A DNA stretch of 62,926 nt, filler included, from Globobulimina sp. (lineage: Eukaryota): the NCBI GenBank assembly GCA_003354225.1. It is 15 parts of 15 records of this genome, joined end to end, with 100 filler letters (N's around TTAATTAATTAA, not from the genome) between each part and the next. Parts side by side here need not be neighbours in the genome. Positions count along the whole stretch, not along the records: positions 12,616 to 16,719 come from PIVH01001605.1; 14 more parts are not named here. One strand, 5' to 3'. The notes below the pieces were generated by a model. That model was given only the letters and a program-made list of their open reading frames with translations, did no database searches and had not been told where the DNA came from. A program made the translations under genes and the position numbers. Below, one piece after another: positions 1-62,926 of the stretch; positions within the stretch are counted from its first letter, which is position 1; every line of letters starts with the position of its first letter.

Positions 1-25
1 ACGCCTGCCCCGAGTGCGGACAACT

Positions 26-149
26 GGCCCAGGGCGTACTTGAGAGGAAGGTGTTTGGATTCACCTTCTTTGTTCAGACCGGTGGTATAGGTTGCCAGGA
101 ACGCAAAAGGAACATCCCCGTCTTTGTTTTCAACCAAATGGAAATAGAC
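26..149 (-). pseudogene. Fragment of a bacterial SNF2-family helicase N-terminal region, fused to eukaryotic DNA
   Basis: Minus strand reads VYFHLVENKDGDVPFAFLATYTTGLNKEGESKHLPLKYAL, matching the HLxENK...PFAFLATY...HLPL.xAL block of bacterial SNF2 helicases; GC-richer than the rest of the contig. Confidence 0.6.
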
Positions 150-1127
150 AGCTCAGCCACACCCAAACCATTATCCTTATCAGTCGCGCTCGAACCGGAT
201 GCGGATGATATTGATATAAATGATGCCATATCGCATGACTCAGAATCATCCTCATCGTCAGATGAAAACTTATTTGATATGGTCGACAATAACCTATTGT
301 CAAACAAGTGCAATATTAACGGCACCAAACCGGCCACGAATGACAGTTTAGATACAGTGGATGTTGGCAATTTATGCGATTTACTGAACCCATTGTTGCA
401 GGACAACGATGCAAAACAATATGAGGACACGGCAACATTTCCCATTCTGAACACGAAAAAGGCAATGTCGCATTACTTGAATGTATCCAAAACACCACAC
501 ATGAAACCAATCGGTGACAAGCGACCTTCGCCATTCACTACAAAAAAATCACCCAAAAAACCTCTGACTCACACTCGAAAGGCGCAAATTGTCAAGAAAT
601 GCCAAGCCGTACACAGCGCCAAAAGAGCTGTAAAGGCCAGAAATAAGACTAAGGGCAATAAGCAGAATCAGAGTCATAATGCGTTATTGCCGCCACCTCC
701 TCCATTGATGCTGCAAAGTGAAGATCAACGCACACAAATCCATAACGCCATTGACGATGATACGTTTACACGGTTTTGCGATGGAAATGATGCAACTAAT
801 CCGAGGCTGGATGTTGCCATTAGTCCGCCATTGAAATTACAATTAAAAGAAGCGAAGTCTTTGAAACCCAAACCTTTGTTGTTTGCAGCATTGGATGACA
901 ATGAGAGCAGTTCGGAGGATGAGAGCGAGGACGAATTGTTATTTGCAAGCAATGATAAAAAGATAACAAAAGGTGGAGATGACGACAGTGACAGTGAGGA
1001 AGAGCTATTGTTTGCTGATGTTGATAAAGGGAATAATGCGGATTCCAATAAATCGACAGCATTGTTGGCAAATTATAGTCGTCCTAAAAATGCCATGAAT
1101 TTCGGACATTTTTGCGGAAATAAATAA
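138..1127 (+). CDS. Low-complexity hypothetical protein (acidic/Ser/Lys-rich), probably 5' truncated by the chimeric junction
   Basis: Long ORF with repeated acidic EDELLFA-like motifs; no recognisable domain. Confidence 0.5.
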   Translation: MEIDSSATPKPLSLSVALEPDADDIDINDAISHDSESSSSSDENLFDMVDNNLLSNKCNINGTKPATNDSLDTVDVGNLCDLLNPLLQDNDAKQYEDTATFPILNTKKAMSHYLNVSKTPHMKPIGDKRPSPFTTKKSPKKPLTHTRKAQIVKKCQAVHSAKRAVKARNKTKGNKQNQSHNALLPPPPPLMLQSEDQRTQIHNAIDDDTFTRFCDGNDATNPRLDVAISPPLKLQLKEAKSLKPKPLLFAALDDNESSSEDESEDELLFASNDKKITKGGDDDSDSEEELLFADVDKGNNADSNKSTALLANYSRPKNAMNFGHFCGNK

Positions 1128-1373
1128 AATTTAATCGAAATGACTGTAGTGTTGAAATAATTGTTTGATTTTTCTTTTTGCTTTTGACTTTTTCTGACAG
1201 TGCTTGTAATTATAAATGGTTTTTTGTATTTACTCGGTAAATTAACATTTACTTTCTGTCGATTGGAAATAACATCGTATTATAATATAATATATCAATA
1301 GATTTACAAGAACTCAAAAATGGAAATTTGAAGCAAAAAAAAGTCGAGATAAGGAAAAAAAGTCATGCTATTA

Positions 1374-3398
1374 TTATCTTGCTGAATTGGATGGATACCA
1401 CTCATTCTCATTTCCCTTTGCTATTTGAATTGTATTAAAGCTAAACCGTTGAGACATTCTCTGTTGCATAGAAACGTTATAATTGCGGACTTGTGCTGCA
1501 GAATTTATATTTGTATTTGATAAAAATCCATATTTTGCAAATAATTTAAACGATTCCAAAGCTTCGTCAATATCCGGATCCATATCATTTGCCTGTTTCT
1601 TGTCCAAATGCATCTCCATCGCTTCATCCACTCGTAAATCAATTTCCATCTGTTTTCCATCCTCACTCTTTTCCTTAACATCATTCTCTTCAATTTGTAC
1701 GTTTCTAAGCGACAACAACATGACAAAAACAGTCAACACATACGCAAAATATACAGTATATACCTGCCAATCTCTGCGGTTTCTACAATACCAAAATCAA
1801 CATAATCGCCTTTACTCCGTGATAAAGATTGGGGCGTTGGCAAACCTGCAATATTTGCCATATGCGAGTTGTGTGAGTTGGATGGTTGAATTCCCAATAA
1901 TTCCAATGCTTTGTTTGTTTTTTTTATATTTACCCGGTTTGATGAACTAAGTGTTGCTGAATGTTGTTCTCGTTCAAATTGTGCAACAACACTTGTATCA
2001 GCGGATTTGTTTTTGGCAGTCAGCGGATTGGAGCGCGTTGGTTGTAATTTGTGCGGTTTTATTTTGATAAAAACATTATGGTCAGAATGAGATTTAATTT
2101 TTTTCAATTTTACAATATTACCTTCTTGTAATTGGTGTGTATCATTCGTCTCATCTGCTAAAATAATCTCACATAATACATTCTTATTGCTTTTATTTTT
2201 ACATTTTTTCAAAAAACAGAATAAATAAATGTTACGTACGTGCGTACCTGCTTTTTTTGTCTGATAAATGTGGTTTTAATGTGGGTGATTTTGTCAGTTG
2301 TTTGGCTGAAAATAGGTTAAAATTATATTTATATTTTATTGTCTGACTGAATTGAAACAGTTTTGCTTTGACAAACAATCGATTTCTAATAAAGTTTAAG
2401 GCAAAAATAGAACAATATACACTCCATAATATGGGTAAATAATATATTATCGTGGGGTTATAAGCAACCACAAATAGACATAAACTCATTGATTGTAAGA
2501 CACAGCAAATAATCGAGGCACGTTTCATGAATATGACACTGTTTAATATTTGTTGGTTTTTACCATCAGAGACAAAATTGGTATATGTATTTTTCACTTC
2601 CATCTTGATAAAAATCTTATATTTTGCAACTAGAAAATCTGCAAATTTCCAAGTGCAGTATGTATTGAATGTTAAATGTAACATGACAACCAATACAAAA
2701 GTGTAATAATATATTAATATTTCCGTGATAAATACAATGGAATATATGATGGCATAATAGAGTATAAATTTTTTTATCACTGCCATGGTCGTAGTGGATC
2801 GACATTGTTGCGTCGATCTTTTAGTAGTATAATAGCGGTAAAATGAGAACAATGATTCCCAAATGGATAAGATCATTACACCACAAATCAAACACAAATC
2901 AAATGTGTATATGATCGGTGTTTTATCGGTGAATAAATGAATTGTATGCATCGTTGTTAATGAGTGTGCATGGTATGTTTTGATGGAATATCCAAATAAT
3001 AAGTCAGTGACAGTTTCGTTATATGCTGAATGAATATAATTATAAACATCGAGAATAATTATTAAAATGCATAAAAATATCATAAATATAATATAAAACA
3101 GAAATGACACAGGGAAAAAATCAAATTGTTGACCGTCACGTGACCGCAATAAACAACAACATTGACATTTTCTACGCATATCTGTGTGCGATATTGATCT
3201 GCTACGTACCGTGCTTAACACAGTGGGTTTTGGAAGCGATATTGACATAGATGTTGCTGTGGGATAAAATCCTCTCAATTTAAATCTAAAATGTTGCGAA
3301 TAATGCAAATAGACAGTAATTACTAAAATCAACAGAGAAACGATAACAAACATCAACATGATATGTAAATGTTTTTTTTTTGATTTTTGGGTATACAA
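1374..3398 (-). CDS. Multi-pass membrane protein (7TM-like) with long hydrophilic C-terminus; multi-exon
   Basis: ORFs 2232-3398, 1733-2212 and 1374-1739 with short GT-AG gaps near 2245-2205 and 1763-1707; many hydrophobic segments. Confidence 0.55.
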
Positions 3399-3520
3399 AA
3401 AGCTTTTTTTTGCCTACTTTAATATCAACTTTCCATCTCAAAGAAACTCACTCGACGCAAACCTCACAAACCTTTATAGATTTGCCTTTATAAATTCGCA
3501 CAACAAACCTATTTAGCAAC

Positions 3521-3775
3521 ATGGTGATGTCACTTAAACACATCGTAGTCTTATCAATGGTGTTAATGTTTATGTTTTTTGGAATCCTTGGCACCGTTTG
3601 TATGGATGGTGCATGTGGCGGAGAGCCAGATGGCTGGAAATTTGTAGGATATTTTGGTTGGGGATTAGGTTTAGCCTCGACCTGTGTGGGCATTATCACA
3701 TCGCAAGGTGGCTCCTCGTCGACTGATCTTAATAAATTGGAAGAAGAGAGAGAAAATGCACGCAAAAACCCATAA
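3521..3775 (+). CDS. Small two-TM hypothetical protein
   Basis: 84-aa ATG ORF with two hydrophobic helices and a charged tail. Confidence 0.5.
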   Translation: MVMSLKHIVVLSMVLMFMFFGILGTVCMDGACGGEPDGWKFVGYFGWGLGLASTCVGIITSQGGSSSTDLNKLEEERENARKNP

Positions 3776-4295
3776 AAATACTGACAAAAATAAAATAAAA
3801 TAAAATAAAAAACATATATCATACTCCTTCATCATACACTCATATTTTATGCATGCAATTTATATTTCAACTCCTAATTTTAATGACTAATAACCTGTAT
3901 CTTCTGTTTATGTCTTATTTTTTAAATGAATGTGCTTAATACATTTTATCCATACCTGCTTTTATAAATTTGTGTTTTTTTTTTCTTATTTCGTTTTTTT
4001 CCCTTTGTTTGAAGTGTATTCATTTTTTTTCGATGCGCCATATGAAATGAGTGGGATTTCATAGCTTTTTTTTTCTTTATTTTAATGATATTTAATTGCT
4101 TAAACNNNNNNNNNNNNNNNNNNNNNNNNNNNNNNNNNNNNNNNNNNNNTTAATTAATTAANNNNNNNNNNNNNNNNNNNNNNNNNNNNNNNNNNNNNNN
4201 NNNNNTTATAAAGAGTAACTAAAAATAAAAACACCACGAGGACAGTTACTGTACATCCTCAGCTAAAAAAAAATTGCAACCATTTATTCATCTTC

Positions 4296-5027
4296 TTACA
4301 ATAATTTTTGAATCTTTTTGAGAAATACAGACTCTTTGATAGCATGTGAATTTTTGATTGCAGATGCGAATAACAGTGTTAGTATTGAGACATACAGTAT
4401 TGAACTTCGGTTGAAAATCTTTGAAACAATAAAAAAGAAACATTGATGCAGGATAAAGCTAACCAACGCGTCAAATGTGAACCATTTTTCTTTTCTCCCT
4501 TGTTGGTGATGTTGTGCGTGTTGGTAAGCACATGATGAATGTTCATGAAGCCAAAAGCCCATAATACCAAATCCGAATTTTAAAACCAAATTCGGACTTA
4601 GCACAGGGATTGATAGCGAAATTACAACAGGAATAATAAATTGAACGACGCAATCAACAGGATGCATGTAAAAAAAATCTAATCCAACAGTTTTTTGTAA
4701 TGAGTGATGGATTTCGTGAAAATGCCAAAAGCAATCGAAATTGTGCATTGCCATGTGCGCAATAAAAATAAGTCCATCAAAAATGACACAGAATAAAATA
4801 ATCTGACTTGTTTGGTAAGATTCTGCTTGTGTGAATGAATCAAATACATTTGTTTTCAACACTGGAATCAACATTGATGCCAACATGCACAGTAACAGAT
4901 TGAGAATGCATAATTTCCATCTTTTTTGTTGATAAAAATCAGTGTAATTATCTCCAGATATCCATCCGATTGTCACGCCGGTTACAGTGGCAATCAAAAC
5001 CAGAGCTGGCATGTCAGATACATCCAT
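4296..5027 (-). CDS. Fatty acid hydroxylase / sterol desaturase family protein
   Basis: His boxes HMAMH, HEIHH, HEH and HAQHH, MHPVD motif, TM segments. Confidence 0.75.
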   Translation of the reverse strand: MDVSDMPALVLIATVTGVTIGWISGDNYTDFYQQKRWKLCILNLLLCMLASMLIPVLKTNVFDSFTQAESYQTSQIILFCVIFDGLIFIAHMAMHNFDCFWHFHEIHHSLQKTVGLDFFYMHPVDCVVQFIIPVVISLSIPVLSPNLVLKFGFGIMGFWLHEHSSCAYQHAQHHQQGRKEKWFTFDALVSFILHQCFFFIVSKIFNRSSILYVSILTLLFASAIKNSHAIKESVFLKKIQKLL

Positions 5028-5867
5028 CTTTTTTGATAGTAACTTCTGTTTGGTCGAAAGAACTTGGGAGTTTTTCAAACGATTATTTAGTGAGAACTTA
5101 TTTAAAACTTTGTTTTTATTACTGCGGAATTATTTAATTAATCACCTAATTATGTTTCTCAGATTTAATTTCATAATTGACAAAAGTCTGAACTTTGCAG
5201 CTACTTAATTATAATTAATTATGTAGTTAAATCTGCACTGACAACAACTGTACATAATCAATATTTATTTCATTGTTTTATCAACAGCACCAAGCTGTCA
5301 TGGGTTAAATTTGAAATAAAGGAAGGAAGGATATTAATAAATATTATAAATATTCAATATGATTTGTCAGGTTCATTACAAACAGCAATTGTGCAATATT
5401 TTCCAACCAAAAACGACAAAGCTTTAGCATTATTTTAATTGGAAGCAATATGAGTATGTTTCAGTTTGGCATGATGTTTAGTGGTAATATTGATGATTGG
5501 GTAATTCTTAAATCTATATCGGTACAAATAATTCATTTAACTTCGAATGCTAGGTTCAAAACCACTCTAGCTAACCAAAAACTTTTCTAATCGTTGAAAT
5601 GAAACGAAACGAAACGAAACTAAGCCAAAAAAGTTAATTATCACCTTTTGCAAATCATGTTTTAAATTCGTGATGTATAGAATATTACATTCATACGCCC
5701 ATATAATATAAACATCTTCTTCAAAATACTAAGAAATCAATTCCAAAGTTGAAGTCCGACCACCACAATGAAAATTAGCTAAATTTATAGTTAACGAGAT
5801 AAAATAATTATTTTTCATTGCTCGATTAACTGTTCGATCTAAAGTATTGAACAATTATCATCGCGCA

Positions 5868-7016
5868 TCACTGGCAGTGGTCTGAACTTTCATCATCTGA
5901 CTGATTTTCATTTAATACACATTGAAAGCCATAAAAATAGTCACTTTTCGCTTGGTATCCTCGCAAAAACAACATTAAATTGGTCAAATATCCTTCATCA
6001 AAACTAATTGCTCCATCCGAATGATGCGATGCATTATTTCTCCCATTATTAGGTCTCAGCTCTTCAAAGTATTTCATAAATTTTTCATTTGCTCGTGGTT
6101 TAATCATTTCATATGTTGTTTGATTCGTTACCGCTAAATACAAATGAAAAAATAATCCCATCAATGGAGCACTAATATTATACAGCAGACACAGCAAAAC
6201 TAGGCACCACACAATCCATCCAACAATGATAGGGTACTGATTAATGGTATTCAAAATCAACAAATCAACACTAATATAAATAGCAATAACATATATAATG
6301 CTCTCCAATGCTGTTGAAAGTAAAAAATAGCGGTGATTATATGCACCGATTGAGTTTCCTATCGCTGTGCTATAATGATCAAAGACAGCCACACAAGCAT
6401 CAATATCATAGTCATGTTTTGAGCGTATTGGTCTCACAAATTTGCAACGCCAACAAAACGCTCCGGGCGCATCATCTGGATCGATACAAATTGGTTCAAA
6501 ATCATGTTTATAATTATGTGCTAATTGAGTGGATTCATTTGGTGTAATTAAACCATCCGAATTCAAAGCTATGTCTGCTTTTGGAATAATGGCAGGATCA
6601 CTCAATGAAGTTTGTAAAAACACTGCAATGGAAATAAGTTGAATTACATGCAATATTATGTTGAAAACGTATGCATTGTTGGTTGCAATATTTCTGCTCA
6701 ATTTGGAGTATTCAAAAGAATAAAAAATGATTCCAACAGCAATTTGAGCTGCGATGTATTCAGTTCTAGCGACAAAAGCAAGATAACGCGCAAATGTTGT
6801 TTCTCTTTGTAATGCCGATGAAATGTCTGGAGCGCATGAACAGCAATCTTTACTTTCTTCGATAGCCATAGTTCGCATCCTGACCTGATTGGCTCTATGT
6901 TTCTTTTTTGAGAGCTGTTTGCTTCTCTTGACAAATAATCGCACGATATATGGTGCTATGATGAGAACTGGAGCTATGCACCAAATAATCGGTGTTGCAA
7001 TTGACAATGCAGACAT
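5868..7016 (-). CDS. DHHC palmitoyltransferase-like protein with DHYS variant motif
   Basis: SDP, CWRC..RPIRSKH, FDHYS..IGNSIGAYNHRYF, NQTTYE (TTxE) and FDEG..NL (PaCCT-like) motifs. Confidence 0.8.
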   Translation of the reverse strand: MSALSIATPIIWCIAPVLIIAPYIVRLFVKRSKQLSKKKHRANQVRMRTMAIEESKDCCSCAPDISSALQRETTFARYLAFVARTEYIAAQIAVGIIFYSFEYSKLSRNIATNNAYVFNIILHVIQLISIAVFLQTSLSDPAIIPKADIALNSDGLITPNESTQLAHNYKHDFEPICIDPDDAPGAFCWRCKFVRPIRSKHDYDIDACVAVFDHYSTAIGNSIGAYNHRYFLLSTALESIIYVIAIYISVDLLILNTINQYPIIVGWIVWCLVLLCLLYNISAPLMGLFFHLYLAVTNQTTYEMIKPRANEKFMKYFEELRPNNGRNNASHHSDGAISFDEGYLTNLMLFLRGYQAKSDYFYGFQCVLNENQSDDESSDHCQ

Positions 7017-7037
7017 CACAAAAGAAGGAGTTTTTCT

Positions 7038-7955
7038 TCAAATTTGTTGTTGTGGCTGGTTTAAAATGCGTATATTTTGTAATATCCATCTTCTATGATT
7101 TGCATCTCGAACACCATAATCTTGCAAATCGAGCATAGAGACATATTTTAAATCGGAACCAATAATTCCATCCTCAATAAATTGTGCTTTTAATGTTTCC
7201 ACATATTTAAGCATTCCAATCTGCTGTAACCATTTCATAATATTATCCACATTCCATTCATTCACATTTTTATTACATTCAAAATTAAACGCACTCTTCT
7301 TTGACAAATGTATCTTTTCCTTTTCTCTTTTCCTCTGATTCATATTGGATATGTTATTAACATTATTCTTATTGTCATATTGTTCAATATCTTGCTCATC
7401 ATTGCCGTGGTCAATGTCATTAAATTCATTCTCATTGTTATTATTTAATAATTGTAATTGTTTGAAATATTGTTTCCGATCATTTAGACTCATTTTCATA
7501 TAAAAAGCACGTTCCTTTGTTTTCAAACTATCCCATTCACTTTTTAATTGTTGCAATTTTAATTGATTGTTATTTTTTTTTTTACCATTTACAAACAATT
7601 CGAATGCAGTTCGATATGGAACGATACTCTTTGTCTCTTTATCATTCCTTTTACATTCAATTATTTTACCATTAGTATTTACTTTGCATTCAGTTATAGG
7701 ATTTTGGCAAACATTCATGATTTGACCACATTCAGAATGAGAACACTGGATAATTTGCGCCGATGGTGGATAATGCAATTTTTTATTACATCCAATGCAT
7801 ATCATTATATATTCGGAATAAGGCATACATATTTCATTGCAATTTGCACATTCAATGATTGATGAGTTTCTCAGGCAACACAGCTTTTGTTTGCATTTAT
7901 GACAATGGAAAAAAAATAATTCCGAGTTGCGTGAAGTAGCTATGTTTGTAGTCAT
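7038..7955 (-). CDS. Protein with two LSD1-type zinc fingers, an HMG box and a SAM domain
   Basis: CxxC..L.YPPSA..IQC..C repeats; TAFELF...EWDSL..KERAFY..MS..DR..Y (HMG); WNVDNI.KWL..IGM..Y...F..DGI.G (SAM). Confidence 0.65.
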   Translation of the reverse strand: MTTNIATSRNSELFFFHCHKCKQKLCCLRNSSIIECANCNEICMPYSEYIMICIGCNKKLHYPPSAQIIQCSHSECGQIMNVCQNPITECKVNTNGKIIECKRNDKETKSIVPYRTAFELFVNGKKKNNNQLKLQQLKSEWDSLKTKERAFYMKMSLNDRKQYFKQLQLLNNNNENEFNDIDHGNDEQDIEQYDNKNNVNNISNMNQRKREKEKIHLSKKSAFNFECNKNVNEWNVDNIMKWLQQIGMLKYVETLKAQFIEDGIIGSDLKYVSMLDLQDYGVRDANHRRWILQNIRILNQPQQQI

Positions 7956-7963
7956 TATCAGCA

Positions 7964-8310
7964 ATGTTCAAAAAAAACCCTCAAACAACACAGAGATTAC
8001 TTTCACTAAAAGCTGAATATGGTTTGTTCATCGACGGCAAATTTGAGTCCAGTTCAGATGGCTCGACATTTGATCTTCAAAACCCAGCAACTGGTGATAT
8101 GTTATGTAAAGTAGCTGATGCTCGACCGGACGATGTGAATAAAGCAATACAATGCGCATATGAATCATATATGGATGGGAGATGGAGGAATATGGATATT
8201 CGTCAACGATCGTACATATTATATGCGGCAGCTAGTTTATTGAAAGAATATGTGTATGATATTGCATACATGGAATCACTGCAAACCGGGAGGCCAATCC
8301 GTGAGATGAA
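7964..8310 (+). CDS. Aldehyde dehydrogenase, N-terminal part (3' truncated by contig end)
   Basis: LFIDGKF, NPATG, DVNKAI, MESLQTGRPI motifs. Confidence 0.85.
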
Positions 8311-8410
8311 NNNNNNNNNNNNNNNNNNNNNNNNNNNNNNNNNNNNNNNNNNNNTTAATTAATTAANNNNNNNNNNNNNNNNNNNNNNNNNNNNNNNNNN
8401 NNNNNNNNNN

Positions 8411-8824
8411 GTGTTACGAGGTATAGGTTTTGTTGGTAGTCGGCAGGATGATTTTTGTGATGTTTCTCGGTTTAATGATGTGACAAGTATCATATTTGAA
8501 GGTTTATTGAACAATAAAATTAAATGGCATTTAGAAAATTGTCATTTTGTGCCACAATCTAATTTTATATATTATAGAAAAGAAAAGATAATGAAACATG
8601 TGATAAGATTTGAAGATTTGGAAAATGAATTTATTGCTTTGTTAGAGTTGTTCGAGGATACAAGAAATATCACCAAGAGTGATTTAACAAATCCATTGTA
8701 TTTAAGAGAAAGACATCCGAGTAACTGTTTAAATTTGGTCGTGGATGATATCAATGCAACCAATAAACAACTGATAAGGCAATATTATGTGGATGATTTT
8801 GAACACTTTTATCCAGCATTGTAA
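8411..8824 (+). CDS. Sulfotransferase family (Sulfotransfer_2-like), C-terminal part
   Basis: HFVPQ, IRFEDLENEF and IRQYYVDDFEHF motifs. Confidence 0.65.
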   Translation: MLRGIGFVGSRQDDFCDVSRFNDVTSIIFEGLLNNKIKWHLENCHFVPQSNFIYYRKEKIMKHVIRFEDLENEFIALLELFEDTRNITKSDLTNPLYLRERHPSNCLNLVVDDINATNKQLIRQYYVDDFEHFYPAL

Positions 8825-9089
8825 AAACAAAAACAAAAACAAAAAAAACCTGGATTAACTCACTCATGATCAAGCTCAATATTCTTTTCGTATTATTTTT
8901 AATATATTTATATATCTCCTTTAATTTTTATGCTTCCCACATATATTCCATTATCTTTTTTCTTTTTTACAGTTGTTATTGTAATGGTTATTGATTGCTT
9001 GCATCATCTCTTTATTTATCCAAACTTTCCTTATCATTATATTCTTTCGTATATTTTATATTTATTTTTATTCTCTCTATATTTCTTTA

Positions 9090-9255
9090 CAGTGATAAAC
9101 TTTTTGAGTTCTAGTTTTTTTCACATTTGTGGAAAACTACTTTACTTTAAATTTAACTCCTGACGAAGACAGCATTTGTCGAAACGTCGAACTATATACC
9201 CTTGTTTGAAAATAACCCTTTCTAGAAACAAACACCTCTACAAAACCCTTAACAT
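9090..9255 (+). mobile_element. Solo Penelope-like element repeat (pLTR) remnant
   Basis: Aligns by eye with 45360-45510, including an identical CCTGACGAAGACAGCATTTGTCGAAACGTCGAACT core. Confidence 0.7.
9157..9192 (+). ncRNA. Minimal type I hammerhead ribozyme motif (copy 1)
   Basis: CTGACGA (9160-9166), stem II GACA/TGTC, GAAA, palindromic ACGT stem III, GUC cleavage triplet; stem I only 2 bp. Confidence 0.7.
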
Positions 9256-9449
9256 TAACCGGTGTAATTAAATTCTCTTCCATTATTCGATAAAGTTAAA
9301 AGTTTTCTACATTTCGACAAAACTACGAGAGTGAAAAAAAAATCACTATATATTTCATAATTATTTAACAAAAAACAAAAACTAAAACATTGATAATCGC
9401 AAATCTTATTCATCATACAGAATAATCAATAATTTCAGTTACAATATAT

Positions 9450-11861
9450 TTATATTTCTGCATTCTCACTACTTTTATGTTCCTCATCCTCATCTTCCTC
9501 CTCCTCCTCAGCTTCATTCAATTGTCCAATCGAATCACCCATCACACTGTTTAACGTATTATCATTGCTATCCGCCCCGCCATCATTCACATTCACCGCA
9601 GAAATGGAACCGCCACCAAACACTCCCATGACGTCATCCCCGTCGATATCCGGTCGAAAGGTAAAGCCCCGAAACAATTCCTGTTCATTTATCTGCGGCA
9701 CTTTATCCGTGAACGTATCCGACGCCTTCTCCTCCAAATACTTACTCGCAACACACGTCGTATCCGCCACATCGTCCTCGTTCTCCATCTGTGGTATGTA
9801 CGGAGCCTCAATATCTTTATCAAACACTTTCTGCCAATCCACGTCGCCAAACCATCGATGCTCTTTAATATCCTCCACATCCCTCACAAATCCCAACCGA
9901 TTTCGCACCTCCCTCTGCAACAACGCTTTGATCAAATCCTGGCAATCCGTCGCGATCCACGACGCCATCATCAATGGCGAGTCAGTTATCTTTTTGTACA
10001 TTTCCGTGTTGGACGAACTGAAAAAAGGCACAATGCCCACTGTCAACTCAAAGGCCAAAATGCCGAAACTCCACCAATCCACATTCTTATCGTAGGCCAT
10101 TTCGCGGATTATTTCCGGTGCCAAATATTCCGGCGTCCCACAGAAAGTGTCCGTCGATTTAGATTTGACGTCCTTTAAAGGCGTATTCTTGAATTCGTCC
10201 GTTTTGTCGCTGTCACCCAATTTCTTACAAAGCCCGAAATCACATAAACAACAATTACCGATTTCGTCCAATAATATATTTTCTGGCTTCAAGTCTCTGT
10301 TTATATGCAATTAAATTATGATATCATGCATTTTCAGAGTTATTTGGTTGAAATAAGTTCAACAGAAACGTTTTTAATATGGTATACAAAGAAGATATAT
10401 GAACAAAAAAAACACATTTTCGAATATAAATACCTGTAAACGATGTTATTCGAATGTAAACATCCGAGCGCTAACAAGATTTGACAGAGTATAAATTTTG
10501 CTTCGAGCTCTGTGAATTTTCGCTTTTTTTTCAAATGGAACATCAATTCGCCGCCGCGATAATAATCCAATACCAAATATAACTTTGCTTCGTTCTGAAA
10601 CGCATAACGCAGCGACATTAGAAAAGGATGTTTGATACATTTCAAAACCTCGCGTTCTGCGTTGATATTCTTCTCCTGCCCCGATGCGATGATTTGCGTT
10701 TTTTTCAAGATTTTCATTGCATAGATTTTGTTATCTTCTTTTTTTTTCACCAACAAAATCTTGCCAAAGGTCCCTCGGCCGATCACTTGCATAAATTCGA
10801 AATCCCTCACTTTCAATTTTTTCGTCTCAAAGCGTCGCCGACGCCGTTTTTTTTTTTACTTTTGTAACTTTCTCTGCCTTTTTCTCGTCTTCTTCCTCTT
10901 CCTCATCGTCGATATCATCTTCTTTGTCAGCTTGAAATAGCACCGCATTTTCATCATAGTTCTCCACATTCAATTTTTCCTTTTTTTTGGATTTGCCCCG
11001 TATGGATTGCCTACTTTTATTCTGTGCGTGATCGGTGTCAGAATAGTCAGAGTATGGTAATATGTCTTGTATATTATCGTCTTTATCCTCCTCAAAAGTC
11101 AGCATTTCATTGAATTCCTTCTCATCCTCATCCCGCTCATAAATCAACTCCACATCGGCTTTGATCAGGGTCTTAATGATGGTTTTGATGTTTTTTGTGT
11201 CCGTTTTGTAGATAAATACATCGATTTGGAACTGCTGCGTTGTGATGATGGTACAACACGGAATCTTATCGAAGGGGATGCGTTTTTGGCATTTTTTGTA
11301 GGAATTGCTCTCATTTGGTTTGATGTTATACAATGCAAAGTTGGTTAGTAGCAATATGCGAGTTTGCTGTTTTTGCTTCGGATTTATTTTTATGATTTGG
11401 TCGGAATACAATATGGTTTCGCCGCTGTGATGGCCCATTCTTGCGATCAATTTTAAGACGGACTCGTTTTTGGACAAATTTAAGTAATCGCGTTTGTTGG
11501 GTTTGTCAGCGTCGTGATGGAGGTAGGAATTTTCGACGTTTTTCATGCTTTGTATCCACTCTTCACACTCGGATTTGAATTTGCATTGAAAGCACCAGAT
11601 CCGTGTTGGCGTTATGACTTCGAAGTTTTTGTTGTCCACAGTGTTCAGACCGATTATTATGGATAAGTCTGCCACGCCTTTTTGTGTTTGTTTTGTTCTC
11701 TTTGTCTCATCCGAGTAATAATATAATTTGCCATCAGTGAACAATTCAAAATATCTTCGCTTCCAATTGGACACAATTTTGCCTTTTTTATACATCCATC
11801 CCGCGTTTACTAGTGTACCTTCAGCTTCGTGGGAGGTTTCTGTTGAAGCCATTAAACCCAT
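9450..11861 (-). CDS. PH-domain AGC (PKB/SGK-like) Ser/Thr kinase; intron 10297-10433, frameshift in A11 run near 10847-10857
   Basis: GWMYKKG..WKRRYF PH domain; IGRGTFGK, YAMK, YR|DLKPEN across a GT-AG intron, DFG, TFCGTPEYLAPE, AGC tail FRGFTF. Confidence 0.9.
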
Positions 11862-12203
11862 TTCAGCCAGCTACTCGACTTAAAAAAACTGTTTTTGTTT
11901 TTAATTATACACTAAGCCGTATCAGAGGCGTCAGAGGACGAGAAATTGAATTGTTGTGCGTCATGTTTGTGTTTCAATTTCTCTCTGTTCTCTTTTAACT
12001 TGATTTTCATGCAACATTTTTTATATTTTTTGCCTGAATTGCATGGACATTTGAGGTCTCAATCGGTTGGGATGCTCAATATGATTGTCGATAAATTGAC
12101 TGATTATGATCAGTTTTGGGTTTTATTAGTATATATTTAGATGAAATTGCTAATTATAAAATTATTCAATCGCTGAAATACTCATTTTTTATTCTGTCCG
12201 ATA

Positions 12204-12515
12204 ATGGCTGCTTTAGTGAATGCAATAAAATTTAGGTATTTGTTTGATCAATTAACAGATGGTGAATGTGATCAATTTATGTCAAAATTATCAAAATTGT
12301 ATGGCACAAAATTTATCGCATCGTTGTTGTTTAATTCATGGTCTTCAAATCCCAAAACTGTGATATCTGATAATAAAATGATTGATATTGTTGGCATCAT
12401 ATCAGATATTATTCAGTCAAGAGACAATCAGCAAGCAAATGATGATATTAATATTGATACAATAAATCATTATTTAATTGGTGAGATTGCATCATATTTA
12501 AATGCCAGAGATCAT
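12204..12515 (+). CDS. Hypothetical protein with F-box-like motif, 3' truncated
   Basis: IDTINHYLIGEIASYL resembles an F-box start. Confidence 0.45.
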
Positions 12516-12615
12516 NNNNNNNNNNNNNNNNNNNNNNNNNNNNNNNNNNNNNNNNNNNNTTAATTAATTAANNNNNNNNNNNNNNNNNNNNNNNNNNNNN
12601 NNNNNNNNNNNNNNN

Positions 12616-13019
12616 CCTCCACCATATTGTATTTATTATATTTAGATAAAGAAATGTTAAATGAATATTATGCGTTTCTAATTATATTAATATCTGGTTT
12701 TGGGATTGGTGCTGAATGCATAAATTTTTCGCTGGTTCGAGAATATAATGCAAAATATGCAACGGAAGAGGTTGCGACAGGATTTGTAAATGCATTGGTT
12801 GTGTGTGGTGGCTTTATTTATCAATATATTGTCGGTGTATTAATTGATTATCACTGGACACAAAAAAATAAAAATAATGATTATGGCGATAATGTTGTGA
12901 GAGTCTATGATGTCAATGATTATCAATTTGCATTTTCATGTGTCATACCATTGTGTATAGTTACTGCTATTCTTACAACTATTTTAATGAAAGAGACAAA
13001 TGGAAAAAATTTGAAATAA
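12616..13019 (+). CDS. MFS transporter, C-terminal part
   Basis: VRE..ATGFVN...GG..YQ..VGVLID, TM helices, terminal MKET. Confidence 0.7.
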
Positions 13020-13124
13020 TCAATGTGTTGAGATAGTGATTGAATGATATTTGCATGCATGTAAAGAATGTGATTGTTTGAGAAAGTGTTGTTTTGTGAT
13101 TTGTATTTCCTTCCTTCACTTAAC

Positions 13125-13485
13125 TTGTCGGACACAGAGACGTGCTCAGTCAGAGCGTGTCTGTTCATATTGGGTCGACACATAACACTCTGTCGTTTGC
13201 ACCCTTTATGTGTTGATGTTTACCATTGACATCCGATCAATTTATTGTCACAATCTGGGATTGCGTTCGCGCTTCCCTTCAACTCACTGCGCATCCGGTT
13301 TTCAACGTCAGATTATTATTGTTTCTGAGAAACGAAGGCAAACCTATATAATTTTTGCCTTTGTCAGTCACCAGAAACGGTTTGCATCTACCTTACCAGT
13401 TAAAATCTGACGCTGAAAACCGGATGTTCTTTTCATTGTGGTGATCGGACTTCACAGTTGCAGCCATGCAATACCTCATTTTTTA
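13125..13485 (+). ncRNA. Candidate structured non-coding RNA of unknown family
   Basis: At least seven nested helices, mostly closed by plus-strand G-U pairs, a UUCG tetraloop and a T6 run at 13479-13484; intergenic and GC-richer than its flanks. Confidence 0.5.
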
Positions 13486-14160
13486 ACACGGTTCCTACGG
13501 AGCGTAATTGATAAGAATCAAAATTTGGATTGAACGCTATATTCAATTTAACTGGAAACCTATGATAAAAAAAAGGGATGAGCACTAGAATTTTGCATGA
13601 CTTCAACTTTTGGAGTTAATTGCTCACCACAATATTGTGTCTGCAGTGTACCGTTTTGTTTTTGTATAATTATTTTGTTGTTGTGAGGTAGCGGCGAGCG
13701 CCAACCTACTTTAACGCATAAATTCTGTCGACTGTTGCAGCACAAAGACATACAACAAGAGAGAATATCAAAGGTAGAATGGAGTGCAATATCCAAAGAA
13801 CAAACTCTCACAGAAAAAACTGTTTGATCCAGTTTCTGTTCAACCAGGTATGTAAAGAGAAAATATATAACAAAGCAACACAAACTTACTCAATAAACAC
13901 AAACCAATCAAAAATAAATATAAAACTTGCACTTATTAAACACGTGCACTTTAATTCAAATCAAATAGAATCTCATTAAAATCACCATATAAAACAATGT
14001 TTGCATGTTATTATTTGAAATTTAATACGTTTTATAATACTTTTCATTAATAGAGGAATTAATACCGCCTCCGAAGCAATGAATAAAATGTTTAAAGTTA
14101 AAAATACTAACTATAAAAAACTTTAATCAGTCCCCTGTGAATCAGTTCGCTGAGTTCAAA

Positions 14161-15722
14161 ATGGATACTGGATTTGATGGACATTATGGAAGGGAGAAGC
14201 GTATGAAACCAGGCAAGACCTTTTATAAAGGAAGAAACAAACAAGTTTCACGAGATAAAAATCCATCACAATGGTCAGCTTATAACAAAGCACCACGCAT
14301 AAAACACGCGGTCCGCCATCACAATCCATTATCTTCTCAATTATCCAAAACGCGTGAAACTGGCATATTATCCACCAAATCATTACCGCGCATTGAGGAT
14401 GAAAGCAACCAAAACAGCGACGATGATGAGAAAAATATCAACGAAGTTAACTTCCTCATTTGTGCTGACTTATCAATTCTCATTTAACTCAAATCATAAC
14501 TTCTCAAAAACAGACATACTTAGACGCCGACGACACAGATAAAATCTTAAAACTCTCCAAACGACAAATAGATGATCACGACCGCACCAACCGCACCAAT
14601 GCAAAAACAAAGAAAAACAGCAAAATCAAACCAAAATCCAAAGCAAAAAGCCAAAAAAAAGCGTTATTTCAAATCAAATCCTCCAACATCTCCTTGCATG
14701 ACATATTAGGCAACGCGGATGCCGACGAAGTACAAAGTAACGTCAGCAACACCGACATGGCACACATGTCCATGTCCGAAGATATAAAATTGACAGCAAC
14801 GGATGAAAAGGCATTGGAAATGTTCATGCCGCGCTCGGTGCGCGAACAAGTCTCTTTGCATGACATTATCATGAAACGTGTGACCAAAAAGGAAGACGAC
14901 AACATCTCTCAATTGGACGCGGAGAAGCTGATTCAGCGCAAAATCCCCAAGAACGTGATCGCAGTCTACATCGATGTGGCGAATATATTGTCGAAATGGA
15001 GGAGTGGCCATTTACCCAAAGCCTTCAAAATCATCCCGCAGTTGCAAGATTGGGAGGAAATTCTGTATGTCACAAACCCGGACAAGTGGACGCCGGCGGT
15101 GGTGTACCAAGGCACAAAATTATTCGCCTCGCAAGCAAATGCGTCCATTTGTCAGCGCTTTTATAATACGATATTGTTGCCGCGGGTGAGGGACAATATA
15201 CTGTTGACTAAGAAATTGGATTTCCACTTATACCAAGCGGTCAGGAAGGCGTTGTTCAAACCGCAGGCGTTTTTTAGAGGCTTTTTGTTGCCGCTCTGTA
15301 TGGATGAATGTGGCGCGAAGGAGGCGGTGATTTTAGGTGGAGTGCTGCAGAGGAATTCCATCCCAGTGATCCAATCGGCGTTGGCCATTTATAAGTTGTT
15401 GGAGTTGGAGTTTAGCGGCCCGGTGCACTACTTTTTGAAGATTCTGCTGAATAAACGGTATGCGTTGCCGATGAAAGTGATTGGTGCGACGGTGCTTCAT
15501 TTCAAGGAGTTTGAGAATGATCCGAGGCAAATGACGGTGATTTGGCATCAGACGTTTTTGGTTTTTGCGCAGAGATATAAGAAATCATTGACGGCGCAGC
15601 AAAGGAATTCGTTGAAAAAGGTGTTGCGGAAACAATTTCATCATCAGATTACACCGCTGATTCGGAAGGAGTTGTTTCAAAATGTTGTGGATAAAATAAC
15701 TTGCATGGATATTGATATTTGA
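14161..15722 (+). CDS. BYSL: Bystin (Enp1) ribosome biogenesis factor; intron 14446-14513
   Basis: RHHNPL..QL, YLD...KIL, LSKWRSGHLPKAFKIIP..WEEILYVT.PDKWT, KALFKP.AFF.G.LLPL, WHQ..LVFAQRYK. Confidence 0.92.
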
Positions 15723-15848
15723 TTGATTTTGCGTTTTTGTGCATGTACGTAGAGAATATGTTGAATTTGATTTAATTTCTCTGTTGACAAAGTATTTTAT
15801 CATGTGAGCTAATCAACATATTTGTATATAATTCAACTCCGTTTTTAA

Positions 15849-16719
15849 TTGAATGAACAAAGACAACCTTCACTCAAAAATCTTTTTTTTTATCAATGGG
15901 ATATATCGTTTAGTCTAATGGAGCCACCACATAACTCGGATCACAAGATAGAAACTATTAATATTACTGACGAACATGAAGTCGATGAAGACATTATTCA
16001 ACACTTACTACTATGTCCATTTCTTATTTGCTATGTCGCGCCGAATATGATTAAGGATGCTATTAATTTTAAATTTGAATTCAATTTATATCTACTCATT
16101 GATGATACGTTATGCCAATACACATTCGTCTCCGCATTCAATGACGTTAAATTACTAAACAATAAATGCTACACAACCTATAACAAATATTTTCCAATAC
16201 ACAAATTCCCATCATGTATTTATTTATAATATATTCTTTGTCATCTATAAAAACTGACTGATACTATCACTCGACGCAATAATATGCAATGTGTACATAG
16301 TAAATACACTGAACAGAAACACCAATGCAAAGAGTTTAATATTGAGCAACAACTCCGTAAAATGGACACATACAGCATTATAGACAAAGAAATGTGCTCA
16401 AGAGATACATCCCATGTCTGTCAAGGTCCAGGTAGAGTTAGTTGGTGGTCTCGAAAAAAAGAACCGCAACACCAAACGATGCAGACACATTAAGCCATAT
16501 ATTATGCAAATTATTGAATTCTTCTGCATTTATATCCAGCAATGAAAGTGATATAATTTTTAACACATTAAAATTGGAGGATAACATAAAATCAATTATC
16601 AAAGAAAAATCAGAACATTTAAACCGGGCACTATCTGATATTTATAAGAACAAGAATGATCATAAAATATTACATGACGATGAATGGAAACATTTTACAT
16701 TTCATACAGTAAAAGCTGT
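15849..16719 (+). CDS. Fragmented hypothetical ORFs (possible pseudogene or TE remnant)
   Basis: Three short co-oriented ORFs with no recognisable motif. Confidence 0.25.
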
Positions 16720-17024
16720 NNNNNNNNNNNNNNNNNNNNNNNNNNNNNNNNNNNNNNNNNNNNTTAATTAATTAANNNNNNNNNNNNNNNNNNNNNNNNN
16801 NNNNNNNNNNNNNNNNNNNGTTTTTGAAGTATATATTCGAGTTTATGGCAATTCAGCTTATGATGAGAAACAAAGTGAGAATGATGAAACCTTCAAAGTG
16901 AATGAATTGAGTCATATAAAGGAGGAATAAGTGACTATTAAAGGTGATAAGTTAAAGTGAACTTTAAAGGTGAACTTAACATATTATCAATAAATTGTCA
17001 ATAAAATGAAATAGCAAATATAAA

Positions 17025-20000
17025 TTATTGACACTGTGGCCAATACCGAATCAATCTTCTATTGTCCATTTCCAACATTTGCCTCACGACAATCATAAAA
17101 ATTTGTTTCCTAAAATATCTGGCAGATGCTTTAATTTTATTTATTGGCACATTTCTTTGTTCAGCAGCAGAATCATTTAAATTTGAATATACCGGATGGT
17201 CCAAATCCTTCCATATTTTTATATTATAAGCGTTGCTGCATGCTTTATGGCAGCCACCTCCATGACATTCGTCATTTGCAGTGACTGTATCCTTGAAAAA
17301 TACAGGTTCTCTTCTTGTTGCGTAGGAATGATGCCTACAGTTAAAATCCGCAATCTGAAGTTTTGGCGGTTTCCGAAAATGGCAGTAAACTGCAGAGAAT
17401 GGGTCATTCAGCCCTTCATGCTTCGGAACAACATGGAATCCAATACAAATTGCGTGAATTGCACATCTCAAGATCCAAATACATCCAATCAATCCTTTTA
17501 ACTCAGTCCAATATTTTGAACAAGATTCATGATCATCATTATCAACATCCTTTTCATCATCCATTTTATAAATAGGCCGGATTCGTTTCATTTTTGCAGC
17601 ATAATATATTTTCTCAATACCTCAACAGATGGAGGTCTTTCAATATCAAATCTTTTCCTTTTATTAATATATTTATTATAAATTCGATTTGATTTTGTTG
17701 CCATTTTAGCCGCCAATAACCAGAAACAATTTGGAATTTCGACATCAAAATAAAAAATAATTATATACATTAAAGGTGACCATTTTTTAATTTGTAATTT
17801 ATTGGATAAAACTTGATCTTTTCCAGCAATAAAATATGGACAAATATTGATTTGAAAACATTGATAAACGCATTCATTCGATCCAAATACTCGTATTATG
17901 GATTTAACTGCTTCTTTATATGTAATACCTTTATGTTTATATTGTTGTTTTAATGTGATATTATCAAATGACTCAATATTTTGTTCAACATAAATCATAT
18001 AATTTTTTAATTCATCATAATCATTTAATTCTAACCATGAAAATAATTGCTGTTTCTCGTTGTTTGTGATTTTATTTAATTTTGTTTCTCTTTTCATTTT
18101 TGTGAACTTTGTTTGATACCATTGTAAATATAATGTCCTATGTTCAACATTCGAAATATAACGGTTTGATTCAGAAACGTTATTACTTATAAAATATTCG
18201 CCATCAAAAATTGTAGTTGGTGGGCACACAGATTGGGCAAATCTTTTTGGAAACGATACACAAACCCCGTCACCAACTAAATTGTCAACTTCACCCTTAA
18301 AGTTTTTTTTTATGCATAAAAACTCACTGTGAACTGAATGAATGGAAACATACTCTTTGATCAGGATTCAATATTCCACGATCACAAAATGGATCAATAA
18401 AATCCCATCGCCAATCTTGCAACATAATAAAAGCCAACCATGCATTTGTCAATGTACTTTGGCACGGAAAACTAACTGGAGAACCATTATCAATGTACAT
18501 TTTATTCATTATTTTATTATATCCATGGCCAGTTACACCAGCATCATGTACAGAATTTGATTTATTATTTAATACTGAGTGATGATATAAATAATTTGTA
18601 TTGTAATTAAATATATGATCTGATAATCCATCATATCTATTTTTGTGATTACATTCTCTGTTTAATAAACCAATTTTATTTTTACAAATAAAATATACCA
18701 CAGTCACTTTATATGCTCTAATTGGAGTAAATAATACAGATTCCTGTTGGACGCGGTCGAAGTCAACAAAGTCAGCGCCACATTTATTACAACTTGTTAT
18801 CTCAGGCCTAATCATATGATTTGTGTATACAAATATTACAAAACTCATATAAAAATATTACATAACTCAAAGGCCGCCAAAAAAAAATCAGATGTACTCA
18901 TGGTATAATTATAATATTCATCGTTAGCTTCATCGGATGGAATTTGAAAATATTCAGGAACCGGAACTTTTTTATATGAATGAGGTGTAATTATTTCAAA
19001 CTCCTTTTCAGGGCCAACATTTCCATCATCGTCAATGTTATATCTTTGTTGATAATATGAATCGGAATCAATTCCTAAATATTTCAAAACAGAATTCCGA
19101 TGATGGCAGCCCTTCACTTTATGTCTATCGCAACAAATACAGCCATCATTGTTTTGATATACAAACGCTTGCCGACCAAAAGCCACAGAATAAACACAAT
19201 TCCTTATTCCTGTTAAGTCATCATTTATTAATATAACTTTTCTTTCTATGTCACAAATTTGATGTGCTTTAAATGTATGTAATAATTTAGGTAATTTATA
19301 TATGCTGTTAAGATTCACATAAATGTCAACAAATAGACAATGAAAACATCGATTAAAACATCTGAACGTATCACAGCGACACCAATGATCGATTGGGTTT
19401 GAATCAGTATTTGTATATACAATGTGATATTTATTTGTAAATCTATTTTTATTGAAATCGTAATCTCTGAGAATGAATGTCGAATCTTCTCGGTCAAATG
19501 CTTGGTTTGTTATAAATAATTGTTCGTAATATGTTTCAAACGATTCTTGTTTGAGTGAGTTACCAATGAAGTAATTTGCAAAACGCATTTGTAATATATC
19601 AGATATTTTGGTATAACCAGATAAGATTGGAAATGAAAGATGATTTGAGAATGAGTTGGGTATTGGGTTAAATATATATTCTTGCGGTGGTAATATTGAA
19701 TCATTACTGTCATTATTATAATGTGGAGGATTTATATTGTTATTATTTGGATGATTTATATCGTTGTTATTTTGATTTGTATTATTAATATTTGAATGAT
19801 GTGTATTTGCAACTGCGATATCTGAATGAGTCCTAAATAAAAATGCATGTTAATAATTGTTTAATTAATAAATACATAAAGCTAACTTCTTTCTACATCG
19901 GTTTGGCATTCTTCTTTTTGTTTTTCTTTCTTTTTGTGCGCTTGTTTGTATTCTTGTTTTTGGTTTTATCGTTTTTGATCCAGTCTTTCTTGTTTTTGCA

Positions 20001-20053
20001 TTCTTCTTTTTGTATGTCTCTCTTGTTTTTGTCCCACGTATTCTAGCCGGCAT
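17025..20053 (-). mobile_element. KDZ (Kyakuja-Dileera-Zisupton) superfamily transposase gene with SWIM-like and CxC4-like Cys clusters; spliced, one apparent frameshift
   Basis: CRC..F...RCFH (SWIM-like); C..C...LFT....C..YDG..HIFNYN (CxC4-like); LVGDG; CAIHAICIGFH...EGLNDPFS...P...IADFNC..HSY...REP.FF..DECH...C...NDSAAEQRN; in-frame GT-AG introns near 18808-18897 and 18296-18353. Confidence 0.8.
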
Positions 20054-20101
20054 TTTATGCACAATCACAAACACAAAAATAGAAATAGAAAGCGGCGATG
20101 C

Positions 20102-20162
20102 GATTATGAAAATCGTCAGCTTGATTATGAAAATCGTCAGCTTGATTATGAAAATCGTCAGC
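20102..20162. repeat. 21-bp tandem repeat x3 (GATTATGAAAATCGTCAGCTT)
   Basis: Copies start at 20102, 20123 and 20144. Confidence 0.9.
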
Positions 20163-20270
20163 CATAATTCGTAGCTGCAAATCATGGCAACTCACAAATG
20201 TACGGTTTGTTTTTTATGAATTTGATTTGGCCGAATTGAATTCAACCGTACAAAAATAAACAGACAAACG

Positions 20271-20326
20271 AGAATGGATCAATTTAATTCATGGTTATAG
20301 AATGGATCAATTTAATTCATGGTTAT
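20271..20326. repeat. 28-bp tandem duplication (AGAATGGATCAATTTAATTCATGGTTAT)
   Basis: Two exact adjacent copies. Confidence 0.9.
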
Positions 20327-20351
20327 GGGAAGCGGTGAAGAATGAGAACGA

Positions 20352-20691
20352 TGCCGCATTACATAAAGCGGCGTGGAGAGAGATTGTTGCCGCAATACAT
20401 TAAGCGGCGAGTGAATGTCATGCCGCATCACATAAAGCGGCGTGGAGAGAGATTGTTGCCGCAATACATTAAGCGGCGAGTGAATGTCATGCCGCATCAC
20501 ATAAAGCGGCGTAGAGTGAGATTCGTGCCGCATCACATAAAGCGGCGGAATGAATGAGACTATGCCGCATTACATAAAGCGGCGTAGAAAGAGCGCATTC
20601 CGTCATGATCACGGCGGTGGAATGAAAGAGCGCATTGCGTCATGACGGCGGTTGGAAAGAAGAGAGAAAGCTCCGTCGTATATCAAGGCGG
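20352..20691. repeat. Array of palindromic 22-bp units TGCCGC-N10-GCGGCG with 11-15 nt purine-rich spacers
   Basis: Seven full units at 20352, 20388, 20421, 20457, 20490, 20526 and 20563, plus three degenerate CGTC..GGCG units. Confidence 0.9.
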
Positions 20692-21022
20692 TTGTTTGTG
20701 TTTGTGTTTGTGTTTGTTTTTGTTTTTGTGTTTTTTTTTTTATTTTTGTACATGGTATGTTTTTTTGGTGGATTTTAATATTAATTTTGCCCATATCTCG
20801 TGATAACTGGCAATTGAGCTGTGGCTCTTTGCCGCGTTTTGTTCTCCTCTCATTACTGTCACTATAACCATAACATCAATATGTTTCATTAAAATTTTCC
20901 ATAAATATTTGATTATTTTACTNNNNNNNNNNNNNNNNNNNNNNNNNNNNNNNNNNNNNNNNNNNNTTAATTAATTAANNNNNNNNNNNNNNNNNNNNNN
21001 NNNNNNNNNNNNNNNNNNNNNN

Positions 21023-21240
21023 TCCACAGTGACAGTCCGGTGTCCTGACTCTGAGCGTGTCATCATATTCATAACTTCAAGCTATGCGAGTCGGAGTATG
21101 TTAGGCCGACAGTTACAGACTGCGGTCAGACTACGTCTACACTACAGTATGTGCCGGTGCGACCAGTCCGCAAGTCGTAGCGGTAGTGCCTCGCCCAGCT
21201 ATTAGAGGCGGTCGCAATTCGTGATTGTCGCTGGAGGGGT
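21023..21240 (-). mobile_element. Putative insertion-sequence end with structured non-coding RNA (IS110-like?), interrupting the DUF499 gene
   Basis: The DUF499 frame (LEPGRQFKAGTFDSNLSFIQALTEA) is cut by an in-frame TAG at 21240-21242; upstream DNA is non-coding and folds on the minus strand with G-U pairs; the contig breaks inside it. Confidence 0.45.
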
Positions 21241-21242
21241 AG

Positions 21243-23435
21243 CTGGAGCCCGGGCGGCAGTTTAAAGCAGGGACCTTTGACAGCAATTTGAGCTTTATCC
21301 AGGCCCTGACAGAAGCCATGAAACTGGTACCTGATGCTATGTTGTTGGCCTCATTACCTGAATCCGAGTTAGAGGTCGGAGGAACAATGGGACTGCGCAC
21401 TCTAAATTCACTGGAAAAATACTTTGCCAGGGTTGAATCGGTTTGGAAGCCAGTTGCAAGTAGGGAGGCATTTGAAATAGTTCGGCGCCGGCTGTTTGAA
21501 TATGCCGGTGATTCATCTGAGGTAAAAACAATATCCCGCCAATTTTTCGATTATTATCGGGCCAACAGCGAAAAATTCCCCGTTGAAACCCAGTCTAATG
21601 ATTATTATGAACGTTTGTGTCAGTCTTATCCCATTCACCCGGAAATATTTGACCGCCTCTACGAGGACTGGTCGACTTTGGATAAATTCCAGCGTACCAG
21701 GGGCGTGCTACAATATATGGCCATTGTGATTCATCGCCTCTGGAATTCAGATAACCGGGATGGATTGATCATGCCCGGTTCTATTGACCTGGATGATAGC
21801 AACGTTAGAAACAAGAGTATCCATTACTTGCCCCCGGGTTGGGAGCCAGTGATCGAAAAAGAGGTGGATGGCCCCCGCTCAGAACCGACCAGTATTGATG
21901 GGCACGATACACGATTTGGTGGTGTTCAGGCTGCCCACCGTGCCATGCGTACAATTTTTCTGGGCAGCGCACCGGTGTCCACAACTCAAATGGTTAAAGG
22001 ACTCTTGGTCGAACGGATACTATTAGGCTGCGCCCAACCAGAACAGGCAGTAGGGGTGTTCGAGGACGTCTTGAAAAGACTGCGGGACAGGCTACAATAC
22101 CTGTATTCCGATGATGATAGATTCTGGTTGGACACCAAGCCGAATTTGCGCCGGGAAATGGAAAGTAGAAAAAAGCAAATCGATACACAGCATCAATTGA
22201 TACCAATGATTAAGGAACGGGTTCGTCAATTGTTTGGTACCAGCCATTGTTTTTCAGGTGTTCATGTGTTCACCCCTTCCGGCGATGTTCCGGATGACTA
22301 TGGCAACGGACCAAGGCTGGTCGTATTACCACCGGATATCCAAGCCGCATATAGCAAGGCTGACCCAAGCCAAGCGACTAATATTGCCGAAAAGATTCTT
22401 CGTCAGCGAGGAGAGCAACCCCGGCAAAAACAGAATCGGTTATTGTTTTGTGCAGTGGATGTTGATGTGCTTAGCAGGCTCAAGGATTATTGTCGGACCT
22501 ATATTGCATGGAAAGAAATATTGTCAGATATAGATGCGGGGAAACTCAATCTGGATATCTTTCAAATCAACCAGGCTAAAAAACATAAGCAGGCATCAGA
22601 AAAGAGCTTACAACAAATATTGAAAGAAGCCTATAAGTGGATCATCTGTCCTGTTGAAGACTTTGTTCAAGGCAAGCCCAAATTGTCATGGGAAGCTGTG
22701 GCTGTATCGACTTTTGCCCAGGATCTTTCCGCAGAAATAAAGAACATACTTAAAGAAGAAGAATGGCTAATCTCAGAGTGGAGCCCGATCCACCTGAGGA
22801 ACCACCTTAGTCAATGGTATTTTAAAGATGGGATTACAGAAGTAAGTGCTCTTAAGGTTTGGCAAGATAGCTGCAACTACCTATACATGCCCCGACTGCT
22901 CAATGATCAAGTTTTCAAAACTGTGATAGATCGGGGACTAGTCAGCAAGGACTTCTTTGGTTTTGCCTCCGGGAAAGAGCAGGATAAATACCTCGGATTT
23001 GCCTTAGGGACAAGCGCTCTTATCACTATAGATGATGCTTCACTATTAATTGAGCGAGAAGCTGCCATAGATTACCTGGAAGAAAATTCACAAGGACCTC
23101 AGGTGCCGTCAACTGGGTCACAGTCATCAGGGACACCCGGACCTGGTGTTTCCCCGACACCCGATCCTGGAGAGCCTGTTCCAACTAGTCAATCATCGCT
23201 GAAAAAGCAGTTTTATGGCACAGTCGATCTTGATCCAGTGAGAGCAACAATGGATTTCTCTGATATTGTAAATGAAGTCGTTCAGCATTTCACAGCTAAA
23301 ATCGATACGGATGTAACTATAAAGGTTGAGGTCGAAGCCAAGTCATCCAGTGGTTTTGATGAGACCCTGCAGCGAACCATCAAAGAAAATTGCAGTGTTT
23401 TAAAATTTAGTAATGCTGAGTTTGAAGGGGATTAG
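21243..23435 (+). CDS. DUF499-family AAA+ ATPase (bacterial, restriction-like/defence associated), N-terminus missing
   Basis: FIQALTEA, LLASLPES..EVGG, EAFEIVRRRLF, YPIHPEIFDRLYEDW..L..FQRTRGVL, C-terminal FYGTV.LDP and R.IKENC..LKF..AEFE. Confidence 0.85.
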   Translation: MEPGRQFKAGTFDSNLSFIQALTEAMKLVPDAMLLASLPESELEVGGTMGLRTLNSLEKYFARVESVWKPVASREAFEIVRRRLFEYAGDSSEVKTISRQFFDYYRANSEKFPVETQSNDYYERLCQSYPIHPEIFDRLYEDWSTLDKFQRTRGVLQYMAIVIHRLWNSDNRDGLIMPGSIDLDDSNVRNKSIHYLPPGWEPVIEKEVDGPRSEPTSIDGHDTRFGGVQAAHRAMRTIFLGSAPVSTTQMVKGLLVERILLGCAQPEQAVGVFEDVLKRLRDRLQYLYSDDDRFWLDTKPNLRREMESRKKQIDTQHQLIPMIKERVRQLFGTSHCFSGVHVFTPSGDVPDDYGNGPRLVVLPPDIQAAYSKADPSQATNIAEKILRQRGEQPRQKQNRLLFCAVDVDVLSRLKDYCRTYIAWKEILSDIDAGKLNLDIFQINQAKKHKQASEKSLQQILKEAYKWIICPVEDFVQGKPKLSWEAVAVSTFAQDLSAEIKNILKEEEWLISEWSPIHLRNHLSQWYFKDGITEVSALKVWQDSCNYLYMPRLLNDQVFKTVIDRGLVSKDFFGFASGKEQDKYLGFALGTSALITIDDASLLIEREAAIDYLEENSQGPQVPSTGSQSSGTPGPGVSPTPDPGEPVPTSQSSLKKQFYGTVDLDPVRATMDFSDIVNEVVQHFTAKIDTDVTIKVEVEAKSSSGFDETLQRTIKENCSVLKFSNAEFEGD

Positions 23436-23543
23436 AAATATTGGTACGGAATCCTAAATCGATTTTAAAAACTCGGTCGATTATTATTCAAATTTCCAAG
23501 ATGTACTGACCGGTTTAATTATTCGTTAGCTTTTAGGAAAAAA

Positions 23544-24266
23544 ATGCGTGTTGAAAATTCAGAAGGTAATGAAATTTTAAATCTCACCGATTGGGCGAAA
23601 CTTTATGATAAGCCTCAGTCATCTCGCCAGTGGAAAGAACACCGAAGTGCTTATTCCGCTGCTGAATTCATTATGAATCGAAATGGTAGTAACGCAATTC
23701 AATCGCGAATAGCTGATACTTTAGGTACAGCAGTAAACTTTCAACGAGCAATTCCTGAATTTGAAGTACGATTTGATGAATTTGGGCGAGGACGGATACA
23801 CGATATAGCTATCTTCGGCTCTACCGATTCCGGAGAAAGCATCTTCGTTGGTGTCGAAGCCAAAGTCGATGAAACGTTTGGTAGTTTAGTACACGATACA
23901 TATTTAACGGCTAAAGCCAAACAAATAGTCGGCGTTTCAACGAAAGCACCAGAACGGATTGAAAAACTCTTGTCACTGCATTTTTCTGAGCCAGGCATGG
24001 CGATGTTCGATGTTAGATATCAATTGTTGTATGCCACTGCAGGAACATTAGCCGCTGAAGCCGATATTTCTATTTTTTACGTTATTGTTTTTAAAACGCC
24101 CCTGTATAATGAATCGATTGGTGCAGAGAATTACAAGGACTACATACAGTTTATGAGCAAAGTAGGCGCTAATCCCTTAACATTTACCAGTAAAGAGGTC
24201 ATTGGATACGAGTTGTTTTTGAAGCAAAAGAAGCTCATATGCTTGCATGAATATTTCGAAGTTTAA
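23544..24266 (+). CDS. DUF6946-like protein, putative PD-(D/E)XK nuclease
   Basis: WK..RSAYSAA, PE.EV.FD, RIHDIA, VEAKVDETFG, RYQLL.ATAG; AGGA RBS-like site upstream. Confidence 0.65.
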   Translation: MRVENSEGNEILNLTDWAKLYDKPQSSRQWKEHRSAYSAAEFIMNRNGSNAIQSRIADTLGTAVNFQRAIPEFEVRFDEFGRGRIHDIAIFGSTDSGESIFVGVEAKVDETFGSLVHDTYLTAKAKQIVGVSTKAPERIEKLLSLHFSEPGMAMFDVRYQLLYATAGTLAAEADISIFYVIVFKTPLYNESIGAENYKDYIQFMSKVGANPLTFTSKEVIGYELFLKQKKLICLHEYFEV

Positions 24267-24369
24267 CGTCGTTATGAACGTGTGATTAATGGGTACACAT
24301 GGAGATCTGACTATTTGGACAGATTGAAATAGATTAATATCGTTCATTATAATTAAAAAAGGACAGTTT

Positions 24370-25125
24370 ATGAAGCCTGTGTTTGTTGATTTTCACATAC
24401 ATACATCTGACAATCCTGAACGCGTAAACGATTCGTATGATATTGGGGTGTTAAATCATGGTGTGAAGACGATAGCAGATGGTTCAGATTGCCTCATTTC
24501 TCTTACTGATCATAATGTCATTAACAAAGAAGCTTACCTTAAAGCAATTGACGTTTTTGACAATGTACTTCTTGGTGCTGAGATACATGTACGAAACTAT
24601 GACGCTGCTCGGCCATATCATTGTCATATTTTGTTCAACTTTGAAAAAATCAATGAAACGATAATTGATGAAGTGAACCTTAAGTTAGATACTTTATATC
24701 CGAGTAAAGAAGTTGCGCATGATGATACAAGTATTCCTAAGTTAGAAGATATAATGAATTGTTTTGATGAGTATGAATTTCTTCTTCTTCCGCACGGAGG
24801 GCAAAATCATTCTACTTTTGATGGGTCTATTCCAGAAGGTGTGCGATTTGACACAACTCTGGAAAGAAGCATTTATTACAACCACTTCGATGGTTTTACC
24901 GCTAGAAACAATAAAAGTTTGGAAAAAACTCACGAATATTTTACCCGTTTGGGGATAAAGGAATTTGTACATTTGGTAACTGCTACAGATAACTATGAAC
25001 CTTTAAAATACCCTCAATGTAAAGCAGGCGGTCAGGCCTCAGAATTTACACCTACCTGGATGTTGGCCCGGCCAACTTTTGATGGGCTTCGTCTGTCATT
25101 ATCTGAGTCTTCCAGGCTGATATAT
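24370..25125 (+). CDS. PHP-domain phosphoesterase, probably the N-terminus of a PHP-ATPase (Ppl/TrlF-like); 3' truncated
   Basis: DFHIHT, LTDHN, GAEIH, HCHILF, PHG, TDNY, linker TWM...PTFDGLRLSL; AAGGA RBS. Confidence 0.75.
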
Positions 25126-25225
25126 NNNNNNNNNNNNNNNNNNNNNNNNNNNNNNNNNNNNNNNNNNNNTTAATTAATTAANNNNNNNNNNNNNNNNNNN
25201 NNNNNNNNNNNNNNNNNNNNNNNNN

Positions 25226-27700
25226 GAATTAATTAATGAGGCATTCAAAATCTACGATAAAATAAGTGCCACTGCAGATTACCTGGCTATTAATCCATTG
25301 CTGGAGCTTTGTCTAAAATGTAGATATCCTGAAAAAGCATTATCAATTTGGACAGATATTAAAGAGAAAGCTTTGAATAAAGGCACCTATTTATTGTTAA
25401 TTCAATGGTGTGCCAAAACTTTACATATTGATAAGAATAAAAGTAAATGCATAGATATTTTAGAAACAATTCATCCGATTATTATGCATATGAATGATGC
25501 TGATGTTTATAGCAAAACCTGTTTAATAAATGTTTATAGTCAATATTCCAAAAATAGCACAAATAAAATGAGGAAAGCACTGCAAATATTTAATTCCATC
25601 CATAATGATAACAAATCTGTGGTGTGTATTGGTGCAATGCTTAAATGCTGCATCAATTGCAATGATAACGAGATGGCATTGTCAATCTATGACAATAATA
25701 CATTTCAGGCATTGCACGATGATATCAACCATTTGTTGGCCATCACAGCTTGCAAAAATGTAAATAATTTAGCCAAAGGATTGCAAATTATTGAAAGCAT
25801 CAACCAAAAACATAAAAATAAAAAGAATATCAATATCAAACTAGAAAATACATTAATAGATTTTTATCAGCATTTCCAGGATATTAAGAAGGCGGAATCC
25901 ATATTTAATAAGATTTTGGATAGAAATATGAATGTGGTATCAATTGGAGTAATGATGAAAGGATTTGTTAATAATAAGTTGAATCATAAAGCTTTGTCAT
26001 TGTATCATCGGTTCGCGTCTTTTCGTAATGATATTATTCATTTATTGGCAATCAAAGCTGCTGTAAATATAAATGATTTTGAAGCAGGCAAAGCAATCAT
26101 TGATAATAATAAATTAAATGATGGCAAAAACCATATGATTGAACTGGAAAATACAATGATTCATTTTTATGGACATTTTGGAGATTTAGGTTCAGCACTA
26201 AACACATTTAATAAACTTGATGCAAAGAAGAATTTGAATGAGGTGGTGATTAATTGTATGATGCAAGCTTTTATCCACAATCATAAATATGAGCGAGCAT
26301 TGTTATTATATGGTAAATATAAGACATTTCACAATGATATCTCACATGTATTGGCCATTAAATGTTGCATAAATTCCCAAAAGTTTGAAGAAGGCCAATC
26401 AATCATCGCACAGCTGCAATATAAGGAGAATTCGAATAAGTTGGTACAAACCGCATTGATTGACTTTTATGGCCACTTCAATGATTTACAGAGTGCAAAG
26501 AATATATTCAATTTGCTCTCAGATTCCAAGAAAGACACAGTATGCATTGGTGCAATGATGAAGTGTCTGATAAATAATAATTGCAATCAAGAAGCTCTAT
26601 TTTTATATAATAAATCCAACACATTGCATGACATTGCCTCACATGTATTAGCTCTCAAAAGTTGCATAAATATGAAAGAATTTGTTGTCGGTCAAAATAT
26701 TATTGAAACAAATGGATTGTTGAATGTTAAAAATATTCAGTTGTCCAATAGTTTGATTTCATTTTATGGCGAATGTAATGATATTTTAAGAGCAGAAAAT
26801 ATATTTAGCCAAATACCAGACAGTGATAAAGATGTTATTGCGATGAATGCAATGATGAACGCCTATTTTGACAGCAAATTGTATATAAAATGTATTGAGT
26901 TGTTTAAAAGATTAGAAAATGATTATAATTTGGTTTCAGATAATATAACATATGCAATTGCATTAAAAAGTTGTGCTCAATCAACTTCACTCCATTTTGG
27001 TGAGGAAATTCATGAAAAAATCAAGAAATCATTTGAAATGGAAAAAGATTTGTCAGTTCAAATAAATTTGATAAATATGTATGGGAAATGTGCCCAAATG
27101 GATAAATGTGAAGAGATATTTGCAACGATTAAAAGGAGAGAATATGAGAATAAATATTGCAAAGAAATTAGTTTATGGAATGTTATGATTCATAGTTATT
27201 CGAGGAATGGTGCCACAGATAAAGTGTTTGAAATATTTAATTTAATGAAGTCTGAGATTGGTTTGGTGCCAGATCGTAAAACATATATATTATTAATTAA
27301 TTGTTGCAGTTATTGTGGCAATGTGCTGCAAGCAATACATTTATGGCAATATGATGTAATGGATGAGAATATAAAATATGATGAATATGTCGTCTCCACA
27401 ATGATTGACTGTTTAGCAAGAAATGGCGATGTAGAAAATGCATACAAACTTATGATTGAATATGAGAATATTTCACATAATAAAAGTAATGAAATCCATT
27501 GGATGGCACTGATGAATGGTTGTAGAGTTTGTAAAAATAAAGACATGGCACAAATATGTTACAATGAAATTGTTGAGAGATTTCCGACCAATACAGATTA
27601 TACAACATCAGCATCGGTTTTATTGGCTAATATACATGCTTTGTGTCATGAGGATAACGAGTTACTGCAGTCACAAAAAGCAATATTGAGAAAGCACTGA
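25226..27700 (+). CDS. Pentatricopeptide repeat protein with plant PLS-like repeats and an E-like C-terminus; 5' partial
   Basis: Repeated NTLIDFY.HF.D...A..IFN, V..GAMMK, NLINMYGKC, WNVMIHSYSRNG, MIDCLARNG, WMALMNGCR, SVLLANIH. Confidence 0.88.
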   Translation, partial: ELINEAFKIYDKISATADYLAINPLLELCLKCRYPEKALSIWTDIKEKALNKGTYLLLIQWCAKTLHIDKNKSKCIDILETIHPIIMHMNDADVYSKTCLINVYSQYSKNSTNKMRKALQIFNSIHNDNKSVVCIGAMLKCCINCNDNEMALSIYDNNTFQALHDDINHLLAITACKNVNNLAKGLQIIESINQKHKNKKNINIKLENTLIDFYQHFQDIKKAESIFNKILDRNMNVVSIGVMMKGFVNNKLNHKALSLYHRFASFRNDIIHLLAIKAAVNINDFEAGKAIIDNNKLNDGKNHMIELENTMIHFYGHFGDLGSALNTFNKLDAKKNLNEVVINCMMQAFIHNHKYERALLLYGKYKTFHNDISHVLAIKCCINSQKFEEGQSIIAQLQYKENSNKLVQTALIDFYGHFNDLQSAKNIFNLLSDSKKDTVCIGAMMKCLINNNCNQEALFLYNKSNTLHDIASHVLALKSCINMKEFVVGQNIIETNGLLNVKNIQLSNSLISFYGECNDILRAENIFSQIPDSDKDVIAMNAMMNAYFDSKLYIKCIELFKRLENDYNLVSDNITYAIALKSCAQSTSLHFGEEIHEKIKKSFEMEKDLSVQINLINMYGKCAQMDKCEEIFATIKRREYENKYCKEISLWNVMIHSYSRNGATDKVFEIFNLMKSEIGLVPDRKTYILLINCCSYCGNVLQAIHLWQYDVMDENIKYDEYVVSTMIDCLARNGDVENAYKLMIEYENISHNKSNEIHWMALMNGCRVCKNKDMAQICYNEIVERFPTNTDYTTSASVLLANIHALCHEDNELLQSQKAILRKH

Positions 27701-27865
27701 TTTATGGTGTGGTTAGATTGTTTTCAACAAGAAACTAAGTATTAAATCAGACTGTTTGGTTAGAATAATAGATTGGTTCTCTGACGCTCCTGTATAAGAG
27801 CTATGGCCAATCTGTGCCCGGAAACAAACCGTTAATTTTAACGGGGTTTCACATGGTATAGTCTA

Positions 27866-29326
27866 TAGTGTCTGAAACGGCCGGGAACATGCACTTTCAT
27901 AACTTCACCAGGCCAAATCACTATTCTCGCAGTAAGCAAAATATTTTCAGCAAACCACTATTCTCGCATAGTTTTAGCAAAATATGCTGTCAAATAACAT
28001 TATATGTTATTTGACACTCAAAAAACACATAAAAGTTCCTTTTTGTGTGCGGTGCTGTGAGCCCACAGGCTGAGGCCTTTTTTTGTTGGAGCTGTGGGCC
28101 TAGCCTTTAACCAGTTCGTAATATGTTGCATCGGTATGTCTTTAGCCTTTTCGCGAATAATTTTAGCTAATTTTTTGACGGTTAAGCAACCTCGTTCTTT
28201 GTCATCCATTCTCGCCAAAACCAAAGCGACTTGATATTTTAACCACCCAATGGCATATTCTGGCACACAGTTAAAGTCTGGTGAATATGGCGGAAATCCC
28301 AAGTGAAAATTGTAAAAACCACCAGGTGGGTAAATATTTATTCCTACTTCTTTGAAATGTGCTTGTGTTGCATTGGCAGTCCAATATTTTGCGTTATCGT
28401 GAAAATGCAAAATTTTTTTCCAATATTTTTTTGGAGTTGCATATCTCTTCCAGTCAAACCAACACTCTATCATGCCTGTACATAAATTTATACAGTTTTG
28501 AGTATTCATTGTGAACGAGGCTGGAGTTTCTGGTTCATCTGTTTTTGGGCGGCGCTTTTTATATTTTACATGCCAGTCTCGTTTCGTAAATTCTGTATCC
28601 GCATCTGGCGGTTCGACAGACCAGTCCAAAAAATCTTCGTCTTTACGCTCTATTCCTTCTTCGTCTGCGTCTGCGTAGGTGACAGAGCGAAGACCTTGGG
28701 ATTTCTGTTCTTCGTAGTCATCATTTTCGAAGGTTATGACCTTGACATATTCTCCATGAGGGTCGATCACAATACCTCTGGAATTTCAGCTTGTTTGCTT
28801 TCTGTCGTGCAATAATACATTTTACCTCTCAATAAATTATAACCTTCGTTGACGTCCATATAAAACTCATCACTGAAACTACAATATTTCCACTCTCTCT
28901 TGATGTTAGCTTCTGCATATTGCAGCCTCGTTATCTCAGCTGCTGTATGTAGAATTCTTGGCACACGTCTATATGAATAATGATGGAACGTCTCACCAAC
29001 GATATTTTGATCTTGTAACCACCGAAAGATATTACTCTTGTTATTTTCTACAAAATGCCGTTAAACTAGTCTTGTTACTTTGGTCGTTGTTTTCAGTTAC
29101 GTAACGCTTTACAATGTTTTTACGTGATACCTTTTTAGACAACTGCGTTATCTAAGATTTGTATGATGTGTCGTATCTCAGACTTCTCAAACTTACCCCT
29201 TATTTCAGAATTATAAGTTTTAAAAGTTAGATCGTACATATCTTTCTCAGTATCGCCTTTAGCCTCTTTTTTACCTAAGTAATCAATTTTTAGATCAAAT
29301 TTCATAATTTGTATATATATGTGTTC
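27866..29326 (-). mobile_element. Degenerate Tc1/IS630-like DNA transposon (DD45E transposase, frameshifted)
   Basis: RLQYA...WKYCSFSDE, FHDNA, FPPYSPDFNCVPE..IGWLK; frameshifts near 28770 and 29045; TA-TAGTG putative end at 27864 with subterminal CACTATTCTCGCA direct repeats. Confidence 0.7.
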
Positions 29327-29426
29327 NNNNNNNNNNNNNNNNNNNNNNNNNNNNNNNNNNNNNNNNNNNNTTAATTAATTAANNNNNNNNNNNNNNNNNN
29401 NNNNNNNNNNNNNNNNNNNNNNNNNN

Positions 29427-30542
29427 AATGGAATTGAAATTTATTCTATTTAGAAATAATAATGTTACAATTTGATAGAGCGATAAGTTTAATTGTATTA
29501 AAATTAACAAATTTAGCAAAAGCACTCCGGACGAATATGTATACGAACCATACCATATTACACTTAAAATTGTACCATAACTTATAATATACACAGAACA
29601 TTCATATACGCACAGAAATATATTTTTATTTTTATCATAATTAAATGCGTTATCAATACCTAATTTATATAAGAATTTCTCGTCATTTTCTTTGCTGAAT
29701 GTTTTAATGGTTGTAATATAATTTAACATTTCAATGATTTGCAACACGACAATTTTAAATGAGTTTGTACGGATTGTTTGAACGGATCTATATTTAATAA
29801 AAAAAATAAAACTTATTATCATTATTAGCATAAAACCCAAACTAAAAATGGCTGCGATATCCCATTTATATATAAATATATATATAATGCAAGCCATGAA
29901 AAGAATAAATGATTGGATAACAATTATTATTTTATGTATGGCTTTATTTACATATTTCATATCTTTTGTTAATAAATATCGTAAGTCTCTGATTTCCGTA
30001 CAATCAAAATATGAGAGATTCTTATCAATGATACAATTAAATGTTAAACAATTTAATCGTTTTAACAACGAATTTACGCAATATGTTACGGAGAGTGATT
30101 GAAATAAATAAATTAAGGATAATAGCAATGATAATATAATTAAACCTGTCATGAATAAATTAATCAGTGATGTATGTTGCTCACAGTTTATAATTGAATC
30201 AAAACCACATATAATTGAATGGAATGTATAGTTATCTGAATTGTACGTATTTGATATTACATCAATTATTGCTCCTATAAATATAAAGGATATTAATCTT
30301 AATATACTGCTACAGAATGCTAACAGTATTGCAATATATAACAAGTTTCTTTCTCGTGGAACCATTAATTCGCTAATCATTCTTATTGATAATGTCAAAT
30401 TATTTGTTTCTTTCATATTGTTTCTATTCTTATTTGTTTTGTGATCATGGAAATCATATTTGAACTCTCTGGGTGTAAATGGAGTATATGGTGTGCTTAA
30501 TGCATCTTGGTCTTGGTCTTGTAAATTTAGTTTTAATGACAT
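29427..30542 (-). CDS. ABC transporter (ABCB-like) transmembrane domain, 3' truncated and divergent
   Basis: Six TM helices; LSYFD, LTKD, EMLNYITTIKTFSKE, IWYG motifs. Confidence 0.7.
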
Positions 30543-30795
30543 TTCTGTTCAGACTGAACTGGCTTGCCTTGTTTTTCGACATTATTTGGCAATTCCAACA
30601 ATAATTAAAAGGTAAACAATCATTGCTAAATAAGAGAATGCAATCACCGCAAAAAAACAAAACAAAACAAATTTACATATGAGGTATAAAAAATAAACGA
30701 TACATTTCATAAACACAAAATATCTCCATTTATATTGACACCTTGCATAAAAAAAGAAAAAAAAATCACATTGACACTATACATCATGTTATCCA

Positions 30796-33527
30796 CTATC
30801 CCCTTCCTTTAATTTGCTCCTTCTTCTTCTTTTTCTTTGTGCCCTTCTTCAAATCATTAACTTTCTCATATCCAACCACATCATTTTTGGCTTTCGACGG
30901 AGACAAAGTTCCCTTCGCATTTCGCATCCGAATCTCCTCCAAAATATTCACCGGCTCATCACTTTTCTTCTCACTCTTTGGCTTCAATCCCCTTTTCGCC
31001 AACCTTTGCTTTTTCAATCTTTCCCGTTCTTCTTTTTTGCGTTTCTTTTCCTTTTTTTTCGCCAAATCATCGTTCTGCTTTTTCGCTTTATTAATCTGCT
31101 CAAAAACGCCTATAAATAAATGGAACAATTCCTCCCATTCCAAGTCATCGTGCTCACCAAAGAAAACTGCAACATTCCCGCTGAATATTTTCAAATTTTC
31201 AAAGTCTTTCTCCAATGCTTCGGTTTTGTTAACGGCCATGATATGAAATCCAGTCATCATTGATTCAAATTTATCCTCCGGTGCTTTGTTCGGATCCTCT
31301 GCCGACTTCAACGACTTTCGTGCTATCCGTATTGCATTGCTATCAACGCCTAACTCGCTCAAAATATCGTCGCTTTCTTTTTGTTCCCGCAGCTTTTGAA
31401 TGGTCTTCGCAGTTTTAATCGATACGGAACTCTCTAATGTCGCCAAAGAATCGTGTTTATGACGAACGCGTTTCAGCCGTCTGATCTTTACTTTTTTCAA
31501 TTTCTTTCTTTTGCGTTTTAAGCCGGTGTCTGTTTTGTGATGACCTGCCACCTTTTTCTTCTTCTTTTTCTTTTTTGCGCTTTCTATCAAATTCTCTGCG
31601 TCGCTGAAATCAGCGTCAGATTCGTAGATCTGTTGAATTTATATTTTAATTCGATTGTTTTTGCATAACATTCGAAAAACACACCGTTTCTCCGCGAGTA
31701 AACAAATCCGAATTAAACCCATCCGAATCCTCGTCCTCCTCCGCCTTTTTCTCATCAATTTCGCGGTCTTTCCGCCGCCTCACTTTCCTCCGTCCTTTGT
31801 AACTCGGGTCAATAATCACGAACTTCTTTGCTTTTTGCTTCCTATATTTACTGTACTTCTCCTCCTTTTTTTCTTCCTCAACGCCTCTCATCAACTCATC
31901 CACGAACGATATCCGTTTCTCTTTTTTGCTCTTTTTCTTCCCACTCCCTTCATATTCCTTTTCCTCCGCAACCGCAGCAACCGCACCCACCGGGATCCCC
32001 AGCCCTTTCTTGTGCCGCTTCCCGCTCTTCAACTTTGTCACGTTATGCTTCAACTTGTTAAACACAACGAGAACCTGTCCCGCTGACTTATGGAACTGCG
32101 CTTTGATTTGCTGCAAGTTGCGGGAAGCTCTGGCAATGCGTTTGCCAATGCGCTCCAACGCATCTTTCATGTCGCCAATGCCGTCGCGGATGGTCTTGGC
32201 CTCGATCTTCTTGGCAGCATTGACAACATCCAACAGCGCATTGGGGAAAGTGTCAAATTCGCCGTTGGGATTATGGTTTTTGTACATAAACTCCAGTATA
32301 AACATCAGCATTGTCTTGGAGTTGTCGGCAGTTTTCAAGCTGGCGAATCGGTCGATACTTTCCAGTTTGATGCCTTTGGCGCCGCCCCGGTTCGTGCCCT
32401 CGTTCATGAAATTGCCGATAATCAGACATATTTTGAGAAAGGACGCGATCTGCGTCGCTGATTTGAGTGTGTCCAAAGTGGCGCGGATCGTATTGATACG
32501 CGACTCCACTTCGAACACATTCGCCTTGAACTTGATCTTAAATTGCCACAAATCAATACGCATTTTGATGTCCACCAAACAGGTCACGACATCCGTGAAC
32601 TTTTCGGCGCGCCCTAACTTTTTGCGATCGCCTTTGAAATTGCGCAGCTCGGCCAGCTCTTCATTGGACGGCACGAATTTACTCAAATTGTCCAACATCT
32701 CGAGGGTCAGTTTGGTGTCGTCCAATTTCAACAAATAATTGCGGATTTTAACGTCGTTTATGTTCATTTTCTCGAACTGCCGCAGGCCTACAATCATATT
32801 GAAAGCGCGCTTGGGGTCAATTAAAGTGATTTCTTTGTTGGGGTCTTTTTTCTTGGCGCCTGCTTTTTTTTTCTTGGCCCGGATGTTGGAGAATGCGGCC
32901 TCGAGTCGTTTGGTGAGTTCCGCTGTGATCAACGTTTCTGTGGTGATGGTTTTTAGTTCGATGTGGGTGTCAATATTGGCCCAAATGGTATGCGTCCAAT
33001 CGCATTCACTCTTTTTCCTCCAATGCAATGCTTTCACCTTTGTCGAGTTATAGAATATGATGAAAACACATAACTATGTACAGCACAGAGGAGATGCGCA
33101 CAAACCTTCCTTTTTGCTTTCTTTTTCTTGCCGCCTTTCTTCTTAATTTTAGGCTGTGGCTCGCCGTAAAAATCACGAATCCAATATTCATGAATGCCGT
33201 CCATTTTCATTTTATTTTTTACCGAAACTGCCGGCATTCCAACTTTTTTCATCCTGTACGATATATTTATAATATATATATATACAAACAAACTAAAAAA
33301 GTAAAATCACAATGACAATACCTTGCATATTTAGCACAATCTGGCTTTGGAGACGGTTCCTTCATAACCTCCTCTTCCTCGTCACCACCGATCATTGGCT
33401 GTGCTTCGCCGAAAAAATCCCGCACCCAAAATGCGTGAATACCGTCTTTTTTCATTTTGTTTTTGATGGAGGGTGCCGGCAAACCCACTTTCTTCATTTT
33501 CACATATTTGCCCATATCTGGTTTAGG
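30796..33527 (-). CDS. Formin (FH2 domain), multi-exon, 5' truncated
   Basis: MKALHW, TIW, LIDPKRAFN, L.IGNFMN.GT.RG.AKG.KL, LKT.DN..TML, FGE...F..F..F; upstream KMKKVG.P...KNKM..DGI repeats. Confidence 0.88.
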
Positions 33528-33627
33528 NNNNNNNNNNNNNNNNNNNNNNNNNNNNNNNNNNNNNNNNNNNNTTAATTAATTAANNNNNNNNNNNNNNNNN
33601 NNNNNNNNNNNNNNNNNNNNNNNNNNN

Positions 33628-34779
33628 AATGCATTAAATTCTGCTTTAGTTCGAATTAAAATAAAAAAAGAAATTTCAAATAATGATGATTTGATTGATA
33701 ACAAAGCAGAAAATAATTACATTTATGCCAGAATCAATACAATTTTAACAGATTCGGATGAGATCATTTCGCAGCTTATAAAAAAGCATCACTTTAATTT
33801 GTATAAAAACGAAAATGAATACAAACTGAAACAAAAACAGAACGAGAAAGAGAAAGAGAAAGCATTTTGGAGTGATACTCATATTCCAAATTTATTGGTA
33901 TTTACATGGCATTGTTGCATTGCCCCATTATCATTTTGCATCGATGGACATCTCATAATACAAAATAAATCGTCGTGCATTCCAGCATTTATTTTGAATC
34001 CCGACACAAACTCATTTATATTGGATTGTTGTGCGGCGCCTGGAAATAAAACATCTCATTTAATTAATATTATTTTGGAACAAAACAGAAATAAGTTTCA
34101 AAGCCATAAAACCTATGTTGTTGCCTTAGATTATGACATGAAAAGATGTGATGTTTTAAAAAAAAGGATAAAATTATTTGGAATGGAAGAAAATGTAAAT
34201 GTTTTACACAAAGATTTTTTATCCATTGATGCGGCCTCTTTATTTGCACTCAAATTTAATACAATTTTATTGGACCCAACATGTTCTGGCTCCGGTTTGG
34301 TTCATCACAGATTTGCCCATTATGATAACAACAAAAAATTAAAAATACCCAAATTGAGTGAAATGCAAAAAAAAATGCTTTTACATGCAATGCAATTTAA
34401 AAATGTAAAAAAAATCATTTATTCGACCTGTTCTATCAATGAGGAGGAGAATGAACAAGTTATTGAATTCGCATTGAATAATTCTGAGAATAAGTTCAAA
34501 ATAATTGAAATATTCAACGCATGGAAGGAGAGAGGAATTGGTAATGATAAGTATGAATTTAGTGAGAATGTGGTGAGAGTTAATAATGAGAATCAACACA
34601 ATTTGCATGGATTTTTTGTTGCGTGTTTTGAAAGAATAAAAGGAAACAATTCGAATGAGAATAATATAAGAATGCCAGCTGCAAAACGGAGAAAGCTAAA
34701 CAGTGACAAAAAAAAATGGAAAGTAAATCTAAAAGGTTTTAACTCTAAATCTCATGCTCGAAAAAAATGGAATCGTTAA
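33628..34779 (+). CDS. NSUN5: 25S/28S rRNA m5C methyltransferase NSUN5/Rcm1, 5' partial
   Basis: YARINT, QNKSSCIPA, DCCAAPGNKT, LLDPTCSGSG, YSTCS..EENE, GFFVACF. Confidence 0.85.
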   Translation, partial: NALNSALVRIKIKKEISNNDDLIDNKAENNYIYARINTILTDSDEIISQLIKKHHFNLYKNENEYKLKQKQNEKEKEKAFWSDTHIPNLLVFTWHCCIAPLSFCIDGHLIIQNKSSCIPAFILNPDTNSFILDCCAAPGNKTSHLINIILEQNRNKFQSHKTYVVALDYDMKRCDVLKKRIKLFGMEENVNVLHKDFLSIDAASLFALKFNTILLDPTCSGSGLVHHRFAHYDNNKKLKIPKLSEMQKKMLLHAMQFKNVKKIIYSTCSINEEENEQVIEFALNNSENKFKIIEIFNAWKERGIGNDKYEFSENVVRVNNENQHNLHGFFVACFERIKGNNSNENNIRMPAAKRRKLNSDKKKWKVNLKGFNSKSHARKKWNR

Positions 34780-34918
34780 AAATCGAATCTCATGCAATAT
34801 AAGAACGATTGACGACAATTAAAGGAACTTGTTTTTAAATATGTGGCGGACGCTAGCTGCGATGTGGTAAATAAATACGGTTTTTTAATTAATTAACAGT
34901 ACTCGGCTAAGTGTAACA

Positions 34919-37430
34919 ATGGACGATAGTTTCCCCATTATTTTAATCCATAAAGACGACATAAAAAAAGGAAGCCTCAAAGAGCTCACCTTATTAGAAC
35001 TCACCAAAGAAGCCACCCGCTTATTTCGCGAAGACTGCAAACGTTGTGATGTAAAATATTGGGCCGCATCTGACGCAGATGTTCAACTCGAAGATGATGA
35101 AGATATCGAAGCAGAATATGCAGCAATGAATGTCGACTCAGACGATGAGAACGATGGACATGACTCAGATGACTCTGATAACTCAGTTAACGAACCACGA
35201 ACCAAAGTAGCCTTCCGAATTCGCTTAACCTTTTCGGTTAAAAAAATCGTAATTCGTACACCAAAGCCAGTGGCAGTTCGAGTGACGAATATCCGCGCTT
35301 CCACAGTGGTATTTGAATGGAGATTAGGTACACACAAATTGGACCGCACACAAGTCTCCTCGTTGTCCTTTGAAATCACGCAAATATCCCCACACATGTC
35401 GCCATCGCATACATTGCCAGTCACCAAATGTAATCCGACCGTCAGCTCCAATGAAAGATATCAAATAAAACTATCCGGGCTACATCCAGCCACAAAGTAC
35501 AAATTCCATATTCGCTCCGTACTACAGCACGAAAACAACAATATCCATTCAGATACTTGCGACGTATTTGCATTTGAAACCTGTGCCATCGATAAGGCGC
35601 AAAACCTCGAAAATAATATTCCGGGCACAATCCCAGGCCCCACAGACTTGCAAGTGATCGCATTGTACCCCGACAGTGTGATATTGGCCTGGAACCACAG
35701 CAATGCGTCGCAATTAAACCAGTACGATTATGAGTATTATATCGAAGAACAGGATGTGTTTTCGGGGGAAACGTGCGCTGCGACGGAGGACAATAATTTC
35801 ATTAAAATTGTGCAGTTATCGCCCAGTACGCAGTATACATTTGTGTGTAAGTCCAAATACTATGATCCAGAACGTGTATTAAGCGACATTCATTACAGAA
35901 ATGATAAGATAATATCTGCGCCGACCAACAGTGTCACGATCACTACGCCGGAATATAAGACGAATGTAAGTGATTATAAGACGCGCAAAATTGATAAGGC
36001 TCGGTGGGTCAAACGAGGCAACGATTTGGAGCTATTTTGGAGTGCGCCCGAGTCGTTTTACGGGAAGATTGAGTATGAAATCGTCGATAGTATACAGAAG
36101 AAAATCATTGGTACGGCGAGGAAGTTACCGGTGACCATCTGTACTGGCGATAATAAGTCGATATTTGGCACGAAATCTGGTAAATATGTGATTACGGTCA
36201 CGCCCATATTGGTTGATGAGAGGGATGGCGATGAAAAATCGCAACAGGCGCAAAGGGTACAGTGTAAATCGCACGATATTCAAATAAGTTATGTTGTGTG
36301 ATGAATATATATTATTTATAAATGTATATTGTGTGAATATGTAGGTATTGATGACGAGAAAGAGGATTATTCATCAGAATCGATGTTGGAACTAAGTATC
36401 CGTTATGAAAGCAAAAGTATGCAACGTAGCATTAAAATTGATACTAGAAACTGTGACTTTGCGAGCTTTAGAAAGAAGGTACTGTTTCAATTCAAATTAG
36501 CCACTCAAAAATTGAAGATATCGGTGAGAATCCCAATGAATAATAGTTTACAAAGCATGGACATCAACAATGACAATGCATGGCAGAGTTTCATCAATAA
36601 CCATTCTGAGAAGTTTTTGAGGCAACACAAACAAGCGTATTGTTTCATTGGTTTGTTAATTGTTAATTTATTGTGTACTTATCCTTGCACTCATATTATA
36701 TATTTTGTATATGTTTATCTGCACAGAAACAATGATGGATGCACCCACTGGTTTGTCTGTGCTCGTCAATGAGAGACTGAATCAGTTTGAGATAGATTTT
36801 AAGAGCGAAAAAGCGCGGAAATATTGGTGTGAGATTGAATGCAAAAAAGCTCCGGACAGCACAGAATATGTTGATTTAGGCGCACGATATAATCAAATGA
36901 GTAGCAGTGTAAAACCATTAATTTATCCGGTTGGGGCGCAATATAAATATTATTATTTTCGATTTAAAATAAAATGTAGAAATGAACATATTGATTCGGG
37001 ATATTCTCAATGGACGAAATGGAGCACAATTAATCAGAATAAGACCGTGAAAAAACAGATGCATTCTCCATTGCAATCTCCGTTGCAGTCAAATAATTAT
37101 AATAGGAATAATAATAATAATAATTATAATTCTGGTCCATTGGGAGGACCATTGGGCTCGCCCGGACCATTGGGGTCGCCTGGAAATAGTACAAATTCAG
37201 CATTTGGATTCCCATCATCGATGTCACAACAACAGAATAATAATAATAATATTCTTGCGCCATTAAATGATAATGCTGTAAATAATAATAATAATATTAA
37301 TAATAGTATAGGTTCATTTGGATCGCAACAAAATAACACTGATACTCAGCCATTAAATAACAATAGCAGTTCATTGGAAGATTTAAATTATTCCGCTGCA
37401 AATAATAATCAATTCTGGCAAACTTTTTGA
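34919..37430 (+). CDS. Fibronectin type III repeat protein with Asn-rich tail, multi-exon
   Basis: P.P..V.V......W...LHPATKYKF.I and PTDLQV....LAW...LSPSTQY.F; GT-AG gaps near 36285-36343 and 36637-36726. Confidence 0.75.
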
Positions 37431-38334
37431 ACGAATGACAAATGTGTGTAATGTTTTGGTTATAATTCTTAGAACAACTGTTTACGTCTTGCAAATGTAA
37501 CGAAATCACTATTCAGCCCCGGGTTATCTTTTGGAATATATCGTTTAGTGTTGTTGACTCATTGTCCGAAACGATAAAAAACAGCAATATTAAGTACACA
37601 ACTACCTTCTTCAAAACTTTAAGAAATCAATTTCCCCTCCACCCACTAAACTAACCATCCCCTCGTCAATTTCAGCGAGTACAAAACGATACGTATCACC
37701 TGTGGATGTGCCTCTCAATTGCTGGTGANNNNNNNNNNNNNNNNNNNNNNNNNNNNNNNNNNNNNNNNNNNNTTAATTAATTAANNNNNNNNNNNNNNNN
37801 NNNNNNNNNNNNNNNNNNNNNNNNNNNNGTAATGTGTTCAATTGAGCGTAGAGCAACAAGCACATGTCACAATGCTTTAGCAATATGGGAAGATGGACAA
37901 AAACAACCAACATTGCATCAAAACGGAAATCCGCAACATTGGACTTTTCGTTATTATGAAGGCACTGAGAAACATTTGATTCAATTATCTGAGAAACGCT
38001 TTACAAATCCAGAAACGGTTTGCTATAGGTTTGTCTTGCTGTGTTTGTTATAACTTTGTCTTGGGTTTGCAAATCCAGAACAAAGTCAGAATGGTTATCT
38101 TTTGAGATATATCGTTTAGGTTGTTCCTAACACCTTTTTGTATTCATCACTGCAAAAAATTATATTTGAGATTTCATATACAAAATAAAATGTTATTATG
38201 GGTAACATGTTGTTATAAAATCTGAAAATGTAATAAGTTGTTTGAGCTATCAGCTATGTTACATTTAATTATAAAGTTTATAATATGTATTGTTTATATA
38301 ACAAAATGGAAATTAAAAAAAAACATAAAATCAA

Positions 38335-40071
38335 TTAATTATTCATATTTTGTAATGAAGGCGGCAAGTAACTATTATCATATCGGATTTCTTTTAAAAT
38401 TGTATTCGGATCAGTAGTCTTCGCACATTTATGTTTATTAAAATGTGTTTTTCGCGTAAACCCCTTCCCACAAAGCGTGCAACCATACGGTTTAACATCC
38501 AAATGCGTGTCTTTATGCCTCGTCAATAAACTGCCGGTTTTAAACCTTTTACTGCAGCCTGGATGTGTACAGCCGTACGGTCTCTCTCCCTGCAAAATTA
38601 ACAAATAAACAAATAAAATACAGCAAAACAAACATAGTCAACATACCGTATGATCCATAACATGCAATCTTAATTGTTGCGGTGTTGCAAACCTTTTATC
38701 ACATCCATCATAATCACATTTTTCTGGTTTCTCGCCGGTATGGACTCTTCGATGTGATTTTAGATGATCTTTTCTTTTAAATTTTTTATCACAGCCATCA
38801 TAATCACATTTAAAGGGTTTTTCGCCGGAATGAATCTTTTCATGTTGCACCAAACTTGATCTTTGCGTAAATGTCTTGTGACATTCCATGCATTCAAAGG
38901 GTCGCTGTCCAGTATGGATTCGAACGTGTGTCTTTAAATTCGATTTCTGTTTAAATGACTTCTTACACACTGTACATTGAAAAGGCCGTTCGTCCTAAAA
39001 ACAAAGCAAATATGTACCGTATGGCAAAAAAAACAAAAACAAATTACATACAGTATGAGTACGGATATGTTTCCTTAAATGGGCTTGATTCGATGTTTTA
39101 TAATTACAGCCATTATAATCACATTCATGTTGGATACCTCGATCTGTTTTAACTCTTTTACCTTTTTTCCTATTCTCTAAACAAACAGATTGTGCTTTTA
39201 GTGATGTGTCATCCTCGAATTTTACTTTAATCACAGGCAACGATGAAAAATTTAAGCCATTTGTATTTATAATTGGTGGTAAATGAATACTTTGTTCTGC
39301 ATCATCATCAATATTATAATCGCTGTCCTGTGGATCATCAGAACACAAATCATCGTCTTCATCCATGTCCAAATTTAAGTTATTATTATTATTATTTAGA
39401 TTTTGTCCTCTCATTTCAGCTAAAATCTGAATGACCGCCGCTTCATCGTCTGGTTCGGCTTTGGGTGTTGTTTGCGATGAATTGTTTACATTTGGCATTC
39501 GGTGATTTGTATTCTGTATTTCGGAAATATTGCGATTAAACACGTTAATGTTAAAATTATTATTATTTACACCATTTATGCATGAATTATTTGGATGTAA
39601 TGCGAGAATATTAATATTATTAATTGGACTTTGATTGTTAACATTGTTAACTGTTTGGCTTTGAATGATTGATGGTGGCAATAATGTATTTGCTACATTT
39701 GATGATGAATTATTGTTATTATTGCTATTTATCCCAACTGCAACATTAATATTCATTGGATTTGGAAGTAATGGGAAAGTATTCAAAGTAATTGGCTTTA
39801 ATACAGCTTGATTATCTTTATTTGAATTATTTGAAATGGATTGTGGCTCAATGCTTGGTATTGGCTGTCTTGTTTGTATTAGGTTCCGTAAATAATTCTT
39901 AATGAATTCATAATTTGTTGTGCATTCTGCTACTTGTAATTCATAATTATTTCTTAATGCAGTTAATCGAATATTATGTTCTATTTCTAATTCATCGCTG
40001 TATTGATTTAACGCTTCGCTTGAGATACTTGAAAATTTTGACACATCCATTATTTCCAATAAATTATTCAT
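38335..40071 (-). CDS. C2H2 zinc-finger transcription factor, three exons
   Basis: Tandem C-x2/4-C...H-x3-H fingers with HTGEKP linkers; Asn-rich N-terminus. Confidence 0.9.
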
Positions 40072-40563
40072 TCCTAATTTTACCTGACTTGAGTTGAGTG
40101 CATTGGAAATTTCCGGAAAAACAAAAAGTTGATTTTCTGTTTAAGTTTTTTACTCACTAAACTCAGTCCTTTTTCGAATTCTGTGCTTTTACTGTGATTT
40201 CCCTCAACCATGCATCATACGCATTTTCTGACATGATTCCCTGAAGGGAGCGTGCTATCAGCGAATAATAAAATATTTTCAACCATATCAATTAAAAAAT
40301 AAAAAGAAATGTTTAAATTGTTAGCAACACTCATTATAGTATTAATTTTCATTTATTCCATACGACAGATTTAATACTATAAAAATTGTGTGACAACAAC
40401 AAAGGTATTTAGAAACAGTAATCGGAGTTTAGGATTTAAGAGAAGAATATAACAGAGTCTTGTTACTGAGAAAGTGTAATTTAGTGTATGTATAAAAATA
40501 AACCAAACGTTCGCTTTAAAATTTCGACAATACCAGTATACTGTATACCACATGTAATGGATG

Positions 40564-41391
40564 CTAAAGAAGAAGATCTTCAGCACGATAAGAGCACACA
40601 AGGTTGTTTTGTGGTGGCACATCACCTAAAAACTGAGACTTTCCTCTGATCTGTCTATCACTCGTATTTTCACAATGAACGTGCATAACTTGTTGGTAAC
40701 AATCCATTGGTGACGCAAAATTAATATCCATTACAAAGTCACCAATCACCAACTCAGTTTTACCAGATTTCCGAATTCGAATTTTACCAATTTTCCCTTC
40801 GCCCATTTGTCTCAATAAACTTTGTTCCACATTTTTATTATTTGCTAAATCGTGCTTTTCATCTTCATTTAAATGAGAAACCAATGGTAAGACTGGCGGC
40901 ATTTGCATGAATATAAACTCCTTTCCATTGATTCCATATTCTTTCTCTTCGAACACATTCAACATATCCGTCTGTAAAAAAATTCCATTCTCACCAAACT
41001 TTGGTTTTGTTTTCAATGTAATTGGCGTATATTGAATATCATCATTCTCATCATTCCACGGATCATAATCAGTATTTTCATTCTTCTTTTCCTCATTATC
41101 AATGTCCATAAGTTCATCGCCTGAGTTCTCTTCGAATATTTTTGGTGAAAATACCTTTTTTTGAACTTGGGCGCTTCGTTCAGCCGTTTCCAAATTTGTA
41201 TAGATTTTTCGCATTTGACTGCTTCCGCCGCCGCTCGAAACCACTGTTCTTGTGCCCCGAGGTCGGCGTTTTTTAGCTGTAAACTTGCTGTTATTATCCC
41301 CTTGTCTTCGATTCGAGTTTCTGCCGCCACCATAACCACCACCACCACCGAATGGATTGCTTGATATTATTTCAACAGTAGGCGCTTCCAT
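40564..41391 (-). CDS. POLR3D: RNA polymerase III subunit RPC4/C53
   Basis: F.FMQMP..LP and EGKIGKIRIRKSGKTELVIGD.V.DI motifs. Confidence 0.8.
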   Translation of the reverse strand: MEAPTVEIISSNPFGGGGGYGGGRNSNRRQGDNNSKFTAKKRRPRGTRTVVSSGGGSSQMRKIYTNLETAERSAQVQKKVFSPKIFEENSGDELMDIDNEEKKNENTDYDPWNDENDDIQYTPITLKTKPKFGENGIFLQTDMLNVFEEKEYGINGKEFIFMQMPPVLPLVSHLNEDEKHDLANNKNVEQSLLRQMGEGKIGKIRIRKSGKTELVIGDFVMDINFASPMDCYQQVMHVHCENTSDRQIRGKSQFLGDVPPQNNLVCSYRAEDLLL

Positions 41392-41788
41392 ATCCGCTTC
41401 AAAATTCTATTTTTCAATCAATAATCAATTGAATTTAATGCTATTCAGTGCAAGGAGTGTATTATCAGATTACTGCTTAACTGTTGCACGTCGGCGTTGT
41501 GATTTTTTTTCGCGTTTTGGAAGTAGTACAGATTCACGGAAATGAGGATCGCGTTCTGGTTCATTACTATAGTATTTTTTTTGTTAATTGTGTGGGATCG
41601 GATTATTTTGACGAAATTTATATGTTAACTTTGATGTATTGCGCCGTTTTTTCCTTTTCTTTTTCTTACCACCAGCTTTTGGCACAAATTTGCCTTTTTT
41701 TGGTTTACTTTTCAATGACATGATACAAATGCAAACTGTTTGACGTTTTTTGTGTTTTTTTTTGTTTACAGCACATTAATCAAAAATC

Positions 41789-41928
41789 ATGTCAAAGCCA
41801 AAAAAACGTGTATTGGACGATTATTTTCAATGTCCACCCAATAAGAAACGAAAGTTAGTGGAAGAGAATAAAGGTAATGATGATGATACAAAGCAAAGTG
41901 AAAATTGTATGGATATTACTAAATTAAA
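41789..41928 (+). CDS. N-terminal fragment of a hypothetical nuclear protein
   Basis: ATG start with NLS-like PPNKKRKL, open to contig end. Confidence 0.35.
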
Positions 41929-42028
41929 NNNNNNNNNNNNNNNNNNNNNNNNNNNNNNNNNNNNNNNNNNNNTTAATTAATTAANNNNNNNNNNNNNNNN
42001 NNNNNNNNNNNNNNNNNNNNNNNNNNNN

Positions 42029-43085
42029 CGGTTTATTCATAAATACCATCCTTTATTAGAAGGATTGTTTAATAATATTTTACGAAAGCACTGGAATAAG
42101 CATATCGCCGGCGATGCTGTTCTAACAACACTGTTCCCATTGCATTTCTTCTCCGAAACTTGGCAGCGAGCGGGCCCCAATCTTAAAGAGCGCCTGACAC
42201 CGAATAGATTCTACGACTCCAATCACCAATTAGCGATCGCACGAGATTTGATTGACCATTGCTTCAAACTCTCGTTGATAGGACTACTCCAACCGCATCA
42301 AACTCTCGTTGATTGACCATTGCTCATTGAATTGTAAACAGTTTATTATGGATATGCGCATCAATGAAGATAAATTTGTTACAATCGATGGTAAATTATG
42401 CAAAAAAGACTTATTAACAGCATGGAAAGGATTTGTTCCTTGCTCAGAATTGAAGAAACTTGGAATTGTGTGCAATGTAACTAAGAAATGTCTATGTAAT
42501 TCAACTTCATTATATTCCCAAACGAAAACGTGGAACTGCAGGAATACGAATGAATTGTTCAAAGTCAGCCAAAAGTTGTCATGTTTCTCCCGCAATGTAA
42601 TATATGTAATATATTGTGATCGATGCAGTGATTTTTATGTTGGTAAAAGTGGAGCTGGCGTCAATGGAACTCGTTGCTTACGTGACAGAAACAATGAACA
42701 TTCTAAGAATTTATTGAATGTATACAAAGATCTGCAGTCCCGGTCCTTTTATGACAGCAACGGTCTCATCCAACAACACAATTCATTAGTACTTAGGGAG
42801 ATTATTGCGACCATAATGAAGCAAAGCTATACCCGCGAAATTCTACACTTTACAGGATTGGATGGTTCCCGTTGTCATGAATTTAATGATGGCGATCCGT
42901 TAAAGTTCTATCGTATATTCGCACTGCGGCAATTTAATGAAATCACAAGATCTCAATGCGAGGCCAAGCTATGTGAATTTGAAAAATACTATCAAGGACA
43001 AATGGGTTCAATCATCAAAGGATTAAATGGGATGACTGATTATAAGAAGATTGATACATTTACATCGGACTTTGTTGAATTATGA
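42029..43085 (+). pseudogene. PLE RT C-terminus + GIY-YIG endonuclease, frameshifted by a 61-bp insertion
   Basis: FIHKYHP...ILRKHW...LFP....R..PNLKERL (thumb); CNVTKKCLC; LSC.SRNVIYVIYCDRC..FYVGKS...LRDRNNEH...HF...EKYYQ....KGLN. Confidence 0.8.
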
Positions 43086-43147
43086 TACATTTACATCGGA
43101 CATAGATTGATACATTTACATCGGAATTATAAGAAGTAAATCAAAGT

Positions 43148-44765
43148 ATGATTGACGATGAAACAGCAGCTTTGTTGAATTATGACAGGAATCTGAAGCA
43201 TCTGCAGTGCTTTCTTACGTTTAACAAGATATCCATTAATACATTATTTGATATTCCAGTACCTGAATTAGATGATTTGCGCTTTGATCCTGTCCAAGAT
43301 CTGACACTTTATAATCAAGAAAATAATATTGCCAATATTTCTGCCTTGAATTTATCCATCGATACCGTTCGACCTTACCTCTGCTGTTTTGGATCCGTTT
43401 GACATTGACAATGCCTCATTACATACCAACGAATCATTCGCGTTTATTACCGATGATTTTACGTCGCAAAATATTGATAATGACGTTATTAATATTCAGA
43501 ATCAGTTAATTCAACAATGCCAGGGATCCTCACGTATTGGTAACAACACATCGTTGCATAGTACGGGGTACGATGCATTCATTGCACGTAATACGTATGT
43601 ACAGAATTTGTGGTTAGATATGGTTCAACGGAATGAAATACCACAAGAAAGTATCCCCGTTTATGACCAAAATCTACGCGACATTGTTCCTGAATTGACC
43701 AATTCTGTTTGCTTTGACACCATACCAAGATCGCAGAGAGAGGATTTCACATCTTTCAAAAACAATATTTTAGGCATTGCTAATAAGAATGATATCATAT
43801 TCGATATATTAGACGATGCAAATCAACACAATGCGAACAGTGACATCTTGCGGACTCGCATCAATGATCAACTATTACCGCTTCATTTGTCGCCAATCGT
43901 TTCACCGAAAACAACCAAGAAACATGAATTGATGGACCAATTTTTATGCCATGATAATCCTCGATTCACCGACCTCTGTTATAATGCATTAAACGTCCAT
44001 TCCGACGATAATATGCCATCTGACGATCATTTATCATTACTTTCGCACCGTATTGCAGCTCCAACACTATCTCCAACAATTTCCCACTTAGCGCCTATCC
44101 ATATTCCATCACCAAAATCCAATTTAGCAGTATTGAAGCAACGTACACTGGGCAATACCGCTTTGACTCAGCGACCCATTAAATTTGTCCCAGCTTCACA
44201 CCGTTTGGGCGATTACCAAGTCACATTGAATAAATTTGGCGGAAAAACAGCTATTTGCAATCAGAACCGGTTGAATCCGGCTTTGAGTACGTTGCAAAAT
44301 CAATTCATTTCTTCAATATTAGCAGTGCAACGCCCGGCGCTTACTCCCATTGCTCATATTGACAAAACTATCAAACCACCACAGTTTCACATTGACCCTT
44401 CATTATTATCACAGGAATCTCGTTCGAACGCGCCACTTATTCTTAATCAACGCTGCTGGAAAGGCAATCTTTTGCAGTCGCAACTTACTCATTTGCCTAT
44501 TCAAGGAATGCAGCACCAACCATCCACTATTAACCCCTCTCAACTCGCCGAATTCGATCGGTTTCAACAGGATATTTTGATCGATCATCATTCAGAAATT
44601 ACGCAGCTCGATTCGGCGAAGACAAAGAAACAAATCGCATTCACAGCATTCAAAGATAAGTGGTTGTTACATGGCGATACGCAAATTGCTGAAAGTATGT
44701 TTGCAGCAATGTATGATTCTGGCTCTGATATTAATGTTTTAGAAGAGAAAGATTCAGAACAATAA
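43148..44765 (+). CDS. Unknown ORF inside the PLE unit (84 aa + 458 aa, one frameshift near 43390)
   Basis: Long intronless ORF co-oriented with the endonuclease; no recognisable motif. Confidence 0.55.
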
Positions 44766-45425
44766 GATTCAGATTATTTTATCATTTTTATATGTTCGAT
44801 TATTAGACTATGATTATTATGTACGTACCCTTATCCATTGTCTTATTATATTATTTTTACATTAATAATGTCTTCATGCCTTCCATTACCTGTTATCTTT
44901 TTAGGAAATATATCTGATACAATCCACTTATTTTATTTTGTTTCCAAGTTGATTGATTGTCATTTATCTCATTTTTATTTTTATCAATTTTATTTTATCC
45001 ATCGAGAGCACTCCGTCCTGTTTATTAATATCTGATTATTGTTTATTTATCGATAATGATTTATATGATAAATTATACAAATTGGATTGCTCTCTTTGAT
45101 TGGTTGGCTATAATTGTTTTATTTCCACATTATTTTAGTTATCATTTTATGTGTTCTTGGGTTGTTTTATAATATATTTTGTTTTTTGCAGATCATTTGT
45201 ATTGATGTTCATCATTTATTTCTTCCATTTTTACTTTTTTCCTGATATCATTTCATTTGTATTTGTTCTTACTTTGATTTTGACCCATTTCCATATATAT
45301 ATAGATAATATCTCTCCATTTTACTTTTGTACATCTTTATTATTATTTTGTCATTTCTTTCATAGTGATATTGATTTTTGTTTTGGTTTTTCTATTCTTA
45401 GTAAACCACTTAACTTAAATTTAAC

Positions 45426-45460
45426 TTCCTGACGAAGACAGCATTTGTCGAAACGTCGAA
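45426..45460 (+). ncRNA. Minimal type I hammerhead ribozyme motif (copy 2)
   Basis: TTC-CTGACGA-A-GACA-GCATT-TGTC-GAAA-CGTC-GAA: both conserved boxes, stem II, ACGT palindrome, 3-bp stem I. Confidence 0.75.
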
Positions 45461-45619
45461 CTCTTACACTTGTTTAAAATAACCTTTTCTAGAAACAAAC
45501 ACCACAAAACAATCATATATATTAATCTACGCCACCAATATACTTCACCACTATCTGTTTTGATAACATTTAACAGTGAATTTGGTAGCACTATTTAGAT
45601 TTGGTTAACCTGCGGAATC

Positions 45620-46128
45620 ATGAAGCGTAACATTAAAACTAATACCATGAAGATTTTTCATCATGCATTAGCAAATTGTAGGTCTCGCGACCATTGTTAT
45701 TATTCGTGGAGGAACCTTCCCCACCGCATTAATTTATCGCCTTCGCTTATTAATTATTCGAAAGCAAAGCTATGTAGAAATCGATTCAGTATCAAGTCTA
45801 TATTTGAATTTTATAAACCTCTATCAATCCCATCGAACATATTCCTGATTTATCGTAAATATCGATTTTGCTGCAAAAAAATCCTGCAGTATTCACATCA
45901 CATTAATAATTTATATTTATTTAAGAAACAATATTTAGATATTTTCCAACTCCGGAAACGATGCAAACCGGTCCTGATTCACAGTAATCGGTTAAAAAGG
46001 AAATTCTATTTTATTTTATGTGACGCAACAAAGAAATTAACAAAAGCTACGTCGAAAGAATTAGTTTACGCAGTCAACGTTTATTCACGATTAGCAGACC
46101 TATATTGGAATCATTTGCAGCTCGCCCG
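45620..46128 (+). CDS. Probable N-terminus of the next PLE RT ORF (basic), 3' truncated
   Basis: Starts about 160 nt after the hammerhead; K/R-rich; KKI...SHH..L resembles PLE N-terminal regions. Confidence 0.5.
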
Positions 46129-46365
46129 NNNNNNNNNNNNNNNNNNNNNNNNNNNNNNNNNNNNNNNNNNNNTTAATTAATTAANNNNNNNNNNNNNNNN
46201 NNNNNNNNNNNNNNNNNNNNNNNNNNNNAGAGCAAAGGGTTTTTTTAAAATAATATCAAAGCTCATACAATATTAATGTGGTAAAGGAATTTCAATTTGA
46301 ACTCATTATTAATTTGTATTAATTAGCAGCAGTATTGAAGGCATTTGAAGCTCAGAATATCATTC

Positions 46366-48197
46366 ATGTCATTATCATTCCGTCGTTTTTGTGGTAAATC
46401 CACACATAATTTGCAATTTAATCAATTTTCAAAAACAATTTTTTCGCGGACACGATATTTTAGCAGTAATACATTCAGTCAATATCAATTTTTATCAGAA
46501 CTAGGTTTATCGGAATATAATGAAGGAGTATTCAATGGAGAATGGAAAGGAAATGGTCCTGAAATTCATACATATTCTCCAACAACAAATGAGCAAATAG
46601 CTACAATTAAAACTGGCAATGCCGATGATTATGAATCATGTATAAAAGCAATGCATGAACAGAAAAAATTATGGGCATTAACACCCGCACCAAAACGGTA
46701 TGTATTGCTCATATAATATATATAGCACATTTAAATAACAAACAATTTATGTTCGCAGAGGTGATGTTGTAAGAACTATTGGTGAAATGTTACGAGAAAA
46801 AAAAGAAGTTATATATATTTATTATACAATATATTATTTTAAAATAATATATTGATATTTATTAAATTAGGCATTGGGTAAACTTATAACATTGGAAAAT
46901 GGTAAGATTTTGGCTGAAGGCTTAGGAGAAGTCCAAGAAGCCATTGATATTTGTGACTATGCAGTTGGTTTATCGCGCTGTATAAATGGCTCAGTTATTC
47001 CATCCGAACGAGATGGCCATATTATGTTAGAATGTTATAATCCATTAAATGGTCATTTAGGAATAATAACAGCATTTAATTTTCCATTAGCTGTTGGTTT
47101 TTGGAATAGTGCATTATCATTAATTTGTGGTAACACACAAATATGGAAAGGTGCCTCTACTGTGCCATTAGTAACTGTTATGTTCCATTATTTTACATTT
47201 TATATTTATATATATTTATTTATTTTTTTATACTCAGATTGCAGCAGGAAAAGTTATACAAAATGCATTAGAATATCATGGATTTGCTGGGTGTATATCG
47301 TCAATAATTACTGGTTCGGGAAAAGATGTTGGTTCTAAATTTGGCCCCGATCAACGTTTAGAGTTAATTTCATTTACTGGTTCTACCGAAGTTGGCAGAG
47401 AAGTACATAAAGAAATCGCAGCGCGATTTGGTAAATCGATCATGGAGTTAGGTGGGAATAATGGTCAAATTGTTATGGATGATGCTGATATTGATATGGC
47501 TGTTAATGCGTCGTTATTTGGTGCAGTTGGAACTGCTGGGCAACGATGTACGACATTACGTCGATTGATTATTCATGAAAACATTTATGATGAATTTGTA
47601 TCCAAATTAATTCATAAATATTCAAAATATGTTAAAATTGGTAACCCGATGGATAATGATACATTATGTGGACCACTGATTAATAAATCATCAGTTAAAG
47701 ATTATGAAAATGGTATAACAGAAATATTATCTTCAAATAAATCTAAAATATTAATTGGTGGTAATACATTGCCACATATTGGGCCAAATTTTGTTGAACC
47801 AACTGTTGTCGAAACAATTTATTCCGAACCATTTGTATCAAAAGAATTATTTGGTCCGGTTTTATATATTATGAAATGTAAAGATTTTGACGATGCGGTA
47901 TATCAACATAATGAAGGATCTATTCATGGTTTATCATCATCCATATTTACTAAAAATCATTCAAATATATTTAAATGGCTAAGTGCGGCAGGATCAGACT
48001 GCGGAATCGTTAATGTTAACATTGGAACATCGGGAGCGGAAATTGGCGGAGCATTTGGTGGTGAAAAACAAACTGGAATTGGTAGAGAATCTGGAAGTGA
48101 TTCATGGAAACAATATATGCGACGATCAACATGCACTATTAATTACTCTACGGAATTACCACTAGCACAAGGAATAAAATTTGGTTCTGATGATTAG
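46366..48197 (+). CDS. ALDH7A1: Alpha-aminoadipic semialdehyde dehydrogenase (antiquitin); introns 46698-46758, 46808-46870, 47177-47237
   Basis: [76 protein letters not shown]; mitochondrial-type leader. Confidence 0.95.
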
Positions 48198-48435
48198 AAA
48201 TTAAATGTCATTAAAGCTCATCATCAAAATACTAACAGTCCTCTTCTAAGTATGTTAATTAAATTCAGTTCCAATCAAACAAAAAGTAGGGCAAAAATGA
48301 GCTCGAGGGATTAAATTGAAAATACATCTTCCAAAAAAAACAATTATTAATATCGATGCGCATACAAATATATATAAACACGTGCACATACAAATAAAAA
48401 CATCAAAAAACTGTACGACAAACAATAACTTATAT

Positions 48436-50328
48436 TCACTCATTAATTGTCACTAAATGCGACAATGGTTTATTGATTTTTTTCTCGTTCATTTTCTTTT
48501 TTTCGCGAATCCAATATTGCTCATTCTGCAACATAATATCAACACAATTTTGTGACACATCAATGATCTCTGAGTACAATTGAAACAATCGCTTAACAAT
48601 AAAAGTTATAAACCCTATCTGTGACGTCGCCAACTTGCTGGTATACCGATCCATTCCCGCCGACACCGGAATGCCTATATTCCTCTCTTGGTCGCCTTGG
48701 TTAAAGGCTTCCCGCAGGTATCTATTCGCCCATTCTTTCGCTAAATGGATCGGTTTGCATGGGTTTGCCACATCGCATGCATGCAACGTAATTTCCAACA
48801 AAAAAATGCGCTCATCGTCCACCCCTAAAATGCGTGGTTTCTTTGCCACCTCCTCATCATAGCCAGCCTCTACAAAACCGTCCTCAAACTCATTGCTATC
48901 ATCGTCGAAATGCGAGTCTCTAATCACAATATCTCGCGTCCACTCCTTATTCAACTTATCGTCCATAAACAATGGGAAATCGTCCAACATGATGTTGTCC
49001 AACGAGGCATAATTTGCAATGGATTCACACCTCCATAGTTGTATATTGTTGGCAAATAACTCGTGCTGCGATTGTCCACCGGCACCGTGCATATTTTTTA
49101 TTGTATCTTTAAAGATATCCACCATATTTTGCAACTGCACCATTTTGGTACCGTGTACCTTCAAATCCGTTGCTAAAATGCTGCGCCGTATCACCGTGGC
49201 CAGATATCTCCGCACCGACGATGGAAAAGACAGCATCCAATTATGTTTGCCGTCATTTAGAATACGAAAAGTTTCAGCAATGTGATAATTTTCCAACACG
49301 CTGTCATCACCGTACAGCAATGCTAAATTCCCCGCAGTGTTGATATAATACGCATTATTGTAACCCATATGGCCCAAATCGTGGCATACTGCGGCAATGT
49401 ACGCACCAAACTGGTCCCAAATCGTCATATGCTTCTTGAAAAACGCACATTCAAACATAAAATGTGTAGATAATAACACATCTACGGCATGGTATGTGTT
49501 ATGGTATGGATTTGCGTGATATCCATCGTTGACATTCTCCAGAAAACGCCATAAATTCGCTTGTGATATGCCCGTGGCATCCAGCAGCCCAATCTTACGG
49601 AACAAAAAGAACGAGGCACAAACCAAGCCTTTACCACACAAAGCGGGGTCGTCCATAAACTCAAACACATCAAAGTCCCATCGATCCATCTTCTGTCCAT
49701 ACTTACTCATAATATGCAACAAATTCCTCGGTATTCCACTGCTAACACTATCATTACTGCTATGCTCCGGATCCGTATTCATATTGACATCAACAAAACC
49801 GTCATCTTCCTCAGACGTAGTGCCATATAACGAGGTGGTCAATTGTCTAAAAGCCACGTCAAATAACGGTGGCTCTGCAGACAATTCATGTTCAATATGA
49901 ATATCGTCATCTTCTAAGCGGTACGGTTGATGATATTGTTGCTTCCAACCAATATTTTTGGGCCAAATATCATATTCTTGCACAACATTATCACCCACCG
50001 GCACAGCTACAACCTCTTCATCATAATCCTGCGACGGTATGCTCTGTAATGCCGGCGCCGATTTCTGTGCTCTTAACGTCAACACCGCGTCATCCACACC
50101 CAAACGTGCCATAATATTGTTATTCATTCGTGTACTGTGTTTCCCTTGTTTTATTTTGCTCTGCCTCGCCTTCATTACCATCGTATCATACAATGACAAC
50201 GCCTCCGTGGTCGCCCTCCGTGTATTGACCGTCGACCTGCGATACAACGCAGGTTTGCGTTCCTTGTCGGCAGTGATGGAGCGTATATGCTGTTGTTGTG
50301 GCTTGACAGTCAAGCTATGCGAATGTGG
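48436..50328 (-). CDS. Class I 3',5'-cyclic nucleotide phosphodiesterase, 5' partial
   Basis: NPYHN..HAVDV, CHDLGH.GYNN, SVLENYH, ILATDL, HACDVANP, EAFNQGDQER, SQIGFI. Confidence 0.93.
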   Translation of the reverse strand, partial: PHSHSLTVKPQQQHIRSITADKERKPALYRRSTVNTRRATTEALSLYDTMVMKARQSKIKQGKHSTRMNNNIMARLGVDDAVLTLRAQKSAPALQSIPSQDYDEEVVAVPVGDNVVQEYDIWPKNIGWKQQYHQPYRLEDDDIHIEHELSAEPPLFDVAFRQLTTSLYGTTSEEDDGFVDVNMNTDPEHSSNDSVSSGIPRNLLHIMSKYGQKMDRWDFDVFEFMDDPALCGKGLVCASFFLFRKIGLLDATGISQANLWRFLENVNDGYHANPYHNTYHAVDVLLSTHFMFECAFFKKHMTIWDQFGAYIAAVCHDLGHMGYNNAYYINTAGNLALLYGDDSVLENYHIAETFRILNDGKHNWMLSFPSSVRRYLATVIRRSILATDLKVHGTKMVQLQNMVDIFKDTIKNMHGAGGQSQHELFANNIQLWRCESIANYASLDNIMLDDFPLFMDDKLNKEWTRDIVIRDSHFDDDSNEFEDGFVEAGYDEEVAKKPRILGVDDERIFLLEITLHACDVANPCKPIHLAKEWANRYLREAFNQGDQERNIGIPVSAGMDRYTSKLATSQIGFITFIVKRLFQLYSEIIDVSQNCVDIMLQNEQYWIREKKKMNEKKINKPLSHLVTINE

Positions 50329-50449
50329 NNNNNNNNNNNNNNNNNNNNNNNNNNNNNNNNNNNNNNNNNNNNTTAATTAATTAANNNNNNNNNNNNNNNN
50401 NNNNNNNNNNNNNNNNNNNNNNNNNNNNTTTAAAGTTGTTATATATCAT

Positions 50450-51196
50450 ATGGCATCACCAAAAGATGATGAAAAAAAGACACATGATACCAAAGATAGG
50501 CATGAAATTCCAATAACAAAAAGGCATCCAATTGAAATATATCGAGTCTTACCAACTCAACATTCTGTTGCAGCATCAACAGATCAATGGGTAATGTTTC
50601 CGGGATTACAAAAAACAATCAAAGTAGAACATGATCCAATAGATGCCATCATCACTGTTCATTGCCATGCCTGTTGTTCAACTACGAGTGCACGAGTGGA
50701 TGTTGCAGTATTTATTGATGGTGAAGTAGTTGGTATTGATGGACATAACACAGGAACATGGGGCAAACGACATGGTTCTGGTTTATCGCATTCACAACAC
50801 TGGGTACCAATGGTCGCATTTGCATCAATAACATTACCACCACGAAAGAATGAATATGTGGTAGATTGTCGTGTGATGAATGCGGGAGATAGTGCACAAA
50901 CTGCCACATGTTCTGGAACTGCAATGTTTATTCAAGTATTCAAGGCAGTTGCAGTCGTTGAATGGTTTGATGTTTCCTTAGATGATAACAAATATTTTAA
51001 TGAAAACTTGGAATATAAACTTAAAATAAAAGGGAAAACAACAGCATATGCATTGACTGTGGATAAATGTAATATATGGTTTTTTTATGCCGATTCAAAT
51101 CCAGGAATTAAATGTATCAGTTATAAAGATAAAAGATCTGTCAATGATCAATATATCATAACAAGAATTCAATGTTCTGTGAGGAAATCTACATAA
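50450..51196 (+). CDS. Hypothetical beta-rich protein
   Basis: 248-aa ATG ORF; no recognisable family. Confidence 0.55.
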   Translation: MASPKDDEKKTHDTKDRHEIPITKRHPIEIYRVLPTQHSVAASTDQWVMFPGLQKTIKVEHDPIDAIITVHCHACCSTTSARVDVAVFIDGEVVGIDGHNTGTWGKRHGSGLSHSQHWVPMVAFASITLPPRKNEYVVDCRVMNAGDSAQTATCSGTAMFIQVFKAVAVVEWFDVSLDDNKYFNENLEYKLKIKGKTTAYALTVDKCNIWFFYADSNPGIKCISYKDKRSVNDQYIITRIQCSVRKST

Positions 51197-51321
51197 CTCT
51201 CAGTAATTTAATTTTATAACAAAACTTTGTGGAAGAACGAAAAACATCTTTGGGACTTGCTCATTGCGCCAACTCACTGTCTGCTTTTTGTGCAAATATT
51301 GTGCAATATACGTGGAGAGTA

Positions 51322-51957
51322 ATGGACTTTGTGGCTGCTGTAACATCGATGAAGAATTTGAACATTCAAAACTATCAAGAAAACATTAATGTGGCAGAGA
51401 ATATTGATCATGATTTGTACTGTATTGAGTTTAAAGAAAAACCATTTGGTATAACATTTGGGACAAATGCTGATCTAGAACCAAATAAAGAGAATTTATT
51501 TGTTATAGAAATTATTGAAAACAGCATTGCTTCCAAAACAGATGTAATTGTTGGAAGCAAACTTGTTAAATTTCAAGACGAAACCGTTGAGGATTTGGGC
51601 GCAAAGAAAATATACAAAATCTTCAGGAAAAAATATCAAAATCAAGTGCCATTAAAATTTACATTCCGAAAACCTCGAAATAAAAATGCGGACAATAATT
51701 ATGTTGGAAAACAAGAGGAACAGAAACAAAAAACAGATGAAGATGACGATATTCCACCGAGTAATCCAGAAATGATTCAAGGCCTATCGTCAATGATTGG
51801 TCTTATGGAAAAACAGAAATCTGACAATGTATTTGATTTAATTGATGGGCAAATTGTACACTTTCAAAAGAATTATCAAGTCACAGTTAATCAGCCTGAC
51901 ATTAACAAAATGTCAAGTTTGGATGCTCTCAACCGAGTTAACTCCACTGCTCTTTGA
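51322..51957 (+). CDS. PDZ-like domain protein
   Basis: F.EKPFGITF...LFV.EI...S.A...V.VGS.L...PLKFTFR. Confidence 0.55.
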   Translation: MDFVAAVTSMKNLNIQNYQENINVAENIDHDLYCIEFKEKPFGITFGTNADLEPNKENLFVIEIIENSIASKTDVIVGSKLVKFQDETVEDLGAKKIYKIFRKKYQNQVPLKFTFRKPRNKNADNNYVGKQEEQKQKTDEDDDIPPSNPEMIQGLSSMIGLMEKQKSDNVFDLIDGQIVHFQKNYQVTVNQPDINKMSSLDALNRVNSTAL

Positions 51958-52177
51958 TTGGCTCATGTATATACGTCAAAGCATGTTTATATTGTTTGAA
52001 TAATGTTGTCACGGTACAAATACAGTTAGAATACGCTAGAGCATACTTAACGATATCACCACCGATAGAAGAAAATGCACTGACAAAACTATTATCTGAT
52101 GGTCATAACATCACAGACGTACAAAATACAAATATGCACATGTTACCGTATAAACATTATTTCACTGTACATGTTAT

Positions 52178-53066
52178 TTAATACATAGGAAGATCATCGT
52201 TCAATCTCTTCCATTGCATTTCAAAAGTTTCAGTTCGTCCTTGTGGCCATAACTCAAATTCGATCGGTCTCCCTTCAAACATACGTCTACCATCTTGCTC
52301 ATAAATAGAATCTTTCAAAATGTCATGCCTCTCCAGCTCTGCAATAGGAAACACCTTCGTAGCAAACTCCATTCCCCGTGTTCTTTCCAATGCATTCCAT
52401 GGCGGATGATGGCGGCCATAATGTTCTGTCCATACAGCCAACCATGGAAATACTTTATTATTCCATTTATATGTCATTTCAAAGCCTAATTCTTCATTTT
52501 GAACATTAAATATCCCAATATTTTGATCATTATCCTGTACTCTCAAACTTGTAACTTCCTCAATTTCAATCGATTTATCAGTCATCAATGGCATTGATAA
52601 TAAATCCTCCACACAAATATCTTTATTATCTGTCAATCGTTCACCTAATTTATATGTATTAAACCTTGATTTGGGTAATGTATTCGCGAAATTATAGCCA
52701 TTATCCACGTTTGCTGTGAATTTTGCGCCATTAAGGAACGGATCACCAAATGTAACATGTTCACACCATTCAATATCACTGCGGCTTGTTTTCTCTTTTT
52801 CGCTCATTGCAGATTCCATGGTGGTGGATACTGAAATTGTATGGTTAGAATCATTGAATGTAAACGATCGAATCATATTTAATTTGGCAGCATTTAATGT
52901 TGTACTAAATGTAATTGTATCAGTATCATCATTGGAGGTTGGACTATTATTTTAAACCATTTTTGGTTAATACTAATCGTAGTTTATTCGATGTTAATGT
53001 CCATGATGGTTGCGCACCACGCCAGAACGTCTCTGCTACTGCAACTTTGCTTGCTGATTTGGACAT
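52178..53066 (-). pseudogene. Galactose-mutarotase-like (aldose epimerase fold) protein with an internal break near 52950
   Basis: EWCEHVTFG.PFL and FPWLAVW.EH..R..PPWN..ERTRGMEF; the N-terminal MSKS...LTKNG frame stops at TAATAG. Confidence 0.5.
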
Positions 53067-53132
53067 GTGCCACAAAAACAAGTTTTTAACAACTGAAGTG
53101 TGACTAAAATCATCTTTCTAACTTTCTTCAGC

Positions 53133-54528
53133 ATGGTTCTCTTTAATAAACGAAATTATGTGTTATGGTTGCTTCTGTCAGTGATTATCATTATGGTTGT
53201 TATTCAAGCAAAACATTTATATATTTGTTACACCAGATTTTCGGCAATAAGCAGTCAAAACATGTTGCATTATCCGATTGCAACAAATACTTCGGTTGAT
53301 TTTATCCGAGTAAAATCAGAGAAATCAGTGAAATTTTATATTTATCAAAGTTATTCAGAATCAATTAAAAATTATTATTCCCACTGCGATCTATCAAACA
53401 AATATGGTGACAAAAAATGGAAAAATCAGTACAGTTATTTAGGTGAAATGTATTTTGATTCCAAAACTTTAAAACATCACAAATGGCATACTTTAAATGT
53501 ATACAATGCGGACATAATCGTGTTGCCAATATTTCTAACAATGTCATATCATCGATATTGTGGTAATAGAAGCAGTGGTTTTTACTCTTTTACCAAACTA
53601 TTTTTCAGACAATTAACAGAATTCGATTCAAAAATAAAACTAACACATCAGAAATATTTATTAATTGCTTCTGATGTACATTTAGCTCATTTGCCCAAAC
53701 CATTATCGCTGATACAATTTGCATCAAAATGTAAAAATAAATTAATTGTTGGCAATTTTCAAGACATATGGAGTAGCGGCTATACAGCATTTTGGACAAA
53801 TTTCCCACATTCAAACAACACGATTGTAGTACCATTCACCATACCATTGGCATATAGTCAGTATGCAATGTATGATAATATTACATATAATGAGTGGAAT
53901 GATAGGGAATATTTGTTATTTTATATGGGTAGCGCCTGTACAGCGGATCCCAGAGTGCCATATAGCATGAAACACCGGGCGGATGGTCTGAAATATATGG
54001 ATATATTGAACAAGCAAGAAAAGACAATCAAACATTTTGGTGTTGTTACAGATTATGATGATGCAAAGGACTCATTATGCACTAGGTATTCTGGGCAGGA
54101 TGTCAATATCATCAAAAGATGCACTAAAAATACGGAGAATAATAGCAGTTTGGCAGTGCAATGGTCACCATGCGGTCTAACAAGTTATGAGAAAAAGCTG
54201 TTGAATGTAAATAATACTTTGTATGTTTATGGTTTGCGGCGCAGTAAATATAATTTAATGATACATGGCGATGCCAAAAACAGTGGAAAGTTTTATGATG
54301 CACTGGCATTTGGTTTAATTAATATAATGGTTGGAATCAGTAAAGAAAATGCAGTGGCTTTCCTTCCATTTATTGATATTGTTCCATATGAAGACTTGCA
54401 TTTTAAAATCAAACCTTACTCTTTGTTTTGTTTAACTTCCATCAAAATCATCAAGAACGTGCTTAACCACATTAAAACCAGTTGTTTAATAAAGTTCAAA
54501 CGGTGTTCTAAATATTTGTCAAAAAAAA
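53133..54528 (+). CDS. Exostosin (GT47) family glycosyltransferase
   Basis: Signal anchor; KFYIY, ADIIVLP, R.YLLFYMG, RSKY.L..HGD...S.KFYDAL..G, LPF.D.VPY. Confidence 0.8.
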
Positions 54529-54628
54529 NNNNNNNNNNNNNNNNNNNNNNNNNNNNNNNNNNNNNNNNNNNNTTAATTAATTAANNNNNNNNNNNNNNNN
54601 NNNNNNNNNNNNNNNNNNNNNNNNNNNN

Positions 54629-54894
54629 TTTGTAGCACATTAAGTTTTTAATTGAGTTGAAAACCTTGATATCGTTGCTGAACGAATGAAATGGCACTGA
54701 ATTAGTGACTTTACTTTCTTTTCACTTAAATGCACTAACTCTAATGCAAATTTATATAAAATATAAAGAACATACATCGAATGTATCTCTGCTGTCAATT
54801 TTTGAACGAGATCAGATTTCAGCCCATGTGATGATAGCCATTGTTTAAATTCATTTTCTCCATCACCATTATCAGTGCCTTCTAACTGTGCCAT
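54629..54894 (-). CDS. SAM-like domain protein N-terminus, 3' truncated
   Basis: EFKQWL..HGL...LVQKL followed by a GTATGT donor-like site. Confidence 0.4.
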
Positions 54895-54931
54895 GCAATT
54901 AATATCGCAGAAAACTTTAAATATACTAAAA

Positions 54932-55606
54932 ATGTCACTTATGTCAGAACAAAGTGACAGTCCGCAAACTGCTTTGATTCCGACAAGAGAATCACCCGAA
55001 GATTTTGATATGAATGATATCAAAGTTAAATTGAGAAACTTTTTCGAAAGCAACTTATTTCACGCACTTTTGGCTATATTAATTGTAGTGGATTTAAGCA
55101 TCGTTTTATTGGAAATTGCGTTGCTTTTGCTTTTTTGCGATGATATACCACATAATATTCATGTTGCAACCAAAGATTTAGTATATATATCAATTAGTAT
55201 TTTAGGTTTATTTTTGGTTGAACTGTCTCTTCAAATCTATGCGTATGGAGCAAAAAAATGGTGTTGTCGTTGTTTACACGTTTTTGATTTTGTTATCGTA
55301 CTCACTACATTTATTTTGGAAATAGTGTTTGTAACTGTCGCAGAGGAAAAAGTAGAATCCCTCGTTGGTTTATTAATTGTATTTAGATTATGGAGAGTGG
55401 TGCGAGTCATCCATGTTACAACAGAAGCGTTGGAAAATAGGGTAGAAATTCAAATGCTTCGCTTAGAAAAAGAAATCGAAGATTTAAAGGAAACATTGAA
55501 ACAAATCCCAGCGTTGAAAGCAAGACTGAGCAGATATGAATCTGTAAATGATGAGATGGCTGGGGATGAGCCCAGTATTCAGTTAGCAAATCCAACCCAA
55601 AAATGA
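54932..55606 (+). CDS. HVCN1: Voltage-gated proton channel Hv1
   Basis: Four TM helices; S1 Asp (LIVVD), F..E in S2, FD..IV in S3, S4 RLWRVVR, C-terminal coiled coil, no pore or phosphatase domain. Confidence 0.88.
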   Translation: MSLMSEQSDSPQTALIPTRESPEDFDMNDIKVKLRNFFESNLFHALLAILIVVDLSIVLLEIALLLLFCDDIPHNIHVATKDLVYISISILGLFLVELSLQIYAYGAKKWCCRCLHVFDFVIVLTTFILEIVFVTVAEEKVESLVGLLIVFRLWRVVRVIHVTTEALENRVEIQMLRLEKEIEDLKETLKQIPALKARLSRYESVNDEMAGDEPSIQLANPTQK

Positions 55607-55802
55607 AAAACGATAATTTATGTTAATTATATAGTAGACAATAAATTCATTTATGTGCTCTGATCTAAATCCCGTACTAACAGCCAACAGTTTTGAGAGT
55701 AGAAGTCAGTCACTGTCAATGGCTACAAAAAGACTGAAAAGTAAGCCATCTCAAAAGGAAGAATATCTTGTAGTATATTTTACAAATTATTAAAAAAAAA
55801 AT

Positions 55803-56064
55803 GAGGCTGGGCAATCTGATTAGTTACCACGTAACTATTTAGTAACTATTTAGTGACTATTTCATTCCAAAAACGAAAATGCAACTAATTAGTTACTATT
55901 TAGAAACTATTTAGTAATTATTTCAAAACAAAAACGATAATGCGTAACTATTTAGTAACTATTTAGCAAGTATGCTATTCAGCAACGATTTAGCAACTAT
56001 TTAGTTACTATTTTAGAAACTATTTTAGAAACTATTTTAGAAACTATTTAGATTGCCCAGCCTC
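55803..56064. mobile_element. hAT-like MITE (262 bp)
   Basis: Perfect 15-bp TIRs GAGGCTGGGCAATCT / AGATTGCCCAGCCTC, 8-bp TSD AAAAAAAT, internal AACTATTTAG repeats. Confidence 0.85.
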
Positions 56065-56097
56065 AAAAAAATTGATTTTACTTTTAAACTAATTATG

Positions 56098-56551
56098 TCA
56101 GTCAGCAGTATAATCAACGGAGTTTCCAATTGATTGCTGTTGTTTTTTACAGGATAAAATAGATAATTCAGAGCTTGATTCATTATTATTTTGTTGTGAA
56201 TAATTATAATTATTATATTTATATTTTTTTGCGTGATACACAAAGAATATCCACGCGAAAATCATAAATAAAAGCAATGGAAAAGAAATACCAATCCAAA
56301 TGTCCATTATTTAAATCCTGAGTAATCCATTCGTTTCCTTTATGAATATTTGCAAATACAATATAAATTCCAGTAATCCACGAACCCAAACCTATGCTCA
56401 TTGTATATGCAGCCGACATGACAGATTTCATAGATTTGGGTGCTTCATTGAAAAAAAATTCGTAACCAGTCAATGATGCTAAAACCTCCGATATTCCATA
56501 CAATACAAAAGCAGGTATTTGCCAAAATAAGAATGACATCGGCAATATGTA
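56098..56551 (-). pseudogene. POT/PTR2 peptide transporter C-terminal fragment with a frameshift
   Basis: WQIP.FVL.GISEV..S.TGYEF..EAP.SMKS and WI..DLN.GHLD.YF; no room for upstream exons before the divergent gene. Confidence 0.7.
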
Positions 56552-56586
56552 ACTCTCAAAAAAAGAAAACTTTTTATTTTCGAACC

Positions 56587-57267
56587 ATGGGCTCCAAATC
56601 CAAATGGAACACCATCCGTGGAGTCGACGACGCCTGGTTCTACACAGGCCTTTACTTCTCGATTGCAACATTCCTGAATCTCCTCGTTTGCTTTCTGGCC
56701 GCGAGAGACACGTACAGACGAGTCAAAACAAAAGCCAGTCCCAATCTCCCAACTTCAAACGAGAAATGGCACCAACTCAAAATCAAAAACAAACAGAATA
56801 TGAAAGGCAGAGCTGTCGAGGATGTGACTCGAGTCATGGAAAAAGCTTGTTCCGATCCGAATTCACCCATGCAATCCTCGACAAACCTGGGCTCTGTGCA
56901 TTTGAAAGCAGGCAATAATACACGAGACGAGTAATCCTATCGCGATAATGATTATAGGAAAATGGGTTGGTTAGTGCAGGCATTGGGTGTGTGTACACTG
57001 TGGACACCGTTCGCGTACTGTCTTGGCAAAGAATGGAATAATGTGACCCTATTTTACGCGGCACGCTTTAGTGAGAATTTATTGATTATGTCCGTGTGTG
57101 TCGCGATGAAAGTCCTGCTTTGGAATGGAGAGGTAAATGAGTGTTTTTGGGCCGCGTTTGCGATGGGCACCCTCTGCAATGGCAATGGTTATATGGTGTT
57201 TGTGTACTTTAACAAAATGGACTCAATCGGTTTCATTTGCTTGTGCAGCTGTGTCATAATCCAGTGA
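56587..57267 (+). CDS. Hypothetical membrane protein, possible 27-nt intron 56931-56957
   Basis: Two same-frame ORFs separated by a GT...AG segment that contains the stops. Confidence 0.45.
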
Positions 57268-57329
57268 TCATAATCCGCCAGAAATAGTGCACATAAATAA
57301 CTAATCAAGACAATCAACAGCTAATTACA

Positions 57330-58727
57330 ATGTCGTTCGGAGCTGCTTCTAAGCAGATGATGGCGCGCTCATTACGATGTGCGAGGATTGGTCACGTCGC
57401 TCGTTCACACCTCTTCCTTCACTCACTCGGCGGCCTCAAACGCGGCACCTGGTGGTCGGAAACTCTTTCAGCTGACGTCCTCGTCTATGATTTTCAGGAT
57501 GGCTGCGAACCAGGAGAAGATGTCCACGTGCTCGAGGCTATCAAGCGTTCGCACGAGGTGTTTACCGGTGCGCTCTGTACCGTGCGACTTTCCGAGCTCA
57601 ATTGCGCCGCCAGCACTCCAAAATTAGTGCAGGAGATTCGCACGGCGGTCAAGCAGCCGCAGGTACGCTGGCTCATGCTTCCGATGTGTGACAACACGGA
57701 GGACGTGACAGCGTATATCGACATTGTGCGCTCGATCGACGAAAGCTGGCTCGCGTCGTACGGTCAGCTGCAGATCATATGCGAGACGCCCTGGTGCCTC
57801 TACAATTTGGATGAAATCCTCGAGCGTCACCCATCGATAGCGGCCGTGCTTGTGGGTAGTGGAGACTTTTCGCGCTTCACTCAGATGAATGTCAAGTCGA
57901 TGAACGCGCATCTTCGATGGGATGTGCTCAACGCATGTCTACGACACCACCGATTCGCGATCGACTCTGCTGCCCTGGCCATCTCCTCAGACTCATCTCA
58001 TTTTGATGAGTCTGCAGCAGCCGGCATGCGCTCATCAGTCGTCCTGCATCCGTCTCAGATTGAGATCTGTCACCAAGCATTCACTCCTTGCCGAGAAGCC
58101 GTCACTCAGTCATTGCCGATGCTCGATGTTTGGCTCAACGACAATCACTCTGGTTACAGACGCGGTACAGGCGACGACTTCATCGGCCCACCACACATGA
58201 AGCAGAAGCTATGGACAGCCACCTACGCGGCACGGATCGAAGCCAAGGCCACCTACAATGTGAATGTGTCACACCACATCGAGCCTCTCGAGTTATTTAT
58301 CAGCTCCACCCCCATGTTGCAGCAGCCGCACCTCTCATTCTTGGCGCTCGGCGTCTCGGCGCATCCGAACCACTCACGCATCATCGTCAACTTGAGCTCC
58401 TCTGGCTGCGAGTTTGTGTACAGAGACAACACCAATCAGCAGACAATGCCGTCAATCTCGGATGCGCGTCTGGTGACCACTCGCGTACTCCATCGCCACT
58501 TGACGAGCAACAATAAGATGGTCGTATCGTACCGCGTGGTCGTGATGGATGCACTGCATCGACCGCAATTCACATTCATCCGCAAGTTGCTCGAAGAACC
58601 GATTCCGCTCGATGACCAAGAGGGTACTTCATGTGCTCTGTTGAGCCAAGATTTGCCACCTCGGCTAACGCTCGAGAATGTATTAGCAAGGACTGGCGCG
58701 TTGGAGGATGAGCACGCCGTCACCGCC
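57330..58727 (+). CDS. CitE/HpcH-HpaI acyl-CoA lyase fused to a MaoC-like hydratase domain, 3' truncated
   Basis: RSHLF, D.LVYDFQDG, VRL, LMLP, ICETP, GSGDFS, IDS, LHPSQI; then ALGVS..IVNL....F...TRVL...V...F.R (hot-dog fold). Confidence 0.7.
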
Positions 58728-58827
58728 NNNNNNNNNNNNNNNNNNNNNNNNNNNNNNNNNNNNNNNNNNNNTTAATTAATTAANNNNNNNNNNNNNNNNN
58801 NNNNNNNNNNNNNNNNNNNNNNNNNNN

Positions 58828-60886
58828 TCCGCCGATATCTCCGCATCTAAATCAGCCACAACATTGCCAATGTTTTCACCCATTTTCTGCAATAATCCAA
58901 TAATGTCTTCTCTCCCTTTTCTCTCATTATCCATCGCTGAAAATATTAATAACGAATTACTGGACATCAACTCAAATGAAACCTGGATTAACCTCGCCAT
59001 GGCACCGCAAATTAAGTGCATATTTTCCGCATATTTGTCATACCGCTTTGCTAATATACTTTTAATATATTTACCCAATGAAAAGTCAAATATTTCAAAT
59101 AAATATTTGGCGATCACATCTTTTCCTTCTTTCTCAATTATAACAGAACACGATTTTTCTGTATATGCTGCAAATGCTTTTTCTTTCTCCTTTTCTTCAC
59201 CCAAATTACTCACAAATTCATTCAAACTTTTTGTGTCTGCAATTTTTAATTCTTCCACTTTCTTTTCTTTCTCATCGTCTTTTTCTTCCTCTTCCTTTCC
59301 ATCCGCTTTTTTATTTAATTTCTTGCCGATAATTGGCTTAATTTTGCCCATTAAATCCGACATTGCAGCATCAAATGCTGCGGTTTTATTTGCTAAAATA
59401 TCGTCTAATTGCGTATTAATTATTTTTTTTGCTTTTTCGATTTCAATCCATGACACATTCACTACTTTTTGTACAGTGCTGGCCATGAGTTTATTGATCC
59501 GATTTTGTAGCGTATTTTTTAATTTTTCGGCTTGTTTGGATATAATTTCTGCGACGTCGTCTTTGGTTTTATCATTCACATCGATCATAATGGAAAATAA
59601 TAGCATATCTTGCTCGGTGTCAAAGCGATTTAACTCACAATTTGTGGGTAAACGCACATAATTCATGCCATTGCAAGTGGAGGCTAACGAGGAGGTGAAT
59701 ACTTTGATTTTATTTCTGTTTTTTACGTCTTGCGATAAGCCTAAAAATATGCAAAATATATCATTTGTGGCAATCAATTCGTTTTCTGTACTTTGCACAA
59801 AATATTTATCTAATTCTTGCTGTCGAGAATCTAGAAATTGATCGTCGTTTTTCTTCCAAAATGCCAGTGATTTGGACGGGAATTTTAAATTTTTAACCTT
59901 TATGTTTTTGGTAATGGCCTCGTGATAATCTCTAATACGCGAATAACGGGACACTTTTATACCAAATCGAGAGGGATTTGCTTCATTGACTGATAATTTA
60001 TAATATAAAATATTAAATGCATTATATTCATTACCGCCGCCATCCATTAATTGCTTCGTATAACTCATCACTGAGCAACAAACCATTGGAAATTCCAATT
60101 TTGTACCTTAATATATACAAATTATAATCACAAAACGTATAAATTTATACATATATTAATTAAATACAATACAATACCTTCGGCTGCCTTAACCAATGCA
60201 GCTTTGTGTTCAAATGCATCATCGGCCACTTTAATATCATCAGCCACTGCATTTTCTTCCTCTTTCTCTTTCTCTTTCTCTTTCTCATCCATTTTTGGCT
60301 CTAATTGCGCTTCTTTGGTGTCTTCAACTTTTGTATTAACTTTTTGGTCCGACTCGGCAGCCGCTTCTGGTTTTGGTTTTGCTTTTGGTTTAGGTTCGAT
60401 ATCTTTGCCTTTTTCCTTTGAGTCTTCGTCTTCTTTGGCATCGATTTTTATATCCACTTTCTGGTCAGATTCTGCTCCCGCTTTTGCGATTTCTTTTGGT
60501 TTTTCATTTTCTTTGTTCTCTTCAACTTTGTTATCCACTTTTTTGTCCGGTTCTGCTTCTTTAGAATCGTCTTTTGCTGCTTCCATTTCTTTATTTTCTT
60601 CAATTTTTTGGTCAGACTCTGCTTCGGCTTCGGCCTCGGCCTCTTTTCCTTTTTTATCAGACACTGCTTCTTGTTCTTGTTCTTGTTTATTGTCTTCGTC
60701 GATTTTATTTTCAACTTTTTCATTTTTTATGGCTGAGGCATCTCCATAGCTTTTGCTCACTGTGTTGATAATATGGTCTTTTAATTTGTTCCCTACTGTG
60801 GATGCAATATATATCCCAGTGAATAATGCCATAAATTCCCCGGTACTTTTGCTGACATCTTCGCTCAGTTTCTTTGCATCGTCCAT
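58828..60886 (-). CDS. PX-domain protein with acidic repetitive N-terminus; intron ~60108-60177; 3' truncated
   Basis: YYKLSV...RYS....H.....L.FPSK......FL..RQ.EL..Y.......F..FL. Confidence 0.7.
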
Positions 60887-61011
60887 GGCAATGACGTTCT
60901 ATTTACAATTATTGAAAATGCGATGCACAGTGCTACTGAAAATGTTAGAGTAAAAACAGTCGGTTAGTGAAAAACGCAAATTAAGAAATCCGAACATCAA
61001 CAGTTTTTCCA

Positions 61012-62340
61012 ATGATGATGGCAACAACTCCAGCAACACATAGTAAAGATGACTCTCCTGATTCCAATCCATATTTAGATGCAGATTTAATCGCTAGTAT
61101 CCAAACTGAATATTCTCGCGACAAACAAGAAAATGACACGAAAGGCTTAGATGAAAACAGTGTGTCAATCAGTACTCACAACAATTCAATAAGCACTCTC
61201 AACAAATCATCGACAACAAATCTACTCAACATATTACCACAAAAGAATGATTATATAAACATTGACAATGAACCAATTACATTGGATATTGGTGGTACAA
61301 TATTTCGAACCTCGCTAAGTACACTAAAGAAATACCCCCAAACGATATTCGCTCGCATGTTCAGTGGCAAATATTCCATGAAACCAAACAAAAACGATTC
61401 ATATTTCATCGATCGCGATGGTAGCAACTTTCGTTACATTTTAAATTATTTACGGACCTCAAAACTAATAATACCCACAAACAACAAACAATTAATTGCT
61501 GAGTTATTGGAAGAATGCAGATTTTATCAAATTGCGTCATTAATAAATATTTTATCCATTAAACAAATCGATACAGTCATATTAAGAGAGAAACACATTT
61601 CTAAATTAAACGATTTCATTATAAATAAGATATTAAAAGACACGGATAACAGCGACAAAAAATTAGCATATTCGTGGAAATTGCTACATAGATTCGAGGC
61701 AGACAACCAATGCAATAATAACAGTAATAATAAGTATACAAAATTTTCGAGAAACACATTGGAATCAAGTTATGTGGTATTGAAAGATTTTGTTTTTTTA
61801 TCCAAGATATCTGGATATTCGCCGACATTGATTGTAGTTTCTGCGGATAAATATATTTTGGGCGGTTTTACCACTATCAAATGGCCGTCGCACTGCTCTC
61901 AATGGAAAAAGAAAACGATTTTAAGCAACGATTCGACCCATTCTACATGGGATTTTTTAGAGTTTTGGTCGCCCAAAGCGGAGGAATGTAAAAATGAATT
62001 TAAATATACATTTATTTATAAATTTGCAGATGGTGATGAAAAAGAAACGTTTTTTGAATATAAATGTACGGAAAGTGAAACAAATGAGTTTGGCCATCCA
62101 GAACTTCACGGAACAATCAAAACGCATCGAGAGGACTGGAATCAATCACCTTTGCCATATTTCAGAACACATAGAGCTGCGTCGGATTGTTTTGATAAAA
62201 GTAAAGCACATATTGATGATGAACAACATTTATATGTCTATCATTTGGATGGTTCTGTTGCTATTAATAATCCATGGACGAAACAGCAAAGTTATGTTAG
62301 GGCTTGGGAGTGTTTTCAACTCCAAGGATATAAATATTGA
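61012..62340 (+). CDS. KCTD-type BTB/POZ protein with TLDc-like C-terminal domain
   Basis: ITLDIGG..F.TS.STL..YP.T.F..MFSG, FIDRDG..F.YILNYLR, EECRFYQI; WKLL.R, PTLIVV, ILGGFT...W, FIY. Confidence 0.85.
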   Translation: MMMATTPATHSKDDSPDSNPYLDADLIASIQTEYSRDKQENDTKGLDENSVSISTHNNSISTLNKSSTTNLLNILPQKNDYINIDNEPITLDIGGTIFRTSLSTLKKYPQTIFARMFSGKYSMKPNKNDSYFIDRDGSNFRYILNYLRTSKLIIPTNNKQLIAELLEECRFYQIASLINILSIKQIDTVILREKHISKLNDFIINKILKDTDNSDKKLAYSWKLLHRFEADNQCNNNSNNKYTKFSRNTLESSYVVLKDFVFLSKISGYSPTLIVVSADKYILGGFTTIKWPSHCSQWKKKTILSNDSTHSTWDFLEFWSPKAEECKNEFKYTFIYKFADGDEKETFFEYKCTESETNEFGHPELHGTIKTHREDWNQSPLPYFRTHRAASDCFDKSKAHIDDEQHLYVYHLDGSVAINNPWTKQQSYVRAWECFQLQGYKY

Positions 62341-62409
62341 AAATGTGATGATGTTGATTTTATTTGTTAAATAAAAACAGTTTCACTTTGACAGCATCCT
62401 TGCAGCCAC

Positions 62410-62694
62410 ATGAACCCGGTCAGGCTGCAAAACAAGTCCATGATATGGATAATCGCACTATGCTTACTAATAATATTATTTCTGCTCTCAATTATCACAC
62501 TTTCAGCGACATCTGGATTACATACTTCCTGCACTGTTTATCAAATCATATTAATTATAGAACCGATCTGGATATTTATATATTATCGTTTATATTCACG
62601 TTTACTAATAAAAATAATGGACACTTTAACATGTAAATGTGCTGAACATGGCATCGGTTATGCCATGTTTCATTACGCTATATGGTGTATGTAA
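62410..62694 (+). CDS. Possible small membrane protein or first exon
   Basis: ATG ORF with two hydrophobic segments. Confidence 0.3.
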   Translation: MNPVRLQNKSMIWIIALCLLIILFLLSIITLSATSGLHTSCTVYQIILIIEPIWIFIYYRLYSRLLIKIMDTLTCKCAEHGIGYAMFHYAIWCM

Positions 62695-62926
62695 TTGCAT
62701 TAAAATTTAATTTGAATTAAAAACATATACACAATAAAAAAACAACCCAAATTTCCACAGCAACAATAGGCCATCCATACGTCTGTTTTTGTGCTTTTTT
62801 ATATTTAAACATAGAACAAATGATTGACATATTTTCTTATGGCACGTGCACGACTGACACCTCCTTATCAGGAACACAAATTAATTTATGGAATATTTGT
62901 TTTGTGATAGCCACATTTATATTGTT

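Follow-up and report, generated by a model that had tools for sequence, protein, structure and literature searches.

A divergent U1-type snRNA gene beside a more canonical U1 in Globobulimina sp., followed by foldback repeats and possibly matched to GUUA intron donors

In this work, we provide evidence that a strongly folding stretch of Globobulimina sp. DNA is composite: positions 13118-13280 (plus strand) very probably hold a conserved gene of the U1 type, behind which lie foldback repeats. The gene would be an independent, divergent paralogue of U1 spliceosomal RNA, and its altered 5′ end may pair with a second class of intron donors beginning with GUUA. The complete statement, in which the divergent paralogue, the repeats and the donor-class function are taken together, we regard as evenly balanced. 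All positions refer to the window, i.e., the whole stretch of 62,926 nt that was analysed. It is a mosaic of pieces, where the only other piece tied to that of the U1-like gene (by a shared repeat) is 4206-8310.

Results

The conserved unit has the architecture of U1 snRNA

The features of the U1-like gene and of its neighbour are as follows.

13025..13038, plus strand: promoter-like element GTGT-N6-AGTG, situated 93 nt ahead of where the U1-like gene presumably starts
13118..13280, plus strand: U1-like snRNA gene, very probably a divergent U1 paralogue (Rfam U1, model positions 1-166, 31.5 bits)
13118-27, plus strand: 5′ end of the U1-like RNA, ACUUAACUUG
13127-32/13232-37, plus strand: helix H
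13138-62, plus strand: stem-loop 1
13166-13210, plus strand: stem-loop 2
13211-31, plus strand: stem-loop 3
13239-47, plus strand: Sm site AAUUUAUUG, invariant in 3/3 sequences
13257-77, plus strand: stem-loop 4, UUCG-capped, matching the Rfam consensus
13853-13685, minus strand: neighbouring, more canonical U1 snRNA gene, 5′ end ACAUACCUGG (Rfam U1, 39.2 bits)
13943-13930, minus strand: GTGT-N6-AGTG of the neighbouring U1, 90 nt upstream

The best Rfam model for 13118-13280 is U1 (RF00003), with 31.5 bits and an E-value of 5e-6 in a 900-nt search or 3.5e-4 in the whole window; the start and end of the gene (~163 nt) were set by the limits of conservation. This score lies below the RF00003 gathering threshold of 69.5 bits, and so do the scores of the more canonical U1 genes of the same lineage (39.2 to 47.9 bits). 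At gathering thresholds, Rfam gave 0 matches in the whole window, the U1 matches appearing only in the E-value mode, and a tRNA scan of the window gave 0 genes. The initial annotation had proposed that the plus strand encodes a divergent housekeeping RNA, and a gene of this kind is indeed present at 13118-13280; its remark that nothing matched U1-U6 has to be withdrawn, as the U1 model aligns over its full length and a second U1 gene lies adjacent.

The cloverleaf of four stem-loops closed by helix H is the minimum-energy fold of the U1-like sequence, and this U1 fold explains the whole of the conserved 163 nt. The telomerase RNA suggested earlier has no support. The Sm site is situated between stem-loops 3 and 4 and resembles the Sm sites of the lineage's U1, U4 and U5. 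Two helices recognized at the outset find their place here: 13138-47/13153-62 is the U1-type stem-loop 1, where 7/10 pairs are changed on both sides, and the GCG-UUCG-CGC hairpin at 13257-77 is the conserved stem-loop 4. A third one, 13174-85/13206-17, does exist (11/12 nt) but competes with stem-loops 2 and 3, which are favoured by the Rfam model, the minimum-energy fold and the three-sequence consensus alike.

The 5′ arm of U1 is among the most invariant RNA sequences of eukaryotes. In the U1-like gene, ACUUAACUUG differs from the Rfam consensus ACUUACCUGG by two changes and lacks ACUUACCUG, the U1 arm complementary to GUAAGU-type donors; nonetheless, ACUUAACUUG is itself invariant in 3/3 sequences. 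The consensus fold also allows this arm to pair with the Sm-site region, so the arm could be hidden. In U1, the loops of stem-loops 1 and 2 bind U1-70K and U1A. In the loop of stem-loop 2, only CACUC of the consensus AUUGCACU is kept, whereas the UUG in front of it varies. All three species lack the AUUGCAC that the Rfam consensus and the neighbouring U1 have at this place, which makes binding of the usual U1 proteins uncertain. The stem-loop 1 loops of the U1-like RNAs in the relatives, GAUCAGCCAG and GAUCACUCAG, resemble that of the lineage's U1, GAUCAAGCAG; that of the window copy, GCUCAGUCAG, folds to just 5 nt.

An upstream element links the U1-like gene to other snRNA genes

Seven of the eight Rfam-detected snRNA genes in the window and in two related metagenome contigs (L011 and L003) bear GTGT-N6-AGTG 87-96 nt upstream, namely the U1-like gene in all three sources, U1 in the window and L011, and U4 and U5 in L011; in the case of the L003 U1, it occurs only at another spacing. 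The window contains four matches to this motif vs. 0.92 expected, two of them upstream of the U1-type genes, while the match at 28028-28015 has no Rfam-detectable RNA downstream. The U1-like gene would be transcribed from an upstream element of the kind that U1, U4 and U5 have in this lineage, and its RNA would assemble into a U1-type Sm snRNP. The earlier suggestion of a Pol III transcript finds no support: the element is the one that U1, U4 and U5 genes also bear, and there is no T-run at 13278-13300. One contig possibly derived from RNA also spans the upstream spacer, and is therefore uninformative.

The U1-like gene is conserved beside U1 in two relatives

The neighbouring U1 is convergent with the U1-like gene, and the two are only about half identical. 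A pattern scan of the metagenome returned 12 loci, of which 10 were chance matches and two, L011 and L003, carried both paralogues, here in tandem and with 76-78% identity to the window. Against Rfam U1, the U1-like homologues scored 34.7 bits (L011) and 39.1 bits (L003), and the homologues of the neighbouring U1 scored 47.7 and 47.9 bits, respectively; L011 additionally contains U5 (81.1 bits) and U4 (78.6 bits). The similarity of the U1-like gene to its two relatives ends a few bases past stem-loop 4 (~13280), and the flanks cannot be aligned. The 5′ end UCACUUAACUUGUCGGA, the core of the stem-loop 2 loop, stem-loop 3, helix H, the Sm site and most of stem-loop 4 are invariant across the three U1-like sequences. 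The divergence between the window and the relatives is about equal for the U1-like gene and the neighbouring U1.

The consensus fold of the three U1-like sequences, which represent two effective lineages, comprises 52 pairs with 94.9% of cells paired. Both sides are changed in 9/52 pairs, vs. 4.0 ± 1.4 in shuffles (1/500 as high) and vs. 0-2 when the partners were slid as a control; no variation at all occurs in helix H, stem-loop 3 and the greater part of stem-loop 4, which therefore give no covariation evidence either way. Covariation among homologs, named beforehand as a check of the structured stretch, is thus found in its U1-like part; the long hairpin behind it is absent from the relatives. 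The variants listed among the copies in the public run X2 agree with this fold. The window copy carries a C at 13133, which breaks one pair; the T variant restores a U-A pair, accounts for the majority in run X2 (264.8 of 303.5 depth) and is what both relatives have. The 13136 A>G variant, found in run X2 copies, keeps a G-U pair. In contig X1, the U1-like body has 2 differences in ~135 nt, compared with ~9 plus a 4-nt deletion in the ~90 nt of the upstream flank.

The altered 5′ end may read a second class of donors

An intron was admitted to the set only if homology or an invariant protein motif fixed its junctions. Seven homology-supported introns were thereby obtained in the window, four starting with GUAUGU or GUAUUU and three with GUUA; five of the seven come from other pieces of the mosaic, none from 4206-8310. 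One of the GUUA introns lies in the bystin gene on the same piece as the U1-like gene, outside the RNA gene, and serves as context for the proposed function.

14446..14513, plus strand: bystin-gene intron with the donor GUUAACU

Here, exon 1 (ending KNINE) abuts exon 2 (starting TYLDADDTDK) with no gap relative to the homologues P0008 and P0003. The bystin donor pairs with the U1-like 5′ end at 8/10 positions, 7 of them contiguous, and with the neighbouring U1 it forms 4 pairs in the canonical register or 6 with a bulged +3 U. For the three GUUA donors, the U1-like 5′ end forms 8, 7 and 6 pairs, and U1 in its canonical register 4, 3 and 2. The donor is preceded by A in 2/3 GUUA sites and by G in 3/4 GUAU sites, in agreement with the prediction from the two RNAs, whereas the U at +5 in 2/3 GUUA donors is a mismatch to the U1-like RNA. 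Of the occurrences of GTTATG, 8/39 were located at ORF ends, and of those of GTATGT, 7/39 (all GT, 6.7%, 406/6,048). An iterative weight-matrix search for introns over ORF junctions converged on noise, and further GUUA candidates at 62291 and 51937 were not validated from translations. Positions of GTTAA[GC]T in the window (13 sites) were uninformative.

On this basis, ACUUAACUUG would pair with a second class of major-type donors, GUUA preferably after AA, in a register that sets G+1 opposite C7 of the U1-like RNA. The neighbouring U1, with ACAUACCUGG, would serve the GUAUGU class, and the organism would run two U1 snRNPs of differing donor specificity. Judged from the sequences, such a two-U1, two-donor-class system is plausible. 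That the U1-like RNA does read the GUUA class, a function resting on three validated GUUA donors, is in our estimate a tentative proposition falling slightly short of an even chance. Somewhat more doubtful still is the broader picture of a little-sampled protist lineage with two co-evolved major-type U1 snRNPs, a one-base-shifted register of the U1-like RNA and an abundant GUUA-after-AA class. For the U1-like 5′ arm, the roles of U11, spliced-leader RNA and branch-site mimic were considered and rejected, since the required complementarity or exon length was missing.

An alternative, which we consider rather unlikely yet the strongest of its kind, is that the U1-like RNA is a functional, conserved U1 isoform with no donor class of its own, the GUUA donors being read by the ordinary ACAUAC U1 in a bulged or shifted register; the U1-like RNA itself would then have another role, e.g., stage-specific expression, regulation of 3′-end processing, or that of a decoy. 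The conservation, covariation and common promoter element would fit this just as well. Each of the three GUUA donors forms 6 pairs with the ordinary U1 if the +3 U is bulged, and at ALDH7 intron C the ordinary U1 reaches 6-7 pairs bulged or shifted vs. 6 for the U1-like RNA. Bulged and shifted registers are established for human U1 (PMC4856993), and the variant U1 snRNAs of humans have been found to be expressed and to influence gene expression (PMC3561869, PMC5159530). Against this, two of the three GUUA donors, AA included, fit the U1-like RNA better than U1 in any register (8 vs. 6 and 7 vs. 6 pairs). Moreover, the ten 5′ nucleotides are invariant between lineages that differ by ~23% elsewhere in the RNA, which argues that this very stretch is a functional pairing surface.

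The gene is unlikely to be a pseudogene

It is improbable that the U1-like gene is a decaying U1 pseudogene that merely still resembles U1. The sub-threshold Rfam score, the altered 5′ end and protein-binding loops, the C-A mismatch 13133/13233 in the window copy and the repeats inserted around it would suit such decay. However, all helices are kept in spite of the roughly half identity to the adjacent U1, and orthologues stand beside U1 in both metagenome contigs, with compensatory changes, the invariant 5′ end and an own promoter element. The U1-like gene also diverges no faster than the bona fide U1, and in contig X1 its body is better conserved than the upstream flank.

Most of the fold energy belongs to foldback repeats behind the gene

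The sequence 3′ of the U1-like gene contains the following repeats.

13292..13426, no strand: foldback repeat A, with 23-bp inverted ends 13292-314/13404-426 (one mismatch) and smaller palindromes inside
13430..13634, no strand: foldback family B, halves 13430-13450 and 13602-13634
13456-71/13593-608, no strand: 16-nt inverted ends of a 151-nt element that interrupts family B and contains the T6 run at 13479

The stretch 13125-13485 had been described as a single structured RNA of ~360 nt. Its pairing beyond chance stands: the proposed comparison with shuffles gave -119 kcal/mol vs. -83.3 ± 4.8 (z -7.45), and 0/100 shuffles were as good. What it contains, on the other hand, are separate entities with a conserved unit of ~163 nt. 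As DNA palindromes would lead one to expect, the minus strand folds almost equally well (z -6.06), and the strand of a transcript can therefore not be read from the fold. The foldback alone (13286-13432, folded as DNA) reached z -8.06, and the U1-like part alone (13118-13280) z -2.20, with 4/200 shuffles as good. The bulk of the fold signal of the 361 nt thus comes from the foldback, not from the U1-like part.

Directly 3′ of the U1-like gene, 13292-13426 is a mobile, or at least highly repeated, foldback element of 135 nt with no ORF and long terminal inverted repeats, and two further nested palindromic repeats come after it. The summed contig depth of foldback A in run X2 is 4,510-18,434 vs. 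9.6 at 12950-13017 in the flanking gene; being summed over all contigs of one run, it gives no exact copy number. Compared with the U1-like gene, the summed depth of foldback A is higher by a factor of hundreds, and as many as 30 variant contigs were seen at one of its positions. One contig lacks it altogether and joins 13281 to 13436, with one further base differing at the junction, and another has 5 letters in place of 13315-13401 (a short-loop form). No counterpart of foldback A is present in L011 and L003, and the window holds only one copy of family A. Hence the 23-bp stem noted initially is real, but it represents the inverted ends of a high-copy repeat. A high-copy foldback transposon with target-site duplications had been named as the finding that would speak against an RNA. 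The high copy number is there; the flanking TTC at 13278-80 and 13427-29 is, with 3 nt, too short to count as a target-site duplication.

For family B, the depth is 971 and 1,670 over the halves vs. 36-76 between them, contigs joining 13450 to 13602 exist, and the consensus is shown by the loose ends of 12 and 26 contigs; a partial copy is located at 5772-5746 (minus strand). The long-range pairs 13232-39/13442-49 and 13249-54/13435-40, reported earlier as part of the RNA, show no conservation: on the 3′ side they fall within a repeat absent from the relatives, and 13232-37 instead closes helix H with 13127-32. Nor does the T6 run at 13479 belong to the RNA, since it is located ~200 nt past the end of conservation in another inserted element. 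It is these repeats that give rise to the long stem, the seeming long-range pairs and the T-run, and they form no part of the RNA.

It is therefore very unlikely that 13125-13485 is one plus-strand, possibly Pol III RNA of ~360 nt (telomerase RNA or a new ncRNA), for, despite the strong whole-stretch fold and the T6 run, conservation stops at ~13280, the 3′ two-thirds are high-copy repeats absent in the relatives (the first even missing from one contig), the minus strand folds nearly as well, and the long-range pairs compete with the conserved helix H. Yeast snRNA genes have a cleavage site for a double-strand-specific RNase downstream of the mature end. By analogy, the hairpin could be such a 3′-end processing signal, as it starts 12 nt past stem-loop 4 and its left arm has GTTTTCAACGTCAGA, which we take to resemble the snRNA 3′-box; this too has a very low probability, given that L011 and L003 have no hairpin at the same place (0 inverted repeats of at least 12 nt), that one contig bears the gene without it, and that its depth exceeds that of the gene hundreds of times.

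Discussion

At this locus, two U1 paralogues lie side by side, both of them old and conserved in their own right, and their arms are altered in different ways; the donors found in the window are of two types, GUAUGU and GUUA. Should the U1-like RNA read the GUUA class, U1 paralogues could divide donor classes among themselves within the major spliceosome, and a natural system would be at hand in which the co-evolution of snRNA and splice signals can be tested directly. There is also a lesson for annotation: the striking 23-bp stem and the greater part of the fold energy turned out to belong to a repeat, not to an RNA gene.

Foldback A resembles foldback or miniature inverted-repeat elements in being short and non-coding, with terminal inverted repeats, a high copy number, many variants and presence/absence differences between copies; it differs in having no convincing target-site duplication and no known autonomous partner.

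The U1-like gene shares with U1 (RF00003) a length of ~165 nt, four stem-loops round helix H, a single-stranded 5′ arm, an Sm site ahead of the UUCG-capped stem-loop 4, and clustering with other snRNA genes that have the upstream element in common. It departs from U1 in its score (31.5 vs. 69.5 bits), the altered 5′ arm and stem-loop 2 loop, and, in the window copy, the shortened stem-loop 1 loop. Human variant U1s are recent copies only a few bases off U1, whereas the U1-like gene is about half identical to its neighbour and is a distinct orthologous gene across lineages ~23% apart. What they have in common with it is that U1 paralogues, some with an altered 5′ end, are transcribed and proposed for non-standard sites (PMC3561869, PMC5159530, PMC10870369). 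The work of Kyriakopoulou et al. (2006) reportedly deals with such paralogues too.

Entamoeba, Mastigamoeba and Physarum offer cases in which an altered U1 pairing sequence goes with a correspondingly altered donor consensus; compensatory change of U1 and donor is described for very few lineages, and ACAUAC is reported only for Physarum, which has standard and modified variants (bioRxiv 10.1101/2022.06.08.495308). The neighbouring U1 likewise has ACAUAC along with GUAUGU donors, but the second variant in the window is ACUUAAC and not the standard ACUUAC. Unlike the U1s of these three genera, the U1-like RNA would pair with GUUA donors one position off the usual register. By its proteins, the organism is not Physarum, the closest named ALDH7 being that of Reticulomyxa (65%); the available parts of the literature on Reticulomyxa introns, splice sites and snRNA held nothing on donor classes or U1.

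U11 of the minor spliceosome differs from the U1-like RNA, whose 5′ arm is not complementary to the minor donor motif [G/A]TATCCTT: no complement of it was found in 13100-13135, and the three GUUA introns have neither this motif nor the branch motif TTCCTT[G/A]AC. The likeness to U11 lies in the concept of a second U1-shaped RNA for a second donor class. If the proposed reading of GUUA donors is true, the major spliceosome would have its tasks divided between two U1 RNAs, by analogy with U1 and U11.

Identity and conservation of the U1-like gene

The initial annotation had described 13125-13485 (plus strand) as a single, unassigned structured RNA of about 360 nt. At curated thresholds, Rfam assigned nothing anywhere in the window; in E-value mode, 13116-13280 (plus strand) matched the entire U1 model (positions 1-166) with 31.5 bits and E-values of 5e-6 in a 900-nt search and 3.5e-4 in the whole window. 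The stems noted initially are present in the sequence, and the plus-strand RNA folds alone into the U1 cloverleaf. A neighbouring U1 on the opposite strand scores better (39.2 bits; local E-value 2e-8). Since identity between the two genes is only about one half, the U1-like gene did not arise by recent copying of the other.

Features within the piece 12616-16719 (helix H and stem-loops 1-4 from the fold of the U1-like RNA alone)
to 13019, plus: 3′ end of a transporter-like ORF
13118-13280, plus: U1-like gene
13127-13132 with 13232-13237, plus: helix H
13138-13162, plus: stem-loop 1
13166-13210, plus: stem-loop 2
13211-13231, plus: stem-loop 3
13239-13247, plus: Sm site AAUUUAUUG
13257-13277, plus: stem-loop 4, its GCG-UUCG-CGC top almost letter-for-letter the Rfam consensus
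13855-13685, minus: neighbouring U1
14161-15722, plus: bystin gene (Pfam PF05291 homologues)

A pattern made from the U1-like 5′ arm and Sm site, scanned once against metagenome contigs, gave 12 loci, by our own estimate about the number expected by chance. Ten were unrelated by BLAST, and two, L011 and L003, carry both U1-type genes at 76-78% identity. Rfam scored the U1-like gene and U1 at 34.7 and 47.7 bits in L011, and at 39.1 and 47.9 bits in L003, where no other snRNA was found; L011 also has U5 (81.1 bits) and U4 (78.6 bits), each exceeding its cut-off. These two genes, at 41-474 (minus strand), lie directly upstream of the pair, forming a four-gene snRNA cluster of less than 1.2 kb. 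The pair is tandem and about 165-190 nt apart in both relatives, and convergent and 405 nt apart in the window.

The three U1-like genes align with sharp edges. The 5′ arm UCACUUAACUUGUCGGA, the loop core of stem-loop 2 CACUCUGUC, stem-loop 3, helix H, the Sm site and most of stem-loop 4 are invariant in all three, and the flanks cannot be aligned before the start or more than a few bases past stem-loop 4. These edges delimit an RNA of about 163 nt and place everything past about 13280 outside the conserved unit. The consensus fold contains 52 pairs, with 94.9% of cells paired and nine pairs changed on both sides, seven in stem-loop 1 (of its 10 pairs) and two in stem-loop 2. Shuffling the partners gave 4.0 ± 1.4 such pairs, nine being reached in 1 of 500 shuffles, and sliding them by 1-3 columns gave 0-2. 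The sequences represent two effective lineages, and no variation occurs in stem-loop 3, in helix H or in most of stem-loop 4, so this covariation is modest evidence; it runs contrary to the pattern of a decaying pseudogene. Among the variants listed for a public run, T occupies 13133 in 264.8 of 303.5 of the contig depth (9 contigs), as it does in L011 and L003, and restores a U-A pair, while A>G at 13136 among the copies keeps a G-U pair; both variants agree with the fold. Taken together, 13118-13280 very probably encodes a divergent snRNA of U1 type, about 163 nt long and conserved.

The 5′ arm, which is invariant, can also pair with the Sm-site region in the consensus fold (13121-13132 with 13232-13244), lengthening helix H to 12 pairs, none of them varying. 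This pairing, if real, would hide the Sm site along with the arm.

Repeats behind the gene

We are highly confident that behind the U1-like gene lies a foldback repeat of high copy number, along with other nested repeats. Contigs of two public runs were placed on 12950-13950 at 80% likeness; one run, X2, is of unspecified kind, with a largest contig of 98 kb.

Depth summed over all contigs of X2, indicating "many copies" and not copy number
Flanking transporter gene: 9.6
U1-like gene with its upstream flank: 98-530
Neighbouring U1: 220-390
Foldback A, 13290-13425: 4,510-18,434

The high-depth block matches the 23-bp inverted ends (13292-314/13404-426), with up to 30 variant contigs over one position in X2. 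In one contig (depth 9.35), 7 letters separate 13281 from 13436, and the U1-like gene is present without the hairpin; another, with 5 letters in place of 13315-13401, is a short-loop form of foldback A. A second palindromic family, B, at 13430-13450 and 13602-13634 (depth 971 and 1,670), has a consensus derived from the loose ends of 12 and 26 contigs. A 151-nt element bounded by 16-nt inverted ends splits its window copy; there are contigs in which 13450 is joined to 13602. In L011 and L003, the corresponding spacer contains no inverted repeats of at least 12 nt, and nothing similar to 13281-13660 was found. The hairpin is ordinary.

The proposed 360-nt RNA therefore gives way to a conserved unit of about 163 nt, with nothing conserved past about 13280 and repeats behind it. 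Its long-range pairs are due to GATCGGA in family B, a sequence similar to the helix H 5′ strand, and the T6 at 13479, counted as part of the RNA, is located in the 151-nt insert. The 361 nt do fold far better than shuffled sequences, a comparison suggested by the initial annotation (−119 kcal/mol, z −7.45; none of 100 shuffles did as well). The opposite strand is almost equal (z −6.06), the foldback 13286-13432 folded separately as DNA reaches z −8.06, and the first 163 nt, the U1-like part, give z −2.20 (4 of 200 shuffles as good): the strong statistic is due mainly to the DNA palindrome.

Genomic surroundings

Between 4106 and 58827 the window contains 14 spacers, each 44 N + TTAATTAATTAA + 44 N, one per about 4.2 kb, and ORFs and genes are interrupted at these joins between pieces of about 4.1 kb. 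Adjacent pieces are therefore not genomic neighbours, and the true context of the U1-like gene is 12616-16719 only. A 25-nt stretch at 5746-5772 (minus strand), behind an unrelated gene and 96% identical to 13430-13454, is a partial family B copy and links piece 4206-8310 with the genome of the U1-like gene; this is the only other piece so linked, and it contains none of the seven introns fixed below.

Named bystin homologues all show at most 50% identity, the closest named ALDH7 homologue (Reticulomyxa) shows 65%, and unnamed metagenome and transcriptome proteins reach 75-78% in these searches. Judged by its proteins, the source is a poorly sampled eukaryote. At 21243-25173 (plus strand), three tightly packed same-strand ORFs (730, 265 and 281 aa, about 43% GC) look bacterial, in contrast to the AT-rich eukaryotic pieces, and may represent contamination, DNA transferred as a block, or a different organism among the pieces.

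A shared upstream element

The motif GTGT-N6-AGTG occurs four times in the window (0.92 expected), two of the sites lying 93 nt upstream of the U1-like gene and 90 nt upstream of the neighbouring U1. L011 has five (0.06 expected), four of them 90-96 nt upstream of U4, U5, U1-like and U1. In L003 the motif lies 87 nt upstream of the U1-like gene, and its U1 has both halves at a different spacing. The exact element stands at the same distance in seven of the eight Rfam-detected snRNA genes of these sequences; we infer that the ordinary snRNA promoter of the lineage would drive the U1-like gene. No Rfam-detectable RNA lies about 90 nt downstream of the copies at L011 1491-1478 (minus), L003 961-974 (plus), and window 28028-28015 (minus) and 32467-32480 (plus); these copies could be fortuitous or could mark small-RNA genes that have gone unrecognised.

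5′ arms and donor sites

In all three species (window, L011, L003) the neighbouring U1 begins with ACAUACCUGG and the U1-like RNA with ACUUAACUUG; the Rfam U1 consensus begins with ACUUACCUGG. The arm ACAUACCUGG of the 13685-13853 (minus strand) U1 is a perfect complement of the window's GUAUGU donors. Seven intron junctions were fixed by homology, five of them in pieces other than 12616-16719.

Introns and their donors
14446-14513: bystin, GUUAACU; exons abut gap-free against homologues P0008 and P0003
from 46698: ALDH7, GUAUGU; here and in the next two, four exon translations abut gap-free against five homologues
from 46808: ALDH7, GUUAUAU
from 47177: ALDH7, GUUAUGU
10433-10297, minus: AGC kinase, GUAUUU; removal restores the kinase catalytic-loop motif
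from 39051, minus: zinc-finger gene, GUAUGU; removal restores the C2H2 linker
from 38646, minus: zinc-finger gene, GUAUGU; likewise

The four GUAU donors pair contiguously with the ACAUAC U1 at 6-8 of 10 positions, and in the normal register the three GUUA donors (14446, 46808, 47177) pair with it at only 2-4 positions. Set against the U1-like arm, G+1 opposite C7, the latter form 8 (7 contiguous), 7 (6 contiguous) and 6 (4 contiguous) pairs. The nucleotide preceding the donor is A in two of three GUUA sites and G in three of four GUAU sites, as the two arms predict. At long-ORF ends GTTATG stands at 8/39 and GTATGT at 7/39, against 6.7% (406/6,048) for all GT, an enrichment of GTTATG of about three-fold; eukaryotic donors in general seldom have U at +3.

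In a two-U1 system, the ACAUAC U1 would pair with GUAU-type donors and the U1-like arm, as that of a dedicated second U1, with GUUA donors. The pairing data are what such an RNA would look like, the case being thin: only three GUUA sites are validated, and five of the seven introns come from other pieces than the U1-like gene. Alternatively, the ordinary U1 could read GUUA donors in a bulged or shifted register, a kind of register documented for human U1 (PMC4856993); for the ALDH7 donor at 47177 this does as well (6-7 pairs). Since an invariant non-standard U1-like arm, an altered-arm U1 neighbour and GUUA donors occur in the same sequence, the two-U1 system is a concrete, testable hypothesis, to which we give a little less than an even chance. 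The U1 paralogue is worth following up.

Comparison with known systems

U11 is the classical second U1-shaped RNA serving a second donor class; the U1-like RNA differs from it, being without complementarity to the minor donor motif. Searches of open-access literature gave no description of a U1 paralogue with this U1-like arm or of a GUUA donor class. Human variant U1 snRNAs are expressed paralogues, some proposed to act on other sites (PMC3561869, PMC5159530 and PMC10870369). According to a Roy-lab preprint (10.1101/2022.06.08.495308), lineages with GUAUGU donors generally retain the standard U1 arm, and the compensated ACAUAC arm is reported for Physarum only, where a closer look found both standard and modified U1 variants, details of which are to appear elsewhere. 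The neighbouring U1 in the window also carries an ACAUAC arm.

Follow-up and report, generated by a model that had tools for sequence, protein, structure and literature searches.

What kind of retroelement occupies contig 11, is it part of a tandem, and in what sort of organism does it reside? The window, the whole stretch of 62,926 nucleotides that was analysed, is composed of 15 unrelated contigs of ~4.1 kb with linkers between them, and the element corresponds to exactly one of these, contig 11, at positions 42029-46128. An earlier note on this DNA had proposed a tandem Penelope-like element (PLE) of a protist, with a GIY-YIG endonuclease (EN) and a minimal hammerhead ribozyme (HHR). It mentions neither the stand-alone nature of contig 11 nor the artificial linkers on either side of it. 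All features described below are on the plus strand.

The coding region of contig 11

Contig 11 begins, in frame 1 and cut by the contig end, with the C-terminal part (post-core/thumb) of a reverse transcriptase (RT) at 42029-42250. Across 74 aa (E 2e-36) it shares 70% identity with P0001 residues 313-386. P0001 is a 617-aa RT-bearing relative in which the RT core motifs immediately precede those residues; its upstream part has the RT motifs B/C-like GxGQG and YRDD. Moreover, hhalign aligned 42029-42250 with the thumb region ('v.T.hP') of canonical PLE proteins. The RT thumb that the earlier note had recognised is thus recovered, as are the Cys-rich linker and the GIY-YIG endonuclease that it placed downstream. 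The latter two lie in frame 2 at 42285-43085, as supported by an exhaustive search, the family alignment, hhalign and AlphaFold, and 42285-43082 is 65% identical to residues 388-612 of P0001. Along this segment we found the CxC of the linker (42489-42497), the GIY..CxxC..YIG core (42597-42647), the HFTGLDG of a family-specific insertion (42846-42866), the GLN motif (43020-43028) and the stop codon (43083-43085). The endonuclease motif series reads VIYVIYCDRCSDFYVGK...R..R..EH...E...GLN.

The exhaustive search returned 55 relatives at E<=1e-3, the best of which is 65% identical and has RT core motifs upstream. When the family profile was compared with Pfam-supported PLE proteins, the linker and EN matched with an hhalign value of 98.8% (E 1.4e-16), with R..R..EH, E and GLN aligned, and the match reached 99.7% (E 1e-25) collinearly across 282 columns running from the late RT motifs through the thumb and linker to GIY-YIG. 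The AlphaFold model of the endonuclease part (pLDDT 79.6) showed a GIY-YIG-like beta-beta-alpha...beta-alpha order. Foldseek ranked the GIY-YIG nucleases T4 EndoII and I-TevI at the top with this model, at E>=0.65, and returned no match at E<=0.001. A PDB sequence search with the family profile gave only chance-level matches to prohibitin and L31. Pfam found no family in five ORFs of the window, even at E<=10. Among 15 relatives scanned, GIY-YIG scored above the cut-off in P0027, P0028, P0036, P0042 and P0046, and RVT_1 in P0048; neither model was found in eight of the 15, including all six of the closest (P0001, P0002, P0004, P0006, P0010 and P0020).

The CCHH motif of PLE endonucleases is described as having two cysteines directly between GIY and YIG and a second histidine of variable position (PMC8557442). 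All 14 family members with the core have the CxxC, which in contig 11 is CDRC, between VIY and YVG. The first H of CCHH corresponds to the H of EH; the second can only tentatively be equated with the invariant HF motif. The catalytic R, H, E and N of GIY-YIG were found C-terminal to the RT by hhalign, in the feature table and in the topology of the model, and the EN follows the RT thumb on contig 11 as well as in P0001, P0006, P0010 and P0020. We conclude, by sequence comparison, that the coding part of contig 11 is that of a PLE with a C-terminal GIY-YIG endonuclease, as had been proposed.

This copy is decayed and dead. At least three disruptions interrupt its ORF, none of which figures in the earlier note. 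In a tblastn comparison with P0001, residue 386 ends at 42250 and residue 388 starts at 42285, so that 34 nt (42251-42284) take the place of a single residue of P0001; the surplus of 31 nt shifts the frame from 1 to 2. The disruption is made of local duplicates, and the direct repeats D5 and D7 lie there. An intron at 42251-42284 was rejected by eye, as no GT...AG was seen. A second disruption, at 43048-43125, is a tandem duplication of period 31 and 2.8 copies that runs across the endonuclease stop codon (Tandem Repeats Finder; D1, D8). The post-endonuclease coding region (43148-44765) encodes 84 aa in frame 1 and then, after a frameshift near 43390, 458 aa in frame 2. No relatives of this ORF were found with Pfam (E<=10), with phmmer against 70 retrieved proteins or in the atlas, where its best score (0.78) fell under the level of a lead. 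All the longer family members have non-conserved extensions beyond the GLN motif, and we read 43148-44765 as the decayed C-terminal extension of the element's ORF. Contig 11 therefore does not itself hold an active element, and this dead copy teaches nothing about activity.

Placement of the family among Penelope-like elements

In the phylogenetic tree, all 13 family rows fell on one side of a branch with 100/100 support. The linker W(K/R)GF..C...CxC is conserved across the family, with CxC at -35 to -41 in 12 of the 14 members with the core. Of the 12 members for which the linker is available, 10 resemble contig 11 in having CxC near -36 but lacking CxxC, whereas 23 of 27 canonical-type matches have a linker CxxC at about -34. 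The motif HFxGxDG was present in 15 of 21 family sequences and in none of 35 others, and GLN lies at +121 to +167 in the family as opposed to +68 to +78 in the others. Members share a specific nuclease insertion of ~50 aa (GFYD...HFxGLDGSxCY) and, beyond the nuclease, a long C-terminal extension, which in some of them includes ZZ-like cysteine clusters. Relatives come from AT-rich and GC-rich organisms alike. By these alignments and the tree, the family forms a distinct, deeply divergent and fully supported clade.

The linker does not place this clade where it had been expected. The Neptune-like cysteine linker suggested in the earlier note is a CxC and not the CX2-5CxxC of Neptune and Nematis, so that neither of these fits. 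Nor does Penelope/Poseidon, which has no linker cysteine motif, as the family linker has conserved cysteines. Hydra is argued against by the CxxC inside GIY-YIG and by the lack of a cysteine five residues after CxC (CLCNSTSLY), and Naiad/Chlamys, which have an N-terminal endonuclease, by an EN that follows the RT thumb. Pfam RVT_1 was not found in the family. A literature search turned up no report of PLEs in foraminifera or Rhizaria, and together with the 100/100 clade and its own features this makes the family look undescribed, in line with the earlier suggestion.

The hammerhead, the terminal unit and the downstream ORF

The coding region is followed by a T-rich tract at 44766-45425 (660 nt, 52% T), close to the ~650 nt first estimated. 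Its first part (44766-45165, 50% T) appears by composition to be a 3' untranslated spacer. A terminal unit of ~360 nt (45166-45525), pseudo-LTR-like and common to contig 3, was then delimited by blastn and Smith-Waterman end points. It comprises, in order, a T-rich part, the hammerhead and an AC-rich conserved segment, for which folding gave no significant stem. The counterpart on contig 3 (8896-9258) is diverged and lies between two convergent host genes, with kinase and PH/TH1 domains. The two units are 69% identical over 379 columns (blastn, E 3e-43); identity rises to ~95% in a core at ~45405-45510, and the 37-nt hammerhead core is identical in both.

The minimal hammerhead of the earlier note, of the PLE pseudo-LTR type with a palindromic stem, was confirmed exactly at 45426-45460 and is of type I. 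A descriptor scanner built from the published consensus of minimal HHRs (min-HHRs) matched this segment and none of 1000 local-composition shuffles of the window; a looser pattern did not rise above chance (7 matches, 7.4 expected). Helix I (45426-45428/45458-45460) has 3 bp and is followed by CUGACGA (45429-45435), an extra A (45436), a helix II of 4 bp plus a G.U (45437-45449), GAAA (45450-45453), the palindromic ACGU (45453-45456) and C17 (45457); cleavage is predicted to fall between 45457 and 45458. Cervera and De la Pena (PMC4209133) describe min-HHRs as having CUGANGA...GAAA...UH, one nucleotide between A9 and G10.1, a G10.1-C11.1 pair, a palindromic 15.2-16.2 and a short helix I, and all four of their signature features are present. 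The contig 3 hammerhead (9158-9190) has a helix I of only 2 bp and all other min-HHR features. Neither copy has lost any of the 11 invariant core positions, the additional nucleotide that follows A9, the G10.1-C11.1 pair or the palindrome; as there are only two copies and their cores are identical, there is no covariation. Rfam gave no match in the window at the gathering score, and none of the six matches on contig 11 at E<=10 is a hammerhead, a miss to be expected of a motif without helix III. No exact match to the 33-nt core was found in prokaryote genomes. Cofolding of two copies gave a trivial extended duplex, which is uninformative on cleavage.

The minimal hammerhead is thus present as a conserved motif, judged by its sequence, and it may act as a ribozyme. 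It may also be a conserved cis element, for example part of an RT recognition site or promoter, with a hammerhead core kept by descent that no longer cleaves or never did. This is a real possibility, although we lean the other way. At ~105 nt, the conserved block is three times as long as the ribozyme, so that its conservation is not specific to the latter; helix I is limited to 3 bp, and to 2 bp on contig 3, and helix III is missing. The minimum-free-energy fold of the region, which is not unusual (z -0.48), prefers another pairing that competes with the core, and Rfam is negative. Published min-HHRs are also described as having low activity in vitro (PMC4209133), and the Anolis HHR as dispensable (PMC11167929). 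However, every core position and the palindrome are preserved in both copies, and no shuffle of 1000 produced such a match.

It is improbable that the T-rich/HHR unit is a separate non-autonomous element, a retrozyme-like or SINE-like pseudo-LTR derivative inserted independently beside a dead PLE and on contig 3. The ~360-nt unit is indeed the sole sequence common to both contigs, and a 2026 preprint derives animal non-LTR retrozymes from PLE pseudo-LTRs. Yet neither contig has a tandem array of the unit, which continues from the 3' UTR of the PLE ORF with no detectable boundary, and a 5'-truncated PLE copy accounts for contig 3 equally well. We treat the unit as the pseudo-LTR-like end of the PLE.

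Downstream of the unit lies the basic ORF that had been noted. It is open at 45620-46128, runs off the contig end and has at least 169 codons, a pI of 10.2 and 20% K+R. None of 20,000 shuffles had an open frame as long. The tandem arrangement that was built on this ORF fared less well, as the ORF showed no detectable relative and no link to an RT was found. BLASTP revealed no similarity to the N-terminus of P0010, a full-length family member; a word-indexed search among longer proteins found nothing and the atlas gave no usable match. The best phmmer value against the 70 retrieved proteins was E 0.05, and tblastn against the other 14 contigs gave nothing below E 0.08. A single-sequence AlphaFold model was all-helical and of low confidence (pLDDT 50.8). 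The N-termini of PLE proteins are poorly conserved, and P0010, the sole relative of full length, reaches just ~27% identity even across the endonuclease, so that failure to detect homology is to be expected.

Most simply, the basic ORF would be the candidate N-terminal nucleic-acid-binding region of the next head-to-tail copy in a partial tandem. The layout on one strand, from ORF end through UTR and HHR unit to a long basic ORF, is the published partial-tandem layout of PLEs, whose N-termini have been described as nucleic-acid-binding (PMC11167929). The alternative is a single, non-tandem insertion that ends at ~45525 and is followed by an unrelated host or orphan gene or by another element. 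Contigs 11 and 3 cease to be homologous at 45525, which leaves 95 nt to the ATG, no relative of the ORF was found even among the 70 retrieved proteins with full-length P0010, and no second coding copy of the family exists elsewhere in the window. Only one terminal unit (45166-45525) lies between the ORF end and the new ORF, the second being on contig 3, and contig 11 is too short at its 3' end to reach a further unit or an RT. On the other hand, the ORF is strongly basic, as expected of a nucleic-acid-binding N-terminus, it follows at a short distance on the same strand, and PLEs are known to be prone to partial tandems. A single insertion is in our view unlikely, if by no means negligible, and we retain the partial tandem as the more likely reading of this region.

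Host, proposed model and known systems

A host phosphodiesterase (PDE) on the contig neighbouring contig 11 has the foraminiferan Reticulomyxa filosa as its best named relative, and further good matches came from EukProt, MMETSP and a marine eukaryote catalogue. There was no animal protein among its 15 matches. The di-/trinucleotide signature of contig 11 agrees with that of the majority of contigs (r 0.965); at least one contig of the window is bacterial in appearance. From one gene on another contig and composition, a foraminifer-like rhizarian protist is the most likely host, and the protist origin claimed in the earlier note is probably correct. A bdelloid rotifer host was considered and ruled out, as the relatives of the PDE are protist-sourced and include no rotifer or other animal protein.

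If contig 11 had entered a protist assembly from a contaminating animal, or if all of the assembly were animal, the element would be an ordinary metazoan PLE. C-terminal EN+ PLEs were described as confined to animals except for one transfer to conifers (Craig et al. 2021, PMC8557442), and a minimal hammerhead without helix III is the form reported in animal PLEs, the EN-minus PLEs of protists and fungi being described with a long helix III. The window is, moreover, a bag of unplaced contigs of which at least one looks bacterial. Nevertheless, we find contamination very doubtful. Contig 11 has the nucleotide signature of the contig majority, and contig 3, with the same signature, has the same terminal unit between intron-bearing genes of host type. 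The PDE is closest to a foraminiferan, with no animal protein in its 15 matches, and the PLE family is distant from the canonical animal-type matches.

We consider it likely that contig 11 holds the 3' two-thirds of a decayed, deeply divergent C-terminal-EN PLE, a hammerhead pseudo-LTR and the basic ORF of a next copy, in a foraminifer-like host. The ancestral element would have had a single ORF encoding RT, thumb, CxC linker, GIY-YIG with CxxC and a ~50-aa insertion, and a long non-conserved extension, followed by a T-rich 3' UTR and the ~360-nt terminal unit as pseudo-LTR, with the hammerhead and then the AC-rich segment. From published PLE work we infer that a read-through or multi-copy transcript would be made, and that the RT-EN protein would nick AT-rich DNA and reverse-transcribe its own RNA by target priming. 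Reverse transcription may begin near the AC-rich segment, and this would account for the end of the 5'-truncated contig 3 copy directly behind that segment. As a helix III is missing from the hammerhead itself, cleavage after C45457 could occur only if two copies paired through the palindrome ACGU, or with the help of a protein.

A July 2026 preprint still lists the same eight PLE clades. We tentatively suggest that this family may be a ninth and the first sighting of a protist-borne clade with the 'animal' architecture, that is, a C-terminal CCHH GIY-YIG combined with a dimer-type minimal hammerhead. Published scenarios for the acquisition of endonucleases by PLEs are described as resting on the animal and conifer distribution; a rhizarian C-terminal EN+ lineage, if real, would extend this distribution and be relevant to such scenarios. 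The C-terminal fusion of EN to RT and the minimal hammerhead would then predate animals, or have moved between animals and Rhizaria, and the nuclease insertion and C-terminal extensions may confer a different targeting mode. Because the Pfam RVT_1 and GIY-YIG and the Rfam hammerhead models miss this lineage, it is probably under-annotated in protist genomes.

With the canonical C-terminal EN+ PLEs (Neptune, Nematis and Penelope/Poseidon) as described in PMC8557442, the element shares the order RT, thumb, linker and GIY-YIG, two cysteines between GIY and YIG, aligned R, H, E and N, and a terminal-repeat hammerhead; the late RT block 'KPTD..Y...S.H' occurs in relatives. It differs from them in the ~50-aa nuclease insertion, the long C-terminal extension, the failure of Pfam models and the probable protist host. 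The linker here is C-x16-17-CxC, as compared with CX2-5CxxC in Neptune and Nematis and the absence of a linker motif ascribed to Penelope/Poseidon (PMC8557442). The Hydra clade, described from cnidarians and other aquatic invertebrates, is similar in its C-terminal EN, its CxC-containing linker, its canonical HHRs and a divergent sequence that is hard to align. However, it is described as having CxCX5C and lacking the CCHH cysteines in GIY-YIG, whereas here CxxC is present and the X5 third cysteine is not (PMC8557442).

Pen1-Pen6 of Adineta vaga (Arkhipova et al. 2013, PMC3846280) are also low-copy and mostly decayed, with pseudo-LTRs of ~180-220 bp, long lineage-specific coding insertions and solo pseudo-LTRs beside host genes, and the unique spacer of 0.9-1.5 kb between the ORF and 3' pseudo-LTR of Pen1 has a similar counterpart here. 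These elements, in contrast, have canonical sequence and an animal host. Their insertions are rich in Asn (25-30% N) and are placed before the thumb or between RT and EN, whereas the extra coding sequence here comes after the EN and has 8% N. Poseidon of Anolis carolinensis (PAc; PMC11167929) has a tandem layout, a HHR at the pLTR-ORF junction and a basic N-terminal region, as would be the case here if the layout is tandem. Insertions of PAc end at an AC-rich site on the 3' side of the HHR, matched here by the AC-rich segment. The start codon of PAc is overlapped by the HHR, and the AC-rich start of reverse transcription is inside the ORF; here both elements are ~95-190 nt upstream of the ATG, and folding gives no support for the stem-loop. 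HHR cleavage was reported to be unnecessary for PAc insertion in vitro, with no RNA-seq ends at the HHR site (PMC11167929), which lends no support to the processing of tandem transcripts by self-cleavage that the earlier note had suggested.

In PMC4209133 the EN-minus PLEs of protists and fungi are described with monomeric, long-helix-III hammerheads, unlike the minimal form found here, in two copies only, in a probable protist. The likeness is to the metazoan min-HHRs of the same source: U-rich sequence upstream, a 3-bp helix I, CUGANGA plus one extra nucleotide, G10.1-C11.1, GAAA, a palindromic 15.2-16.2, UH and AU-rich sequence downstream. The architecture is that of its Nematostella (2) example.

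Make-up of the window and host of contig 11

The 62,926-nt window consists of 15 contigs of 4,099-4,105 nt each, ordered by length, and is not a single locus; the contigs are separated by N44-TTAATTAATTAA-N44 linkers (e.g., 41929-42028 and 46129-46228). Since contig 11, which holds the decayed Penelope-like element (PLE), occupies exactly 42029-46128 with linkers on both sides, the genes flanking it in the window are not its genomic context. According to a table in the available part of a 2026 paper, the introns of the foraminiferan Reticulomyxa filosa are short and its assembly has an N50 of 3.6 kb, so that contigs this short are usual for such genomes.

The majority of the contigs have a GC content of 32-37%, short introns and Asn-rich proteins, and contigs 6 and 14 have a higher GC content and a deviating signature. 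The trinucleotide profile of contig 11 correlated with that of the pooled others at r = 0.965 (majority range 0.957-0.990), and those of contigs 6 and 14 at 0.902 and 0.925. Contig 6 (21023-25125, GC 43%, outlying signature) contains intron-less, tightly packed ORFs, among them a DUF499 ORF (21243-23432) and a DUF6946 ORF (23469-24263), and looks bacterial, as a contaminant, a symbiont or transferred DNA. Contig 14 (54629-58727), the second signature outlier, reaches a GC content of 47-51% in its second half and carries an HpcH/HpaI aldolase/citrate-lyase-like ORF (57297-58727). Contig 7 codes for an 824-aa pentatricopeptide-repeat protein with numerous repeats (25226-27697); an ORF on the minus strand (28021-28785) with a weak, below cut-off match to the DDE_3 transposase (E 8e-4) adjoins this gene.

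None of the 15 relatives (E ≤ 1e-20) of a phosphodiesterase encoded on contig 12 is an animal protein. The best named relative is from R. filosa and aligns over 32% of the query at 52% identity, and the relatives include four EukProt identifiers, one MMETSP transcript and one entry of a marine eukaryote catalogue. Together with the typical composition of contig 11, this agrees with the protist host assumed in the earlier note; judging from one gene plus composition, the host is likely a rhizarian-type protist.

Coding part of the contig 11 element and its decay

An exhaustive search with the contig 11 ORF returned 55 related proteins at E ≤ 1e-3, 16 of them at ≤ 1e-10 and 5 at ≤ 1e-30. Over 74 aa, nucleotides 42029-42250 (frame 1) share 70% identity with residues 313-386 of the closest relative, the 617-aa protein P0001 (E 2e-36), and nucleotides 42285-42959 (frame 2) are 65% identical to its residues 388-612. 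The upstream part of P0001 bears the core motifs of a reverse transcriptase (RT): GxGQG, YRDD and a KKTD...Y...S.H block. Pfam detected no domain in five contig 11 ORFs, even at E ≤ 10, nor in 8 of the 15 relatives scanned, the six closest among them. Matches to GIY-YIG above the cut-off were found in the weaker relatives P0027, P0028, P0036, P0042 and P0046; RVT_1 passed it in P0048 and gave sub-threshold matches in P0025 and P0036. We compared the profile of the family (the window element and P0001-P0020) with that of the Pfam-supported PLE proteins. The two matched over the linker and endonuclease (98.8%, E 1.4e-16, 138 columns) and, collinearly, over a stretch that starts at the late RT motifs, takes in thumb and linker and reaches GIY-YIG (99.7%, E 1e-25, 282 columns). 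The 258-aa ORF was modelled with AlphaFold (17 aligned sequences, pLDDT 79.6), and the model has the strand-strand-helix...strand-helix order of GIY-YIG nucleases. A Foldseek search of the PDB with the endonuclease model gave nothing at E ≤ 0.001, and the best ranks were T4 EndoII and I-TevI (E 0.65-5; TM 0.57 normalised to I-TevI). We conclude that contig 11 bears a PLE-type thumb, linker and GIY-YIG domain; the RT core itself is not part of the contig. The proposal of a PLE with a C-terminal GIY-YIG endonuclease is thus borne out by the identities with P0001 and by both profile matches.

The contig 11 copy is dead, its ORF having at least three breaks. At 42251-42284, a 31-nt surplus of local duplicates shifts the frame, and at 43048-43125 a period-31 tandem duplication (2.8 copies) runs across the stop at 43083. 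Both disruptions flank the nuclease and involve duplications of adjacent sequence, with a shared length of about 31 nt. The 1.6-kb coding region after the nuclease has another frame change near 43390 and a stop at 44765, and no relatives of it were detected by Pfam at E ≤ 10 or by further homology searches. Alternatively to being part of the element ORF, this region may be a captured spacer, by analogy with Pen1 of Adineta vaga as described in the available text of PMC3846280. All the longer family members have non-conserved extensions past the nuclease, and we read the region as a decayed C-terminal extension of the element ORF.

Terminal unit, hammerhead and possible tandem arrangement

A terminal unit of about 360 nt at 45166-45525 of contig 11 recurs at 8896-9258 of contig 3 (69% identity, E 3e-43). 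Within a core of about 105 nt the copies reach ~95% identity, with 37 identical nt over a hammerhead. At 45426-45460, the sequence UUC-CUGACGA-A-GACAGCAUUUGUC-GAAA-CGUC-GAA provides a complete catalytic core. In the available text of PMC4209133, Cervera and De la Pena list four features of minimal hammerheads that emerge outside their descriptor. All four are found here: an extra nucleotide between A9 and G10.1, a G10.1-C11.1 pair, a palindromic 15.2/16.2 segment (ACGU) and a short helix I. The architecture is identical to that of the >80% consensus and the Nematostella (2) example in the accessible supplement (PMC4209133). With a scanner built from the published consensus, 45426-45460 was the sole match in the window; allowing a 2-bp helix I added 9158-9190 on contig 3, and the same scanner found no match in 1000 local-composition shuffles. 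Rfam detected no hammerhead at its gathering score or at E ≤ 10, a loose hammerhead pattern occurred at chance frequency, and the minimum free energy fold at the site contains a competing hairpin (z -0.48). As the two copies have identical cores, they offer no covariation. The earlier identification of a minimal hammerhead holds by its core, its features and the shuffles: contig 11 carries one of the pseudo-LTR type, a putative ribozyme. Lunse and co-workers reportedly found in 2017 that such PLE hammerheads cleave as dimers. Cleavage of the published minimal hammerheads is described as weak, and as occurring in dimers, in the available part of PMC4209133. For an Anolis element, hammerhead cleavage was dispensable in vitro and no RNA-seq ends were seen at the hammerhead site (PMC11167929, available part).

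Directly 3' of the hammerhead lies a conserved AC-rich segment (45462-45525 and 9193-9258; GAAACAAACACC...ACAAAAC), and homology between the two copies stops just past it. The segment recalls the RT-initiation site of the Anolis PLE, in which an AC-rich stem-loop contains the internal sites where RT starts and insertions terminate (PMC11167929, available part). Folding gave no support for a UUGUUU/AAACAA stem flanking the segment (z +0.45 and -1.09). By analogy with Anolis, the contig 3 copy would be a 5'-truncated insertion, and the unit would have its 3' end at about 45525. On contig 3 (8411-12515), the unit is flanked on either side by the 3' end of a host gene, the two genes being in convergent orientation. 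The one on the minus strand is split by an intron and has an unusual combination of PH, myosin-TH1 and protein-kinase domains. The other, a plus-strand ORF without an assignment (8411-8824), ends 70 nt before the unit; it could have been carried by a PLE insertion or simply lie beside one (compare A. vaga; PMC3846280, available text).

An ATG 95 nt past the contig 11 unit starts an ORF that is at least 169 codons long and still open at the contig end; none of 20,000 shuffles gave an ORF equally long, and its product has a pI of 10.2. Published head-to-tail pairs of PLEs have the same layout (PMC3846280, PMC11167929), and the N-termini of PLE proteins are said to bind nucleic acids (PMC11167929), as far as the available parts of these sources go. 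The relatives, wider protein searches and the other contigs gave no link between the basic ORF and any RT-bearing protein, and its predicted model was uninformative. The layout and the basic ORF described in the earlier note stand, and we lean slightly towards the tandem that it proposed, as a head-to-tail pair.

A distinct lineage among Penelope-like elements

The window element and all 55 relatives were compared feature by feature. Every one of the 14 family members with a core has the PLE-type CxxC separating GIY from YIG, and 12 of them bear a CxC motif about 36 residues ahead of GIY. HFxGxDG was found in 15 of 21 family sequences and in 0 of the 35 others. Within the family, GLN is placed at +121 to +125 in six sequences and at +148 to +167 in three. 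Among the other, more canonical hits, ten show GLN at +68 to +78, and a CxxC occurs at about -34 in 23 of the 27 that have a core. The CxC position and the shifted GLN thus indicate a CxC linker and an insertion of about 50 aa inside the nuclease. We built a maximum-likelihood tree from 36 segments of linker and endonuclease, leaving out 20 of the 56 sequences that lacked the core or were too short. A branch of length 1.19 with 100/100 support divides the 13 family rows from all the others. As the other rows are unnamed, the tree shows that the family is separate but does not place it among the named clades.

After the nuclease, the GC-rich members P0010, P0019 and P0020 have a ZZ-like cysteine cluster (C..C...C..C...C..C), and AT-rich members have Asn-rich stretches in its place. 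GC-rich and AT-rich members together indicate that the family spans hosts of very unlike base composition.

No report of a PLE in Reticulomyxa, foraminifera or Rhizaria was found in the literature searched, which also covered recent PLE papers that mention protists. Neither Penelope nor PLEs appear in the available text of the 2026 paper on a rhizarian genome, and two other papers matching the PLE and Rhizaria searches cite PLE work only in passing in their accessible parts. With its separate branch and its own features, the lineage looks undescribed, as had been supposed, and its importance rests mainly on its status as a taxonomic and structural outlier.

By the published diagnostics in the available part of Craig et al. 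(2021, PMC8557442), the family fits none of the named endonuclease-bearing clades. It lacks the CX2-5CxxC of Neptune and Nematis and has CxC, so that the "Neptune-like" label first given to the linker is not borne out. It differs from Penelope and Poseidon in having a cysteine linker, from the Hydra clade in having the CCHH cysteines, and from Naiad and Chlamys in the C-terminal position of its endonuclease.
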